64,000 bases of DNA, from NCBI GenBank assembly GCA_965207075.1, contig CBDBLO010000002.1:768001-832000 (forward strand). The letters run 5' to 3'. The position numbers and the translations under genes are program-made. Of this stretch, positions 1 to 64,000 are shown in pieces; position 1 is the stretch's first letter; each line of letters begins with the position of its first letter. This DNA is from Nitrosopumilus sp. Lineage in GTDB: Archaea > Thermoproteota > Nitrososphaeria > Nitrososphaerales > Nitrosopumilaceae. The notes below the pieces were generated by a model. It did not search any database. It saw nothing but the letters and a program-made list of their open reading frames with translations, and was not told where the DNA came from.

Positions 1-929
1 CCGGACGGAGAGCACACGCGGGATGCCGGTGTCGACACACCCAGCGCATCAGCAGGTCATTGCATACGTATTGTTCTGCGGGTCCTACTCCGATATGAGC
101 TGAAGATAACGCAGGCGGTCGCCACAGTACGGGCAATACTTGCGTGACTTTGTGCCGTTGCGGTTCTGGAACATTATTTTTGGCGCATCCCCCCGAATAT
201 CGCGCGGTCTTTGGCCTCCAGCTTGTCCATGCTTTCTAGAGTCCGCATTATGCCTGCGTCTTCCTGCGAGCCGTGCCTGTCGGCCAGCTCTTTGAAGATG
301 TCGGGGGTAGCCGCAAAATACTTTTTCGGCAGGCTGTCCGTAATGTAAACGAGGCATTGCACGAACGTCTTATCGTCGATGCTGACTATCAGGTGGTGCC
401 ACTCCTCCAGAATCTCGACGATGTCGCGCTGGGGCGTGCGTCGCTCATTCTGCGCGCCTCTCCCTCTGCCGGATCTCCGAACATTGGCACTTTACTATCT
501 TGCCGCGGTTCATGTAGAGGTAGCCGCACGTCTCGCCCCCGTGAAACTATGAACCTGTCAGAGATGCTCGCAGACGTTGCAGACGCTGCCGTGCCGCTGG
601 CGCTTCAATTGGAGCCGCTACCTGCGGGCCCGCGCCAGCCCGAATAATCCCAGAAAATCAGCACCTCGGAAGGCCCTGCCAACTTATGCACCCCACGCGT
701 TCCTATGGTACACGGTCCTGGCCAGGCGCGTCGCACGGTGGCGCCAGGAAGAAGGAATCACCGTCCCTGCCTCAAGACACATACAAGTCACCACATGCAA
801 TCACGCGCGTTTTGTTTTAAACCGTTTTTTGGTATCGCCCCTGCGTGCGACACGAAGGTATCAGTCGAGCCAACATCAGCCCCAAATGACATAGAAGTGG
901 CTTCGGTGACGGCCTTGGTACGTGTTCCT

Positions 930-1652
930 TCAAGTTTGAAGTTTATTATTTATGATTTTGATCAACTTTTCGCATATTGTGACGCAATCGTTCATCCATT
1001 CAATTGCGTTCCTGTTTGTCCCGTCAAAATTTACGACCCCATTGTTTACAGGGTAATAGCGAAGATCGTTTACATGGATTGTGTGCTTAGGAGTTACAAT
1101 TTTAGAATTTTGTATTTTTACTGACGCACCCTTTTCTGCATGTATGAAATCGCCTATGTCCATACTTCCATCAGGATTCATATGTATGGGATTTTCACTC
1201 TGAGTTGTTAGCAACGAATATTCCAGATTTTGATCCTTCATACTGTGTACCTTTGTGTTAACATTGTGTTTTTCTTTTGACGTAAGTAAAGAAATTGCCT
1301 GCCGATGATCTTGGTTTATGTCGAAGATTTGAAGTAAGAATCTTCGTAACGAACTAGTGATTATTATAGGTTTTTTTGATTTGCGTTTTTTTAACTTAGG
1401 TATTTTTTTAAGTCTATTAATATACTCTGCCTTAGATTCATTTAATTTGGGCCGTGGATAGAAGTCATCATTATTAGTCCCTGGATATTTATTAAATGAG
1501 TTATCCAAAATAATAAGAATACAATCTGTGAAAGTTACTAATGTGGCTTGGTTGTCATTATCTGATTTAGATAAATCAAACTCCCTTATGTGGTCTTTTG
1601 CTTTATTTAAAAATGAATTTAATATCGTCAAATCGTTGTTTTGTCGTATCAT
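930..1652 (-). CDS. AT-rich hypothetical protein, possibly HEPN-like helical protein
   Basis: 240-aa ORF in a sharply AT-rich segment where long ORFs are unlikely by chance; 'ILDNSF...FYP...KEKH' pattern loosely recalls HEPN-like families; start codon uncertain. Confidence 0.6.
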   Translation of the reverse strand: MIRQNNDLTILNSFLNKAKDHIREFDLSKSDNDNQATLVTFTDCILIILDNSFNKYPGTNNDDFYPRPKLNESKAEYINRLKKIPKLKKRKSKKPIIITSSLRRFLLQIFDINQDHRQAISLLTSKEKHNVNTKVHSMKDQNLEYSLLTTQSENPIHMNPDGSMDIGDFIHAEKGASVKIQNSKIVTPKHTIHVNDLRYYPVNNGVVNFDGTNRNAIEWMNDCVTICEKLIKIINNKLQT

Positions 1653-3168
1653 TTTGTTTGTTTTGCGTTGATTGTTAAAAAATATTTTGATGTGTGGGGA
1701 GTGTCAAGCTCGTGTGTGATTACATGGATGGAAGCAGAACCCGCCAACCAAGCTCAATTTCTTGGAAACTATGAATGGGATGCAAGACGCCAAGCATGGT
1801 GCCTGGGATTTGGTACCGGCAGCTAGGACAGGGCCTGGACGCGGGCTTGGGCAGTTACTACTGGGTCGATGCCACGACAACCGTAAACATGTCGTTCCAC
1901 GCGCCGTTGGGGCTGCCGTCGCAGCGGGCGCGCACCTGCACAAGTGGTCTCCTTGGGAGTATGCATCGGCGACCGATGACGACAGGACGGTGACAGTTGA
2001 TGTCTCGAGCGGACAGGACGGCGACGCGATAACGCCCAAGGCAAGGTTCAAGCTGACGAAATCCGGAAGCGCCGAGTTTGGTGTCACGAGTCGTATCGTC
2101 AATGAGGACGGCGAACTGGCCCGGCAGCCGGACGGCAGCAACGTCGTCCTCCCCGGTACCGGCACGTACACCAACCGTACAGGGTGCTCGATCCCGCCGC
2201 CGAATACGACGAGTTGATAATCCGAGTGCAGATTACTGCCATACAGTAGGACAGACTGATTCTGCCTCTTTTTCTTTTATATCCGGACGCTGTCCGGGAG
2301 CATGATCGACATTCTGTTGTTGCTGATAACATACAATCCGCCGTTTACGGATTTCAGAGTGCAGGTGCTCGACGACGATGCCTTTCTGATGGACGTGGCG
2401 GCAGTGGGGCGGTCCGACTTTTCAAAGCTGGCGCACCGCATACAGGAGCTCGGACGCCCAGCATTCCTGACCAAGAACGTCAGGAAGCCGTGAACGGATC
2501 CCCACAGGGGCGCGTCGGTCGGACAGATCATAGTGTCTTTGACGGACTACGGCCTACCGACGGTCGCCCTGAGCGCCTACGTTTCCGGGTTCAGGACGCC
2601 CGAGTGCGATGCCCTCGGGGACAGCAAGCTGTATCCGGCGCTGAAAAAATACGCGTCCCGCGTCGTCGGGCCTGTAGATGGCACTATTTTCGATTGAAGG
2701 CATGCCGTACCATGATCATACTGTCGATTCTGTTTCCATCTATAGCTGCACGCCAAAATTCGTTCCAAGTTTAATCATACGAGCTAAGGCTTTGACGATC
2801 GGGAGATTCCCAATCTTGTCATGAACAAGACGATGTGGAGGATCTCAAAACGGCATCATCGTGAGCCGGTCCGCAATATTCTCCAGCGTGTTAGTGGGCG
2901 TTGAGCCGATCCTTGATGCCTGCGATATCGTTCTTCAGAACCTCGACGTCCTTATATGAGCCATACATGTTTATCCAAAAGCCGCCCCGATCGGCACTCT
3001 TGGACGGTTCGGGTTCAGGGTCACGGACAGGTTCGTCAAGGCATGATCCGGCACAATGTATGCACAGACTGGCCTTTGTCTGGCATGCCTTGTGATGGAT
3101 CCATCACTTGCGTCCATAGGCCTGCTACCGTCTTTCTGAACACCAGTCACTGCCGGCAGAACTCGGTC

Positions 3169-3612
3169 TTATTCGCGCAGGATTTCCTTCACCGTCTTCA
3201 CGAACCTGTCTGCCTTGCTGATCAGATCCTCTGCCTCCGAGTGTGAAACGGCCCCCGGCACGTCATACTGCAGCGTGTGGCGCGTCTGCCTTGCATGGCC
3301 AAATATGTTTATGATGTCCCCCTCAAACGCCCCGGCATACTCTGCCTCTATGAATTGCTGGGTAACGAGGTGGTGGGATCCCCTGTCCCTTGCCTTGTAC
3401 CCCCTGCTGTACATCAGTGCCGTGGCTGCCTCCAGTATCGCATTATAGGCTTCCTTGTATGCAGTGTCGTCTACGTCCGGATGATTTATCGGCACGATCT
3501 GTTTGCACGACCTCAGGTTGGCGTCCGCGATGTTGATCTTCGAGTCAATCTCTGCACGGCTGCTTTGATAGCGCTCTATCTTCCTATTCTGCAATAGCCT
3601 GTTTAAATCCAT
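3169..3612 (-). CDS. HEPN domain protein (toxin of MNT-HEPN pair)
   Basis: AYNAILEAATALM helix, GSHH, and R-X4-Y motif (RHTLQY); overlaps the 3' end of the upstream nucleotidyltransferase gene. Confidence 0.85.
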   Translation of the reverse strand: MDLNRLLQNRKIERYQSSRAEIDSKINIADANLRSCKQIVPINHPDVDDTAYKEAYNAILEAATALMYSRGYKARDRGSHHLVTQQFIEAEYAGAFEGDIINIFGHARQTRHTLQYDVPGAVSHSEAEDLISKADRFVKTVKEILRE

Positions 3613-4606
3613 CCTCGTCCCCCCTTACCATGATTATCTCATTGAGCTTTATGTGGCCTAACAGCGACGATCTCTCCTTGCTGCTAAACTGCTGGTCGTC
3701 CCACACGACCGCGTTGATCTCCCTCCCTATCCTGCTTTCTAGGGACGAGACTGACTCATAAATCCTGTCCCTCGATACCTGGCCTATGACCAGCAGGTCT
3801 ATGTCGCTTGACTCTGTCTCCGTCCCCTTGGCAAACGAGCCGTAGATCAGCGCGTACCTTATGTCGTACTGTGCAAGCTCCCCTGCGATGATCTTGTCTG
3901 CAAGCTCGAACTTTAGAAATATCCGCCTTAGCTCCTCGTGGATTATGCAGTCCCTGTTTATCCTGTAAAACACTGCCGTGCCCTTCCTGGTCTTGGCGAT
4001 GATGTCCAATGGCTCCACCCTGTTCAGCTCCCTCAGGACGGTCGATGGAGCCAGTCCTGCCCTCCGTGCCAGATCGTTCAGGTAAAACTCGCCTGTCTGG
4101 TTCAGCAGCAGAAAGCCCAGTACGTGCACGAGCGTCTTTGACCGGAACAGCGTATGCAAGAGGCTCTTCCTTCTGGTTGCCGGCCGCTTTTTCTCCACAT
4201 GAAGGATCCTGCTCCTTACCGAGTCCAGCGCCTCTGTTTCCTGTGGGTGTACTGCTTCCCTGACGTCGCCGTCTATGGTAATCAGGCCCACTCCCAGCTC
4301 CCTGCACATGTTTTCCATTCCTCGGCCCGGGGCGCCGGGGATTGCCAGGTATGCGTAATTTGCAGCATTCTTAAAATGCAGGGCGGCCCGGATGGCATTG
4401 TCCAAGTTCCCTCCCTTCCCCCTTACCTCGATTATTGCCAGTTTTCCGTTCTTCTCGGCCACCAGATCCGCTATTCTGCCCCGGATCATCCGTTCGTAAT
4501 GAAGCGTCCAGCCGGCATCCTCAAAGTGTCGTGCCACCCTCTCCTCACTCTCCCTAAGCTTGAATTCATGATTCAAAACCCCTATTTCCTTATGTACAAC
4601 CATCAT
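3584..4606 (-). CDS. PD-(D/E)XK-like domain + winged HTH + minimal nucleotidyltransferase (MNT) fusion
   Basis: N-term ADLVAEKNGKLAIIEVR (nuclease-fold motif); middle LFRSKT...YLNDLARRAGLAPSTVLRELNRVE (wHTH); C-term YGSFAKGTETESSDIDLLVIG (GS-X10-DxD). Confidence 0.85.
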   Translation of the reverse strand: MMVVHKEIGVLNHEFKLRESEERVARHFEDAGWTLHYERMIRGRIADLVAEKNGKLAIIEVRGKGGNLDNAIRAALHFKNAANYAYLAIPGAPGRGMENMCRELGVGLITIDGDVREAVHPQETEALDSVRSRILHVEKKRPATRRKSLLHTLFRSKTLVHVLGFLLLNQTGEFYLNDLARRAGLAPSTVLRELNRVEPLDIIAKTRKGTAVFYRINRDCIIHEELRRIFLKFELADKIIAGELAQYDIRYALIYGSFAKGTETESSDIDLLVIGQVSRDRIYESVSSLESRIGREINAVVWDDQQFSSKERSSLLGHIKLNEIIMVRGDEDGFKQAIAE

Positions 4607-4699
4607 TCGCTAATAGGAAATGCCATTTTTAAGTGTTTAAACTTGACCAGTAGACTGGCGTGATGCACAGTTCTTCATCCCGCCCCGCTCAAGGGGTGC

Positions 4700-5315
4700 G
4701 GCTCTGCAGCATGGCACAGGCCGTTCTACTGCCCTGCAAACCGGACAGGAAGAAGCACCCTAGGTTCCGAGGACTGAACCTGGTTACGTACCCGGACGAC
4801 GCCTCCACGTGCGCCGTAGCGGCCCGGCTCTTCAGGGAGGCTGCTTCGGAGAACACCGTCAGGCCCTGAGGAAGGCCGTAAGGCAGTTCGGGACGCCCGC
4901 GATCATACTGTCTGACAGCAGGTCGTATTTCACCGGCGCGATGACCAGAGGCAGGAGGGAGAGGAAGGAGGGCAGGGCCCCCGAGATCCTCGTGGACGCC
5001 CACCGCGTTCGAGGCGGAGCTTCTCGACCGCGGAATCGAGCTGATAAACGCGAGGCCGTCCACCCCCAGACCAACGGCAAGCTGGAGAGGTTCCACCGCA
5101 GCCTGGAGGGGAGATAGGGCACTACGAGAGCCTGTCCGCATACATCGAGTACTACAACGAGGACAGGCTGCACTGGTCCCTCGACATCGACAACTACCAA
5201 ACCCCGCTCAAGGCGTTCTCGGACAAGAAGGCCACAAAGGCGATCAGGAGAGGCAACCCCAAATGGATGGAGAGCGAGTCAGAATGACGGTGCGACATAA
5301 TTTTCATATAATACA
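4700..5315 (+). mobile_element. IS481-family remnant (frameshifted integrase-core transposase, right end intact)
   Basis: LNLVTYPDDAS, ILSDSRSYF and HPQTNGKLERFHRSLE motifs split over frames; ends ...TTTTCATATAATACA (IS481-type ACA terminus); left limit approximate. Confidence 0.8.
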
Positions 5316-5333
5316 GTCAACGTATAGCCTCAA

Positions 5334-5582
5334 ATGGCAATCAGGGGTGCTGTAATAGAGGCTCTCAGGCATCATGGCGGCACGGCTAGGATGTCACAGA
5401 TCGTAGGCTACATCAGCCAAAAATACCCCGGCATCCTCCCAAACTCAGTCAGGCGCGAACTATACTATGGTTCCAACACAAACCCCCGAACCGGCTTCAG
5501 ATACACGCGTGTCAGCTACGGCGTTTACAAACTAAACGAGGATGCCATCCCTAAAAAGATGGATCAGGCACGGAACCACTAG
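5334..5582 (+). CDS. small winged-helix (HARE-HTH-like) protein
   Basis: AVIEALRHHGGTARMSQIVGYI...NSVRREL...FRYTRVSYGVYKL resembles wHTH domains of restriction-associated proteins. Confidence 0.6.
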   Translation: MAIRGAVIEALRHHGGTARMSQIVGYISQKYPGILPNSVRRELYYGSNTNPRTGFRYTRVSYGVYKLNEDAIPKKMDQARNH

Positions 5583-7256
5583 ACAATATGCGTAATTAAA
5601 GAAAAAATTCACACAGGCATGCATAATGACCACATGCCGGGGCAATTTGCGAAGTTTTTTGGAATTAATTACATGTGTGTGAGTGCAACGTGGGCCGCGA
5701 ATTAATCATGGCGCCAAAAATGCCGGAAAAATACGTGACATGCAATTAATTACGGCAACTGCGGCCGCGGAAAAAACCCGGGCAAGAGCCGGCCTTTTCC
5801 GCGATGTGTTCTGGGTGGCTGCCGCCGGCGGCAGGCTGCCGCCGGCCCCGCGTTAGCGGCCCTTCCCGCCGCCGCCTAGGACGGACTGCCAGTGGCCGTA
5901 GGTGCCGTTTCGGAGCATGAGCCTCGCGTTGGCAAGCCCGCATGCGACGTTGAACTCGGTGTTGAAGTCCTCGAGGGTCCCCTCGTATACGGAGGATACG
6001 CGCCGGTAGTGCTTGACGGACGCGATGGCGTTCTCCACTACGACCCTCTCCTTGGACAGCCTTTTGTTGTGCGCCTTCTGCTTCTTGGTGAGCTGCCCGC
6101 CCCTCGGCTTTCTTATCGGGGTCACCACCTCGGCGCCCGGCAGGTCCTTGTCCAGCCCCTGGAACCCGGAGTCCCCGAGCACGCGGAGCGCCATCCTGCC
6201 CGCCCCCTTGGGCAGGTCCGCCCCGAGCACGTCCTCCGCGAACGACCCCAGGTCGCCGAGGAACTCCCGGGTTATCGTAATGTCGTGCACGCTGCCCTGG
6301 AGCGTGCGGCTGATCGCGATCACCATGCCGTCTGGCATGGTCATGACCACGGTGTTGCCGGTGTACGCCTTCTTCTTGCCCGAGTACATGGCGTCGCGCA
6401 CCTCCTTGTCCCCCGCCCTGACGAACCGGACGTGGGTGCCGTCAAGCAGTATGGTGTCGGCCCCGGCGCCCCCGGGGAACAGTGCGGCGAACTCCCTTGG
6501 CGAGTGGACGTGCCGCAGGATGTCCATGAACCTGTGCGGGGCGGGCAGCATGGTGGCAAGTATGCGGTCCGCGACCCTGACGTACCTGCACACGGCGGCC
6601 TGGTCGATGCCGAAGATGACGCCCAACTGGTCCTGGCAGTTGTTGCGGTATTTGCGTGTCAGGTCTAGCAGCAGCACGTACGCGGGATGGAGCGCGCACC
6701 GGTTGCCCGGCTCCGACGCCCTGACCGGGTCGTCGCGTACGAGCGGAACGTTCCTGATATAGTCCTCGTACGCGTCCGCGGCCGGGCGCGGGCCCCTCTT
6801 CCCTGCGCGCGCCTTTTCGTACTGGCGCCGCCTCTCGATCTCCTCGGCCTCCATGGCCTCCCACCCCGCCGCAAAGGCGCGGTACAGCATCCCGAACTCT
6901 TTACTGCTGTACCCGGTCATCGCGTGCAGCTTTGCATCGGACGCCAGCACTCTTCTCATATTCGCAAGACACAGTTCCGTGTCTCCGGCGCTTTCCAGCA
7001 GGGTTGAATCATCAACGACGGGCACGTCAGACAGCCAGTCCTTTTCTTCCTTGTCGTCGCTGACGCAGAAATATTGATCATCATTTTTCCCCTTGGCCTT
7101 CCCCGCGGCCTTTAACATCCGCATTCCCATGCCGCATTATCGCGGGAGTTTGTTTATAGATCTTTTGATTGAGATCACTTAACCCGTTTTCCGGGCAGAT
7201 CCTAGGCACGAAAATGTTTATGTTCATTAAAAATATGCCGATTACGCATATTGTCT
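5581..7256 (-). mobile_element. complete IS5-like (DDE_Tnp_4 type) insertion sequence
   Basis: perfect 16-bp terminal inverted repeats AGACAATATGCGTAAT (5581-5596) / ATTACGCATATTGTCT (7241-7256); 3-bp ACT duplication on both flanks. Confidence 0.9.
5853..7130 (-). CDS. DDE transposase (IS5/ISL2-like, HTH_Tnp_4 + DDE_Tnp_4)
   Basis: LLDGTH, YSGKKK, GSVHD, GDSGFQG, R-VVVENAIASVKHY motifs; intact 425-aa ORF. Confidence 0.92.
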   Translation of the reverse strand: MGMRMLKAAGKAKGKNDDQYFCVSDDKEEKDWLSDVPVVDDSTLLESAGDTELCLANMRRVLASDAKLHAMTGYSSKEFGMLYRAFAAGWEAMEAEEIERRRQYEKARAGKRGPRPAADAYEDYIRNVPLVRDDPVRASEPGNRCALHPAYVLLLDLTRKYRNNCQDQLGVIFGIDQAAVCRYVRVADRILATMLPAPHRFMDILRHVHSPREFAALFPGGAGADTILLDGTHVRFVRAGDKEVRDAMYSGKKKAYTGNTVVMTMPDGMVIAISRTLQGSVHDITITREFLGDLGSFAEDVLGADLPKGAGRMALRVLGDSGFQGLDKDLPGAEVVTPIRKPRGGQLTKKQKAHNKRLSKERVVVENAIASVKHYRRVSSVYEGTLEDFNTEFNVACGLANARLMLRNGTYGHWQSVLGGGGKGR

Positions 7257-7263
7257 ACTGAAT

Positions 7264-7858
7264 CTACACCTTGGAGAGTTCGAATCGAAAACAGCTCGAA
7301 CTCGGTACTGCTGCAAATTCGTGATATGGGCACGGCGGTTTTCGGATCTTCTCTGAAAGCGACGCGCAGTCATTCTGATCCCAATTGCGCCTGACCGCTG
7401 CCAGCAGCTCTAACATGCAGTCATGCAACTCCTTGTGCCTTTCAAGTTCGGCCAAGTATTCTTTGACTGCAGTCACGTGGGCTACAAGCGTCGAGTCGTC
7501 CGAGTTGAATCCTGCCCAAAAATCCTCAAACAGTCTGTTCAGCCTGTCGTGTATTTTTCCGGGCTACTTCATCGCGTTCTCAGCATGACAAAGGTTTCGT
7601 TGGTTTCGGCAATATCATTATTTATGATCTCAAGGACCTCTTTGGATACCGTGAAGGTCTTAGTGAATGCGGTGAACTCATGTCGTTATTTCTCAAAGGT
7701 AGCCTTGAGTTGTTCGTCCATGTCTCCGTCCGTGCTGGAGATATTAACTTCTGGATTGCTGCGGGTTTTGTCAAATCTGTGTCTGTCTGTGATCCTCCGA
7801 TTGTACTGACTTTGTTATATACGAACTTCGAGATACTGGAACGTGTGTCAGGCCGCAA
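7264..7858 (-). pseudogene. fragmented coiled-coil-like hypothetical gene
   Basis: several short same-strand charged/helical ORF pieces in different frames. Confidence 0.35.
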
Positions 7859-8085
7859 TCTTGCTGATATTTGGAGCGGCCCTCTCCGTAGCAGGGGTTA
7901 TGGCGATGGGTGTTGATGATTCCGGAGTAGTCGTTGGACTGCCGCTCTTGCTAGGGGGATTCTTGGCAGGCGGTGTGGGTGCAGTCCTTCTCATCAAAGG
8001 CGGTTGACTGTTCGTTTCAGAGAAGATTCAGAATCCACACCGTGCCAATCTCACGAATCCACAGCAATGCCGATTCTCAGGCGCT

Positions 8086-8145
8086 GGTGCGAATTCATGA
8101 TACGGATCAGAGTCTCGACTGAAATCCATATCACAAATTCGTACC
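8086..8145. repeat. ~60-bp imperfect palindrome, copy 1
   Basis: GGTGCGAATTCATGATACGGAT-cagagtctcgactgaa-ATCCATATCACAAATTCGTACC; second copy at 9045-9104. Confidence 0.85.
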
Positions 8146-8467
8146 CACGCCCCTAAACGAAACCTTTGTTGATCATACTAATTGGCACACCGCATGGTTG
8201 CAACATCCAAGGAGTTCCAAACAGGTTCACGTACGAGAGGAGCTCCTGGCCTTGGGGACAAACGTGACTGGGAGGGGATGGTTCCTGACCATGTACGTGG
8301 GCGCGTCTGCTGATTTCGAACGTAGTGTCGGCAGGGCCTCGGTAGCTCCAGGCGAAAACCGCATACAGGATCAAGGGATTGTACGCGGCCGTCTCGACCC
8401 AAAAAAACTATTTTCCACCTATCAACTTGTCCCGAGTGGAATTATCTACTGCGAATGTTCCAGTTTC

Positions 8468-8992
8468 TTATTTTTCGTTTAGTTTTGTGGATAGGTTTTT
8501 GATCTCCGTTTCAATTAGTTCTAGTAACGTTTCCTTTATGTCGTTAAATTTTTGATTAAATTCATATTCATATCTTTCTACCGGCGGTAAACTCTCAATA
8601 TATTCTTGCGTTTTCATCATCTCTTCTTCAATCTTTTCATCGGGATAATCCTCTTGTTCTGGTTCTTGAATATAATACGGGTGCTGTTTTTCAAATTCTT
8701 CTATTTCTTGTGATTTGACATCTACAAACTGTTTAACTTTATCATCAATCCAAACTCCTTTGTCTGAATTAAAAAATGCCTGCAAATCAGAAAAAGCTTC
8801 ATGACCCTTTTCGGATTTCTTAATAATATACCTCATGCGCATATAAGATTCAACAAAGTACTGCTGTTTTGACATGTTAAGAATTTTTGTAGAATTAGTA
8901 ATCGCTTTCCTATGAAAATATACTGAAACGCCTAGAATTGCCCCAGATACAACTAAAGCGAATACAGAAATAATAGAAGTAAACGATTCCAT
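8468..8992 (-). CDS. AT-rich hypothetical protein with N-terminal transmembrane helix
   Basis: 174 aa; hydrophobic IISVFALVVSGAILGVSVYF followed by acidic helical region; low GC. Confidence 0.75.
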   Translation of the reverse strand: MESFTSIISVFALVVSGAILGVSVYFHRKAITNSTKILNMSKQQYFVESYMRMRYIIKKSEKGHEAFSDLQAFFNSDKGVWIDDKVKQFVDVKSQEIEEFEKQHPYYIQEPEQEDYPDEKIEEEMMKTQEYIESLPPVERYEYEFNQKFNDIKETLLELIETEIKNLSTKLNEK

Positions 8993-9044
8993 CAGTATAG
9001 TCCGTCATGGATTGATGTATTTGAATGATCTGTCGACGGGTGCG

Positions 9045-9104
9045 GGTGCGATTTCATGATATGGATCAGAGTCTCGACTAAAATCCATGTCACGAATTCA
9101 CACC
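9045..9104. repeat. ~60-bp imperfect palindrome, copy 2
   Basis: GGTGCGATTTCATGATATGGAT-cagagtctcgactaaa-ATCCATGTCACGAATTCACACC. Confidence 0.85.
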
Positions 9105-9153
9105 AGCACCGATTCTCATATACTTTAAATATCTCTAGTTACATCACTTGTGA

Positions 9154-9444
9154 TTGCGAAAAGGGAGATATTTTCACTATAAGCTAGTTCTGTTACAATA
9201 TCTGATGGACAGCAATTTCATTATAAAAATAGGTGAAGATTTCACTGAATCTACTGGCCTGGCACAAGAACTATGCATTCCTATTAGCTCGTGGTATGAT
9301 ATAACGCGCGATCTAGCAAAATCTTGCCAGATCATAATAAGGCGTAAAAACCGTCAAGTTGCAGGAAGGAGTGTTTACATGGTTCATGAAATACAGCTTA
9401 CAAAGGATGGGCTAGAGTTTTTAACTCGTTTTAGTCATGCGTAA
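9154..9444 (+). CDS. putative winged-helix transcription regulator
   Basis: STGLAQELCIPISSWYDITRDL helix pair and C-terminal IQLTKDGLEFL wing motif; TATA-like TTTAAATA at ~9124. Confidence 0.55.
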   Translation: MRKGRYFHYKLVLLQYLMDSNFIIKIGEDFTESTGLAQELCIPISSWYDITRDLAKSCQIIIRRKNRQVAGRSVYMVHEIQLTKDGLEFLTRFSHA

Positions 9445-9931
9445 AAATTGCATGATCGTTACGAGTTATCTGATTTTTTATTAATGCATAAAGTGCCGCA
9501 CCAGAACATGCCAGTGTTAGACTCTCACTATAATTTAGAATCAAGTCTGCGTATGGAAATGTAATATCAAAGTAATTCTCAATAACCATGCCTATAATTC
9601 TTCTATCGGACTAATATATTTTCTTAGTTGGGTACTAGTGCAAGTTCGGGATATGGAATCTAGGCACGGCATTGTTACCTTATTTTAATCCTATTGTTGA
9701 CAGGGACTGTGAAGTCTACGTGAGTCGGGACAGGCTGTAAAGTACGTGAGTTGCGGATTTCTCTGAGGTGCTGGAGCAGTCATTAAACAGGCACGATCTT
9801 AAACCTCAATTTCCTCAGCCTCATAACTGGAAACAGATGGCAGTTCTTGTATGCCGCTATGTATCCCGACACCTGATAACTCTACTACCACGAGTCCAGA
9901 AGTTAATATACAACGTCCCTGTAGGCGTGAC

Positions 9932-10228
9932 ATGAACAAGGACACAATCATCAGCCAGATAAACGACAAGGTAGACAATACAGGCATAGAGAACAAACCC
10001 AACCTGACGCGGAAAGAAAAATATCCCTACTGGTACATTGGCATCACAGACGATCCGGATAGGCGAAAGCAGGAGCACATAGATAACAAAAAGAATGTTA
10101 AATTCTGGACAGAGTGGCCCGTGGATAACGAGGATGATGCTGGCGAGATAGAGAAGCACTTCCATGATCTCCGCATGAAGGGTAGCGGCGGCGGTAGCAA
10201 GAATCCTACACACGTTTACATCTATTGA
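9932..10228 (+). CDS. GIY-YIG-like nuclease domain protein
   Basis: WYIGITDDPDRRKQEH motif and AGEIEKHF helix; TATA-like TTAATATA ~25 bp upstream of ATG 9932. Confidence 0.65.
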   Translation: MNKDTIISQINDKVDNTGIENKPNLTRKEKYPYWYIGITDDPDRRKQEHIDNKKNVKFWTEWPVDNEDDAGEIEKHFHDLRMKGSGGGSKNPTHVYIY

Positions 10229-10681
10229 CAGTCCACAAAAACCGGGTATTGTTTTCAATTCAGTGGGTCGGCGGTAGGCACGGGGATATACCACATTATC
10301 GCACCCCTCCGGGCGGCCCGGGGTGCCTGACAAACGTGAACGGATCTCGCCTTTCGGGCCTGGTACTCAACACCATAGCCAGGATCGTGGGCGAGCTTAA
10401 AAACGACTCGCGAAAGGAGGTAGCGGGCCCGCGCCGGCCCGCGCCGTTATGATGCCTGAGGACGCGAACCGGCCGCGGGACGGCCCGCGGGGGGCGCCGC
10501 CGTGCCGGGCAGGGACGATCGCGGGCGGGGAAGATATTCTCTCAGGCGCCGCATGCGGGCGTAGCCCGGCAGGGACGCGCCCGGCTGCGGGTTCCTGATC
10601 GGGCGCAGGTGGGGCGGCGCCCGGGCGGCGGGGCCGCATTCCGCAGGTGTTATTAAGGTGTCTTTTCAACAAGTTTCGTTG

Positions 10682-13600
10682 ATGCACGCACCGTTCGAGC
10701 GCGACGGCCTCTTGCATGCGCGTGCAAGCCGCCGTCCCCGGGGGGGGGGGGGTGCAACAAAGGCGTCCTGCATAATTGTACTCCTTGCGGTCCTGGTGGC
10801 CTTGGGGTCTGCCGACCATTCCTACGCGCAGACCAGCGTTTCAGACAGGGACGTCGTTCTTCCGGGCAACGACGCCCCCCGCGGCATCTGGTCCGACGGC
10901 ACCACCATGTGGGTCGCAGACGATACTGATGACAAGATCTACGCCTACACGCTCGCCGACGGGACCCGCGACGACACCAAGGAGTTCGACCTCGACCCGG
11001 AAAACGCCGACCCTGCCGAGATCTGGTCCGACGAGACCACCATGTGGGTCGCAGACTATATTGACGGCAAGCTCTACGCCTATACGCTCGCCGGGGGCGC
11101 CCGCGACGTGGACAAGGACATCACCCTTGCCGACAGCGACACCCCTGCAGAGGACAACGGCAGTCCCTGGGGCATCTGGTCCGACGGCACCACCATGTGG
11201 GTCTCAGACTATGCTGACGGCAAGCTCTTCGCCTACACGCTCGCCAACGGCACCCGCGACACCTCAAGGGAGTTTGACCTCCACGCCGACAACGCCGTCC
11301 CTTATGAAATCTTGTCCGACGGCACCACCATGTGGGTCACAGACATTTTTGATGGGAAGCTCTTCGCCTATACCATATCCACCAAGGCCCGCGACGCCGC
11401 CAAGGACATAGACCTCCACAGTGACAACGTTTCTCCTTACGGCACCTGGTCCGACGACACCACCATGTGGGTCGCAGACGATGTCGCTGACAAGCTCTTC
11501 GCCTATACCATATCCACCAAGGCCCGCGACCCTTCCAAGGACATGGACCTCCACGGCGACAGCGGCGACCCGTGGGGCATCTGGTCCGACGGCACCACCA
11601 TGTGGGTCTCAGACTGGCGTGACGACAAGCTCTACGCCTACGCGCTCGACGGCGGCGCCCGCGACGACACCAAGGACATGGACCTCGCTGCGGCCAACGA
11701 AGACCCACGCGGCATCTGGTCCGACCGCACCACGATCTGGGTCGCGGACGCTGTTGCTGCCAAGATCTACGCCTATACGCTCGCCGACGGAACCCGCGAC
11801 CAACCAAGGGAGTTTGACCTCCACGCCGACAACGACGCCCCCCGCGGCATCTGGTCCGACGGCACCACCATGTGGGTCGCAGACTTAAATGATGACAATC
11901 TGTACGCCTATACGCTCGCCAACGGCACCCGCGACGGCACCAGGGACGTCGACCTCGCCGCCGGCAACTCCGATCCTCACGGCATCTGGTCCGACGGCAC
12001 CACCATGTGGGTCGCAGACTTACTTGATGACAGGCTCTACGCCTATACACTCGGCGGGGGCGCCCGCAGCGACACCAAGGACATAGACCTCCACGGCGAC
12101 AACGGTTCTCCTGCCGGCCTCTGGTCCGACGGCACCACCATGTGGGTGGCAGACCATGGTTCTGACAGGCTCTTCGCCTATGCGTTCCCAAGCGGCGGCG
12201 TGCCGGACGGCTCCCGCGACTCCGCAAAGGACGTCGGCCTTGACGACGTCAACGCCAACCCAGAAGGCATCTGGTCCGACGGCACCACCATGTGGGTCGC
12301 GGACTTGGCTGAAGAAAAGCTCTACGCCTATACGCTCGCCGACGGCACCCGCGACACCTCAAAGGACGTCGACCTCTACGCCGACCCCCGCGGCATCTGG
12401 TCCGACGGCACCACCATGTGGGCCGCAAACTCTATTGACGACAGGCTCTACGCCTATACGCTCGCCAACGGCACCCGCGACACCTCAAGGGAGTTCGACC
12501 TCCACAGCGCCAATACCAACCCCGCCGGCATCTGGTCCGACGGCACCACCATGTGGGTCGCAGACAATCACGATGACAAGCTCTACGCCTACAAGCTCTC
12601 AGACGGCACCCGCGACACCTCAAAGGAGTTCAACCTCCACAGCGCCAATGACAACCCCCGCGGCATCTGGTCCGACGGCACCACCGTGTGGGTCGTCGAC
12701 GATGGTGACGACAAGCTCTACGCCTACAGGCTGTCAGACGGCAGCAGGGACGCGTTGCGGGATTTCGACCTCCACGGCGCCAACGTCGATCCTTTCGGAG
12801 TCTGGTCCGACGGCACCACCGTGTGGGTCGCAGACAATACTGATGACAAGCTCTTCGCCTACGAGCTCCCGGACAGCAGGGACGCCGCAAAGGAGTTCGG
12901 CCTCGTCCACGACAACCCCCGCGGCCTCTGGTCCGACGGCACCACCATGTGGGTCGCAGACATTGTTGATGCCAAGCTCTTCGCCTACAAGATCTCCAAC
13001 GGATTCCGCGACCCCGGCAGGGACGTCGACCTCCACGCCGACAACTTCGCGCCCTACGGCATCTGGTCCGACGGCATAACGATGTGGGTATCAGGCGAGG
13101 ATGGTGACAATCTCTTCGCCTACACCATGTCCACCAAGGCCCGCGACTCTTCCAAGGAGTTCGACTTCGCCGCCGACAACAACGATTCCGCCGGCATCTG
13201 GTCCGACGGCACCACCATGTGGGTCTCAGACTGGCGTGACGACAAGCTCTACGCCTATACGCTCGCCAACGGCACCCGCGATGCCGGCAAGGACATAACG
13301 CTCCACGCCGACAACGCCGACCCCCGCGGCCTCTGGTCCGACCGCACCACGATCTGGGTCGCGGACGTTGATGATGACAAGCTGTACGCCTACAAGCTCT
13401 CAGACGGGAGCCGCGACCAGTCAAGGGAGTTTCCCCTCCACGGCTCCAACGCCGACTCCTCCGGCGCCTGGTTCGACGGCACCACCATGTGGGTCTCAGA
13501 CTGGGGTGACGACAAGCTCTACGCCTACGCGGCCAGGAGCGTCGTCGACGCCGGCGCCGCCCCGGCAGTCGACGCCGGCCCTGACCTGGCAGTCGACGAG

Positions 13601-16600
13601 GGCGGCTCGGTCACCCTGAACGGCACGGCGACCGACCCCGACGGCGACGACCTTACGTACTTTTGGACCGCCGGCCCCGGCGCGCCCGGCGGCGCCATAA
13701 CCGACGGCACCGCGCTCAACGCCACGTTTGTCGCGCCGCTGGTCGCCGCCGACACAGAGTTCGCCCTCACGCTTACGGCCAGCGACGGCGCGGACGCGGC
13801 ATCGGACACCGTCACCGTGACGGTCAGGGACGACGGGTTCAAGCTCGACCCGGAAAACGGCATAGCCACCGGCCTCTGGTCCGACGGCACCACGATGTGG
13901 GTCGCAGACCTTGCCGATGAGAGGCTCTACGCCTACGCGCTCGACGGGACCCGCGACTCTTCCAGGGACGTCCAATTTACCACATCCACGACCAATGCCC
14001 TACAAATCTGGTCCGACGGCACCACGGTGTGGGTCGCAGACGAGGTTTTTGGCAACATCGAAGCTTATGAGTTCTCGACCGGCGAGCCCGACGACGACAA
14101 GGACATAGACGTCGACACCGTCACCTACGGCGCACCCGGGGGGGTCTGGTCCGACGGCACCACGATGTGGGCCGCATCTGATAGCAGGCACCTCATCGCC
14201 TACGCGCTGGCCGACGGCACCGTCGACGCCGGCAGGGGGTTCGCCTTAGCCGAAAGCGCCATTCCTTCAGATGACAACGGCGATCCAACCGGCATCTGGT
14301 CCGACAACACCACCATGTGGGTCGTCGACGATAGTGACGACAAGCTCTTCGCCTACACGCTCGACGGGGGAGCCCGCGACCCCGGCAGGGAGTTCGACCT
14401 CGACCCAGGCAACGACGATCCCAAAGGCATCTGGTCCGACGGCACCACCGTGTGGGTCTCAGACAGTATTGATGACAGGCTCTACGAATACCCCCTGCCG
14501 GACAACGCGCTCCCGCAGGTAGACGCCGGATCAGACCGCACGGCCTACGAGGGCGACACGGTCACCCTGGCGGCCATAGCGACGGACAGCGACGCCGGCG
14601 ACGCCCTTACGCACTACTGGACCGTCAGCCCGGCCACGCCGGCCGTCGCCATAGGCAACGGCACCGCGCTGAGCACCGCGTTCGTCGCGCCGGACGTCGA
14701 CGCGGACACCGCGTTCACCTTCACGCTTACCGCAAACGACGGCACGGCAGACGCCACCGACACCCTTACCGTGACGGTCCGCGACGGCGCGCCGCCTGAC
14801 GGCCCACGCGACATCGCGAGGGAGCTTGACCTCGCCGAAAGCGCCTTTCTCATAGAGGACAACGGCGATCCTGCCGGCGTCTGGTCCGACGGCACCACCG
14901 CGTGGGTCGCGGACTGGGGTGAAGATAAGCTCTACGCCTACACGCTCGGCGGGGGCGCCCGCGACCAATCAAGGGAGTTCGACCTCGACAGCGCCAACGT
15001 TTTACCCGGAGGCGTCTGGTCCGACGGCACCACCGTGTGGGTCGCAGAAACGTCTGTTGCCAAACTCTTCGCCTACTCGCTCTCAAACGGCACCCGCGAC
15101 ACCGCAAAGGAGTTCGACGCCGACGGCCACTTTTTTATCAGTGGCATCTGGTCCGACGGCGCCACGATGTGGATCTCAGACTCGAACATGGGCAAGCTCT
15201 TCGCCTACTCGCTCTCAAACGGCACCCGCGACGGCACCAAGGACGTCGGCCTCGCCGCCGGCAACTCCGATCCTTACGGCATCTGGTCCGACGGCACCAC
15301 CATGTGGGTCGTAGACCAACTTGGTGATAAGAAGCTCTTCGCCTACACGCTCGCCGACGGCGCCCGCGACCCCGGCAGGGACGTCGACCTCCACGAGGAC
15401 AACGCCGACCCTTACGGTGTCTGGTCTAATGGCACCACCGTGTGGGTCGTGGACAACGCTGATGACAAGCTCTACGCCTATGCCCTGCCGGACAACGCGC
15501 TCCCGCAGGTAGACGCCGGATCAGACCGCACGGCCTACGAGGGCGACACGGTCACCCTGGCGGGCATAGCGACGGACAGCGACGCCGGCGACGCCCTGAC
15601 GTACTCTTGGACCGTCAGCCCGGCCACGCCGGCCGTCGCCATAGGCAACGGCACCGCGCTGAGCACCGCGTTCGTCGCGCCGGACGTCGACGCGGACACC
15701 GCGTTCACCTTCACGCTTACCGCAAACGACGGCACGGCAACCGTAACCGACACCCTTACCGTGACGGTCCGCGACGGCGCGCCGCCTGACGGCCCCCGCG
15801 ACATCGCGAAGGAGTTTGACCTCGCCGAAAGCACCTCTATTGAAGAGGACAACGGCGATCCTTACGGCATCTGGTCCGACGGCACCACCGTGTGGGTCGC
15901 AGACAAGGGTGATGAGAAGCTCTACGCCTACACGCTCGGCGGGGGCGCCCGCGACCAACCAAGGGAGTTCGACCTCTACGAGGACACCATCAATTTTTCC
16001 GGGTATAACCAATCTCCTTTCGGCATCTGGTCCGACGGCACCACCGTGTGGGTCGCAGACTATACTGATGACAAGCTCTACGCCTACGCGCTCGCCGACG
16101 GCGCCCGCGACCAACCAAGGGAGTTTGACCTCCATGCCGACAACGCCGATCCCACCGGCGTCTGGTCCGACGGCACCACCGTGTGGGTCGCAGACAATGG
16201 TGATGACAGGTTCTTTGCCTACGCGCTCGCCGACGGCACCCGCGACCAACCAAGGGAGTTTGACCTCCACGCCAACAGCACCGCTCCTGCCGAGGACAAC
16301 GCCGATCCAACCGGCATCTGGTCCGACGGCACCACCGTGTGGGTCGCAGACGGTACTGATGCCAAGCTCTACGCCTACACGCTCGCCGACGGAACCCGTG
16401 ATGCCGCCAAGGATGTTAGCCTCGACTCCGACAACGCCGATCCCACCGGCATCTGGTCCGACGGCGCCACCGCGTGGGTCGCAGACTTAAGTGATGACAG
16501 GCTCTACGCCTACACGCTCCATCCCAACGATCCCCCTGCAGTCGACGCCGGCTCAGACCAGACAGTCGACGAGGGCGACGCGGTCGCGCTGGCCGGCACG

Positions 16601-18127
16601 GCGACTGACCCCGACGGCGACGACCTCACGTACTCCTGGGCCGTCAGCCCCCCCACCCCGGACATCACGATAAACGGCGGCGACACCCTGAGCCCCACCT
16701 TTACGGCCCCAGAGGTCGACGCGGACACCGAGTTCGCCTTCACGCTCACCGCCAGCGACGGCACGGCCGCGGCGTCAGACGCGGTAACGGTAACAGTCCG
16801 GCACGCCAACGCGCCCCCGCAGGTAGACGCCGGGGCGGACCGCACGGCCTACGAGGGCGACGCGGTCGCGCTGGCCGGCACGGCGACTGACCCCGACGGC
16901 GACGACCTCACGTACTCCTGGGCCGTCAGCCCCCCCACGCCCGCCATCACGGTAAGCGGCGGCGACACCCTGAACCCCACCTTTACGGCGCCGGGCGTCG
17001 ACGCCGACACGGCCTTCACCTTCACGCTCACCGCCAGCGACGGCACTGTAGATGCCGCCGACGCCCTCATAGTGACGGTCCGCAACGTCGGCGCGCAGGA
17101 GCCCGTCGCCGACGACACGCCGGAAAGCGCCCTCACGGTCAGGGCGGGGCCGGCCCAGGTGGTGCCGGAGGGCGGCACGGTGGTGCTGTCGGGCGCCGCC
17201 GCGTCCCCGGGCGGAGGAGACATCGCGTACGCGTGGAGCCACAACGGCCCCCCAGCACTGGCGCTCTCCGGCGCCGCCTCCCAGACCGCCAGCTTTACGG
17301 CGCCCCGGGTGGACCGCGACTGGCACGTCACCTTCAGGCTGACGGCAAGCGACGGCGAGCACTCGGCGTATGACACCGTGCTGGTCATAATCAGGGACAT
17401 GCAGGCGGCGCGGCAGCAGAACGCGGCGCCGTCCCTCGCCCTCCCGGGCGGCCCGTACGTGCAGCTCATGAGGGGCGCCGCCTACCAGGGCCCCTCGTGC
17501 CACGACGCCGAGGACGGGATTATCGCGGGCATCTCCTCCACGGGCGCGGTCGACACCGGGACCCCGGGCACCTATACGGTCACGTACACCTGCACCGACA
17601 GCGGCGGCCTCTCGGACTCCGCGTCGCAGACCGTGGTGGTACACGCCTACAGGGCCCAGGTCGTCATGGGCCCGCCGAACCCCGCGATACTCGAGGTGGG
17701 CGCCCCCTACTCGGACCCCGGAGCCTCCTGCGAGTTCCCCGACGGCTCAAGCGGCCCCGCCGCCGTGGCGCGCAGCACCGTGGACACGTCGAGGCCCGGC
17801 ACGTACCTGGTCTCGTACGCGTGCAGCGGCCCGGAAGGCGAGGTCCTTGCCGCCGAGTCCAGGCGCGTCATAGTCAAGAGCCCCGGCGCCGACCTGGCGC
17901 CGGTCATACACCCCCCGTCGCCGATGACCATAACCGCGGGCCAGGCGTGGACCGACCCCGGCATAACCTGCACCGACGACCTCGACCCGGACCCCGTCGT
18001 GAGGGTGGCGGCCACGGACCTCGACATCTGGACGCCGGGCGAGTACCGCGTATACTACACGTGCACCGACGACGCCGGGAACGGGGCCACGGCCTCCCGG
18101 GTAGTCACGGTCGCGCCGCGGCAGTAG
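10682..18127 (+). CDS. giant secreted/surface protein: 35 GIWSDGTT beta-propeller blades (20+5+5+5), PKD-like domains, three C-terminal Cys-containing DUF5011-like Ig domains
   Basis: uninterrupted ~2480-aa ORF with strong GC3 bias; hydrophobic signal segment ending AYAQ-like (HSYAQ); VDAGPDxxVxEG modules; TATA-like TTATTAA at 10650 favours ATG 10682. Confidence 0.93.
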   Translation: MHAPFERDGLLHARASRRPRGGGGATKASCIIVLLAVLVALGSADHSYAQTSVSDRDVVLPGNDAPRGIWSDGTTMWVADDTDDKIYAYTLADGTRDDTKEFDLDPENADPAEIWSDETTMWVADYIDGKLYAYTLAGGARDVDKDITLADSDTPAEDNGSPWGIWSDGTTMWVSDYADGKLFAYTLANGTRDTSREFDLHADNAVPYEILSDGTTMWVTDIFDGKLFAYTISTKARDAAKDIDLHSDNVSPYGTWSDDTTMWVADDVADKLFAYTISTKARDPSKDMDLHGDSGDPWGIWSDGTTMWVSDWRDDKLYAYALDGGARDDTKDMDLAAANEDPRGIWSDRTTIWVADAVAAKIYAYTLADGTRDQPREFDLHADNDAPRGIWSDGTTMWVADLNDDNLYAYTLANGTRDGTRDVDLAAGNSDPHGIWSDGTTMWVADLLDDRLYAYTLGGGARSDTKDIDLHGDNGSPAGLWSDGTTMWVADHGSDRLFAYAFPSGGVPDGSRDSAKDVGLDDVNANPEGIWSDGTTMWVADLAEEKLYAYTLADGTRDTSKDVDLYADPRGIWSDGTTMWAANSIDDRLYAYTLANGTRDTSREFDLHSANTNPAGIWSDGTTMWVADNHDDKLYAYKLSDGTRDTSKEFNLHSANDNPRGIWSDGTTVWVVDDGDDKLYAYRLSDGSRDALRDFDLHGANVDPFGVWSDGTTVWVADNTDDKLFAYELPDSRDAAKEFGLVHDNPRGLWSDGTTMWVADIVDAKLFAYKISNGFRDPGRDVDLHADNFAPYGIWSDGITMWVSGEDGDNLFAYTMSTKARDSSKEFDFAADNNDSAGIWSDGTTMWVSDWRDDKLYAYTLANGTRDAGKDITLHADNADPRGLWSDRTTIWVADVDDDKLYAYKLSDGSRDQSREFPLHGSNADSSGAWFDGTTMWVSDWGDDKLYAYAARSVVDAGAAPAVDAGPDLAVDEGGSVTLNGTATDPDGDDLTYFWTAGPGAPGGAITDGTALNATFVAPLVAADTEFALTLTASDGADAASDTVTVTVRDDGFKLDPENGIATGLWSDGTTMWVADLADERLYAYALDGTRDSSRDVQFTTSTTNALQIWSDGTTVWVADEVFGNIEAYEFSTGEPDDDKDIDVDTVTYGAPGGVWSDGTTMWAASDSRHLIAYALADGTVDAGRGFALAESAIPSDDNGDPTGIWSDNTTMWVVDDSDDKLFAYTLDGGARDPGREFDLDPGNDDPKGIWSDGTTVWVSDSIDDRLYEYPLPDNALPQVDAGSDRTAYEGDTVTLAAIATDSDAGDALTHYWTVSPATPAVAIGNGTALSTAFVAPDVDADTAFTFTLTANDGTADATDTLTVTVRDGAPPDGPRDIARELDLAESAFLIEDNGDPAGVWSDGTTAWVADWGEDKLYAYTLGGGARDQSREFDLDSANVLPGGVWSDGTTVWVAETSVAKLFAYSLSNGTRDTAKEFDADGHFFISGIWSDGATMWISDSNMGKLFAYSLSNGTRDGTKDVGLAAGNSDPYGIWSDGTTMWVVDQLGDKKLFAYTLADGARDPGRDVDLHEDNADPYGVWSNGTTVWVVDNADDKLYAYALPDNALPQVDAGSDRTAYEGDTVTLAGIATDSDAGDALTYSWTVSPATPAVAIGNGTALSTAFVAPDVDADTAFTFTLTANDGTATVTDTLTVTVRDGAPPDGPRDIAKEFDLAESTSIEEDNGDPYGIWSDGTTVWVADKGDEKLYAYTLGGGARDQPREFDLYEDTINFSGYNQSPFGIWSDGTTVWVADYTDDKLYAYALADGARDQPREFDLHADNADPTGVWSDGTTVWVADNGDDRFFAYALADGTRDQPREFDLHANSTAPAEDNADPTGIWSDGTTVWVADGTDAKLYAYTLADGTRDAAKDVSLDSDNADPTGIWSDGATAWVADLSDDRLYAYTLHPNDPPAVDAGSDQTVDEGDAVALAGTATDPDGDDLTYSWAVSPPTPDITINGGDTLSPTFTAPEVDADTEFAFTLTASDGTAAASDAVTVTVRHANAPPQVDAGADRTAYEGDAVALAGTATDPDGDDLTYSWAVSPPTPAITVSGGDTLNPTFTAPGVDADTAFTFTLTASDGTVDAADALIVTVRNVGAQEPVADDTPESALTVRAGPAQVVPEGGTVVLSGAAASPGGGDIAYAWSHNGPPALALSGAASQTASFTAPRVDRDWHVTFRLTASDGEHSAYDTVLVIIRDMQAARQQNAAPSLALPGGPYVQLMRGAAYQGPSCHDAEDGIIAGISSTGAVDTGTPGTYTVTYTCTDSGGLSDSASQTVVVHAYRAQVVMGPPNPAILEVGAPYSDPGASCEFPDGSSGPAAVARSTVDTSRPGTYLVSYACSGPEGEVLAAESRRVIVKSPGADLAPVIHPPSPMTITAGQAWTDPGITCTDDLDPDPVVRVAATDLDIWTPGEYRVYYTCTDDAGNGATASRVVTVAPRQ
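10740..10752 (+). repeat. G13 homopolymer inside the 5' coding region
   Basis: run of 13 G upstream of the signal-peptide codons, currently in frame. Confidence 0.85.
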
Positions 18128-18373
18128 CGCGCCGCCGCCCATCACGCCGGTCCGCGAGGCGGCGCTCATGCCCGGGGCAGGCCGGACCCCCCCAGGAATC
18201 CGGACCGGCGCATCCAAAGAAGGGAGCCCCCCCACGCCGGCGGGCTCGCGCCGCCGGCATAAAGATCACATGACCAACCCTGCAGTCTGGGAAGGGCGCC
18301 GAGTTCATACGTATGCGCCCCCCACCCCGCCCATACCTTGGCGCACCGGTTGCGGCTCTGGACGGCCCTCCCC

Positions 18374-18989
18374 GTAACTGGTTGGGTTGAGCACGAGGCC
18401 AGACTTTCCAGATCATCAGATCTATCGTACTGGGCACGCACAGACGCAGTGTCAAGCCCCTCCGGGGTCAAGCTGCTGCGAGACGAGCTCGCACGGGTCA
18501 CGGCGGGGGTCAAAGAGGGATGCGGCCCTGGAGCAGCTGAACATACAGAACGAGCGGATGAGGGGTCAGCTGGGCGGGGGAGGCGGGCGCATCACATGCT
18601 ACGAGAGCCCGCACAGCCCGCCGTCTGCCAGCCCCATCCCCGAGAGGCGGAAGAAGGCGGCCCCAAGGAAGGACCCGGCGGACTACAGGAGGCCCGGGCG
18701 GAGGCCGGGGCGCGGGGGCGTCTCGCGCGGCCGCAGGCCGTCGCCGACCGTACACCACGTCCCCGGCAAGTGCGGGGGTGCGGCCGCGTCACGGAGGCCC
18801 CGTCGCTGTACGAGGACGGCGTCGGGGTTGCAGTCAGGGGGACGTCACTCGGGCCCGTCCTCGCCTCAAGGGCGGTGCAGATGTGGGAGAAGCACGTGAG
18901 CACGAGCGGGATCGCGGACATACTGAACGACGCCTTCGGGATTCAACTCGGGAGGGCCGCGGCGCAGGGCGCGCTGGCGGCCGCGGCGC
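18374..18989 (+). mobile_element. IS66-family remnant, copy 1 (left end plus 5' part, truncated)
   Basis: starts GTAACTGGTT; YESPHSPPS, RRPGRRPGRGG motifs; near-identical to the reverse complement of ~21160-21814. Confidence 0.8.
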
Positions 18990-19021
18990 ACGAATTGGCA
19001 CCAGCGCCTGTAACTGGTTAG

Positions 19022-20431
19022 AATACCTGATAACCCCTTCGACGTACCAGCCGTGATGAAGCGACCCCTGGCGGACTATGGGACAATGCACCCTTTGGTT
19101 AGAATGGGGCAATCCGAGCTGCTGTATGACTGGGCTGCGAGCCCTGATAGGAGTGTGCAGCTTCCGTTTCGTCAAAAATGCATCCGACCAGGAGGTGATG
19201 GCAAAGGATGAAGATGGGCATAGGAATCGACATCAGCAAGAAAAAGTGTGACTATTGCATAATCAACGGCAGGGGAAGGGTCCTCTAGCGTGGACAGTAT
19301 CTTAACACGCAAAAGGATGCAGGGCGGTGTGCGCGGACCATACTTGCCAAGTATGGCAGGATGGGAAACTGCACGGCCGCGTGTGGGACCACCGCCAACA
19401 TGTGGATTGCGACGGCCGACGCATTTGAGCGCGCCGGCATTGGGATCAAGCTTGCCAACTCATACAAGATGGCGCTGATCAACAAGACCGGAAAAAAGAC
19501 CGACAAGATCGACGCCGAGAAGATAGCGCAGATACTCAGGATGGGCTCGATACCGGAGTGCTACGTGCCGCCGGCGCGCACGCGCGGCGTCAGGAACATG
19601 GTGCGGCAGCATGTCCGTCTGGTGCAGGCAAGGACCAGGGTGGTAAACCGGGTACACAGCCTGCTTGACGCGCACGGCAAGACCGTGCATGCGGCCAACA
19701 TGTACTCGCACAAGGCACTGTCCTACCCGGACTCGCTCAGTCTTGGCGACGCGCAGGACGACTTTGTGCTGAGGCAGTGTGTCAGAAGGATGAGGCACTA
19801 CACAAGCGAGATTACGGAGATCGACAGGCAGTTGGAGGCAGAGGCAGCGCAGAACGAGGATGCAAAGCTGCTTGCCAGCATGACCGGCATTGGAATCTAC
19901 ACGGCCATGCTCCTGGCATCTGAGATATCCGAAATATCAAGGTTTGAGACTCCAAAACAGATGATCTCGTGGGCGGGACTGTGTCCGACCGTCAGGCAGT
20001 CCGGCAACGAGATGCGCCTTGGAAGGATAAAGAAGCTTGGCACCGACGGCCTGGTCAACTGGGCGGTGTGCGAGGCGGCCAACGTGGCAGTCAAGTACGA
20101 CGCGAGGATGAAGGCCGCATACGAGGCCGCATGCAGGCGGCACGCTGGCAAGCACATGCTTGGGATCGTTGTGGTGGCCCACAAGATGGTCACCATAATG
20201 TGGCACATGCTGAAAAACCGAACCCCATACGAGTCGCGCAACGATGATCTGTACAGGCGCAAGCTGGCCAGACTGGAGAAAAGACGGCAGGGCAAGGCAT
20301 AGCCACTGCACATGCACGTGTACATACCAACCTCTAGCGTTAGCTATAAACAGCATGTCCCCCTCCTAGGCGTGAGACGGATGGAATATCGGAAAGATCC
20401 GGCTCGTACGTTCAGGGGTTATCATAGGAGG
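19022..20431 (+). mobile_element. IS110-family element with subterminal inverted repeats (IS1111-like ends)
   Basis: imperfect IR 19028-19053 / 20400-20424; flanked by AG on both sides; its removal restores the IS66 end seen at 38849. Confidence 0.88.
19208..20302 (+). pseudogene. IS110-family DEDD recombinase with premature stop
   Basis: GIDISK, KTDKIDA, GIG, WAGLCPTVRQSG motifs; in-frame TAG at 19286-19288; the second catalytic E position reads G (ACGTTAN). Confidence 0.88.
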
Positions 20432-21893
20432 AGGTTCCGCTCAGGATATTCGGCGGCATGCCCGACACGTTGAGGCCCCGCTTCCTCCACGTCGGCACGC
20501 ACGTCACTATGTATGAGAACGTCCTGGCGCCCTCCAGGCTGGCGATCCTGAACCGGATCTTCCGGGCCATGTCCACCTTCCTCAGCATCCGCTCGGACTC
20601 GTTGTTGGTCGGGTCCACCCCCGGGCAGTTGACGAACGTGAACAGGAAGGGCGCGGCGTTGGCAGGCTTCGTGGCAAACGTTGCGCCCGCGGCGCGCAGG
20701 CCGAACCGCCGCGCGATGGCAGCGGCGGCCGCGGCCGCTTCCATGGGCCCCGTGCCCACCTCGGGGCCGCCGGGGCCGCGCCGCCCGAGCTTGGCGTCGC
20801 GGTACAGCCGTACCAGAGCCGTGCAGCGCGGCCAGCTCCGGGGCCGCTTCCCCGTGCTCCCTGGCCGGCGCGCCGGACTCGCGCAGTATGTGGGCCCGGC
20901 ACCGCTGCCTGGCGGCATACCCGGCATACCCGGAGTACCCGTCGCACGCCGGGGGCTTGTCGCGGTACGGCTCGACGCGGTCCATCACGACGCCTGCGCG
21001 CGACGGCGGGGCGTGCACGACAACGGAGTCCCCGCCAATGACGGCCCACACGTAGCCGCCCCCGCGCGGGAACCCGTACGTCGTCTCGTCGGCCTTGAGG
21101 TTCGGGGCCCCGCCCAGCGACCCCGCGATGCCGTCCCTCTCGGCCTGCAGCGCCCTGCCCGCGGCCGCCAGCGCGCCCTGCACCGCGGCCCTTCCGAGGT
21201 TTGTCCCGAAGGCGTCGTTCAGAATGTCCGCGATCCCGCTCGTGCTCACGTGCTTCTCCCACATCTGCACCGCCCTTGATACGCGGACGGGCCCGAGGGA
21301 CGTCCCCCTGACTGCAACCCCGACGCCGTCCTCGTACAGCGACGGGGCCTCCGTGGCGCGGCCGCACCCCCCGCACTTGCCGGGGACGTGGTGTACGGTC
21401 GGCGACGGCCTGCGGCCGCGCGAGACGCCCCTGCGCCCCGGCCTCCGCCCGGGCCTCTTGCAGTCCGCCGGGTCCTTCCTTGGGGCCGCCTTCTTCCGCC
21501 TCTCGGGGATGGGGCTGGCAGACGGCGGGCTGTGCTGGCTCTCGTAGCATGTGATGCGCCCGCCTCCCCCGCCCAGCTGCCCACTCGGCTGCCCGTTCTG
21601 CACCTTCAGCTGCCCAATCTCGATCCTCGTCTGCCCGTTCTGCACCTTCAGCTGCTCCGGGGCCGCATCCCTCTTTGACCCCCGCCGTGACCCGTGCGAG
21701 CTCGTCTCGCAGCAGCTTGACCCCGGAGGGGCTTGACACTGCGTCTGTGCGTTCCCAGTACGATAGATCTGATGATCTGGAAAGTCTGGCCTCGTGCTCA
21801 ACCCAACCAGTTACAGCAAAATGGGGGACAGGCGGGTTCTGGTCCGCACCTGCAATGGCGGCCCGCTCATACTGAAACCGCCGCAGCCGCATC

Positions 21894-24800
21894 CTACGAC
21901 TGGGTGGATAGCCTGACGAAGTTGGAGGCGCCCGACTCGCCGTGCCCGTTGATTGCGATTATCCTGAAGACGTAGACGGTCTCCGGGTCGAGGCCGGCGA
22001 CCGCGTAGGAGGTGCCCGGCGCGCCGGTGTCCTCGACCAGCACCGAGAGCCGGTCCTCGGTGGCCGGCGTCCTGGACATTATCTTGTAGCCGGTTATCGA
22101 GCCGTCACCGGGGTCGTCCCAGGTCAGGGTGATGGTCGCGTTGGCGGAGGTCGCCTGGAGGTTCCGGGGGGCGGCCGGCGGGCTGGCCGGGATGTCGTTT
22201 GTGGCGGCGACCGCCGCCGTGCCGGAAGACAGCCTGACGAAGTTGGAGGCGCCCGACTCGCCGTGCCCGTTGATTGCGATTATCCTGAAGACGTAGACGG
22301 TCTCCGGGTCGAGGCCGGCGACCGCGTAGGAGGTGCCCGGCGCGCCGGTGTCCTCGACCAGCACCGAGAGCCGGTCCTCGGTGGCCGGCGTCCTGGACAT
22401 TATCTTGTAGCCGGTTATCGAGCCGTCACCGGGGTCGTCCCAGGTCAGGGTGATGGTCGCGTTGGCGGAGGTCGCCTGGAGGTTCCGGGGGGCGGCCGGC
22501 GGGCTGGCCGGGATGTCGTTTGTGGCGGCGACCGCCGCCGTGCCGGAAGACAGCCTGACGAAGTTGGAGGCGCCCGACTCGCCGTGCCCGTTGATTGCGA
22601 TTATCCTGAAGACGTAGACGGTCTCCGGGTCGAGGCCGGCGACCGCGTAGGAGGTGCCCGGCGCGCCGGTGTCCTCGACCAGCACCGAGAGCCGGTCCTC
22701 GGTGGCCGGCGTCCTGGACATTATCTTGTAGCCGGTTATCGAGCCGTCACCGGGGTCGTCCCAGGTCAGGGTGATGGTCGCGTTGGCGGAGGTCGCCTGG
22801 AGGTTCCGGGGGGCGGCCGGCGGGCTGGCCGGGATGTCGTTTGTGGCGGCGACCGCCGCCGTGCCGGAAGACAGCCTGACGAAGTTGGAGGCGCCCGATT
22901 CGCCGTGCCCGTTGATTGCGATTATCCTGAAGACGTAGACGGTCTCCGGGTCGAGGCCGGCGACCGCGTAGGAGGTGCCCGGCGCGCCGGTGTCCTCGAC
23001 CAGCACCGAGAGCCGGTCCTCGGTGGCCGGCGTCCTGGACATTATCTTGTAGCCGGTTATCGAGCCGTCACCGGGGTCGTCCCAGGTCAGGGTGATGGTC
23101 GCGTTGGCGGAGGTCGCCTGGAGGTTCCGGGGGGCGGCCGGCGGGCTGGCCGGGATGTCGTTTGTGGCGGCGACCGCCGCCGTGCCGGAAGACAGCCTGA
23201 CGAAGTTGGAGGCGCCCGATTCGCCGTGCCCGTTGATTGCGATTATCCTGAAGACGTAGACGGTCTCCGGGTCGAGGCCGGCGACCGCGTAGGAGGTGCC
23301 CGGCGCGCCGGTGTCCTCGACCAGCACCGAGAGCCGGTCCTCGGTGGCCGGCGTCCTGGACATTATCTTGTAGCCGGTTATCGAGCCGTCACCGGGGTCG
23401 TCCCAGGTCAGGGTGATGGTCGCGTTGGCGGAGGTCGCCTGGAGGTTCCGGGGGGCGGCCGGCGGGCTGGCCGGGATGTCGGTTATGGTGACGACCGCCG
23501 TGTCGGAGGCGGAGGCGCCGTGTTGGTCGGTGGCCGTCAGCGTCAGGGAGACTGCGGCAGTCGAGTTGACCTGCGGGGCGGCAAAGCTGGTGGCCGGCGA
23601 GGTGGCGTTCTCAAGCTGTATGGCCGGGCCGGTGGCGTTGTGGGTCCACAGGTAGGCCAGGCCGTCGCCGTCCCGGTCGGTGGCGCCGCCCGACAGGGCG
23701 ACCGTCTCGCCCTCGTTGACGGACTGGTCGGGGCCCGCGTCGACTGACGGCGGGGAGTTGTAGCCGCGGACCGCGCCGAGGGCGGCCGCGTCCACCACGT
23801 ACGACTGGTCCTCGCCGGTGGGAGCGAGGGCGGCCAGCGGATTGCCCGCCAGGTCGGCCACGGCGCCGTACGGGGCGATGCCCAGGCCGTAGGTGCCGTT
23901 CCGGGCGGCCGAGACGGTCACGGTATACTCGCTGCCGCCGCCGGTCAGGCCGGTCACGGCGGCGCCGGCGTCGTCGTACCCGACCTCCAGTGTCCATTCG
24001 TTGAGGACTCCCGTATCGGCCTCCACAAGGTCGTGCACGCGCAGCGTCCAGTCTCCCGCGGTCCGGGCGCCGGCAAGGTCCGGCGCGTACGTGCCCGCGA
24101 TGCCGCCTGCGCCTGCGCCGGCTGGATCGTGCAGCAGCGCGGCCCTTCCGTCCGGCGAGATCAGATCGATCCTGAGATCGCTGGCGTAGGGGTGCGTTAC
24201 GTTCAGGCGGACCGAGACGGCCTTGGCGGGTCCGAGGTCGGGGACGCTGATCGCGTCGAGCACGGGGCTTCCGGCATCGTACTGCCTCGGATTGCCCGGG
24301 CCCTTCTGGTGCAGGGGCGGGATGGACGGGTGCGTGGAACGGCTGGCGTCCGGTATGGCGAGCGACGGCGCCGACGTCTGCGAGAACCGCCCGGGCGTGA
24401 CCGCGTCGCCGGACACGGCCAGAAAGTCGGCCATGTCCACGCCGGCGACCGGCTCGCTGAAGGACACGTCGAATGACAGCAGGCGGTCCGGGGCGGCCTG
24501 CGCCGCCCCGCCGCTCCGCGTGAAGGACTTGACGGTCGGGGGGCCGGTGAGCACCGTGTACGACTGGTCCTCGCCGGCGGGGGCGGTCCCGGCCAGCCGG
24601 TTGCCCTCCGGGTCGGCTATGCCGTTGTCCGGGGCGACGTCCAGGCCGTAGGTGCCGTCCCGGGCGGCCGAGACGGCCACGGCGTACTCGCTGCCGCCGC
24701 CGGTCAGGCCGGTCACGGCGGCGCCGGTGTCGTTGTAGGAGACCGTGACGGTCCACCCGTTCAGCACGCCCGAGTCCTGCCGGTCAAGGTCGCGCACGTG

Positions 24801-27800
24801 GAGCGTCCAGTCGCCTGCCGCCTCCACGCCGGCAAAGTCCGGCTCGTACGTCCGGCGCAGGTCCTGGCCCGCCGCGCCCGCGCGGTCGTGCAGCGCCCTG
24901 GAGGTTCCGTCCGGCGAGACCAGGCTCACCCTGAGATCGCCTATGAACGAGTGCGTTATGTCGAGGTCGACGGATACGGAGGCGACTGCGCCCGGGCGCC
25001 CAACCGCGACGGCGTCGCGGATCGTCGTCCCGAACGGTATGGGCGCAGACGGCGTGCTGGAATAGGCGGATCTCTCGTATTCGAGCGGCTCCTCGAGGAC
25101 CGGCACAAAGTCGCCCCGGTCCACCCCGGTGACCGGCCTGCTGAAGTTGACGTGGAACACCACGTCCCCGCTGCCGGTGATCCGGCCCTCGGGGGATCCC
25201 TTGGTGATGGACTCCACGGCGGCGGCGGGTGCCTCCGGTTCGTCGGCGGCGACCTCGATGGCCAGGTCGGCGGTGGCGGCGGCAATCCCGCTGCCGCCGA
25301 CGCCGTAGACCGCGCCCCGTCCGATGTCCAGCTGCGGGGACGCCATCAGGGCAAGGTCGGCCCGCTGCCGGGCGGAGAGCGTGGCCGTGACGGTCGGGCC
25401 CGAGGATCCCCCGGGCAGGGCCCCGTCCAGCGCGATGCCCCCCTCGGACCGGCCGGCGTCCCTGATGTGGAGGCGGTCGTAGTGGACGGTCCCGTTGAGC
25501 GGCTCGCTGAAGGTGATGGACAGCCGTCCGGTCGCGGCCGAGTATGCGGCCGAGGAGAACTTTGGCCCTCCGGCCGACCCTCCCGCCCCCTCGAAGGCCA
25601 CCTCGAGCACGTTGGAGGCGGTGTTGGCGTTGCCGGCCGGGTCGGAGACGAGGCCGGCCGGTATCCGGGCGGCGACCAGGCCGTCGCCGGCCGGGGTCAG
25701 CGTGAAGGCGAAGGTGAGGTTGCCCGAGACGTGCCGCAGGCCCGAGGCGGTGCCGCCGGTGACGGACACGTCGTCGCCCAGGTCGAAGGTGGCCGCGTCG
25801 ATGGCCTCGCCGAAGTCGACGTCCACCCGGACGGAGCCGGCGCTGGTCGGGGAGGGGGAGGCGGTGCTCAGCGACGGCGCCGGCCCTGTCGTGTCACGGA
25901 CGGCTATCGGGTTGCCGGCCGAGGCCGCTATCGGGTTGCCGGAGGCGTCGGAGACGGCGCCCGCGTCGATGTCCAGCTGCGGCGCCGCCAGGTCCGCGAG
26001 GGATGCGCGCTGCGGGCCGGTGAGGGTGACGGCCAGGGAGCGGCCGTCGACTGACGGGGCGGCCCCGGCCAGGGTCACGCCGCCGCTGCCGCCGGACCGG
26101 CCGGCGTCCCTGATGTGGAGGCGGTCTAGGTGGACGGTCCCGTTGAGCGGCTCGCTGAAGGCGATCGCCAGCGTGCCGTTGGCCGCGTGGTATGCGGCCC
26201 AGAGCGGGGCGGGCGGGGACGAGTCGCCCCCCACGGTGACCAGGACGGTCCGTGAGTGGGTCGCGGCGCCGGCCCCCTCCCCCAGGACGCCCCTGGCGGT
26301 GATGGTGACGTTGTAGCTGCCCGGCGCGGGGTCCAGGCCGGCCTTGACTGCCAGCGCCCCGTCGGCCACCACGAAGAGGCCGCCGCCCTCCGCGGACTCG
26401 TCCACCGCGTAGGCGGGGCCCCGGCCGTCCAGCCAGGCGTTCTGCGCCCGTATGGGCAGCGCGTCGCCGGCGGCCGAGATGGTTGTGTCGTCCAGCACTA
26501 TGTACCAGCCGCCCAGGTTCCGGGCGAAGCTGCCGGCTACAAGGAGCATCTCGGACATGTCGGCGGCCGCCGAGACGTTCCATCCGGATATGTCGCCGTT
26601 GAAGGCGCCGGCGCCGCTGAACATCCGGCTCATGTCCGTCACCGAGGAGACGTCCCAGTCCGAGAGGCTGCCGTTGAACTGGGAGGCGAACCTGAACATC
26701 CCGGACGCGTCCGTCACGGCGGACAGGTCGGGGGCGTCGGTCGCCCTGTACACCATGTTTGACGCGCCGGCAAACGCGCCGCTCATCGACCTCCACCTGA
26801 TGTCGCCCCACTGCTCTATCGACTTGAGCTTTAGCGCGTTGGCGGGATGGTGTGGCAGGTGGATGCTGGCAAGGTCCCCGTATATGCTGACGGTGTAGGT
26901 CCCGGGCGACTCGTACACGTGCGAACTGTCCCCGGAGACGTCGGTGTCGACGCTGGCGTCGCCCCAGGTGACCGTGTAGGTGCCCGCGGCGTCCCCCACC
27001 GTGATTACCACGTACTCGTCGTCTCCGGTCGTCTGCCAGGTGGTGACGAACGCGGCGTCGGGCGCGGTGCCGGCCGGGGCGGCCGTGACGGTGAGGGCCA
27101 GCAGGTTTGACGCGGTGTTGCTGTTGCCCGCCGGGTCCAGCACGGCGCCCTCGGGGATGGAGACCGTCAGGTTGCCCGCCGCCAGCCCGTACACCTCGAA
27201 GGTGAACTCCCTGGCGGTGCCCGCAGCCGGCGCGGGGGCCGACACAGTCCCGCCCGACGCCGACACGTCCGAGCTGCCGAACGTGGCCGCGTCCACCGGC
27301 TCGCCAAAGTCCACCGAGAAGGCGACGCGGTCGGCGCTGGTCGGGGACGGCTCGGCGGTGGAGATCGAGGGGGACGGGCGGGTCCGCTCCACGAGCATCA
27401 CGTACGGGTCCGACGCGGTGTTGCTGTTGCCCGCCGGGTCCAGCACGGCGCCCTCGGGGATGGAGACCGTCAGGTTGCCCGCCGCCAGCCCGTACACCTC
27501 GAAGGTGAACTCCCTGGCGGTGCCCGCAGCCGGCGCGGGGGCCGACACCGTCCCGCCCGACGCCGACACGTCCGAGCTGCCGAACGTGGCCGCGTCCACC
27601 GGCTCGCCAAAGTCCACCGAGAAGGCGACGCGGTCGGCGCTGGTCGGGGACGGCTCGGCGGTGGAGATCGAGGGGGACGGGCGGGGCCGCTCCACGAGCA
27701 TCACGTACGGGTCCGACGCGGTGTTGCTGTTGCCCGCCGGGTCCAGCACGGCGCCCTCGGGGATGGAGACCGTCAGGTTGCCCGCCGCCAGCCCGTACAC

Positions 27801-30293
27801 CTCGAAGGTGAACTCCCTGGCGGTGCCCGCAGCCGGCGCGGGGGCCGACACAGTCCCGCCCGACGCCGACACGTCCGAGCTGCCGAACGTGGCCGCGTCC
27901 ACCGGCTCGCCAAAGTCCACCGAGAAGGCGACGCGGTCGGCGCTGGTCGGGGACGGCTCGGCGGTGGAGATCGAGGGGGACGGGCGGGTCCGCTCCACGA
28001 GCATCACGTACGGGTCCGACGCGGTGTTGCTGTTGCCCGCCGGGTCCAGCACGGCGCCCTCGGGGATGGAGACCGTCAGGTTGCCCTCGGCCAGCCCGTA
28101 CACCTCGAAGGTGAACTCCCTGGCGGTGCCCGCAGCCGGCGCGGGGGCCGACACCGTCCCGCCCGACGCCGACACGTCCGAGCTGCCGAACGTGGCCGCG
28201 TCCACCGGCTCGCCAAAGTCCACCGAGAAGGCGACGCGGTCGGCGCTGGTCGGGGACGGCTCGGCGGTGGAGATCGAGGGGGCGGGCCTGTCTATGTCCA
28301 CGGCGTCGAGCGGAAGGGTGCTTGCCAGGGCGTAGTCCTGCTCGGAGTGGAGCGGCGTGTCGATGCCGGATCCCGTCACCGCCACCGTGCACGTTCCGGC
28401 CTCGGCCGGCATGAACACCGCAAACTCGTTGGACTGGTAGGCCGACTGCGCCGATATCGTGTCCATCCCGGGGCAGTCCACGTCGAACCCCAAGTCCGCA
28501 AAGTACTGCTCCCCGCGCGGGTGCGGAAAGGGCTCGTATGACGGGTCGAGGGACAGCCCCACCGTTACGGCGTTCAGATCCTGATAGTCCAGATCCCCCC
28601 CGGTCCCGTAGAACGGGTCGACGGTCCACGACAGTATTATCTTGACCGGCCTTCCGGCGTCCGTTACCTCAAAGATGTACCCGTCCACGTCCCCGTCCGA
28701 GTCGAGGCTGTCCTCCACAAGATGGCGGCCCGACGCCTGGGTTATGTAGTCCAGGGTGCTGCCCACGTCGAGTATCCCGAAGCCGACGTTGTTTATGATC
28801 TCAAGCGAGCCGGCTCCGTTGGCCTCGGCGGAGCCGCCCGGCTGCCTCCCGTGGGAGCAGTTGTCCGCGGCGTCGTCCCGCTCGTACTGCACGGACGTGC
28901 ACGGCACCGGTCCGGTCCAGTTGGCCCCGAGCAGTATGGCGACCTTGACGGCGGCCGGCTCCATCTCCCTCTCCTGCAGCGCCAGCGCGGCGGCCGCGCT
29001 GACCGCCGGGGCCGAAAAGCTGGTCCCCCTGGCGGTGACGGCGGTATCGTTTGCCGTGTACCCGGGTATCTGCAGGACCGCGGGCGCCACGATCTCCGGC
29101 TTGAGCACCGGATGGGCGACCCCGTCAACGAGGTGGATGGCGGGGCCCCGGCCCGAGTTGGCATACATCTCGACGCTGCCGGGGCTGCGGTCGTCTATCC
29201 CGCCCACCGTGATGACGTTGTGCGTGCACCCCCACTCGTTTATCGACTGGTAGACCGGGACTGGCGCCCTGCCCCCGTTGTAGCTGCCGTCGTTTCCGGC
29301 CGACACGACGACGACCATCCCGTTGTCGACGGCCTCCCCGGTGATCAGCTGGCGCGTCTCCCCAAACCCGCCGTCGCGGCACTTTCCGGTACCCTGGCTC
29401 AGGTTCGACACGTCCGCGCCGTCGCGGAGGAGCGACGCAAGGGCGTGCGCTATTGAGGGATCGCCCGCGGTCGGCCGGTTGCGCATGACCTGGGCGTCCA
29501 GGATGCCTACCCCCGGGGCGATTCCGTTGTGTCCGGAAAGCCCCGACCCGGCGATCACCAGCGCAACCAGCGTCCCGTGGGAGGCCTCGGGGCCGCCCGG
29601 ATCGGGCCCGTACACGTCCTCCGCCGAGGCCGTCCTGCAGACGAGATCGTCGCACCGGGTGCGGTCGATTATCTTGCCGTTTACTCCCTGGGGGTGGTTC
29701 ACGCCGTCGTCCACTATCCCCACCGTTATGCCGGAGCCGTCTGCGACAGTTCCGTTGGGCCTGCGCAGATCGTCGTCGTCGGCGCCTATCGTTCTCCGCA
29801 TGGTGTCTATCGCCGGATGCGACGCCGCGTCCCCGTCGCCCAGGCGGTACACCTGGCCGCGCTCGGACAGCTCCAGGATGCCGCCCGCGGGGATGGACGC
29901 GGTGACAAGGGAGAGCGTCTCTGCCGCCTCGATGTTGCGCGCGCCGGCCTGTCTTAGCATCTCCACCACCGCGCCCTTGTTCTCGCCTGAGACGTCCCTG
30001 CCGTCGCCGCCGTACTTGGCGACGACCACCACGGTGTTCTGATAGATGGGCTCCGGCTGCCAGCGTCCCGCCTCTGCCCGGCCTGCCAGGCCCGCCACCT
30101 TCCCGTAGAAGCCGTCGTCGAACTTGGCGGGGTCGCCGGCGCCTCCCTGCGGGTGGTACGCCGGGGCGCCGGGGCCCGGGGGAATTCCGGCTGTCGGCGC
30201 CGGCGCGTCATGCTCCCCAAGAGGCGACTGCGCGGCGAGCGCGGCCAGGGAGGCAAGGGCGACCGCGGCGACGTACGCGCCCCGGATCACCAC
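21894..30293 (-). CDS. giant secreted S8 (subtilisin-like) serine protease with Ig-like, DUF285/BspA-like, P-domain, PKD and FN3 modules
   Basis: catalytic motifs VGIVDDGV, HGTLVA, SAGND, GTSFSAP; N-terminal hydrophobic signal; 2799 aa. Confidence 0.93.
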   Translation of the reverse strand: MVIRGAYVAAVALASLAALAAQSPLGEHDAPAPTAGIPPGPGAPAYHPQGGAGDPAKFDDGFYGKVAGLAGRAEAGRWQPEPIYQNTVVVVAKYGGDGRDVSGENKGAVVEMLRQAGARNIEAAETLSLVTASIPAGGILELSERGQVYRLGDGDAASHPAIDTMRRTIGADDDDLRRPNGTVADGSGITVGIVDDGVNHPQGVNGKIIDRTRCDDLVCRTASAEDVYGPDPGGPEASHGTLVALVIAGSGLSGHNGIAPGVGILDAQVMRNRPTAGDPSIAHALASLLRDGADVSNLSQGTGKCRDGGFGETRQLITGEAVDNGMVVVVSAGNDGSYNGGRAPVPVYQSINEWGCTHNVITVGGIDDRSPGSVEMYANSGRGPAIHLVDGVAHPVLKPEIVAPAVLQIPGYTANDTAVTARGTSFSAPAVSAAAALALQEREMEPAAVKVAILLGANWTGPVPCTSVQYERDDAADNCSHGRQPGGSAEANGAGSLEIINNVGFGILDVGSTLDYITQASGRHLVEDSLDSDGDVDGYIFEVTDAGRPVKIILSWTVDPFYGTGGDLDYQDLNAVTVGLSLDPSYEPFPHPRGEQYFADLGFDVDCPGMDTISAQSAYQSNEFAVFMPAEAGTCTVAVTGSGIDTPLHSEQDYALASTLPLDAVDIDRPAPSISTAEPSPTSADRVAFSVDFGEPVDAATFGSSDVSASGGTVSAPAPAAGTAREFTFEVYGLAEGNLTVSIPEGAVLDPAGNSNTASDPYVMLVERTRPSPSISTAEPSPTSADRVAFSVDFGEPVDAATFGSSDVSASGGTVSAPAPAAGTAREFTFEVYGLAAGNLTVSIPEGAVLDPAGNSNTASDPYVMLVERPRPSPSISTAEPSPTSADRVAFSVDFGEPVDAATFGSSDVSASGGTVSAPAPAAGTAREFTFEVYGLAAGNLTVSIPEGAVLDPAGNSNTASDPYVMLVERTRPSPSISTAEPSPTSADRVAFSVDFGEPVDAATFGSSDVSASGGTVSAPAPAAGTAREFTFEVYGLAAGNLTVSIPEGAVLDPAGNSNTASNLLALTVTAAPAGTAPDAAFVTTWQTTGDDEYVVITVGDAAGTYTVTWGDASVDTDVSGDSSHVYESPGTYTVSIYGDLASIHLPHHPANALKLKSIEQWGDIRWRSMSGAFAGASNMVYRATDAPDLSAVTDASGMFRFASQFNGSLSDWDVSSVTDMSRMFSGAGAFNGDISGWNVSAAADMSEMLLVAGSFARNLGGWYIVLDDTTISAAGDALPIRAQNAWLDGRGPAYAVDESAEGGGLFVVADGALAVKAGLDPAPGSYNVTITARGVLGEGAGAATHSRTVLVTVGGDSSPPAPLWAAYHAANGTLAIAFSEPLNGTVHLDRLHIRDAGRSGGSGGVTLAGAAPSVDGRSLAVTLTGPQRASLADLAAPQLDIDAGAVSDASGNPIAASAGNPIAVRDTTGPAPSLSTASPSPTSAGSVRVDVDFGEAIDAATFDLGDDVSVTGGTASGLRHVSGNLTFAFTLTPAGDGLVAARIPAGLVSDPAGNANTASNVLEVAFEGAGGSAGGPKFSSAAYSAATGRLSITFSEPLNGTVHYDRLHIRDAGRSEGGIALDGALPGGSSGPTVTATLSARQRADLALMASPQLDIGRGAVYGVGGSGIAAATADLAIEVAADEPEAPAAAVESITKGSPEGRITGSGDVVFHVNFSRPVTGVDRGDFVPVLEEPLEYERSAYSSTPSAPIPFGTTIRDAVAVGRPGAVASVSVDLDITHSFIGDLRVSLVSPDGTSRALHDRAGAAGQDLRRTYEPDFAGVEAAGDWTLHVRDLDRQDSGVLNGWTVTVSYNDTGAAVTGLTGGGSEYAVAVSAARDGTYGLDVAPDNGIADPEGNRLAGTAPAGEDQSYTVLTGPPTVKSFTRSGGAAQAAPDRLLSFDVSFSEPVAGVDMADFLAVSGDAVTPGRFSQTSAPSLAIPDASRSTHPSIPPLHQKGPGNPRQYDAGSPVLDAISVPDLGPAKAVSVRLNVTHPYASDLRIDLISPDGRAALLHDPAGAGAGGIAGTYAPDLAGARTAGDWTLRVHDLVEADTGVLNEWTLEVGYDDAGAAVTGLTGGGSEYTVTVSAARNGTYGLGIAPYGAVADLAGNPLAALAPTGEDQSYVVDAAALGAVRGYNSPPSVDAGPDQSVNEGETVALSGGATDRDGDGLAYLWTHNATGPAIQLENATSPATSFAAPQVNSTAAVSLTLTATDQHGASASDTAVVTITDIPASPPAAPRNLQATSANATITLTWDDPGDGSITGYKIMSRTPATEDRLSVLVEDTGAPGTSYAVAGLDPETVYVFRIIAINGHGESGASNFVRLSSGTAAVAATNDIPASPPAAPRNLQATSANATITLTWDDPGDGSITGYKIMSRTPATEDRLSVLVEDTGAPGTSYAVAGLDPETVYVFRIIAINGHGESGASNFVRLSSGTAAVAATNDIPASPPAAPRNLQATSANATITLTWDDPGDGSITGYKIMSRTPATEDRLSVLVEDTGAPGTSYAVAGLDPETVYVFRIIAINGHGESGASNFVRLSSGTAAVAATNDIPASPPAAPRNLQATSANATITLTWDDPGDGSITGYKIMSRTPATEDRLSVLVEDTGAPGTSYAVAGLDPETVYVFRIIAINGHGESGASNFVRLSSGTAAVAATNDIPASPPAAPRNLQATSANATITLTWDDPGDGSITGYKIMSRTPATEDRLSVLVEDTGAPGTSYAVAGLDPETVYVFRIIAINGHGESGASNFVRLSTQS
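21910..23480 (-). repeat. five near-identical 321-bp tandem repeats encoding fibronectin type III domains
   Basis: PAAPRNLQA...TLTWDDP...ITGYKI...GLDPETVYVFRIIAIN; unit spacing 21911, 22232, 22553. Confidence 0.92.
27110..28290 (-). repeat. four near-identical 303-bp tandem repeats encoding Ig-like domains
   Basis: FSVDFGEPV...DPAGNSNTAS unit, spacing 27361 to 27664. Confidence 0.9.
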
Positions 30294-30598
30294 CGGCCAC
30301 CCTCCGGACGCCGGGACGCGCGCCCCGGGCGCGGGCCAGTCGCGGGCGGTGCCGCGATGCCGCCCGCCTGCGCCGCTGGGCGCGCAAGCCCGGCTCCGCC
30401 CGCCCCGGCGCAGGGTCCGGCGTCTCCGCCCCCCTGATCTGCGTTACCGCCGGGCATGCCGGTCGGAGGCCGCGCCGCCGCGCCCTGCCCGGCGGGGGCG
30501 GATTCCGGCCCGCGCGCGCCTTGCCGCCGCCCGGCCGCCCGGAGCGCCGGGACGGTTACGGCCAGGGCGGTGGTGCGCGCCCCTCCCCGTGTGCCAAA

Positions 30599-30703
30599 GT
30601 GACTGCCCAAGATACCCTGAGTTCTCTTTTGGTTGGTATTTTAGCTTTTTATGAGAGGGCGTGACTGCCCAACCCCCCCCCACTCCAGCCCGGCCGTGAC
30701 TGC
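30599..30703. promoter_or_regulatory. direct repeats around the AT-rich putative promoter of the protease gene
   Basis: GTGACTGCCCAA at 30599 and 30661, partial GTGACTGC at 30696, bracketing an AT-rich patch in otherwise very GC-rich DNA. Confidence 0.45.
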
Positions 30704-30725
30704 GGCCGCTCAACGGGCCCCTGTG

Positions 30726-31745
30726 TGCATTGTATGAAAAGCCGGCCCGCTACCCGTGCGCGTCCCCCCTCCGTCCATTCGGGGCCGCCCTTCCTGACCG
30801 CCCCGGCCGCCCCCCTGTTCCTGAAGGCCGCCCGCGGCGTCTCGCAGCTGTCGATGCCCGGCGAGGAGCGCAGCCTCGACTCGCTGCAAGCCTGCGTACC
30901 CCCTGGGGCTTCCATAGCGGCGTATCTCCTTCCCCTCCCCCCGGCCGCGGTGGAACCTCTCCGGCCTGCCGTTGGCCTGGGGGTGGCGGGGACGGGTGTT
31001 TGTCGGGGCAACGTCCCTCTCAAGCGGCTCCTCAAGGACGGCGGGCTGCCGCGCCCCCGCCCTCACCGCGGCCGTCCTGCCCCGCAAAGCACGATCCGTT
31101 GCCGGACAGCATGGGCGCGGGGGCGCCGAACCCCCCGGCTGCAAGCCCGGGGGCGTCACCGCGTTCTCCGACGCGGCGTGCTCGAGGGGCGCCGCGCCAG
31201 CAACGCACCCGGACGCATCGCCCAAATGTGTGATGGGACCCGTGCCTGAAAAGCGGTGATCCCCGATGACGTGCCAGTCCGCATGCCGCATGGCGTTGGA
31301 GCACGCGCGCCAGCAACGCACCCACTTGCGCCCCCTTGATCCTGCCGCCGGGGCCTCCGCGGCGCCGCTCTTCTTCAACGCGCGGTACGCGGCGGCGTAA
31401 CCAGCACCGTGATTCCCCCTCAGCTCCCTTGCGGTACGTACGACTCCGACCGGCCGCCCTTGGCGGGCGCCGGCTGTCAGCCGTGCCTGGGCCCCGGCGA
31501 TGCAGGCGCGCGGCCTGCCCACCTGCACGCGTACGGTCCCGGTCTTCTGGGACCCCCCCCACAGCCTTCGTACATGCCGGGTGGAGACTCCAAGTCCTTT
31601 GCCACCTCGGGAGCCGGCACCCCCTCCCCGAGCCTCCTGACCGGGCGCTTCCCGGCCCGGTTACGGGGCTTGCGATAAGCGAGGACTTCGACCCCCCTCC
31701 CCGAGCCTCCTGACCGGGCGCTTCCCGGCCTCTCCTGTCAGTCCC
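30726..31745 (-). mobile_element. heavily decayed IS481-family remnant
   Basis: RKWVRCWRACSNAMRHADWH, THLGDAS, HPQANGRPERFH are degraded IS481 motifs; end TGCATTGTATGAAAA matches the 5315 end; internal ~40-bp duplication at 31619/31691. Confidence 0.8.
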
Positions 31746-31849
31746 CTTGACGCTGGCTTCCGTGATCGGCGCAGCCTAAAATAATCGGCTGCAGTCCGCC
31801 CGGTCCTGCGGTGACCTACTTTCCGTATAACAGACACAAGTTCCGGCGC

Positions 31850-33187
31850 TGAAGAGTCGGGGAATCATGTCACCCCGACGCATAAGAGAGCCGACATGGA
31901 GGGAGGCACAATGACACCTCAAACCAAGTATGACGAACATGTCCTCATACAGGAACAAAGGGAGGAGACCGAGCGCATACTCAAGACCGCCAGCGAGAAG
32001 GGCAGGAAGCCCATACGCAAGCTGGACACGCTTGACGCAAGGTTCATCGTCCGCGAAAAGAGGAGGGGGACAAGCAGCAAGACGATTGCAGGCATCCTGA
32101 AGGTCTGCATAAGGCAGGTGCAGCGCATCTGGAGCCGGTTCAGGCGCCTCGACACGGGGCGTATACTGTACCTTCCAAGGCGCCCCGGCAGGCACCGGAA
32201 GGGCGAGCCGGGGCGCAGGGAGCACTCCGCGGTTTTGGCCGCGTTCGGCCGGGTCGTAAACGGCGCGTCTGCCATATACGGGCACATCAGGAACGCGGGG
32301 GACCACGTCCCAAAGGATGTGGTGCACCGGGTGCTGCTTGAGAACGGGCTGGCGCGCGAGGAGCGCGCCAAGAAGAGGCAGCGCAGGTACGTGAGGTACG
32401 AGCGGAGGCACAGCAACACGCTCTGGCACACGGACTATCCGCAGCTGGAGGACGGGAGGTGGCTGATCGTATACGCGGACGACTCGTCCCGGTACATCGT
32501 CGGACACGGCGTGCTTGACCGCGCCACGTCCGAGAACGCCACCGCGGTCTTCAGGCGGGCCTGCCTGGCGCACGGGACGCCGTACTCGGTCCTGACCGAC
32601 CACGGATCCCAGTTCTACGCCATGGAGTCCGAGGCAAAGCGCGAAAGGGGGCGCACGCACTTTGAGGAGCACCTCGGGGACGCCGGCGTAAAGCAGATCC
32701 TGGCGCGCGTGGGGCACCCCCAGACCAACGGCAAGGCGGAGCGCGTGTTCAAGGAGTACAAGCACAAGATAGGACACTTTGCCGACGTTGCGGGACCGCC
32801 GGGCACGGCGGCCCCGTTTGGCGCCCCCGCCGCAATGGAGAGCGACCCGACTGCCAGGTTCGTCAGGAACCACAACAACAAGCCGCACGGCAGCCTGTAC
32901 GGGCAGACGCCCGCGGACGCGTACCGCGAGCGGAGGCTCCCAGAGGGCCGGTCATACAAGGATGACGGCGGGTAAGACACCTCAGTCAACCCCCGCCGTA
33001 GGACCCTCCAGCGTATGCTGCGCACGATCATGTAAAAGCGTACCTTTCGCGGCAGTTCGCGCACGTCGGGCACGCTGCCGGCCGCTTGGGCCGGCCCGGC
33101 GGAACCAAGAATTCAAAATTCATATGGAGCCCAGACACGCGTGGAGCAATGTCACGACACACCGTGACATCATTTTCCGACTCTACA
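31850..33187 (+). mobile_element. IS481-family insertion sequence
   Basis: imperfect 24-bp TIRs TGAAGAGTCGGGGAATCATGTCAC (31850) and GTGACATCATTTTCCGACTCTACA (33164-33187); no clear target duplication. Confidence 0.85.
31896..32975 (+). CDS. IS481-family transposase (HTH + integrase core)
   Basis: RYERRHSNTLWHTDY, YADDSSR, LTDHGSQF, HPQTNGKAERVF; intact ORF. Confidence 0.92.
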   Translation: MEGGTMTPQTKYDEHVLIQEQREETERILKTASEKGRKPIRKLDTLDARFIVREKRRGTSSKTIAGILKVCIRQVQRIWSRFRRLDTGRILYLPRRPGRHRKGEPGRREHSAVLAAFGRVVNGASAIYGHIRNAGDHVPKDVVHRVLLENGLAREERAKKRQRRYVRYERRHSNTLWHTDYPQLEDGRWLIVYADDSSRYIVGHGVLDRATSENATAVFRRACLAHGTPYSVLTDHGSQFYAMESEAKRERGRTHFEEHLGDAGVKQILARVGHPQTNGKAERVFKEYKHKIGHFADVAGPPGTAAPFGAPAAMESDPTARFVRNHNNKPHGSLYGQTPADAYRERRLPEGRSYKDDGG

Positions 33188-33276
33188 CCTAAAGTGTGGA
33201 CGTGCATTCTTTGTATTGCCTTGTCAATATTATGTGACCTTGCGTCTTATGTGCAAATACGCCAAAAAACCTGCAA

Positions 33277-36200
33277 ATGCCGACTTTCCGCGGTTTCGCC
33301 ACAGTTATTGTAGGCCGTGCCGGATTCCGGAGGCAGTCGTCGGGTCGGCCGCTGGCCGTATTTGCGGCGCTGCTGCTGCTGTTGGCGGCGGTGGCGGCTA
33401 CCGGGGAGCTCGTACCGCTGCCCGGCCTGCCGGGCGCGCCGCAGGCGGGCGACGGCGGATCGGAGCGGGGGGCGCCGGATGCACGGCCGGCGCAAGGCAG
33501 CGAGGCGCCTGCGCGGCCATTCTGGGGCACGCTGGCGCAGGCGCTGCACGCGGCAGGGGCCGTGTCGTCCGCGGATTTCTTGTCCGCCCCGCCCTGGCCC
33601 GTTCTGGCGGGTGCGCCGGGGCATGCGGCGCTGCTGCCGCAGGCGCACGCGCAGACGCCTGACGCTGGCGCCTTTGTCACCACGTGGAACACCACCGGGG
33701 AGTCCATCAGCACTAGTTACAGTATGGCGAGTGTCCGGTTTCACATAGGCGTGGCATCCGGCGGCCAGGCGGACATAGACTGGGGGGACGGCAGCCCGCC
33801 GCGGTCGTACAACGCGTCCGGGCCCGTGTCCCGCATTTACTTATACGAAGGGCCTCCCGTGCTCAGAAACAACACGGTGTCGATCTCTGGCAACCTGACG
33901 CACTTTTACTTTCACTACTATCATCTTTCCCAAACCGGGGATACCCCGGATGCGCTCCTGTCACTGGACCAGTGGGGGGACGCCAAATGGTCCGACATGA
34001 CAGGGATGTTCAGGGGTGCCACAAACATGCAGTACCGGGCGACTGACGCGCCGGACCTCTCCTCCGGACCCTCCGTGGCGAACATGTTTTACAAGACATA
34101 CTTTAACGGCGACATCTCCGGCTGGGACGTGTCACCCCTGACCAGCACAAGATACATGTTCAACAAGGCTTCCAGCTTTAACGGCGACATCTCCGGCTGG
34201 GACGTCTCCAACGTGACTGACATGACGTACATGTTCTCTGACGCCCACACATTCAACGGCGACATCTCCGGCTGGGACGTCTCCTCCGTGGAACGCATGG
34301 CGCAGATGTTCCAGGCCGCAGAGTCCTTCAACGGCGACATCTCCGGCTGGGACGTCTCCTCCGTGGAAAACATGTATGGGATGTTCCTTGCCGCAGAGTC
34401 CTTCAACGGCGACATCTCCGGCTGGGATGTCTCCTCCGTGGACGAACCGTACGGCATGGCTAACTTGCTGTATAACGCCTACGCCTTTGACAGGAACCTG
34501 GGACCGTGGTTTATCGTCCTGGAGGACACGCACATAGACCACGGCGTGACGCCGGTTTCGAGCATATCCCCGCAGGTCGGGTTTGATACGGGTGTCGACA
34601 GCTACAGCATCACGGGCGCCGACGCTGATCATTTCGCGATCACGGACGGACGCCTTGTCCTCAATTCCGCGTCTGACTACCACTCCAAACCCGAGTATCA
34701 CATAACGATAACTGCCAACACCACCGAGGTGAGCGCCATTTCTCCCGGCATGGAGCATTCTATCTCCCCCACCATCAGGGTCGAGCCACCCTCCCAATCG
34801 ACCCCGGCCGTCGCCTCCATCACGAGGCACGACCCCGCCTTCGCCACAACCGACAGCGGCACGCTCGTGTTCGGCGTGGCGTTCAGCAAGGACGTGACCG
34901 GCGTGGACGCGGGCGACTTTGAGCTCGCCCCGGGCAGCGCGGGCGACGGCACCCTGGTATACGCGTACTCCAGCTCGCCGGCCCTGTACGTGCCGTACGA
35001 CGCGTACAGGAACGACACGATAACCGTCACCGACTCGGGCGCGGCCTCGTCCGTGTCCGTGTCCGTCGACGTCGAGCACGACTACATCGGCGACCTGCTG
35101 GTGCAGCTCGTGGCGCCCGACGGCACTACCATGACGCTGCACGACCACACCGGCGGCAGCGATGCCAACATAACAAGGACCTACGAGGTGGGCCTTGCCG
35201 GAACCGAGATCAGCGGGAACTGGACGATGCGCCTACACGACAACTACGACGGGGACGAGGGCACCCTGCACAGCTGGAACCTGACGCTCGGGGTGGACGT
35301 CGACCCGGAGATTTCCGTTGCCGGCTCGGGCAGCCGGTACCTCGTCACCGTCGCGTCGCCGCAGCCGGGCACGTACAACCTGGACGTCGCGGAGGGCAAC
35401 GACATCGCGGACGGCTCCGGCCGCGCCCTGTCGGGACTCGCCCCTGCAGGCGACGACCAGTCCTACGCGGTCACACCCCCGTCCCGGCCGGTGATCACGC
35501 TGGCCGGCCAGCCGACCGTATACGTGCCAACCGGCTCCGTATACGCAGACGACGGCGCCGCGTGCGACGACGGCAACGGCAACGACATCTCGTCCCGGCT
35601 GGTCACGACGAACCCAGTAAACACGAGCGTCGCCGACACGTACGCCGTAACGTACGAGTGCTCGTCCGACTCGGGCAGGTCGGCCGTTCCGGCAACCCGG
35701 ACGGTGACCGTGTCGGATCCGCCGCCGCATGTGGAGTCCATCACTAGATATGATCCCGCCGAGGCCGCCACCGACAGCGGCACGCTCGTGTTCGGCGTGG
35801 CGTTCAGCAAGGACGTGACCGGCGTGGACGCGGGCGACTTTGAGCTCGCCCCGGGCAGCGCGGGCGACGGCACCCTGGTATACGCGTACTCCAGCTCGCC
35901 GGCCCTGTACGTGCCGTACGACGCGTACAGGAACGACACGATAACCGTCACCGACTCGGGCGCGGCCTCGTCCGTGTCCGTGTCCGTCGACGTCGAGCAC
36001 GACTACATCGGCGACCTGCTGGTGCAGCTCGTGGCGCCCGACGGCACTACCATGACGCTGCACGACCACACCGGCGGCAGCGATGCCAACATAACAAGGA
36101 CCTACGAGGTGGGCCTTGCCGGAACCGAGATCAGCGGGAACTGGACGATGCGCCTACACGACAACTACGACGGGGACGAGGGCACCCTGCACAGCTGGAA

Positions 36201-38598
36201 CCTGACGCTCGGGGTGGACGTCGACCCGGAGATTTCCGTTGCCGGCTCGGGCAGCCGGTACCTCGTCACCGTCGCGTCGCCGCAGCCGGGCACGTACAAC
36301 CTGGACGTCGCGGAGGGCAACGACATCGCGGACGGCTCCGGCCGCGCCCTGTCGGGACTCGCCCCTGCAGGCGACGACCAGTCCTACGCGGTCACACCCC
36401 CGTCCCGGCCGGTGATCACGCTGGCCGGCCAGCCGACCGTATACGTGCCAACCGGCTCCGTATACGCAGACGACGGCGCCGCGTGCGACGACGGCAACGG
36501 CAACGACATCTCGTCCCGGCTGGTCACGACGAACCCAGTAAACACGAGCGTCGCCGACACGTACGCCGTAACGTACGAGTGCTCGTCCGACTCGGGCAGG
36601 TCGGCCGTTCCGGCAACCCGGACGGTGACCGTGTCGGATCCGCCGCCGCATGTGGAGTCCATCACTAGATATGATCCCGCCGAGGCCGCCACCGACAGCG
36701 GCACGCTCGTGTTCGGCGTGGCGTTCAGCAAGGACGTGACCGGCGTGGACGCGGGCGACTTTGAGCTCGCCCCGGGCAGCGCGGGCGACGGCACCCTGGT
36801 ATACGCGTACTCCAGCTCGCCGGCCCTGTACGTGCCGTACGACGCGTACAGGAACGACACGATAACCGTCACCGACTCGGGCGCGGCCTCGTCCGTGTCC
36901 GTGTCCGTCGACGTCGAGCACGACTACATCGGCGACCTGCTGGTGCAGCTCGTGGCGCCCGACGGCACTACCATGACGCTGCACAACCGCACCGACTACG
37001 GCAATGACAACATAACAAGGACCTACGAGGTGGGCCTTGCCGGAACCGAGATCAGCGGGAACTGGACGATGCGCCTACACGACAACTACGACGGGGACGA
37101 GGGCACCCTGCACAGCTGGAACCTGACGCTCGGGGTGGACGTCGACCCGGAGATTTCCGTTGCCGGCTCGGGCAGCCGGTACCTCGTCACCGTCGCGTCG
37201 CCGCAGCCGGGCACGTACAACCTGGACGTCGCGGAGGGCAACGACATCGCGGACGGCTCCGGCCGCGCCCTGTCGGGACTCGCCCCTGCAGGCGACGACC
37301 AGTCCTACGCGGTCACACCCCCGTCCCGGCCGGTGATCACGCTGGCCGGCCAGCCGACCGTATACGTGCCAACCGGCTCCGTATACGCAGACGACGGCGC
37401 CGCGTGCGACGACGGCAACGGCAACGACATCTCGTCCCGGCTGGTCACGACGAACCCAGTAAACACGAGCGTCGCCGACACGTACGCCGTAACGTACGAG
37501 TGCTCGTCCGACTCGGGCAGGTCGGCCGTTCCGGCAACCCGGACGGTGACCGTGTCGGATCCGCCGCCGCATGTGGAGTCCATCACTAGATATGATCCCG
37601 CCGAGGCCGCCACCGACAGCGGCACGCTCGTGTTCGGCGTGGCGTTCAGCAAGGCCGTGACCGGCGTGGACGCGGGCGACTTTGAGCTCGCCCCGGGCAG
37701 TCCGGGAGCCAATCACCTTGGGCGCACGTACTCCAGCTCGCCGGCCCTGTACGTGCCGTACGACGCGTACAGGAACGACACGATAACCGTCACCGACTCG
37801 GGCGCGGCCTCGTCCGTGTCCGTGTCCGTCGACGTCGAGCACGACTACATCGGCGACCTGCTGGTGCAGCTCGTGGCGCCCGACGGCACTACCAGGACTC
37901 TGCACGACCGCGCAGGCCGATCCGCCGACGACATAACCGAGACCTACGAGGTGGGCCTTGCCGGAACCGAGATCAGCGGGAACTGGACGATGCGCCTACA
38001 CGACAACTACGACGGGGACGAGGGCACCCTGCACAGCTGGAACCTGACGCTCGGGGTGGACGTCGACCCGGAGATTTCCGTTGCCGGCTCGGGCAGCCGG
38101 TACCTCGTCACCGTCGCGTCGCCGCAGCCGGGCACGTACAACCTGGACGTCGCGGAGGGCAACGACATCGCGGACGGCTCCGGCCGCGCCCTGTCGGGAC
38201 TCGCCCCTGCAGGCGACGACCAGTCCTACACGGTCACCGCCGCGCATGGGTTCAAGACGTTCACGCGTACCAGCTCGCCGGCCCTGTCCGTGCCGTACGA
38301 CGTGTACGCGACTGACACGATAACCGTCACCGACTCGGGCGCGGCCTCGTCCGTGTCCGTGTCCGTCGACGTCGAGCACGACTACATCGGCGACCTACTG
38401 GTGCAGCTCGTGGCGCCCGACGGCACTACCAGGACTCTGCACGACCGCGCAGGCCGATCCTCCGACGACATAACCGAGACCTACGAGGTGGGCCTTGCCG
38501 GAACCGAGATCAACGGAACATGGGTGCTGCGCCTCCACGACAATCACGACGCAGACCAGGGCACCCTGAACAGCTGGACGCTTGCGATCGACTACTGA
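33277..38598 (+). CDS. giant secreted protein: PKD + DUF285/BspA-like repeats, cadherin-like domain, repeated Ig/P-domain/DUF5011-like units, no protease domain
   Basis: hydrophobic signal; FNGDISGWDVSSV repeats; five HDYIGDLLVQLVAPDGT...GTLHSWNL P-domain motifs; start codon uncertain. Confidence 0.92.
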   Translation: MPTFRGFATVIVGRAGFRRQSSGRPLAVFAALLLLLAAVAATGELVPLPGLPGAPQAGDGGSERGAPDARPAQGSEAPARPFWGTLAQALHAAGAVSSADFLSAPPWPVLAGAPGHAALLPQAHAQTPDAGAFVTTWNTTGESISTSYSMASVRFHIGVASGGQADIDWGDGSPPRSYNASGPVSRIYLYEGPPVLRNNTVSISGNLTHFYFHYYHLSQTGDTPDALLSLDQWGDAKWSDMTGMFRGATNMQYRATDAPDLSSGPSVANMFYKTYFNGDISGWDVSPLTSTRYMFNKASSFNGDISGWDVSNVTDMTYMFSDAHTFNGDISGWDVSSVERMAQMFQAAESFNGDISGWDVSSVENMYGMFLAAESFNGDISGWDVSSVDEPYGMANLLYNAYAFDRNLGPWFIVLEDTHIDHGVTPVSSISPQVGFDTGVDSYSITGADADHFAITDGRLVLNSASDYHSKPEYHITITANTTEVSAISPGMEHSISPTIRVEPPSQSTPAVASITRHDPAFATTDSGTLVFGVAFSKDVTGVDAGDFELAPGSAGDGTLVYAYSSSPALYVPYDAYRNDTITVTDSGAASSVSVSVDVEHDYIGDLLVQLVAPDGTTMTLHDHTGGSDANITRTYEVGLAGTEISGNWTMRLHDNYDGDEGTLHSWNLTLGVDVDPEISVAGSGSRYLVTVASPQPGTYNLDVAEGNDIADGSGRALSGLAPAGDDQSYAVTPPSRPVITLAGQPTVYVPTGSVYADDGAACDDGNGNDISSRLVTTNPVNTSVADTYAVTYECSSDSGRSAVPATRTVTVSDPPPHVESITRYDPAEAATDSGTLVFGVAFSKDVTGVDAGDFELAPGSAGDGTLVYAYSSSPALYVPYDAYRNDTITVTDSGAASSVSVSVDVEHDYIGDLLVQLVAPDGTTMTLHDHTGGSDANITRTYEVGLAGTEISGNWTMRLHDNYDGDEGTLHSWNLTLGVDVDPEISVAGSGSRYLVTVASPQPGTYNLDVAEGNDIADGSGRALSGLAPAGDDQSYAVTPPSRPVITLAGQPTVYVPTGSVYADDGAACDDGNGNDISSRLVTTNPVNTSVADTYAVTYECSSDSGRSAVPATRTVTVSDPPPHVESITRYDPAEAATDSGTLVFGVAFSKDVTGVDAGDFELAPGSAGDGTLVYAYSSSPALYVPYDAYRNDTITVTDSGAASSVSVSVDVEHDYIGDLLVQLVAPDGTTMTLHNRTDYGNDNITRTYEVGLAGTEISGNWTMRLHDNYDGDEGTLHSWNLTLGVDVDPEISVAGSGSRYLVTVASPQPGTYNLDVAEGNDIADGSGRALSGLAPAGDDQSYAVTPPSRPVITLAGQPTVYVPTGSVYADDGAACDDGNGNDISSRLVTTNPVNTSVADTYAVTYECSSDSGRSAVPATRTVTVSDPPPHVESITRYDPAEAATDSGTLVFGVAFSKAVTGVDAGDFELAPGSPGANHLGRTYSSSPALYVPYDAYRNDTITVTDSGAASSVSVSVDVEHDYIGDLLVQLVAPDGTTRTLHDRAGRSADDITETYEVGLAGTEISGNWTMRLHDNYDGDEGTLHSWNLTLGVDVDPEISVAGSGSRYLVTVASPQPGTYNLDVAEGNDIADGSGRALSGLAPAGDDQSYTVTAAHGFKTFTRTSSPALSVPYDVYATDTITVTDSGAASSVSVSVDVEHDYIGDLLVQLVAPDGTTRTLHDRAGRSSDDITETYEVGLAGTEINGTWVLRLHDNHDADQGTLNSWTLAIDY
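34810..38230 (+). repeat. 921-bp tandem repeat (about 3.7 units)
   Basis: equivalent positions at 35562, 36483, 37404. Confidence 0.92.
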
Positions 38599-38848
38599 TG
38601 GCATGCCCCAACTGCCGGCCTCCTATGGCCAACTGCAGGCTGCAGCGGACATCGCCCTTTGGCGCCGTCTGGCCGGCCGGAACCAACTGGGTCAACCAGG
38701 TGCCGCAAGTGCCGCCGCCCGTACCACCGGTTCACGAACCACAACCCGGGTGTCAAAAAATAGCGCGGTTGCACGTGCTGAACGCCTGCATCCGTCGCAG
38801 ATCTCTCAAGAGCAGGCCGTGTAGACTGCAGAACCTCGCCCAGCCACG

Positions 38849-40376
38849 GTTACCGGTTAGGTTCCGCTCAGGATATTCGGCGGCATGCCCGACACGTTGA
38901 GGCCCCGCTTCCTCCACGTCGGCACGCACGTCACTATGTATGGGAACGTTCTGGCGCCCTCCAGGCTGGCGATCCTGAACCTGATCTTCCGGGCCATGTC
39001 CACCTTCCTCAGCATCCGCTCGGACTCGCTGTTGGTCGGGTCCACCCCCGGGCGGTTGACGAACGTGAACAGGAAGGGCGCGGCGTTGGCAGGCTTCGTG
39101 GCAAACGTTGCGCCCGCGGCGCGCAGGCCGAACCGCCGCGCGATGGCAGCGGCGGCCGCGGCCGCTTCCATGGGCCCCGTGCCCACCTCGGGGCCGCCGG
39201 GGCCGCGCCGCCCGAGCTTGGCGTCGCGGTACAGCCGTACCAGAGCCGTGCAGCGCGGACAGCTCCGGGGCCGCTTCCCCGTGCTCCCTGGCCGGCGCGC
39301 CGGACTCGCGCAGTATGTGGGCCCGGCACCGCTGCCTGGCGGCATACCAGCCGTACCCGGAGTACCCGTCGCACGCCGGGGGCTTGTCGCGGTACGGCGC
39401 GACGCGGTCCATCACGACGCCTGCGCGCGACGGCGGGGCGTGCACGACAACGGAGTCACCGCCAATGACGGCCCACACGTAGCCGCCCCCGCGCGGGAAC
39501 CCGTACGTAGTCTCGTCGGCCTTGAGGTTCGGGGCCCCGCCCAGCGATCCCGCGATGCCGTCCCTCTCGGCCTGCAGCGCCCTGCACCGCGGCCGCCAGC
39601 GCGCCCTGCACCGCGGCCCTCCCGATACCCGCCCCGATACCCGCCCCGAAGGCGTCGTTCAGAATGTCCGCGATCCCGCTCGTGCTCACGTGCTTCTCCC
39701 ACATCTGCACCGCCCTTGAGACCAGGACGGGCCCCGGCGACGTCCCCCTGACTGCAACCCCGACGCCGTCCTCGTACAGCGACGGGGCCTCCGTGACGCG
39801 GCCGCACCTCCCGCATACGCCGTCGTGCGCCGCGTGGGAGACGGTCGCCGCCCCGGGCGCGGGCGGGACGTCGGTGGCCTGCCTCATGTCCGCGATGCGT
39901 CCCGCCCCCAGCCTGCTGCTGCCGCACCCCCGGCACTCACCGGGGACGTGGTGTACGGTCGGCGACGGCCTGCGGCCGTGCGAGACTCCCCTGTGCCCCG
40001 GCCTCCGTCCGGGCCTCTTGCAGTCCGCCGGGTCCTTCCTTGGGGCCGCCTTCTTCCGCCTCTCGGGGATGGGGCTGGCAGACGGCGGGCTGTGCGGGCT
40101 CTCGTAGCATGTGATGCGCCCGCCTCCCCCGCCCAGCTGCCCCCTCGGCTGCCCGTTCTGCACCTTCAGCTGCTCAATCTCGATCCTCGGCTGCCCGTTC
40201 TGCCCCCTCAGCTGCCCCAGGGCCGCATCCCTCTTTGACCTCCGCCGTGACCCGTGCGAGCTCGTCTCGCAGCAGCTTGACCCCGGAGGGGCTTGACACT
40301 GCGTCTGTGCGTGCCCAGTACGATATAGATCTGGTGATCTAGAAAGTTTGACCTTGTGCTCAATCTAACCAGTTAC
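38849..40376 (-). mobile_element. IS66-family element, copy 3 (pseudogenised, most complete)
   Basis: ends GTTACCGGTT / AACCAGTTAC; retains the CxxC...CxxC zinc-finger segment (~39810-39925) that copies 1 and 2 have lost. Confidence 0.88.
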
Positions 40377-40477
40377 AAGTTCCGGCGCCGTAATGTTTAA
40401 AATGACTCTGTAAGAATGGCGACTGTGGTTTATTCCATTATTCCCGCCATGATCCGGTTCGCACAGGATCCGGCAAC

Positions 40478-40489
40478 GGGGGGGGGGGG
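40478..40489 (+). repeat. G12 homopolymer between upstream ATG 40449 and the main ORF
   Basis: ATG 40449 reads into TGA with 12 G; 13 G would put it in frame with 40502. Confidence 0.85.
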
Positions 40490-40501
40490 CAGTCCCCCGG
40501 A

Positions 40502-43500
40502 ATGAGGCCCTGTTCTGGTGCCATACTGCCTGGGCGCAGACGCGCCGTATTCGTGCTGGCAGCCGCCGCCCTGGCGCTGGCCCTTGCCTTGGCGCCCGGC
40601 GCCGCCCTGTTCCAGGCCGGAAGCATCCCGTCGCCCAGTCTGGACGGTGGCTGGCAGCCTGAGAATCTTCCGGTTTTTCTCTCTGACGCGTGGGCGCACG
40701 TGCTTTCTGCCCTGCTGACTGACGCAGGAAAGATTACCGACACCGGTTCCCTCGAGCTTGACGGCGCTATTGGCATCGCCACGTTCGAGGCGTCGGACGG
40801 CACCAACACCAACACGTACGCCGCAGTTGCCGCGTACATCGACGACGGCGTCCAGGTACTGAAGCTGACCGACGGCGACACGCTGCTGGCAAACCCGTCG
40901 GATGCCGGAAAGATAGTCGACACCACATCCCTCGAGCTTGCCGGCGCCTGGGCCATCGCCATATTTGAGGCGTCGGACGGCACCAACACCAACACCTACG
41001 CCGCGGTGGCAGCAACAGATGACGACGGCGTCCAGGTACTGAGGCTGACCGACGGCGACACGATACGGTCAAACCCGCAGGCCGCTGGAAAGATAGGCAA
41101 CACCACATCCATCAAGCTTGCCGGCGTCGAAGGCATTGCCATATTTGAGGCGTCGGACGGCACCAACACCAACACTTACGCCGCGGTAGCCTCGCGACTT
41201 GACGACGGCGTCCAGATACTAAAGCTGACCGACGGCGACACGATACGGTCAAACCCGCAGGCCGCCGGAAAGATAGGCGACGGCGACAAAGACGGCCTCA
41301 GGCTTGACGGCGCCGTGGGCATCGCCATATTTGAGGCGACCAAAGACGGCAGTACCAACAAGTACGCCGCGGTGGCAGCAGTAGGTGACGACGGCGTCCA
41401 GGTACTAAAGCTGACCGACGGCGACACGATACGGTCAAACCCGTCGGATGCCGGAAAGCTAGGCGACACCACATCCCTCGAGCTTGACGGCGCCAGGGGC
41501 ATCGCCATCTTTGAGGTATCCGACGGCACCAACACCAACACGCACGCCGCGGTGGCAGCAGCAGGTGACGACGGCGTCCAGGTACTGAGGCTGACTACCG
41601 GCGCCGGTATCCTTGAGACCAACCCGCGGGACGCCGGAAATATAGGCGACGACGAAAGCCTCGAGCTTGACGGCGCCTGGGCCATCGCCACGTTCGAGGT
41701 GTCCGACGGCACCAACACCAGCACGTACGCCGCAGTTGCCGCATGGGAAGACTACGGCGTCCAGGTACTGAGGCTGACCGACGGCGGCACGGTACTGACA
41801 GACCCGGCTGACGCCGGAAATATAGCCGACGACGAAAGCCTCGCGCTTGCCGAATCCTGGGGCATCAGCATATTTGAGGCGTCCAAAGACGGCAGTACCG
41901 ACAAGTACGCCGCAGTTACCGCATGGAGCGACGGCGGCGTCCAGATACTGAAGATGGACTTTCCCAACTCGCCGCCGGTCCTTGCCGACGCCCCGACAAT
42001 CACCGTGGACGGCACCGTCACCACGAGCACGGCCATAGGCAAGGGCTCTGCCGTCTCCATGCAGTGGACGGCAACCGACGCTGACGGCGACACCATATCC
42101 TACGAGTGGAGCCACGACCGGACGGACCTGCTCGACCAGTTCTCGTCGACGACAGACACCGTGGAGTTTACGGTGCCGCCCGATCTCGACGCAGACGCCA
42201 CGCTCACAGTCACGCTTGCCGCAACCGACCAACACGGGGACACGGCCTCCGGCACCCTCGTCCTTTCACTCAAAAAAGATCTCATAGTCGCGGACGCGGG
42301 CAACGACAGGACCGTGGCCCCCTACGCCGCGGTCACGCTGGACGCCTCGGCCTCGACTGTCACCGACGCGACGACATTCGCGTGGAGCCAGACCTCCGGC
42401 ACCCCCCTGGTCGCGCTTTCGGAGACCGACACCGCGTCGCCCTGGTTTTTGGCGCCGGAGGTGGACGCGCCCGTCGACCTGGTCTTCACCCTGTCGCTGG
42501 CAGAGGGCGGGTCCACCATTGTGACCGACACGGTCACCGTGACAGTCGACCCCGGCGCCTTTGGCACTACATGGGAGATGCCGGCAGGCGACCTCGTGCT
42601 GACCCTGCCGGTGTCGGGGGCCGGCATGACCATAGACTGGGGCGACGGCAGCCCCGGCGAGGCGGCCACGGGCCCCGCCGACCACGCCTACGATACGGCG
42701 GGCACCTACTCGGTCAGCGTCTCGGGCGGCCTGCAGCGCTTCCACCTCGACGGCCACCAGGACGCGCCCAAGCTAAAGGCGGTGGACTGGTGGGGCGCGG
42801 CGCAGTGGACCTCGATGGAAGACGCCTTCCGGGGGGCATCCAGCATGGAATACGGCGCGCCAGACGCGCCCGACCTGTCAGGCGTCGCCGACATGTCCGG
42901 CATGTTCGAGGGCGCCTCCTCCTTTGACCAGCCCCTAAACTCCTGGAACGTCTCGTCCGTCACCGACATGAGATTCATGTTCAGCGGCGCCTCCTCCTTT
43001 GACCAGCCCCTGAACGCCTGGGACGTCTCAAGCGTCATCCGCATGGACCGCATGTTCCAGGACGCCTCCTCCTTTGACCAGCCCCTAAACTCCTGGGACG
43101 TCTCGTCCGTCACCGACATGACCCGCATGTTCCAGAGCGCCGACTCCTTTGACCAGCCCCTAAACTCCTGGGACGTCTCGTCCGTCACCGACATGCACAA
43201 CATGTTCAACCACGCCTCCTCCTTTGACCAGCCCCTGAACGCCTGGGACGTCTCACGCGTCACCGACATGAACCTCATGTTCCAGGACGCCTCCTCCTTT
43301 GACCAGCCCCTCAACGACTGGGACGTCTCGTCCGTCACCGCCATGTACAGCATGTTCCGGGGCGCCTCCTCCTTTGACCAGCCCCTAAACTCCTGGGACG
43401 TCTCACGCGTCACCAACATGCACAACATGTTCAGCGACGCCTCCTCCTTTGACCAGCCCCTCAACGACTGGGACGTCTCAAGCGTCATCCGCATGGACCG

Positions 43501-45079
43501 CATGTTCAGCGGCGCCACCGCCTTCAACCAGAACCTCGGGAAGTGGTACATAGTGCTCGACGACACCGGCATATCCGACGACGGCGAGACGCTGGCCATC
43601 CGCGCCCAGAACTCGTTCCTGGAGGGGCAGGACCCCTCGTACGCGACCCGCACCCCCGGCTTTGCCGTCACCGGCAACGACATGCTGGGCCTTGACGCAG
43701 AGGACCCGGCGGATCCCGGAACCCGCACCGTCAGGATAATCACCACGGACGGCAACACCATCTTCGGCGCCTCCAACTTTGCCGACGTGGAGGTGTCGGT
43801 CAACGCCCGGCCCGCGGTGGACGCGGGGCCCGACAGGACCGTGGCCGGGGGCTCTACCGTAACCCTCGGCGGCGCCGGCTCCGACCCCGAGGGCGCCGTC
43901 ACCCTGCAGTGGAGCCAGTCCGCCGGCCCCGGGGTGGACCTGTCGGGGGCCTCCACCCGGGCCCCCGCGTTCACGGCTCCGGCAGGCCCCGCGGTCCTCG
44001 TCTTCGCGCTGACCGTCACCGACTCGGAGGGCGCCACCGCCTCTGATTCCGTGCGGGTCACGGTATACGCGGTGACCGGCCCCCCGGCAGCCGACGCCGG
44101 GCCGGACCAGGTGGCGCAGGAGGGCGCCACGGTCATCCTCGAAGGCTCCGCATCTGACCCCGACGGCGACGACCTCGAATACAGGTGGACCCACAACGGC
44201 CCGGCATCAATAGTCCTGTCCGGCGCCGACTCCCGGACCGCCCACTTTACGGCGCCCCAGGTGAACCGCGACCTGTACGTCACGTTCACGCTCGAGGCAA
44301 GCGGCGGGGGCCAGCGGGACTCTGACACGGTGCTGGTCATAGTCAGGGACCGCCCCGCGCAGCACCAGGGCAACACGGCGCCGTCCCTCACCCTTCCGGG
44401 CGGCCCGTACGTGCAGCTTATGCGGGGCGGCACCCACGCGGGCCCCTCGTGCCACGACGCCGAGGACGGCCCCATAACGGGCATCTCCTCCACGGGCGCG
44501 GTCGACACCGGGACCCCGGGCACCTACACGGTCACGTACACGTGCACCGACAGCGGCGGCCTCTCGGACTCCGCGTCGCAGACCGTGGTGGTCCACCAGT
44601 ACCGCGCCGCGCTGACGGTGAACCCGCCGAGCCCCGCGATACTCGACGTGGGCGACGCCTACGCGGACCCCGGCGCCACCTGCGAGTTCCCCGACGGCTC
44701 CAGCCGCCCGGCGGTCCAGACGCGCAGCACCGTGGACACGTCGAGGCCCGGCACGTACCTGGTCTCGTACGCGTGCAGCGGCCCGGAAGGCGAGGTCCTT
44801 GCCGCCGAGTCCAGGCGCGTCATAGTCAAGAGCCCCGGCGCCGACCTGGCGCCGGTCATACACCCCCCGTCGCCGGTGACCATAACCGCGGGCCAGACGT
44901 GGACCGACCCCGGCATAACATGCACCGACGACCTCGACCCGGACCCCGTCGTGAGGGTGGTGGCCAGCAACCTGGACGTCTCCAGGCCCGGCGAGTACCG
45001 CGTATTCTACACGTGCACCGACGACGCGGGGAACGGCGCCACGGCCGTCCGGACGGTCACGGTCGCGCCGCGGCAGTAG
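40502..45079 (+). CDS. giant secreted protein: 7 LVIVD-like propeller blades, PKD domains, DUF285/BspA-like 25-aa repeats, three C-terminal DUF5011-like domains
   Basis: RRR plus hydrophobic signal; YAAVAAxxDDGVQVL x7; FDQPLNSWDVSSVTDM repeats; C-terminus nearly identical to that of 10682..18127. Confidence 0.92.
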   Translation: MRPCSGAILPGRRRAVFVLAAAALALALALAPGAALFQAGSIPSPSLDGGWQPENLPVFLSDAWAHVLSALLTDAGKITDTGSLELDGAIGIATFEASDGTNTNTYAAVAAYIDDGVQVLKLTDGDTLLANPSDAGKIVDTTSLELAGAWAIAIFEASDGTNTNTYAAVAATDDDGVQVLRLTDGDTIRSNPQAAGKIGNTTSIKLAGVEGIAIFEASDGTNTNTYAAVASRLDDGVQILKLTDGDTIRSNPQAAGKIGDGDKDGLRLDGAVGIAIFEATKDGSTNKYAAVAAVGDDGVQVLKLTDGDTIRSNPSDAGKLGDTTSLELDGARGIAIFEVSDGTNTNTHAAVAAAGDDGVQVLRLTTGAGILETNPRDAGNIGDDESLELDGAWAIATFEVSDGTNTSTYAAVAAWEDYGVQVLRLTDGGTVLTDPADAGNIADDESLALAESWGISIFEASKDGSTDKYAAVTAWSDGGVQILKMDFPNSPPVLADAPTITVDGTVTTSTAIGKGSAVSMQWTATDADGDTISYEWSHDRTDLLDQFSSTTDTVEFTVPPDLDADATLTVTLAATDQHGDTASGTLVLSLKKDLIVADAGNDRTVAPYAAVTLDASASTVTDATTFAWSQTSGTPLVALSETDTASPWFLAPEVDAPVDLVFTLSLAEGGSTIVTDTVTVTVDPGAFGTTWEMPAGDLVLTLPVSGAGMTIDWGDGSPGEAATGPADHAYDTAGTYSVSVSGGLQRFHLDGHQDAPKLKAVDWWGAAQWTSMEDAFRGASSMEYGAPDAPDLSGVADMSGMFEGASSFDQPLNSWNVSSVTDMRFMFSGASSFDQPLNAWDVSSVIRMDRMFQDASSFDQPLNSWDVSSVTDMTRMFQSADSFDQPLNSWDVSSVTDMHNMFNHASSFDQPLNAWDVSRVTDMNLMFQDASSFDQPLNDWDVSSVTAMYSMFRGASSFDQPLNSWDVSRVTNMHNMFSDASSFDQPLNDWDVSSVIRMDRMFSGATAFNQNLGKWYIVLDDTGISDDGETLAIRAQNSFLEGQDPSYATRTPGFAVTGNDMLGLDAEDPADPGTRTVRIITTDGNTIFGASNFADVEVSVNARPAVDAGPDRTVAGGSTVTLGGAGSDPEGAVTLQWSQSAGPGVDLSGASTRAPAFTAPAGPAVLVFALTVTDSEGATASDSVRVTVYAVTGPPAADAGPDQVAQEGATVILEGSASDPDGDDLEYRWTHNGPASIVLSGADSRTAHFTAPQVNRDLYVTFTLEASGGGQRDSDTVLVIVRDRPAQHQGNTAPSLTLPGGPYVQLMRGGTHAGPSCHDAEDGPITGISSTGAVDTGTPGTYTVTYTCTDSGGLSDSASQTVVVHQYRAALTVNPPSPAILDVGDAYADPGATCEFPDGSSRPAVQTRSTVDTSRPGTYLVSYACSGPEGEVLAAESRRVIVKSPGADLAPVIHPPSPVTITAGQTWTDPGITCTDDLDPDPVVRVVASNLDVSRPGEYRVFYTCTDDAGNGATAVRTVTVAPRQ

Positions 45080-45543
45080 CGCCGCCGCCCCTTGTTCCGC
45101 TCCGGGAAGCCGGCCGGCCGGCCGGCGGCGGCGCGCCGGGCCTGCTCGACTCCGGCTGCCCCGCCCCTGCCATGTCGCGGCGCGTGCGCCCGGCCGTCCT
45201 CCACGCTGCGGCGCGGCTGCTTCAGCGGGTTGCGGGGATCCCCTGCGGCGGGAACGGGGGCGTTCGCGCGCCGCAGGGCTGCAGCGGGGACGCACAATCA
45301 TGCAGCAGTACCTCCGGCCAAGGACAGAGCGGCATTGCAAAAAGGATCCGAGCCAGGCGTTGAAGCGGGCCCCCACGGCGCCCTGCAACCATGCGGCAGT
45401 CCATCCCCTGCAGAGTTCGAATCAAAACCAATTCGAACCCAACCAGCAGGGTTAAATCCCGCTTTCCCCCTAACCTGCATGTTGACAGGCACGAGTTTGG
45501 ACGGCAAAGTTCGAATCAGAAACCGGCCCGCGGAAGATGGGAA

Positions 45544-45618
45544 TGGGCCCGATGAGATTCGAACTCATGACCTTTCGATTATCAGTCGAACGCTCCAGCC
45601 AAGCTGAGCTACGAGCCC
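45544..45618 (-). tRNA. tRNA-Ile (GAT)
   Basis: GGGCTCG acceptor; anticodon arm TTCGA-CTGATAA-TCGAA; GTTCGAATC T-loop. Confidence 0.95.
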
Positions 45619-45833
45619 ACTCTTGCTCAAACCATACAAGTGTCATTTAAGTAATTCGAACACTTTTGGCACCCGGCGCGTATCTGCGGGACGGGCCGCA
45701 CTCCCTCTGCCACCCGGCGTCCCACTCTGGATTCATGTTGCATGATCATGGCACGCACTGCGTCGGGACGCGCACCGGCATCCGTCCTGCACGGAATCAC
45801 CGCGGTCCGCCATGCAGCGCATCGAATGCACGC

Positions 45834-46382
45834 TCAGCGCCACTTTATGGAGCACCCTATTGACGGCTCAAAGTCCTTTGGAACGGGCTCCCCTGCAAGC
45901 ATCCTGCCGATGTTCTCGATCATGGTCTTCTCTGTCGGTGAGTCATCCGGCCCGGGGGCGTCGTCTATCCTGCCGTGGAATACCAGCCTGCGGTTTGCGT
46001 CAAACAGAAACGGGTCGGGCGTGCATACGGCCCCGTACGCGCGTGCCACGTCCTGCGTCTCGTCAACCAGATAGTCGAACTTGAACCCCTTCTCCCTTGC
46101 CGTCTTCTTCATTGCATCAAAGCTGTCCTCGGGATAGTCAGTCGAGTCGTTGCTGTTGATTCCTACTATGGCAATCTCGGAGCCGTACCTGTCGTACAGC
46201 TCGTTGAGCGCGTCCGTCTTTGCCTTGACGTACGGGCAGTGGTTGCACATGAATATCACCAAGAGTCCCTTGTACCCGTCGTAGTCGGTAGGGGAGTGGC
46301 GCTTGTCGTCTATCCCGATGAGCGAAAAGTCCGGGGCCTCGTCACCCGCTTTCAGCTTTGTCTGGGACTCCAGCAGCACCAT
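45834..46382 (-). CDS. thioredoxin-fold peroxiredoxin-like protein (AhpC/TSA family)
   Basis: FMCNHCPYV, YPEDS, YGAVCTPD, SIGCSIKW. Confidence 0.93.
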   Translation of the reverse strand: MVLLESQTKLKAGDEAPDFSLIGIDDKRHSPTDYDGYKGLLVIFMCNHCPYVKAKTDALNELYDRYGSEIAIVGINSNDSTDYPEDSFDAMKKTAREKGFKFDYLVDETQDVARAYGAVCTPDPFLFDANRRLVFHGRIDDAPGPDDSPTEKTMIENIGRMLAGEPVPKDFEPSIGCSIKWR

Positions 46383-46475
46383 GCGCGGCGTGCATGGCCT
46401 GCAAATAAAACCCTTGCCAGTCAGTTGCGTCGTGCGTATCCCGGCCGCGCCGGCGCCGCGGGTGGCATGCCGCGA

Positions 46476-46970
46476 TCAGCCCTTGTGGCTGTAACGCATT
46501 CCGCTAGACGTGTGCTTGAACCCCAAATCTGTGTAAAAGTCCACCAACCCATCCTCGCAGTCAAGAACGGTCTTGTAGCATCCGCGCTCCCGCGCCGCGT
46601 CGAGCAGGTACCTGACAATCATTCCGCCTATGCCCCTTTTCTGGTACTCTTGGCGGACTGCAACATCCTCTATGTGTCCCGCCATCCCGCCGTCATGGAT
46701 GAACTTTGTCTCAAACAGTACGGTGGCAGTCCCCACCACCCTTCCGCCGAGTTCCGCCACCGCGACCAGGCGGTTCCCGTCGGACATGATTGCGTCCATC
46801 ACGCGCTCGGCCCTTTCGCGGGACATGGCGCTCGCGGGCCTCAGCGCGTCAAGCGTCTCCAAGAGCCCGTTGTGTATGTCGTCCCTCTGCAGAGGCCTTA
46901 CCGTTATGCCGTCACTTTCCGTGTCACTTGCAGTCCCATGCCCGCCTCCGGCACCGCCGTAACTGCCCAT
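46476..46970 (-). CDS. GNAT acetyltransferase, glucosamine-6-phosphate N-acetyltransferase-like
   Basis: ETKFIH...GHIEDVAV...YQKRGIG...GCYKTVLDC...FY; start uncertain. Confidence 0.9.
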   Translation of the reverse strand: MGSYGGAGGGHGTASDTESDGITVRPLQRDDIHNGLLETLDALRPASAMSRERAERVMDAIMSDGNRLVAVAELGGRVVGTATVLFETKFIHDGGMAGHIEDVAVRQEYQKRGIGGMIVRYLLDAARERGCYKTVLDCEDGLVDFYTDLGFKHTSSGMRYSHKG

Positions 46971-47229
46971 CGCCGTTGTGTGGCCCTAGAGTCCTTATCT
47001 GTTTTTACCGCGCAAGGGTCGGCGTCCTCGCGGCAAGCGTCCTGCGGGACTTGCAGCGGCCGCGCGGTGTCAGGCGCACGGCGCAGGCAGGAGACCGATG
47101 CGCGCAGGCCGCAGGGTCCGTCGCGTGCCAGACGCACGGTGCCGTCGAGGGTGCAGGGTCCGGACGCTGCCGGACCGGCCGCGCGGAGGGCAGCAACAAT
47201 TAAAGTCCGCACATGGAGGCACGGCGTGG

Positions 47230-47306
47230 GGGCCGGTAGTATAGCCTGGTAGTATACCCGCCTTGCACGCGGGGGGTCGCGGATTCAAATTCCGTCCGGT
47301 CCACCA
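47230..47306 (+). tRNA. tRNA-Ala (TGC) with encoded CCA
   Basis: GGGCCGG/CCGGTCC acceptor with G3:U70; anticodon arm CCCGC-CTTGCAC-GCGGG. Confidence 0.95.
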
Positions 47307-47584
47307 ATCAGTGTTGCCACATGCGGCGCCCCGCGCCCATCCGGTTTTGGGTTTACATGCGTTCCTGATCCCATGCCGCCGTCGGCGGGATCCCGCCACT
47401 GGACCGTGTACCTGCATGTGCGATCGTGCCAAAGGCTGCACACCGGACGCACCCCGGATCACGGCGGCGGGTACCGCGCCGGCGGCGCCCCAGACGCCGC
47501 CCATTCGGCCTGCGATCAGCGGCGTCGGCCGCCCCGCAGCCACCCCGCAGATCCAGTCATGAATATACTCACATGACAGGCACG

Positions 47585-47607
47585 AAATCCACGGGTGGAT
47601 TTAAATA
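47585..47607 (+). promoter_or_regulatory. perfect palindrome overlapping a TATA box
   Basis: AAATCCAC-GG-GTGGATTT (47585-47602) overlaps TTTAAATA (47600-47607), ~25 bp before ATG 47630. Confidence 0.7.
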
Positions 47608-47629
47608 GCATGTAGTTATGAACCGTATC

Positions 47630-47731
47630 ATGGCAAGTGTAGCAGATGGATGGCCTGTGTGGATTCCCCTGATCGTAGGTTTGGCGCCTGGGCTCGTATA
47701 CTGGCTTGCAATTACTGCAAAGAGAAAGTAA
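47630..47731 (+). CDS. 33-aa single-pass membrane microprotein (absent from the ORF track)
   Basis: MASVADGWPVWIPLIVGLAPGLVYWLAITAKRK; TATA box upstream, hairpin and T-run downstream. Confidence 0.75.
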   Translation: MASVADGWPVWIPLIVGLAPGLVYWLAITAKRK

Positions 47732-47733
47732 TA

Positions 47734-47760
47734 GGGCTAAAGCCCATTTGACCCTTTTTC
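47734..47760 (+). terminator. putative terminator
   Basis: GGGCT-AA-AGCCC hairpin followed by CCCTTTTTC directly after the stop. Confidence 0.45.
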
Positions 47761-47821
47761 GATCGCTCCCACTGGATGGTGCGCGTTTGCCTAAAACCTT
47801 TGATCTTCTAGTCGACTATAA

Positions 47822-49021
47822 TTGCCCAAGGCTGTTATCCCTCTGCGGGGCTATGACGCGGTGTTGTACCGGACGCGCAAGGCGTATGGCGCCATGATGG
47901 CGCTGGCAGCCGCCATCGTACTCTCTGCCGCATCCGCCGCTGCCATTGTGACGCACGACGGCGCGGCGCAGGCACAGGAGTACTACGACACGCCGCAGGC
48001 GCTTGCGGTAATGCTCGTGCAGGACAGCAGGTACCTCGCCCTGGACGAGCAGGGGCATGCGGTGCTGACTGGAATGGTCGAGAACAGGGGAACCAGCTAC
48101 GTCTCAAACGTCCGGATATGGGCCATCTTTTACGACGACGCGGCAAGCGCGCCAGTCGACGTGGAGGTGGGTTATCCTGCAATCGAGGTGATCCCCCCCA
48201 ACTCCATGGTGCCGTTTGAGATCGTGTCATCTGAGCCGAACCTGGGCGTAACCGACGCATCGGCGCGGATCGGGGGGTTTGACTCTGCCCCCACAAAGGA
48301 GCCCCTGCTGTCCGTAGAGGTGGAGAGCATCGAGCCCTATGCAAGCGGGCAGGACGTGCGCATGGCCATCAGGGGCGACGTATACAACGGGCCCGCGCCG
48401 TCAGAATATGCGGCAGTGCACGTCGCGTACCACGACGCCTTTGAACCGCCCCGGACGCTGGGCATCGATACAATTACGGTGGGCCCGATGCTGCGCTACG
48501 AGTCCGCCCAGTTTGAGGCCGACTTTGTCGCGCCGCCCGGCACGGAGAGGATCTCGATACATGCGGAGACCGACATCTACCACCTTGCAGGGCAGCAGAG
48601 CGCGCGGTACGTGGCAGTCGACCTGCCGCCCCCCTACCCGGTCCTGCCCCCCAACATAGTGACCATCTCGGGCGTGTCGCTCCGTGACGGCGTGGGCACC
48701 ATACTGTCGTCGGCGCAGGCGGGCCAGACCGTCTATATCAGGGCCGACACGTCGGTACTGCCTATCGCGCACGAGGGCGAGCAGGGGGCCGAGATACCGT
48801 ACACGTTCTACGTCCAGGTAAGGGAGGCGTCGCCTGATGCGCCAGTCGAATTCATCGGAAAGTACGACGGGCGCTTTGTCGTGGGCCAGAACGTCCAGAC
48901 GCAGAGCGTGGACTGGATTCCGGAGAATCCTGGACTGTACGTGGCAGAGACGTTTGTCTGGGACCGCGGCGACGTGCCGCTTGCCGAGCGCGGCCCCTAC
49001 ATGCTCATACTGGTCGAGTAA
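47822..49021 (+). CDS. secreted protein with FxLYD-like Ig-fold domains
   Basis: signal peptide (real start probably ~47886-47898); LTGMVENRG...VRIWAIFYD...PNSMVPFEI. Confidence 0.8.
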   Translation: MPKAVIPLRGYDAVLYRTRKAYGAMMALAAAIVLSAASAAAIVTHDGAAQAQEYYDTPQALAVMLVQDSRYLALDEQGHAVLTGMVENRGTSYVSNVRIWAIFYDDAASAPVDVEVGYPAIEVIPPNSMVPFEIVSSEPNLGVTDASARIGGFDSAPTKEPLLSVEVESIEPYASGQDVRMAIRGDVYNGPAPSEYAAVHVAYHDAFEPPRTLGIDTITVGPMLRYESAQFEADFVAPPGTERISIHAETDIYHLAGQQSARYVAVDLPPPYPVLPPNIVTISGVSLRDGVGTILSSAQAGQTVYIRADTSVLPIAHEGEQGAEIPYTFYVQVREASPDAPVEFIGKYDGRFVVGQNVQTQSVDWIPENPGLYVAETFVWDRGDVPLAERGPYMLILVE

Positions 49022-49060
49022 CCGGCATACAAGAAGAAGCTTCTTTACCGCGGGTGCGCC

Positions 49061-49573
49061 ATGCATGACATGCCCGTACGCGAAGGCACGAAGAGGTATG
49101 CGGTGGCGGCCACCGGCGGCACCTTTGACACGATACACAGGGGGCACCGCGCGCTGCTTGACGCGGCGTTCGCCGCGTCAGAGAAGGTGATAATCGGCCT
49201 GACAAGCGACGCGATGCTTGCAGGCAAGGGGGGCCGCGGCGCAAGGGAAAAGGGGCACGCCGTGCGCAGCTATGCCGAGCGGCTTGCCGGCCTCCAAGAG
49301 TACATACGCCTGTCGCACCCGGACTCGGCCTGCGTGATAAGCGGGCTTGACGACGACTTTGGGCCCGCCGTCCTGGCCGGCGAGGTGGAGGCGCTCGTGG
49401 CAAGCGAGGAGACCGCCTTCAAGGCGGGCAAGCTGAACAAGATGAGGCTCTCAAGGGGGCTTGGGCCGGTCGAGACGGTCGTGGTGGGGATGGTGGCCGC
49501 ACACGACGGCGGCCGCATATCGTCAAGCCGCATACGGAACGGGGAGATAGACGCGGACGGCAACGCCGCGTGA
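49061..49573 (+). CDS. coaD: phosphopantetheine adenylyltransferase (archaeal type)
   Basis: GGTFDTIHRGH, IGLTSD, FGPA, SEET, ISSSRIRNGEID. Confidence 0.93.
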   Translation: MHDMPVREGTKRYAVAATGGTFDTIHRGHRALLDAAFAASEKVIIGLTSDAMLAGKGGRGAREKGHAVRSYAERLAGLQEYIRLSHPDSACVISGLDDDFGPAVLAGEVEALVASEETAFKAGKLNKMRLSRGLGPVETVVVGMVAAHDGGRISSSRIRNGEIDADGNAA

Positions 49574-49637
49574 CTGCGCCTTTTTGTCTAATATGGTTGA
49601 TCACGCGCCATATCAAGGGAGGCCGCGGCCGTACACC

Positions 49638-49967
49638 ATGGGCCTGATGGACCGCATGATGCGGCAGTTTGATGACGACGTGGGCCGCCTCCGTGACGGG
49701 CTGCTGCCAGAGAACCTGGCGTACTGGTACGGAAAGGTCACGGCAGACGCCGTAGAGATGGCTCCCCCCTGGCTTCAGGACAAGATTGCGGTGAGGCAGG
49801 ATCCGATACTTCCGATGAAGTTTGACCTGGACATATCGAGGCGGGCCGTCCGCTACTTTGCAATCGCGGTGGAGAAGAACATGGGGGACATGCCGCGCAC
49901 CACCCGGCTGTACTTTCTCAAGGTGCAGCAGGCGGTATCATCGGAGATGGACAAGTCGCTTGTGTGA
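49638..49967 (+). CDS. hypothetical protein
   Basis: coding-like ORF in operon context; ATG 49638 chosen over the upstream alternative start. Confidence 0.7.
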   Translation: MGLMDRMMRQFDDDVGRLRDGLLPENLAYWYGKVTADAVEMAPPWLQDKIAVRQDPILPMKFDLDISRRAVRYFAIAVEKNMGDMPRTTRLYFLKVQQAVSSEMDKSLV

Positions 49968-49997
49968 CGCTTAAAATATGCGGCGCGCGGCGGTGCG

Positions 49998-50591
49998 GTG
50001 ATGCCGCCCTTTTACGTATCCAAGAGGCCCGGGGGCCCCCGCAGGCAGGTGCGCCGGGACTCGGGGGGAAAGAAGAGGCCGGCGCGCTCGTACCGCAACT
50101 CGGGATATGGCAAGGGCGATTCACGCGACGGCGGCGCCGGCCGCGGCGCCAACCGCGGAGGGCCCCGGCGCGGCGCGCGCCAGCAGGGCCGCGCCAAGCC
50201 GGCGCGCCGGAACGGGTACGACACGCGCAGCAGCGGCAGCAGCAGCGGCAGCAGCGGCGCAGGCGCGCCGAAAGGCTCGGGATTTTACGACGCGGTTCGT
50301 GAGAGACTCTTTGAGATGCTCGGTGGCAAGGTATGCTCAGGCTGCGGGTTCAGGGATCCCAGGGCCCTTGGCATCGCCTCCCGGTACGGGGATGCCCCGT
50401 TTGACTCCGTCGGCAGGGGAGGGCCGATCTCGTCGTCTTGGTCCCGGTATGAGTCGGATCCGGAGCTGGCGTCATCGGAGCTGATGGTACTGTGTCTCAA
50501 CTGCAACCGCATAAGGGAACCCATCTCAAGGAAGGACTCGGGTGACGCCCGCGCCGACAAGAAGGCAAGGGGGCGGAGATTTCCGCGCTAG
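49998..50591 (+). CDS. hypothetical protein, R/G-rich N-terminus and C4 zinc-binding (HNH-like) C-terminus
   Basis: LGGKVCSGCGFRDPRAL...VLCLNCNRI. Confidence 0.75.
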   Translation: MMPPFYVSKRPGGPRRQVRRDSGGKKRPARSYRNSGYGKGDSRDGGAGRGANRGGPRRGARQQGRAKPARRNGYDTRSSGSSSGSSGAGAPKGSGFYDAVRERLFEMLGGKVCSGCGFRDPRALGIASRYGDAPFDSVGRGGPISSSWSRYESDPELASSELMVLCLNCNRIREPISRKDSGDARADKKARGRRFPR

Positions 50592-50711
50592 CTGTAATGT
50601 CCGGCGGGAGCGCGGGCGCGGCATCAGTCCTGGTAGTGGCGGCGGCGGGACATGCGAGGCAAGCGGCAGAATACAATAAACTATAAATTGTTAGATCGTC
50701 CAAAATTTGGC

Positions 50712-50846
50712 ATGGGCAAAATCGGATTCAAGCCAGAGTGGATGAGATCCCACACCAAACGTGCCAGAGAGTTTGATGAGCAGTACACGGGCAAGGAACC
50801 GGCATTGGACTTGGACGGGTACGTGAAGTGGCTTCATGGTACGTAG
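50712..50846 (+). CDS. small putative antitoxin
   Basis: 44 aa, TATAAAT ~25 bp upstream, overlaps the next ORF; lower GC than flanks. Confidence 0.5.
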   Translation: MGKIGFKPEWMRSHTKRAREFDEQYTGKEPALDLDGYVKWLHGT

Positions 50847-51150
50847 TAACAAACCCATTTGGAAGCTGGTACGATATGACCGCTTCCAAAGCGATTTTCT
50901 TCGATTGAGTCCTGAGGGACAGTGGATAGTCAAGAACACACTGAATGCCATGGTACATAAGAAGAACCCTACTGCGGTTTATCAAAACGAGGTTTGTGAT
51001 GAGTGTCTTCCTGATTTGTATTTGTTCGGCGTACATGATGACGGGATTGGAAACAAGAAGCTAGCACTGCTAATCCACCTTGACAGAAAGAGGAAGATCC
51101 TGTGCCCAGTGTCAGTGTATAAGGCGAGATTGCCCAACCACACAAACTAG
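50836..51150 (+). CDS. putative RelE/ParE-like toxin
   Basis: WKLVRYDRFQSDFLRL...KNP...LALLIHLD...ILCPVSV fits the RelE/ParE size and layout. Confidence 0.5.
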   Translation: MVRSNKPIWKLVRYDRFQSDFLRLSPEGQWIVKNTLNAMVHKKNPTAVYQNEVCDECLPDLYLFGVHDDGIGNKKLALLIHLDRKRKILCPVSVYKARLPNHTN

Positions 51151-51364
51151 TATGCTGAAGCCTTGGGCACGGGGCCTGAATCATCGTCTTGATCTTGCTA
51201 CTATTTGACAGTGGTTCTCATCACACACGTTCTTGATATCCCCTGCCTGACTCCATTCCTATTCAGGTTCCGCCGCTTCCCAGCCCCGGCAGCGCTCAAT
51301 GTTTAATTATCCCGGTTCGGGCACCAACCGCATGGACTCGGACACAAAGGCACTGGGACTGTCC

Positions 51365-51793
51365 CTAATTGCCATGGTCGGAATCGTCGGAATCTACGTC
51401 GTCTTTTTCACGTAGGCGCTTTGCAATCATGACGGAGTCGTCGGGCTTGGCACCGTCTCTACTCCCGTCATAGTCGTCACCGTCCACACCGCGGGGGCCG
51501 CGACACGTGCGGGCCATGACCAGCTTGTGCTCCTGTTCTGTTACCGACTGGACAAAGTCCGCAAACGCCTCCACGGCCGACTCGTCCCTCAGCAGTATGC
51601 TATGTGACGAGCCGTCTGCAAGCGATATGACCACCTCGTTTCCTACGGAGTTTACAACGGCCTTGACGAACGTCTGCGCCTCCTCCGTGTCGGGGTCTCT
51701 GACCAGTATCAGGCTTGCAAGCTTCTGCGCCTCGTATCCGTCCTCGCAGGGTATTACGATTGTGGCGTCGTTCTCGCGTGACACGCGCCTCAC
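51365..51793 (-). CDS. hypothetical protein downstream of trpS
   Basis: 4-bp overlap with the trpS stop; coding-like composition. Confidence 0.7.
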   Translation of the reverse strand: MRRVSRENDATIVIPCEDGYEAQKLASLILVRDPDTEEAQTFVKAVVNSVGNEVVISLADGSSHSILLRDESAVEAFADFVQSVTEQEHKLVMARTCRGPRGVDGDDYDGSRDGAKPDDSVMIAKRLREKDDVDSDDSDHGN

Positions 51794-52944
51794 CTGTTGC
51801 CGCCGCTACCGCCGTCATCCCAGCCGCCGCCGCAGTCATCCTCCAGCAGGAACTGCCCAAGCGTGTCCCTTGCCTCTTCCCGCCGCGCCTGATGTACCTC
51901 CAGAAACGCGTTGATCTTCTCGATCAGTATGGACTTTAGCTCGCCGGTCAGCATCTTTCCTGACCTGTAGTCGTCGTGGATCTTTTTCAGCTTTGCATCG
52001 TCTGGCTCAAAGAACATCTTCAGATACTGGTATGACACGTCCACGTCCGGGTCGCCCCCAAGCTTGCGGTGCTGCTCCACGTCCGGCTGCCCCCCCGAGA
52101 AGGCGTACTTGTTTACCTTCTTTCTGACCTGCGCGGGCGTGTCGGTGGTGTATATGGTGCCCGTCTCAGACGACGCCGACATCTTGCCGCCGGGCCCCTC
52201 GAGCGCGGGCATCATCACGTTGTGCATCAGGGCCGGCTTGTGCCTGCCCATCCTGGGCGCCACGTCGCGCGTCAGCCTAAAGTGCGGGTCCTGGTCCACC
52301 CCCAGCGGGATCAGCACGGGATCGTCCTCCAGAAAGCAGGGGGCCGACTGGAGCGACGTGTAGAATATCATGCCCAGGTTGGTCTCGTTTGTAAACCCGA
52401 ACACCGCCTTTGCGTTTGAAAAGTTCAGCCTCTTTGCGACTTGGGCCGCAATCGGATACAGCGTCCTGATGTTTTTCGTGTCTATTATGATCCTGGTGTT
52501 GCGTGGCTTGAATCCGAGCGCCACAAAGTCGAGCGCGTTTTCGAGCGCGTACTGCGTGGCGTCGCCCATCGCAAGCGCGTCCTTTGAGAAGAACTTTTCG
52601 TCGTCGGTAAGCTGAAAGTACATCTTGACGTCGAACTTGTCCTGCAGCCATTTTGCAAAGACCCACGGGAGCAGGTGCCCTATGTGGGTGTGCCCGGACG
52701 GACCCCTCCCCGTATACAGGAAGAACTTCTGCCCGTTCTCGTACCTGTCAAGTATGCCGCCGAGGTCCCTGTGGGAGAAGAATATGCGCCTGCGAACCAT
52801 GTAGTGATCCTCCCCGGCAAGCCTGAAGAGCCTCGACCTCAGCTCGTCGGTGATGCGCTCCGTCCCGAACCTTTCGATGAGCCTGTCATAGTCTATCTTG
52901 CCCTCTGTCCTCCAAGGCGTCACGACAAACTCGTCTTCTGGCAT
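51790..52944 (-). CDS. trpS: tryptophan--tRNA ligase
   Basis: YTGRGPS, HIGH, DQDPHFR, KMSAS, AFSGG. Confidence 0.97.
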   Translation of the reverse strand: MPEDEFVVTPWRTEGKIDYDRLIERFGTERITDELRSRLFRLAGEDHYMVRRRIFFSHRDLGGILDRYENGQKFFLYTGRGPSGHTHIGHLLPWVFAKWLQDKFDVKMYFQLTDDEKFFSKDALAMGDATQYALENALDFVALGFKPRNTRIIIDTKNIRTLYPIAAQVAKRLNFSNAKAVFGFTNETNLGMIFYTSLQSAPCFLEDDPVLIPLGVDQDPHFRLTRDVAPRMGRHKPALMHNVMMPALEGPGGKMSASSETGTIYTTDTPAQVRKKVNKYAFSGGQPDVEQHRKLGGDPDVDVSYQYLKMFFEPDDAKLKKIHDDYRSGKMLTGELKSILIEKINAFLEVHQARREEARDTLGQFLLEDDCGGGWDDGGSGGNR

Positions 52945-53113
52945 GCGCGCAGATGCAGCGCGGGATTAAAAAAGTCTTTTTTGAAGGGTTCTGCGGCATG
53001 GACAGCTCGCCGCCTGTAACACCCGCGGCGCGTTGGCCGCCGATCACGGGCTGGATCTTCTGCGACGGAATTCTCCCCCTCCCGAACAACTGACAACGCA
53101 GTTTTGAATCATC

Positions 53114-53335
53114 TCACCGCAGTCTTAAGAACTCCTCTTTTGATAAGCCCGTCTGATTTATTATTGCACGCAAGGTTCCTCTCGCTATTTCTTTGTGGTT
53201 TGGGATGGTTAATTTTCTATATGGGTAGCTTTCATTCCTTAGTATAATGTGACCTCCTGATTGATGATCTACAAGATACCCAATCTTGGCTAGCATTTTT
53301 ATCAGATCTCTTGCAGATACTATGGGCAGCCTCAT
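53114..53335 (-). CDS. hicA: HicA-family toxin
   Basis: HQSGGHIIL...TIPNHKEIARGTLRAII. Confidence 0.9.
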   Translation of the reverse strand: MRLPIVSARDLIKMLAKIGYLVDHQSGGHIILRNESYPYRKLTIPNHKEIARGTLRAIINQTGLSKEEFLRLR

Positions 53336-53384
53336 CCCTCTTGTGAAATGACGCTGATAACAAAAGACGTTCTATCCTTGGCGT

Positions 53385-53597
53385 TCAGACCTGTATGTCG
53401 ACAGTCTCTTCATGAATGGAAAACGGAATTGGCTCATCATGTTTTTTAAGACTGGTAATGTATCCGGAGATTGCATCCTTGATGTTTTCCAAAGCTGCAT
53501 CTCTCGTGCTTCCTTGTGATATGCACCCCGGAAGTTCCGGAACCTCGGATGTGAATGCCCCATCCTCGTCTTGTTTTATGAGCACTCGAAACTTCAT
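53385..53597 (-). CDS. hicB: HicB-family antitoxin (short, no DNA-binding domain)
   Basis: DEDGAF...VPELPGCISQGSTRDAALENIKDAI. Confidence 0.9.
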   Translation of the reverse strand: MKFRVLIKQDEDGAFTSEVPELPGCISQGSTRDAALENIKDAISGYITSLKKHDEPIPFSIHEETVDIQV

Positions 53598-53779
53598 CCC
53601 TGCGTATATTTGCGGCCTCCATTATAAAAGTATGAGGCGATTCGGCGCATGAGTTCACGATCCCCTAAAACTGGGCGTCAACTTCGTATTCATGCAGATG
53701 CCGCCGACCCTGCCGTTCACGCAGTCACCCGCGGCCCCTGCGATTACATTCATAATGCTTGCGTCCCCCCCAGCGTTCA

Positions 53780-55237
53780 ATGCCGGAGATGGTGCTGCAC
53801 ATAATAGAGAAAAAAATAATCTCGTCCCTCCGCTCCGAGCCCCACCAGTCACTCGGCAGGCTGGCCGGTTCTGCCGGGCTCTCGCTTGACCAGGCGCGCC
53901 GCGGGGTCGAGTGGCTGCGCCACAAGGGGCTCGCCGAGGTGTCCGAATCCGAGGAGGCTGCAATATCGCTTGGCAAAAACGGCATGCGCCTTCCGCACAC
54001 GATGCTTCCGGAAAGACAGCTTTTGGACATGCTGTTGAAGGGGGGGCCGCAGGAGATGCCCGTCCTTCGGGAAAACATGGGCCCGCTGTTTGGGGCGGCC
54101 ATGGGGATTGTAAAGAGAAACGGGTGGGCCGCCACAAGGTCCGAGAAGGGGCGCATCGTCGTATCCGCCGCCCCGCCCAGGGACATCCCGGGGATGCTGC
54201 CCGGCGAGGCCACCCTGCGCGCGCTTGCGGGCGCCAAGGGAGGTCCCATAAGCGCAGAATCGGTGGATTCCTCGGATCTGGAGTCGCTGCTCCGGCGGCC
54301 CGAGCTAGTCACAAAGACCGTCACAAAGACAAAGCACGTCTCGCTGTCCGAGGCCGCCGGGAGCGTCGACGCGTCATTCGACGAGGAGGGCCGGGAGGGG
54401 GGCGCCAAGGCGGGCGCGATAGACGTGGGGGCAGACGTGCCGGCCGCGCCGCGCGGGCGCAGGCACCCGCTCAAGGAGGTCATATCCGAAATAAGGGAGA
54501 TATTTGTCACCATGGGGTTCTCGGAGGTGTCCGGCAGCGTGGTGCAGCCGTGCTTTTGGAACTTTGACGCGCTGCTCACCCCTCAGGACCACCCCTCAAG
54601 GGAGATGCAGGACACGTTCTACCTGGACGTTGCGCCCGGCGGGCTCGACTCGACGCCGGCGCACGTCAGGCGCGTCTCAAGGGCGCACAGGGACACGTGG
54701 CGCCAGAAGTGGGATGCCGCCGAGGCAGCAAGGATGGTACTGCGCACGCACACCACCTGCGTCACGCTGCGTCGCCTCCTGCAGTCGCCGGACGCCCTGG
54801 GCGACGCGCGGATATTCTCGCTTGGGCGCGTGTTTAGGAACGAGAAGACCAGCTACAAGCACCTGGCCGAGTTTACCCAGGTGGAGGGCGTGGTTCACGA
54901 GGCCGGCTCCACCATACGGGGCCTGATGGGGATACAGGCAGAGTTTTACCGCAGGCTCGGACTCCCGAAAGTAAGGTTCTGGCCCACCTTCTTCCCGTAT
55001 ACGGAGCCCTCGTTCCAGTCGATGGTATACAATGAGAGGCTCGGCAAGTGGGTCGAGCTGTTCGGCATGGGCATATTCCACCCGCACGTGACCCGGGGAC
55101 TGAAGCACCCCGTGCTGGCCTGGGGCGGCGGGGTGGAGCGCATTGCGATGCTAAAGTACGGCGTGGACGACGTGCGGGAGTTTTACGCGAACAACCTGGG
55201 GCTGCTGCGCGGCATGAGGCGGAGGGACGACGCGTAG
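53780..55237 (+). CDS. pheS: phenylalanine--tRNA ligase alpha subunit
   Basis: WNFDALLTPQDHPSREMQDTFY, LRTHTT, FRNE, FPYTEPS, GMGIF. Confidence 0.97.
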   Translation: MPEMVLHIIEKKIISSLRSEPHQSLGRLAGSAGLSLDQARRGVEWLRHKGLAEVSESEEAAISLGKNGMRLPHTMLPERQLLDMLLKGGPQEMPVLRENMGPLFGAAMGIVKRNGWAATRSEKGRIVVSAAPPRDIPGMLPGEATLRALAGAKGGPISAESVDSSDLESLLRRPELVTKTVTKTKHVSLSEAAGSVDASFDEEGREGGAKAGAIDVGADVPAAPRGRRHPLKEVISEIREIFVTMGFSEVSGSVVQPCFWNFDALLTPQDHPSREMQDTFYLDVAPGGLDSTPAHVRRVSRAHRDTWRQKWDAAEAARMVLRTHTTCVTLRRLLQSPDALGDARIFSLGRVFRNEKTSYKHLAEFTQVEGVVHEAGSTIRGLMGIQAEFYRRLGLPKVRFWPTFFPYTEPSFQSMVYNERLGKWVELFGMGIFHPHVTRGLKHPVLAWGGGVERIAMLKYGVDDVREFYANNLGLLRGMRRRDDA

Positions 55238-57025
55238 ATGCCGGTAGTGGAGCTGTCGTACGAGAGGCTGGAGGGACTGGTGTCCCAAGGCGGCACGCGC
55301 GTGTCGCGGGACGAGATATCCGAGAGACTCCCGTACCTGGGGCTTGACATAGAGTCTGATGACGGCGACGCGGTGCGCATAGAGTACAGCCCCAACAGGC
55401 CGGACTATGCCACCGACGTGGGGGTCTCGCTTGCGCTGCAGGGCCTGCTTGGCGTCAGGGTGGGGCCGGTGCCGCTTGATGCGGCCCCCCCCGCCCCGTC
55501 GGGGCCGGACCTGATCGTGGCAAGGCGGTCGGTGGCCGGCGTGCGCCCGGTCATCACGGGCATAGTGGCAAGGGGCGGGGCGCTCGACGACCACATGCTG
55601 CGGCAGCTGGTCACGCTGCAGGAGGACCTGCACCTCGGGCTGGGCCGCGGCCGCAGAAAGGTGGCCATAGGACTGCACGACGCCTCAAAGATAACCGGCG
55701 GGTTTCCCCTCACGTATACGGCCGTGCCCGCGGGCCACAGGTTTGTGCCGCTCAACGAGACAAAGGAGATGACCATATCCCAGATCATAAAGGGGACGAA
55801 GGCGGGCCGCGCGTACGGCCACCTGGTGGCGGGACATGAAAGGTTCCCCGTCATCCTCGATGGCGGCGGCAACACCGTATCGCTGCCCCCGATTATAAAC
55901 TCGGCAATGACTGCGGTTACAACCGGCACGACTGACATCTTTGTGGATGTCACGGGCGTATCCCGGCATGCGGCAGAGGACGCCCTTGCCATAGTGGCGG
56001 TCACGCTGCGCGCCGCGGGGTTCTCCCTGGAGCGGATCGGGATCGGGGGCGGCCGGAACAGGACCCCCCCGCTTGAGACCCGCACCATACCAGTATCGGT
56101 GGGACGTGCCAACGAGATGCTCGGGCTGGGGCTGTCCGTGTCAGACGCGGCGTCGTGCCTTGAGAGGTGCAGGCTGCAGCCCGTGCCGCAGGATAGCAGC
56201 GGTGGCGGCCAAAACGATGTCATACCGTGCCTGGTGCCGCCGCACAGGCCAGACATCGTGTCAGAGGTCGACTTGGTCGAGGAGATCGCCCTGGGATACG
56301 GCACGTGGCGCATACGGCCCGTGCTGTCGCCGTCCAAGACGTTCGGGGCCTATGACGCCGCGTCGGTTACACATGACGCGATCGACATGGCAATGGTCGG
56401 GATGGGGTACGTCGAGGCTCTTAACCCCGGCCTGAGCAACGCGCGCATACTGTACGAGATGGCAGGCCGCCGGACGCCCCCCCGGAGCCGCATGATCTCG
56501 GCAGTTGATTCGAAGAGCCGCGAACATTCCGTGCTGCGCGACTCGCTACTCCCCGGGCTCGTAGAGAACCTGTCCAGGAACATACACGAGGAATACCCTC
56601 AGAAGCTGTACGAGACCGGAACCGTGTTCCTGAGGGGCGGGCGCAGGGCGGCGGGTTCCAGCAAGCGGGCAGATGATGCCCCCCCCGTGTCTGAGAGGAT
56701 GCACGTGGCGGCCGTCGCGGCGCACACCGACTCGGGCTTTTCAGAGGCAAAGTCCGTGCTGCAGACCGTCCTTGGCGCGGCCGTTTCAGACGCGTCGGAG
56801 ATACGCACCGCGCCTGCGCTGCACCACATGTTTGCAGACGGCAGGTGCGCAAAGGTCTCCATCATCATACGCGATGACGCCGGCGGGGGCCGCGCGCGCG
56901 GACGCCGCCACGTCATAGGATACGCGGGCGAGATAGACCCCGCCATACTATCTGCATATAGGATCAGGGTTCCGGCAGCCGGATTTGAGGTGTCGCTACC
57001 TGACGTGCCGCCTGCCGCGGCGTAG
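55238..57025 (+). CDS. pheT: phenylalanine--tRNA ligase beta subunit
   Basis: SPNRPD, AIGLHD, SLPPIINS, DLVEEIA, LRDSLLPGL; adjacent to pheS. Confidence 0.96.
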   Translation: MPVVELSYERLEGLVSQGGTRVSRDEISERLPYLGLDIESDDGDAVRIEYSPNRPDYATDVGVSLALQGLLGVRVGPVPLDAAPPAPSGPDLIVARRSVAGVRPVITGIVARGGALDDHMLRQLVTLQEDLHLGLGRGRRKVAIGLHDASKITGGFPLTYTAVPAGHRFVPLNETKEMTISQIIKGTKAGRAYGHLVAGHERFPVILDGGGNTVSLPPIINSAMTAVTTGTTDIFVDVTGVSRHAAEDALAIVAVTLRAAGFSLERIGIGGGRNRTPPLETRTIPVSVGRANEMLGLGLSVSDAASCLERCRLQPVPQDSSGGGQNDVIPCLVPPHRPDIVSEVDLVEEIALGYGTWRIRPVLSPSKTFGAYDAASVTHDAIDMAMVGMGYVEALNPGLSNARILYEMAGRRTPPRSRMISAVDSKSREHSVLRDSLLPGLVENLSRNIHEEYPQKLYETGTVFLRGGRRAAGSSKRADDAPPVSERMHVAAVAAHTDSGFSEAKSVLQTVLGAAVSDASEIRTAPALHHMFADGRCAKVSIIIRDDAGGGRARGRRHVIGYAGEIDPAILSAYRIRVPAAGFEVSLPDVPPAAA

Positions 57026-57328
57026 CAGCGCCGAGGCCGCCCTGGGCACGCACATTACGGCACCCGCGCCAAATATTGCGGCCCCGATGACAAACTCTGT
57101 TACAAGCCGGCCGTGCAGCGACCTCTGCTCCGCGTCGCCTGCGGCCGACATCGCCGCGTCGCCTGCATCCGCGCCAAATCCCCCTAGGTACTCGATCTGC
57201 GGATAGTCAAACGTCATGATCAGAGCCCCCAGCACCATGCATGTGACGCCTGCAAGCGGCACGGCAGTCGACGGTGCGGCGGGCCAGGCCGGCGGTTTGC
57301 CCATCTTCATCACGCGGGTGTCTTGCAC
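56996..57328 (-). CDS. small two-TM membrane protein
   Basis: two hydrophobic segments around FDYPQIEYL; start uncertain. Confidence 0.65.
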   Translation of the reverse strand: MQDTRVMKMGKPPAWPAAPSTAVPLAGVTCMVLGALIMTFDYPQIEYLGGFGADAGDAAMSAAGDAEQRSLHGRLVTEFVIGAAIFGAGAVMCVPRAASALLRRGRRHVR

Positions 57329-57430
57329 GTGCCGTTTAATCCTATACGTGCAGCCGGCCGCTTGCAGCCCGTGCGACGCCTTCAGGCCGTCGAGTCCGCG
57401 GCCATCTGATGCCGGCCGGCGACCTCTAGG

Positions 57431-57551
57431 TGGAGGAGGCGGGATTTGAACCCACGAACTCCTGAGAGACAGGATCGCCCATGTTTGATCTTAAGTCCTG
57501 CATGTCCAAAAGCCGTTACGGCTTGCTTTGGCCAGGCTTGATTACTCCTCC
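57431..57551 (-). tRNA. tRNA-Leu (TAA) with two introns
   Basis: GGAGGAG/CTCCTCC acceptor, long variable arm; cloverleaf forms only after removing ~22 nt in the D-arm (57504-57525) and ~14 nt 3' of the anticodon (57476-57489). Confidence 0.85.
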
Positions 57552-57752
57552 TCTTTTCTCAATGATGCCGCGTGAGATTTAACGGTTTGTCACTGCCTGC
57601 GCGTACGCGCTCTGGTCGGTTGGCGCCGTGTGCGTAAGCAGGGCGCGAGATACGGTCATTCCAGTTAGTCCGCCGCCGGCAGGCGCAGCCCGGCTGCAGG
57701 CCCTGCTGTATAGGCCGCCTCTTCTTCGTGGTTCGCGTGAGCGGCCCTGCGC

Positions 57753-58286
57753 TTGATGAGCGTAACTAATATAGGCCGCATAGTCCGTCAAGCCAAATTG
57801 CAAGTAGTGCCAGAGGATAGGATGACGCTTTTCTCTGAGATGGAGTCAAAGTACGAGTCGCGCGACACCGAATATTTTGTGAGTCTCCTGGACCATCCGG
57901 ACTACGTGGTAAGGACCAGGGCCACCTGCATATTGGTGGACTTTGGCGGGGAGGACAAGGTCGAGTACATTGCGCGGGTTCTAAAGAACGACGAGAACGA
58001 GCTGGTCCGGCACGAGGCGGCCTTTTCGCTGGGCCAGATGGGGCATTCGACGGGAATACCGCCCCTTGCCGACGCCACCCTCAACGATCCGAGCCTCTTT
58101 GTCCGGCACGAGGCGGCAATCGCCCTGGGCGTGGTGGGATCAAGCGAGGCAAAGGAGGCGCTGCAGGGCGCGCTGTCGGATCCCGACAAGCCGGTGGTGG
58201 ACTCCGCCGTGGTGGCTCTTTCAAACATACGATTCATGGAGACGCTCTGCAGAAACGAGCAGTTTGCAAAGCTCACGGGGGGATGA
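57753..58286 (+). CDS. HEAT/PBS-lyase repeat protein
   Basis: LVRHEAAFSLGQMG and FVRHEAAIALG repeats; start uncertain. Confidence 0.9.
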   Translation: MMSVTNIGRIVRQAKLQVVPEDRMTLFSEMESKYESRDTEYFVSLLDHPDYVVRTRATCILVDFGGEDKVEYIARVLKNDENELVRHEAAFSLGQMGHSTGIPPLADATLNDPSLFVRHEAAIALGVVGSSEAKEALQGALSDPDKPVVDSAVVALSNIRFMETLCRNEQFAKLTGG

Positions 58287-58290
58287 ACTG

Positions 58291-58755
58291 CTGGCAAACT
58301 TTTCCTATGGCGTGATTGCGGCAGTGGGCATCCTGGTTGCGGTATCCCTCGGGTTCGTCGCGATGGATCCTGACGAGATTGTCGCCGAGAGGGCGCCCGA
58401 GCCGGCCGCAATGGTGCCGGGCCTGCCGCCCGCCGATGAAGCGGAGGTTGCAGAATCGCCGCCGCCCATCGTCTCGATGCCCCTTGGAACGTCCACCCCG
58501 GAATGCAAGGCCGACAACACCTGCTACCTGCCGTACAATCTGGAGGTGGCAGCCGGCACCGCCGTCACGTGGGTCAACGATGACACTGCGGCCCATACCG
58601 TAACCAGCGGGACGACGGATGGCATAACCGATCTGTTTGACTCCGGGCTTGTCATGCCAGAGGCCTCGTTTGAGTACGTGTTTGACGAGGCCGGCACCTA
58701 CGACTATTTCTGCATAGTCCATCCGTGGATGACCGGAATAGTCACAGTGTCATGA
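58291..58755 (+). CDS. membrane-anchored blue copper (plastocyanin/cupredoxin) protein
   Basis: N-terminal TM helix; AAHTVTSG and YDYFCIVHPWMTG type-1 Cu ligands; no ATG/GTG/TTG between the HEAT stop and NFSYG, so the start is uncertain. Confidence 0.9.
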   Translation: MANFSYGVIAAVGILVAVSLGFVAMDPDEIVAERAPEPAAMVPGLPPADEAEVAESPPPIVSMPLGTSTPECKADNTCYLPYNLEVAAGTAVTWVNDDTAAHTVTSGTTDGITDLFDSGLVMPEASFEYVFDEAGTYDYFCIVHPWMTGIVTVS

Positions 58756-58813
58756 TAACGGCAGCGATGGTGGTGACGCCGGCGGCACTCGGCCCCTGCG
58801 GGCTGCTGCGCCA

Positions 58814-60298
58814 TCACACCCCTATCTCTCCCCTCAGGACTATCTCCTCTGAGGTTCCTGACGGCGTGGACATGTCGTAATATGTGATCTCGTACCAGTC
58901 GCCTATGTGTATGACCTTGCCGTCGATCTGGCGCGGTATCTTGATCGTCACCTCGAACGTACCCGTGTTGGGGCCCGTCTCCACCATGTGGCTCCGGTTG
59001 GCATCAAACGCGCCGTGGTCAAGCGTCACCCTGATGTTGCCCTCGCTCCTGAACTCGAATCTGTTCAACGGTATCCTGTTCTCCTCCTTCGAGTCCATGT
59101 TCGCGTCAGGCTCGTATATCCTGAGCGTGAACTCGTGCCCTATGCGCTTCTTGCCGTCACCCTCCGACTGCATGTGGGCATACGTGCTTGAGAGCGTGAA
59201 CGATTTTGTGACCGACTGGCTCTCGCCCGATCTGCCCGCCTGGTCGATATACGTGACGTCCACCACGTCGTTGTGGGTAATCGGCCGCCCGTCTATCGTG
59301 GGCGGAAGCTCCAGCCTGACGTGGAACTGCCCCGTGTCGGGGCCCGTCTCAGTCATGGTGTCGGGGCCCTCTATTGGAATGCCGTTTATGGCAAACTTGA
59401 GCAGCCCCTCTGTGGGTATGGTCTCTGCCGCGTTCGAGGCGACGTTCAGATCGTCGTCTGTGACGTAAAAGTTCAAGACAGTCGAGCTTGATGCGGGGAT
59501 CGTACTGACGCTGCCCTGGTGTGCGCTGCGCCGCTCCTGCTCGTCCGTCTTTGATGCCGTTGTTGATGATGATGGTGACGACGACGAATTGGTGGCCGGC
59601 TCTGCCACCGCACCTGATTCCGGCCCTGCAGTGGCGCTGTCCGTACTGTTCTGCCCCGCGTGTGGCGTCTGAGCCTCCGCCGCCTCCGGGCCCCCGACGG
59701 CATCCGCCGCGCCGGTTGTCGCGTTGCTGCCAGTTATGGCGCCGCTGCTGCCGCTTACTGCAGCTCCGCTTGTGGAATTGTCCGCGCCAAGTGATGTGCC
59801 GTGGCCGTCTCCGGGCGGATCCCCGCTCGACTCGCCTGCGCCGGCCCCCGCTCCGCCCTGCGCCTGGCCTGTCTCCTCTGATGCGGTCCCGGCGGTGGCC
59901 GTGCTGGGCCCTATTATCCTCTCTATTATGCCCCTCTCTGCCAGTATCTCCGCGGTTCCTGGCGTGACGCACACCGGCTCTTGGCTCGCCCTGATTGCAA
60001 GCACGTGGTGCACACGGCATGTGACGTCTTGCGGCATGACGCCCGACTCTGTCTGCTTTTTTGGCGGCTCGAGGTCCGCCTCGGTGGACGGCAGCGGTTG
60101 CCCATCCCCGGCGTCTGCAAACGCGCTCTGCGCATAATCATGATAGTCTTGCAGTACACTGCTGCTGCTGCTGCTGCTGTCGTGGCCGTCGCTATGGGTT
60201 ACGTACGTCGCCATGGCCCCGGCGCATAGCAAGGTACAGCACACTGCTGCCGCCATCCAGTAACGGCAATCCATGCCTGGTTTTGTTGTATTTGTCAT
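58814..60298 (-). CDS. secreted protein with low-complexity linker and two ETGPxTG-F domains
   Basis: signal peptide; CRVHHVLAI...PVCVTPGTA motif; MTETGPDTGQF and VETGPNTGTF typical of thaumarchaeal surface proteins. Confidence 0.8.
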   Translation of the reverse strand: MTNTTKPGMDCRYWMAAAVCCTLLCAGAMATYVTHSDGHDSSSSSSSVLQDYHDYAQSAFADAGDGQPLPSTEADLEPPKKQTESGVMPQDVTCRVHHVLAIRASQEPVCVTPGTAEILAERGIIERIIGPSTATAGTASEETGQAQGGAGAGAGESSGDPPGDGHGTSLGADNSTSGAAVSGSSGAITGSNATTGAADAVGGPEAAEAQTPHAGQNSTDSATAGPESGAVAEPATNSSSSPSSSTTASKTDEQERRSAHQGSVSTIPASSSTVLNFYVTDDDLNVASNAAETIPTEGLLKFAINGIPIEGPDTMTETGPDTGQFHVRLELPPTIDGRPITHNDVVDVTYIDQAGRSGESQSVTKSFTLSSTYAHMQSEGDGKKRIGHEFTLRIYEPDANMDSKEENRIPLNRFEFRSEGNIRVTLDHGAFDANRSHMVETGPNTGTFEVTIKIPRQIDGKVIHIGDWYEITYYDMSTPSGTSEEIVLRGEIGV

Positions 60299-60379
60299 AA
60301 AAGTATTGGGCACCGGGTGCCCGGATGGCGCGCAGATTTTGCCTGCGCGTAATCTAAACTTAATTAGCATCGCACCGCA

Positions 60380-61231
60380 ATGCACGTGTTGAAGAGGGTC
60401 GGACTGCTGGGCTGCGGCACAATCGGTTCTGCAATCGCGCTTGCGATAGAGGACCGTTCCATACGGGCCGAGCTGACTCACATTTATGACGCTTCACGCG
60501 CCGCTGCAGAGTCACTTGCATCCCGCCTTCCGGAATCCAGGCCTGAGATAACGTCCAACCCGAACCTGCTGTTTACAAGCCGCACCGACATCATAGTAGA
60601 GGCCGCCGCCCAGCAGGCCCTCCGGGACTCGGCCCTGGCAGTGGTACAGAACCGCAAGGACCTCATGATAATGTCCGTCGGGGCCCTGCTTGACGACTCG
60701 ATTCATGACGTGATATTCGAGGCTGCAAAAGAGTTCGGCACCCGCATCATCATCCCGAGTGGGGCCATAGCCGGGCTTGACGGCATAAGTGCGGTTCGTG
60801 ACAAGCTGGAGCGCGTCACGCTGACCACCACGAAGCACCCCGACTCGCTGCGGGGGGCGCCGTTCTTTGACAAGTCGGACGCCGTCCCCGACGGAATCAC
60901 CTCGCCTGCCGTGCTGTACGAGGGCCCCGCAGTGGACGCCGTCTCCCTGTTTCCCGCAAACGTGAACGTTGCCGCCGCCCTCTCGCTTGCGGGTATAGGA
61001 GGGAGCAGGACCGTCGTGCGCATGGTGGCCGATCCCAACACGGACAGGAACACCCACAAGGTCGAGGCGTCCGGGGCCTTTGGGAGGATGACGTTTGAGA
61101 TTGAGAACGTGCCGTCCCCGACAAACCCGAAGACGAGCTGGCTTGCCGTGCTCTCCGCAGTCGAGGCGCTTGCGGGATACTGTTCGGATGACGGCAGCCG
61201 TGGCAGGAACGACGCCGCGCGCAATAGGTGA
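60380..61231 (+). CDS. nadX: L-aspartate dehydrogenase
   Basis: GCGTIG, EAA, MSVGAL, SGAIAGLD, FPANVNVAA, NPKTS; next to nadA. Confidence 0.93.
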   Translation: MHVLKRVGLLGCGTIGSAIALAIEDRSIRAELTHIYDASRAAAESLASRLPESRPEITSNPNLLFTSRTDIIVEAAAQQALRDSALAVVQNRKDLMIMSVGALLDDSIHDVIFEAAKEFGTRIIIPSGAIAGLDGISAVRDKLERVTLTTTKHPDSLRGAPFFDKSDAVPDGITSPAVLYEGPAVDAVSLFPANVNVAAALSLAGIGGSRTVVRMVADPNTDRNTHKVEASGAFGRMTFEIENVPSPTNPKTSWLAVLSAVEALAGYCSDDGSRGRNDAARNR

Positions 61232-61390
61232 CGGCAATGCCTGCCCTGGTTGCCCGCCGCTGCCGCGTAATCCATGCTGGACGGTACCGCTCAAGCGTAT
61301 AATATGGCAATTATTGCCGCACGCCTGCGGTTTTAGTCACGTAATGGTCTGTTTGTAACGCTTTAAATCACCTTTGGGCCTATCTGACAA

Positions 61391-62404
61391 ATGACCATGC
61401 TCATCTCTGAACGCCGTCAACAACAGCAGCAACAACAGCAACCGCAGCAACAGCAGCAGCAGGTGTCCGACCTCAAGGAGGAGATTCTGCGCCTCAAGGA
61501 GGAAAAGGACGTGGTCATACTGGCCCACAACTACCAGGTGCCCGACGTCCAGGACGTGGCCGACTATACGGGCGACTCGCTTGGGCTCTCCCGGCAGGCC
61601 GCGCAGGTGGACCGGCAGACCATACTGTTCTGCGGCGTGCACTTTATGGCGGAGACTGCCGCCATCATCAGTCCGCACAAGAGGGTGCTCATCCCGGAGC
61701 TTGACGCCGGATGCTCCCTGTCTGATTCCATAACCGTAGAGGAGCTCCGCGACTGGAAGGCAGCGCACCCCGGTTCCATATCGGTCGGGTACGTCAACAC
61801 GACCGCGGAGGTAAAGGCGGAGCTGGACTACTGCTGCACCTCCTCAAACGCGGTAAAGGTGGTGGACTCCATCCCCGCCGAGAAGGAGATACTCTTCCTG
61901 CCTGACATGTTTCTTGGGTCGTACGTGGCCAAGGTGACCGGGCGGAAGAACATGCGCATATGGGCCGGCGAGTGCCACGTGCATGCCGGAATCACGCCGC
62001 AGGACATAGAGGAGAAGCTGGCCTCCCTCAGGAACTCGGAGTTTGTAATACACCCGGAGTGCAGCTGCACCACGCCGATGATGTACGATGCGGCATCCGG
62101 CGGGTTCGGGGACGCAAAGGTGTCCGTGCTGTCCACCGAAGGCATGCTCAAGCACGTGGCCGCGTCACCCTCGCGGAACTTTGTCGTGGCGACGGAGACC
62201 GGAATCCTGTACCGCATGAGAAAGCAGAACCCCACAAAGAACTTTGTGCCTGCGTCTGAAAACGCAGAGTGCCAGTACATGAAGATGATAACGCTCCAAA
62301 AGGTGTACGACTCGCTTCTAAACGAGCGCAGCGTCGTGAGCGTCCCCCCGCACATAGCCGACAGGGCGCGCCTCGCAATAGAGCGTATGCTTGAGATCGG
62401 CTGA
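61391..62404 (+). CDS. nadA: quinolinate synthase with N-terminal poly-Gln
   Basis: LAHNYQ, GDSL, CGVHFMAE, AGCSL, YVNT, HPEC, CQYMK. Confidence 0.97.
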   Translation: MTMLISERRQQQQQQQQPQQQQQQVSDLKEEILRLKEEKDVVILAHNYQVPDVQDVADYTGDSLGLSRQAAQVDRQTILFCGVHFMAETAAIISPHKRVLIPELDAGCSLSDSITVEELRDWKAAHPGSISVGYVNTTAEVKAELDYCCTSSNAVKVVDSIPAEKEILFLPDMFLGSYVAKVTGRKNMRIWAGECHVHAGITPQDIEEKLASLRNSEFVIHPECSCTTPMMYDAASGGFGDAKVSVLSTEGMLKHVAASPSRNFVVATETGILYRMRKQNPTKNFVPASENAECQYMKMITLQKVYDSLLNERSVVSVPPHIADRARLAIERMLEIG

Positions 62405-62409
62405 TTGAG

Positions 62410-62820
62410 ATGACGGGTCTCTTATGGCGGCGCGGCTCGGACAATCCCAAAAAGGGAATGGGCGGCAGGCTCCTCAAGGAGTTCAAGAAGCTCGTCAGGG
62501 ACAAAAAGTACGACGAGGCCCTCCGATGCGGCAGAAACTACATACGCCAGATAGGGGATCACAACCACGACCTCTTCTTTACGATGGGGGCCATATACTA
62601 CACGCAGAAGCGCTACGGGCAGTCACTCGAGTACCTGGACAGGGCGCTCGAGATCGGCTCGTACGACACGGAGGCGCTCTTGCTAAAGGCCAGGGCCCAC
62701 ATGATCCTCGGCCAAAAGACCAAGGCGGAGCAGTCGTGCAGGAAGATACAAGAGATCGACCCGGGGCACGAGGAGGCTATGAGCATACTTGACTCGATGA
62801 AGCGGCCGAAAGGGCGCTAG
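62410..62820 (+). CDS. tetratricopeptide repeat protein
   Basis: GAIYY...YLDRALEI...ALLLKA...EIDP; start uncertain. Confidence 0.85.
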   Translation: MTGLLWRRGSDNPKKGMGGRLLKEFKKLVRDKKYDEALRCGRNYIRQIGDHNHDLFFTMGAIYYTQKRYGQSLEYLDRALEIGSYDTEALLLKARAHMILGQKTKAEQSCRKIQEIDPGHEEAMSILDSMKRPKGR

Positions 62821-63668
62821 ACCTCCAGGCTCATGTCTATTCCTGACACCGAATGCGTTATGAACCCCACGGATATCATGTCGGCCCCGCTGCTCGCGTA
62901 CGCCGATATGTTCCTGCCGGTTATCCCGCCCGATGCCTCTATGCGTACCCCGTCGCGGAGCCCCTCTGATTCCAGGCGCCGTATTGCCGCCCTGACCTGC
63001 CGTGGCGTAAAGTTGTCCAGCATTATGATGCCCGCCCCGGCGCGCGCCGCAGTGATGGCGCCCTCCACGCTGTCGACCTCCGCCTCCAGGCCGCCGCGCC
63101 TGCCACCTGCCTTTCTTATCAGATGCTCGAGCGCCGCTTCCGGGGCGAGGCCTGCCATCAGCAGAGAGGCGGCCGCGACATGGTTGTCCTTTATCATTAT
63201 GGACTCGTCAAGCCCCATCCTGTGCCTCCTGCCGCCGCCAATCTCGACTGCCTCCTTGTCAAACATGCGCAGCCCGGGCGCGGTCTTTCTGGTCGCGTAT
63301 ATCCCGACTCCTGCCGGCAGCCTGCCTGCAATCTCGGCGGTCCTGGTCGCGATGCCGCTCATCCTTGAGAGCAGGTTGAGCGCGGTCCGCTCGCACGCAA
63401 GCACGGCCCTAGCCTCCCCTCTGACCTTCATTATCACGTCGCCTGCAGATACACTGGATCCGTCGGGCTTGAGCGTCCTGCACCTGCATCCCTTCAGCCT
63501 GAATATCTCCCTCGCGTGCGCGGTTCCGGCCACAGTTGCTTCCTGTCTTGTGATTATGCTTGCCGTAATCACGCCCCTTGGCAGGAGCGCGCCCGTAACG
63601 TCCCCCCTTCCAACGTCCTCTGCTAGGAACCTGCGGAGGTGGCGCCGCGCATCCTGCGTGATCCTCAT
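62817..63668 (-). CDS. nadC: nicotinate-nucleotide diphosphorylase (carboxylating)
   Basis: AEDVGRGDVT, ERTALN, TRKTAPG, HRMGL, KDNH, MLDN, EASGGI. Confidence 0.96.
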   Translation of the reverse strand: MRITQDARRHLRRFLAEDVGRGDVTGALLPRGVITASIITRQEATVAGTAHAREIFRLKGCRCRTLKPDGSSVSAGDVIMKVRGEARAVLACERTALNLLSRMSGIATRTAEIAGRLPAGVGIYATRKTAPGLRMFDKEAVEIGGGRRHRMGLDESIMIKDNHVAAASLLMAGLAPEAALEHLIRKAGGRRGGLEAEVDSVEGAITAARAGAGIIMLDNFTPRQVRAAIRRLESEGLRDGVRIEASGGITGRNISAYASSGADMISVGFITHSVSGIDMSLEV

Positions 63669-63884
63669 CACATGCCGTACCTGCCTGTTTTCCTTAAACA
63701 TTTGCCGTCGGCAAGAAGTCCTGCCATGCCTGATCTGCCATGCCTGATCCGCGATGCCGCCGCGGTATGATGCCGCCGCGGTATGATGACAATGACGTTG
63801 GTTGCGGCTGTGATTGTGATTATGGCGGGCATACTTTCACGGCGCATGCGCATGTCCGTCACGCCCCGTCCGGCCGTAGATGGG

Positions 63885-64000
63885 TTATGTAACCTTGATT
63901 GCGTACTTGCCCCTCTGGGTTATGCCGAGCGTCTTTGATATCTTGGAGTTGGTGGGATCAACCACCAGAACTATCCCGTTCCAGTCCGGGGTCAGATCCG
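63885..64000 (-). CDS. spt4: transcription elongation factor Spt4 (RpoE''), 3' part, truncated by the window edge
   Basis: reverse-strand reading DLTPDWNGIVLVVDPTNSKISKTLGITQRGKYAIKVT-stop. Confidence 0.9.
   Translation of the reverse strand, partial: DLTPDWNGIVLVVDPTNSKISKTLGITQRGKYAIKVT

Follow-up and report, generated by a model that had tools for sequence, protein, structure and literature searches.

A decayed IS110-family insertion sequence with a predicted guide RNA inside an IS66-like terminal inverted repeat of an archaeal genome

The stretch of DNA analysed here (64 kb, hereafter the window) carries an insertion sequence, copy c1, which we read, with a probability of about 0.88, as a decayed RNA-guided member of the IS110 family with an IS1111-like design, native to Nitrosopumilaceae-type archaea. 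RNA-guided IS110-family transposition would thereby extend to ammonia-oxidising archaea, as judged from sequence alone through dozens of natural guide-target pairs. Copy c1 itself is a fossil, and a clear but ordinary addition to a mobile-element type already known. For site-specific integration in ammonia-oxidising archaea, which to our knowledge are without genetic tools, intact relatives might be tried as tools. Coordinates refer to the window, and features lie on the plus strand unless stated otherwise.

The element and its insertion site

With the boundaries given in the initial annotation, c1 spans positions 19022-20433. The left junction (19010-19027) reads GTAACTGGTT-AG-AATACC, and the right junction (20425-20445) TAGGAGG-AG-GTTCCGCTCAGG. 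An empty paralogous site was found at 38849-38872 (GTTACCGGTTAGGTTCCGCTCAGG), identical to the excision product in 22 of 24 positions; an 18-mer of this site, GGTTAGGTTCCGCTCAGG, occurs only once within the 64-kb window. The filled and empty sites together indicated site-specific insertion at a short core; no longer duplication of the target was evident, and the right junction has one extra triplet. The left subterminal inverted repeat, TGATAACCCCT (19028-19038), follows a 6-nt terminal extension (AATACC, 19022-19027), and the right one, AGGGGTTATCA, is at 20414-20424. The non-coding left end has 186 nt (19022-19207) and the downstream end 131 nt. A conserved archaeal BRE/TATA-like sequence, AGCGTTAGCTATAAA (20336-20350), faces the right end and may act as a promoter. 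A right end could be placed for 24 of the 36 elements; in 20 of these 24, TATAAA or TTTAAA lies 85-89 nt away from it.

The target belongs to the IS66 family, with a PF03050 (DDE_Tnp_IS66) transposase between the terminal inverted repeats (TIRs). Three IS66-like copies were recognized: (i) copy C (38849-40377, minus strand), whose site at 38849-38872 is uninterrupted; (ii) copy B (20434-21815, minus strand), the right target of c1, with a DDE domain split over two frames and a reading frame extending 22 nt into the IS110 right end; and (iii) the partial copy A (18374-18986), inverted with respect to copy B (inverted repeats I1-I3, 94-96%). The far ends of three IS66-like copies finish with ...CCAGTTAC and are divergent beyond. 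The TIR reads GTAACTGGTT[A/G]GGTT at both ends and starts with GTAAC at 19010; IS66 TIRs typically start with GTAA. Based on the far ends of the IS66-like copies, the outer 12 nt of the TIR, GTAACTGGTTAG (19010-19021), comprise the left target and the AG core (19020-19021). A 19-nt remnant of an IS6-like TIR is found, like copy A, directly left of c1.

The initial annotation had placed the insertion beside an IS66 terminal repeat; c1 in fact lies 12 nt inside it. The junctions, empty site, subterminal repeats and 186-nt left end that it described were all located at its coordinates, together with two 7-mers and a TAG codon discussed below. The junctions and positions 38849-38872 also bear out that the filled and the empty site are both present in the window.

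The present arrangement could have arisen by recombination or duplication between IS copies already carrying the element, rather than by insertion into this IS66-like copy. The surroundings are rearranged, with the inverted copy A and the IS6-like remnant directly to the left, and no 8-bp target duplication of copy B is visible. The junctions are nevertheless still exactly at the guide-specified position in the IS66-type TIR, as they are in L031 and in contigs of runs X2 and X3 (see below), and a recombination origin, which we consider somewhat unlikely, would alter only the place of the original insertion.

At the right end, c1 has one surplus AGG/GAG triplet (20431-20433), 3 nt beyond the prediction for a clean insertion. 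The canonical right end is probably at 20428, followed by the core (20429-20430) and the extra triplet, because CATAGG+AG is the sequence of the family donor guide and likewise of a sister copy from public contigs. The sequence reported in the initial annotation was correct, and only its boundary is amended here, by this one triplet. Its version, without an extra triplet, in which the element ends with ...TAGGAGG and the core AG occupies 20432-20433, does yield the excision product that corresponds to the empty site. However, this boundary is unlikely to be the true one: the donor guide is ATAGG+AG and not AGGAGG+AG, the sister copy in contigs of X2 and X3 reads CATAGGAGG then TTGAGCA (i.e., CATAGG-AG-GTTGAGCA), and the close relative L006 reads CATAGG-AG-AGGAGG. 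The three AGG in tandem in c1 fit slippage.

A domain search detected a recombinase pseudogene (DEDD_Tnp_IS110 plus Transposase_20) at 19208-20302. The c1 protein matches PF01548 (DEDD_Tnp_IS110, 2.1e-22) and PF02371 (Transposase_20, 2.3e-20), and P0002, an intact homologue with 92% identity, is homologous to two bridge recombinases whose structures are solved, ISCro4 (8.3e-14) and IS621 (1.9e-11). Codon 27 of c1 is TAG (19286-19288), where 18 of 22 homologues have Glu. Residues D8, D99 and D102 of the DEDD motif are present, and the catalytic Glu60, found in 21 of 22 homologues, is changed to Gly (GGG, 19385-19387). A reading of TAG as a sense codon was ruled out, since homologues have GAG or GAT there and the catalytic Glu is missing as well. 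With a stop codon and the catalytic Glu lost, c1 has become unable to move by itself. Judged by its domains, it is a member of the IS110 family by descent; as a copy, it is not functional. The Pfam domains, the two lesions and the archaeal host genome thus agree with the earlier description of c1 as an inactivated archaeal IS110-family element.

No intact copy was found in the host genome: c1 carries Glu27 to TAG and Glu60 to Gly, and c2 is frameshifted. A tblastn search of the host genome with P0002 gave the known copies and one distant homologue (33% identity), none of them intact. Copy c3 has internal deletions and c4 consists of a right end only. Scanning metagenomes for close intact relatives gave a single locus with 58% identity, on a 1.3-kb contig, which was left out of the analysis.

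A predicted guide RNA with two binding loops

The upstream end is predicted to encode a bridge/seek-RNA core of ~119 nt (19055-19173), based on a consensus fold, pair counts and a covariance model. Its outer stem P1 (19055-19063 with 19165-19173) encloses a target-binding arm, followed by a donor-binding arm. The covariance model R1 scores 120.4 bits at 19055-19173, and the minimum free energy of this segment is -47.2 kcal/mol (z -2.33). In alignment A2 (36 sequences), 96.2% of the 899 structure cells pair, compared with 85.0% in shuffles (0/500 reach 96.2%) and 33-49% with partners slid, and 17 of the 25 pairs have compensatory, both-side changes. A2 was drawn from 52 archaeal loci (L006-L057) plus c1-c3, leaving out sequences without a left end (L006, L029, L030, L036, L037, L047), those near-identical to kept rows (L011, L012, L015, L021, L026, L035, L039, L048, L049, L055) and divergent ones (L043, L051, L052). 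An Rfam search of window positions 18000-22000, with E up to 1, gave no match.

The 3' side of the target-binding loop (19094-19105) carries the left-target guide plus core, TGGTTAG (19096-19102), followed by AAT. The 10-mer in this loop, TGGTTAGAAT, is identical to the left junction at 19015-19024, and junction and guide are its only 2 occurrences in the 64-kb window (expected 0.03; 2 reached in 0/100 shuffles). Over 32 elements, the left-target guide has a mean of 4.75/8 identities with the left flank, against 2.02 for mismatched pairings; 0/10000 permutations were as high, although this and the permutation counts below overstate independence, because the elements are related. The left-flank test excludes four elements (L025, L027, L042 and L050) whose left end is missing, through deletion or otherwise, or could not be located. 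Guide and flank share the same core in all 32 elements, AG in 4 and TG in 28.

On the 5' side of the same loop (19069-19079), the family register places the right-target guide GCGGAC (19071-19076). In 22 TG-core elements, this guide forms in register a mean of 4.27/6 Watson-Crick pairs (0/10000 permutations), while cross pairings give 1.80 and shifts of 1-2 give 1.1-2.0. In c1, it matches GTTCCGC (20434-20440) fully only with a 1-nt bulge, and has 3/6 pairs when ungapped. A different register for the AG-core copies, with CT, the complement of the core, at alignment columns 77-78, was no better (1/6 in c1, 3/6 in c2). Exceptions were L018 and L053, with 0/6 and 1/6 right-target pairs, and c3, with 3/8 for the left guide.

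At 19147-19153, on the 3' side of the donor-binding loop (19145-19156), the left-donor guide and core read ATAGG+AG, the same sequence as in the right end at 20424-20430. In c1, this guide agrees with the final 7 nt of the right end in 7/7 positions, as it does in 20 of the 24 elements; c2 is an exception, with 3/7 matches. The motif ATAGGAG alone is unremarkable, with 4 occurrences in the 64-kb window against 2.9 expected, and is meaningful only because of its register in the family alignment. On the 5' side (19123-19131), the right-donor guide, GTAT (19124-19127), can pair with ATAC in the left end (19023-19026). Here 4/6 positions pair in c1, and the family mean is 5.06/6, including G-U pairs (0/10000 permutations), with covariation in AACACA/TGTGT, AAGACA/TGTCT and AATGCA/TGCGT. 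Part of the donor-side signal is plain conservation, as elements with different ends still reach 5.75/7 and 4.53/6 when cross-paired. The relatives breaking the guide rules (L018, L053, c3 and c2) may reflect decay or rearrangement, which is our assumption.

Two of these guides had been proposed initially, TGGTTAG as target flank plus core and ATAGGAG as the right end, in target-then-donor order. Both 7-mers fall on the 3' sides of the two internal loops in a covariation-supported fold, the order is as proposed, and the first tracks the left flank across relatives as the second does the right end. Right-hand guides, for which no convincing candidates had been found, are now placed on the 5' sides of the loops.

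It is very improbable that the recombinase selects its sites by protein-DNA contacts alone, the structure being a translation-regulating 5' leader and the flank similarity a by-product. In favour of such a reading, a conserved GGAGGTGA is found between the structure and the start codon, 8-10 nt ahead of the latter, so that the upstream region is also a leader; but a leader offers no reason for the loop sequences varying in step with the flanks in sets of 32 and 22 elements, it leaves the joint core change in target guide, donor guide, flank and end unexplained, and RNAs of just this kind are used by homologous recombinases whose structures have been solved (Durrant et al. 2024, PMC11208160).

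Sister copies, retargeting and spread

Copy c1 has the flank ..CTGGTTAG and the guide TTGGTTAG. Copy c2, from the same genome, has the flank TTCGCAACAG and a different left-target guide, CTCGCAACAG, and sits 4 nt inside an IS6-like TIR. Its target, a 4.68-kb element, is bounded by 30-bp TIRs and carries a transposase of the IS240/IS6 type; with this element found, a reading of the target as a REP- or attC-like palindrome was dropped. The two copies represent a case of natural retargeting within one genome, between an IS66-like and an IS6-like TIR. The same target as that of c1 was found in L031, from another assembly, with the left flank GTTACCGGTTAG. In contigs of runs X2 and X3, both from one study, the left end of the element adjoins ..GTTACAGGTTAG and the right end adjoins the far-end IS66-type TIR.

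The initial proposal of an RNA-guided element parasitising IS66 covers a part of what is seen, as a sister lineage in the host genome targets the IS6-like TIR. Copies at unrelated sites with the same guides, named there as counter-evidence, were not seen: c2 and ~30 relatives at other sites carry other guides. The RNA model matched none of 19 loci searched from haloarchaeal relatives (~30% identity). Of 150 other genomes from the host family, 28 gave matches to this model, the richest of them with 23 copies.

Proposed mechanism and comparison with known systems

We infer that the RNA is made and bound, that a circle intermediate is formed, that exchange takes place at the core, and that expression is driven by the right-end TATA-like sequence. 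The DEDD recombinase of an active relative would bind an RNA of ~120 nt from the upstream non-coding end, with two internal loops. The 3' side of the target loop would have the sequence of the left target plus the 2-nt core, and would therefore pair with the bottom strand, while the 5' side would be complementary to the right target. Similarly, the 3' side of the donor loop would correspond to the right end plus core, and the 5' side would be complementary to the first nucleotides of the left end. The RNA would bring the joined ends of the excised circle (predicted junction ...ATCATAGG-core-AA[TC]AC...) to the chosen site, and the recombinase would exchange strands at the core, which is AG in the c1 lineage and TG in most relatives. 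The guides of c1 would specify the IS66-like TIR, with insertion 12 nt inside it.

The predicted design of c1 is IS1111-like by its guide order and 11-nt subterminal repeats, yet the RNA is upstream of the recombinase gene, adding to the exceptions found between the IS110 and IS1111 designs. With the IS1111-group seekRNA elements, such as ISEc11, ISKpn4 and ISPa11 (Siddiquee et al. 2024, PMC11187229), our elements have in common the DEDD recombinase and natural reprogramming among relatives. The subterminal repeats, with a short terminal extension, are described there as 7-17 bp, usually 11-13, a range that includes c1. Terminal extensions are 6-7 bp left and 3 bp right in the IS1111 group; c1 has 6 nt on the left, and TAGG plus the core AG (4 + 2), plus the triplet, on the right. 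The guide order is also shared, with the top-strand-complementary segment 5' of the bottom-strand-complementary one (PMC11187229). In contrast, the RNA and the longer non-coding region of IS1111 elements are usually downstream of the recombinase gene, with a few exceptions, and here they are upstream; further differences are the archaeal host and the donor-binding part, which here is also a simple internal loop (PMC11187229). An upstream non-coding region, as here, is described for the IS1111 relative ISMtsp17, which we liken to our elements by that description (PMC11187229).

IS621 (PMC11208160) likewise encodes its RNA in a long left end that precedes the recombinase gene; this RNA, too, contains two internal loops, target before donor, and carries the 2-nt core in the guides of both loops. 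The IS110 group differs by its subterminal repeats of 2-3 bp, compared with 11 nt here, and the guide order within the loops here is the reverse of that in the IS621-like IS110 group (PMC11208160). No earlier description of the Nitrosopumilaceae family was found in the literature searched, although relatives, or more IS1111 members with an upstream RNA, may be listed in Supplementary Table 5 of PMC11208160 or Supplementary Fig. 2 of PMC11187229.

It is possible, although we lean against it, that the Nitrosopumilaceae elements form a distinct architecture bridging the IS110 and IS1111 groups, with IS1111 repeats and guide order, an RNA wholly upstream, an outward right-end promoter and one TIR-disabling lineage. 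In such an architecture, the target and donor loops would be two simple arms of a three-way junction with a 9-bp long-range closing stem. The right end would contain, 85-89 nt from its terminus, a complete outward-facing archaeal promoter of the BRE/TATA type, so that guide RNA and recombinase would be expressed mainly from the circle, once excision has taken place. Through nothing but guide changes, one lineage would have come to specialise in disabling the TIRs of DDE transposons, both IS66-like and IS6-like.

Insertion at a fixed position inside transposon TIRs was reportedly described by Partridge and Hall in 2003 for IS4321 and IS5075, which are IS1111-type elements with subterminal repeats. 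These two are bacterial, and their targets are the TIRs of Tn21-family transposons. In comparison, the elements described here target IS66-like and IS6-like TIRs and have an archaeal host. A natural target inside another insertion sequence, as found here, is also described for ISEc21, an RNA-guided member of the IS110 family (PMC11187229). There, however, the target is the coding region of IS3-family transposases and not a TIR, and the guides are in IS110 order (PMC11187229).

Decay of the element and its IS66-like host site

The host genome is archaeal: the archaeal SSU model matched over its full length (1459.5 bits), and an archaeal LSU adjoins this match. The assembly comprises 2.23 Mb in two contigs, with a G + C content of ~60%. 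The IS110-family element in the window, c1 (19022-20433), carries a single long frame (19208-20302) with one internal TAG. Read through this codon, the frame matched DEDD_Tnp_IS110 (2.1e-22) and Transposase_20 (2.3e-20). The TAG column of 22 aligned homologues, the top one 92% identical and 364 aa long, held Glu in 18, Asp in two, Asn in one and Gln in one. At position 60, in an ACETTAN motif, 21 of the 22 had Glu and c1 had Gly. Both changes agree with the initial annotation, which had called c1 inactivated and whose sequence details for the element and its site were all present at the positions it gave. Its observation is real, and its interpretation is supported and extended here: c1 is a fossil copy of an RNA-guided IS110-family element. 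Contigs from a public sequencing run (X3) had a G at 19286, giving a GAG codon, in 901 of 1619 depth units; therefore, GAG-bearing alleles or paralogues exist elsewhere.

No intact recombinase copy was found in the host genome, the other copies being broken as well: c2 (contig C2:680403-681812, 82% identical to c1) is frameshifted, c3 has internal deletions and c4 is a right end alone. On contig C1, an orphan remnant of the RNA forms a fifth trace. A distant IS110-family homologue on the minus strand (C2:1039835-1040671; 33% identity to residues 78-362 of P0002, the intact 92% homologue) belongs to a different lineage, and the RNA model gave no match there.

Three IS66-like copies lie in the window: B (20434-21815, minus strand, PF03050, complete) directly to the right of c1, A (18374-18986, inverted, partial) further to its left, and C (38849-40377), in which the site proposed as empty is indeed uninterrupted. 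The far ends of all three terminate in ...CCAGTTAC and diverge beyond; at the near end the sequence is GTAACTGGTTAG|GTTCC. This makes the terminal inverted repeat (TIR) GTAACTGGTT[A/G]GGTT, with c1 12 nt inside it; the IS66 repeat had been recognized correctly, but not the position of c1 "beside" it. The IS66-like frame usually ends at a TAA within the TIR, and in copy B it extends 22 nt into c1. Copy B has its DDE domain divided between two frames, and copy C is in fragments, thus the host IS66-like elements have decayed too.

The inverted IS66-like copies bracketing c1 (18374-18986 and 21159-21814, 94-96% complementary) could permit inversion of the segment between them. Between the truncated copy A and the copy B TIR (18987-19009) stands a 19-nt IS6-like TIR end, ACGAATTGGCACCAGCGCC (18990-19008), without the remainder of such an element. 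Giant frames flank the insertion sequence cluster (10658-18127 and 21894-30293; 2489 and 2799 aa), one with many WSDGTTMWV-type repeats, the other with 321-nt tandem repeats (from 21907) coding fibronectin-like units.

A conserved, predicted upstream RNA and its guides

Scanning species-representative genomes, with confirmation by tblastn, yielded 151 relatives; the 80 retained comprise 52 from Nitrosopumilaceae/Thaumarchaeota assemblies and 28 from haloarchaea (~30% identity). The upstream regions were alignable among the former. The RNAalifold consensus of 36 sequences had an outer stem of 9 bp (in c1 19055-19063 with 19165-19173) enclosing two arms, one for the target with the stem CCCC/GGGG and one for the donor with the stem GCTGC/GCAGC; in each arm an internal loop follows the stem, topped by a capping hairpin. 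Pairing held in 96.2% of 899 cells, compared with 85.0% in 500 shuffles, none as high, and 33-49% for slid partners. Both-sided changes occurred in 17 of the 25 pairs, and the capping hairpins varied as GGG/CCC, GTG/CAC, GAT/ATC, GCG/CGC and GCA/TGC. Folded alone, c1 gave the same helices (-47.2 kcal/mol, z -2.33). The two candidate guides of the initial annotation both fall in internal loops of this conserved structure, in each case on the 3' side: TGGTTAG in the target loop, ATAGGAG in the donor loop.

A covariance model made from the trimmed alignment matched four places in the host genome: c1 (120.4 bits), c2 (105.6), c3 (85.7) and the orphan remnant (47.6). It matched none of 19 haloarchaeal loci. 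Among 150 further genomes of the host's family, 28 (including the unpublished G077) had matches, up to 23 in a single genome, and these spanned 11 of 27 genera when the window's own is counted. The remnant occupies ~0.3 kb without a recombinase gene (C1:22590-22886), and its counterpart on the other contig ~6 kb (C2:57953-63930). The contigs match on both sides (95% and 98.6%), and the difference is a structural variant, two versions of one region.

Target guides track their flanks. Left ends could be placed in 32 elements; there, the 8 nt ahead of the loop core had on average 4.75 matches to the left flank, against 2.02 for mismatched pairings, a sum reached in 0 of 10000 permutations. The core dinucleotide in the loop equalled that of the flank in 32/32 (AG in c1, c2, c3 and relative L031, TG in 28). 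In 20 of 24 elements the right end finishes with the same 7 nt as the left-donor guide, core included; the variants of this sequence (ATAGGTG, ATAGATG, ATAGGAG, ATGGGTG) changed jointly in guide and end.

Only these left-hand guides had been proposed before; the right-hand ones were located on the 5' sides of the loops. Across 22 elements with a TG core, the hexamer preceding CA, the core complement, formed on average 4.27 Watson-Crick pairs with the opening 6 nt of the right flank (cross pairings 1.80, register shifts 1.1-2.0; 0/10000 permutations), with 6/6 in six elements. The right-donor guide paired with the beginning of the left end (mean 5.06/6 including G-U, 0/10000), with the compensatory switches AACACA/TGTGT, AATACA/TGTAT, AAGACA/TGTCT and AATGCA/TGCGT. 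Exceptions were L018 (0/6) and L053 (1/6) for the right target, c3 for the left target (3/8) and c2 on the donor side (3/7).

In c1, left-target guide and core matched 7/7, or 10/10 with the following AAT, and this 10-mer occurs twice in the window (0.03 expected). The left-donor guide matched 7/7 and the right-donor guide 4/6. The right-target guide GCGGAC predicts GTCCGC; the actual flank is GTTCCGC, which pairs 3/6 ungapped and fully only with one bulged T. The trinucleotide that follows the target-loop core (AAT, 19103-19105) recurs at the very start of the left end (AA[T/C]) in nearly all of the 36 relatives and c1; it could be a handshake-type donor contact, or simply a conserved part of the stem junction.

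Three observations, the right joint in X2 and X3 contigs (both runs from one study), the donor guide and the relative L006, indicate that the canonical right end is probably CATAGG plus the core AG, c1 having one additional AGG/GAG unit. The right junction described earlier is correct as sequence, but probably not the canonical end. In L031 and L042, from one assembly, both right ends are cut short past GGTTAAC and run on into an identical sequence, CATATGTGGCAATCAC..., an arrangement that resembles the insertion of another element at one shared point of the right subterminal repeat.

Targets in IS66-like and IS6-like TIRs

At the position of the c1 guide TTTGGTTAG, c2 has CTCGCAACAG. The left flank of c2, TTCGCAACAG, forms the end of a repeat with ~60 genomic occurrences at up to three mismatches, often in inverted pairs, whose uninterrupted sites read ...CAACAG|TACC. 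One pair delimits a 4.68-kb element (C2:1024050-1028730; L086 151-4829) with 30-bp TIRs (97% complementary), a methylase-HNH gene and an IS240/IS6-type DDE transposase, the only one in the genome; between other pairs lies a sulfotransferase, DUF4344 or membrane-protein gene. Since the repeat bounds an IS6-type element, c2, c3 and c4 sit 4 nt inside IS6-like TIRs. Parasitism of IS66, as first suggested, would in this genome apply to c1, the other copies sitting in IS6-like TIRs.

IS66-type targets recurred in a different assembly, where L031 has the left flank GTTACCGGTTAG, and in the X2/X3 contigs, with the left end joined to ...GCAGTTACA|GGTTAG and the right end CATAGGAGG to TTGAGCATAAGGTCAAACTTTCTAGAT, the far-end TIR type.

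The IS6-like TIR family (GGTACTG[G/T]TGC[A/G]AATTCG...) occupies ~60 places beyond the 4.68-kb member. Many pairs hold a sulfotransferase, a DUF4344 peptidase or a PAEA-repeat membrane protein, or just 50-600 bp; these pairs look like non-autonomous, cargo-carrying derivatives. The family may resemble the IS26 TIR.

Relation to known groups and putative expression

Our literature search of main texts gave no account of this element family or of insertion into IS66 or IS6 TIRs by such elements. As a class, archaeal IS110 recombinases have been recognized, with 662 counted in a preprint (10.1101/2024.06.21.599552). PMC11208160 describes the IS110 group as having its RNA in a long left end and subterminal repeats of 2-3 bp; in the IS1111 group the right ends are long and the repeats 7-17 bp. 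PMC11187229 gives 11-13 bp for the IS1111 group, places the top-strand match of its seekRNA 5' of the bottom-strand match, opposite to the IS110 type, and names a few members with an upstream non-coding region, e.g., ISMtsp17. Compared with these descriptions, the c1 family has the repeat type and guide order of the IS1111 group, but its RNA lies upstream instead.

The sequence AGCGnTAGCT[A/T]TAAA is conserved: in 20 of 24 elements, its TATAAA/TTTAAA is 85-89 nt away from the right end. In c1 this promoter-like box is at 20336-20350, facing outward; the left end showed no comparable box within its first 33 nt. From this arrangement we infer that RNA and recombinase would be transcribed mainly across the joined circle ends, in parallel to the junction promoters described for bacterial members.
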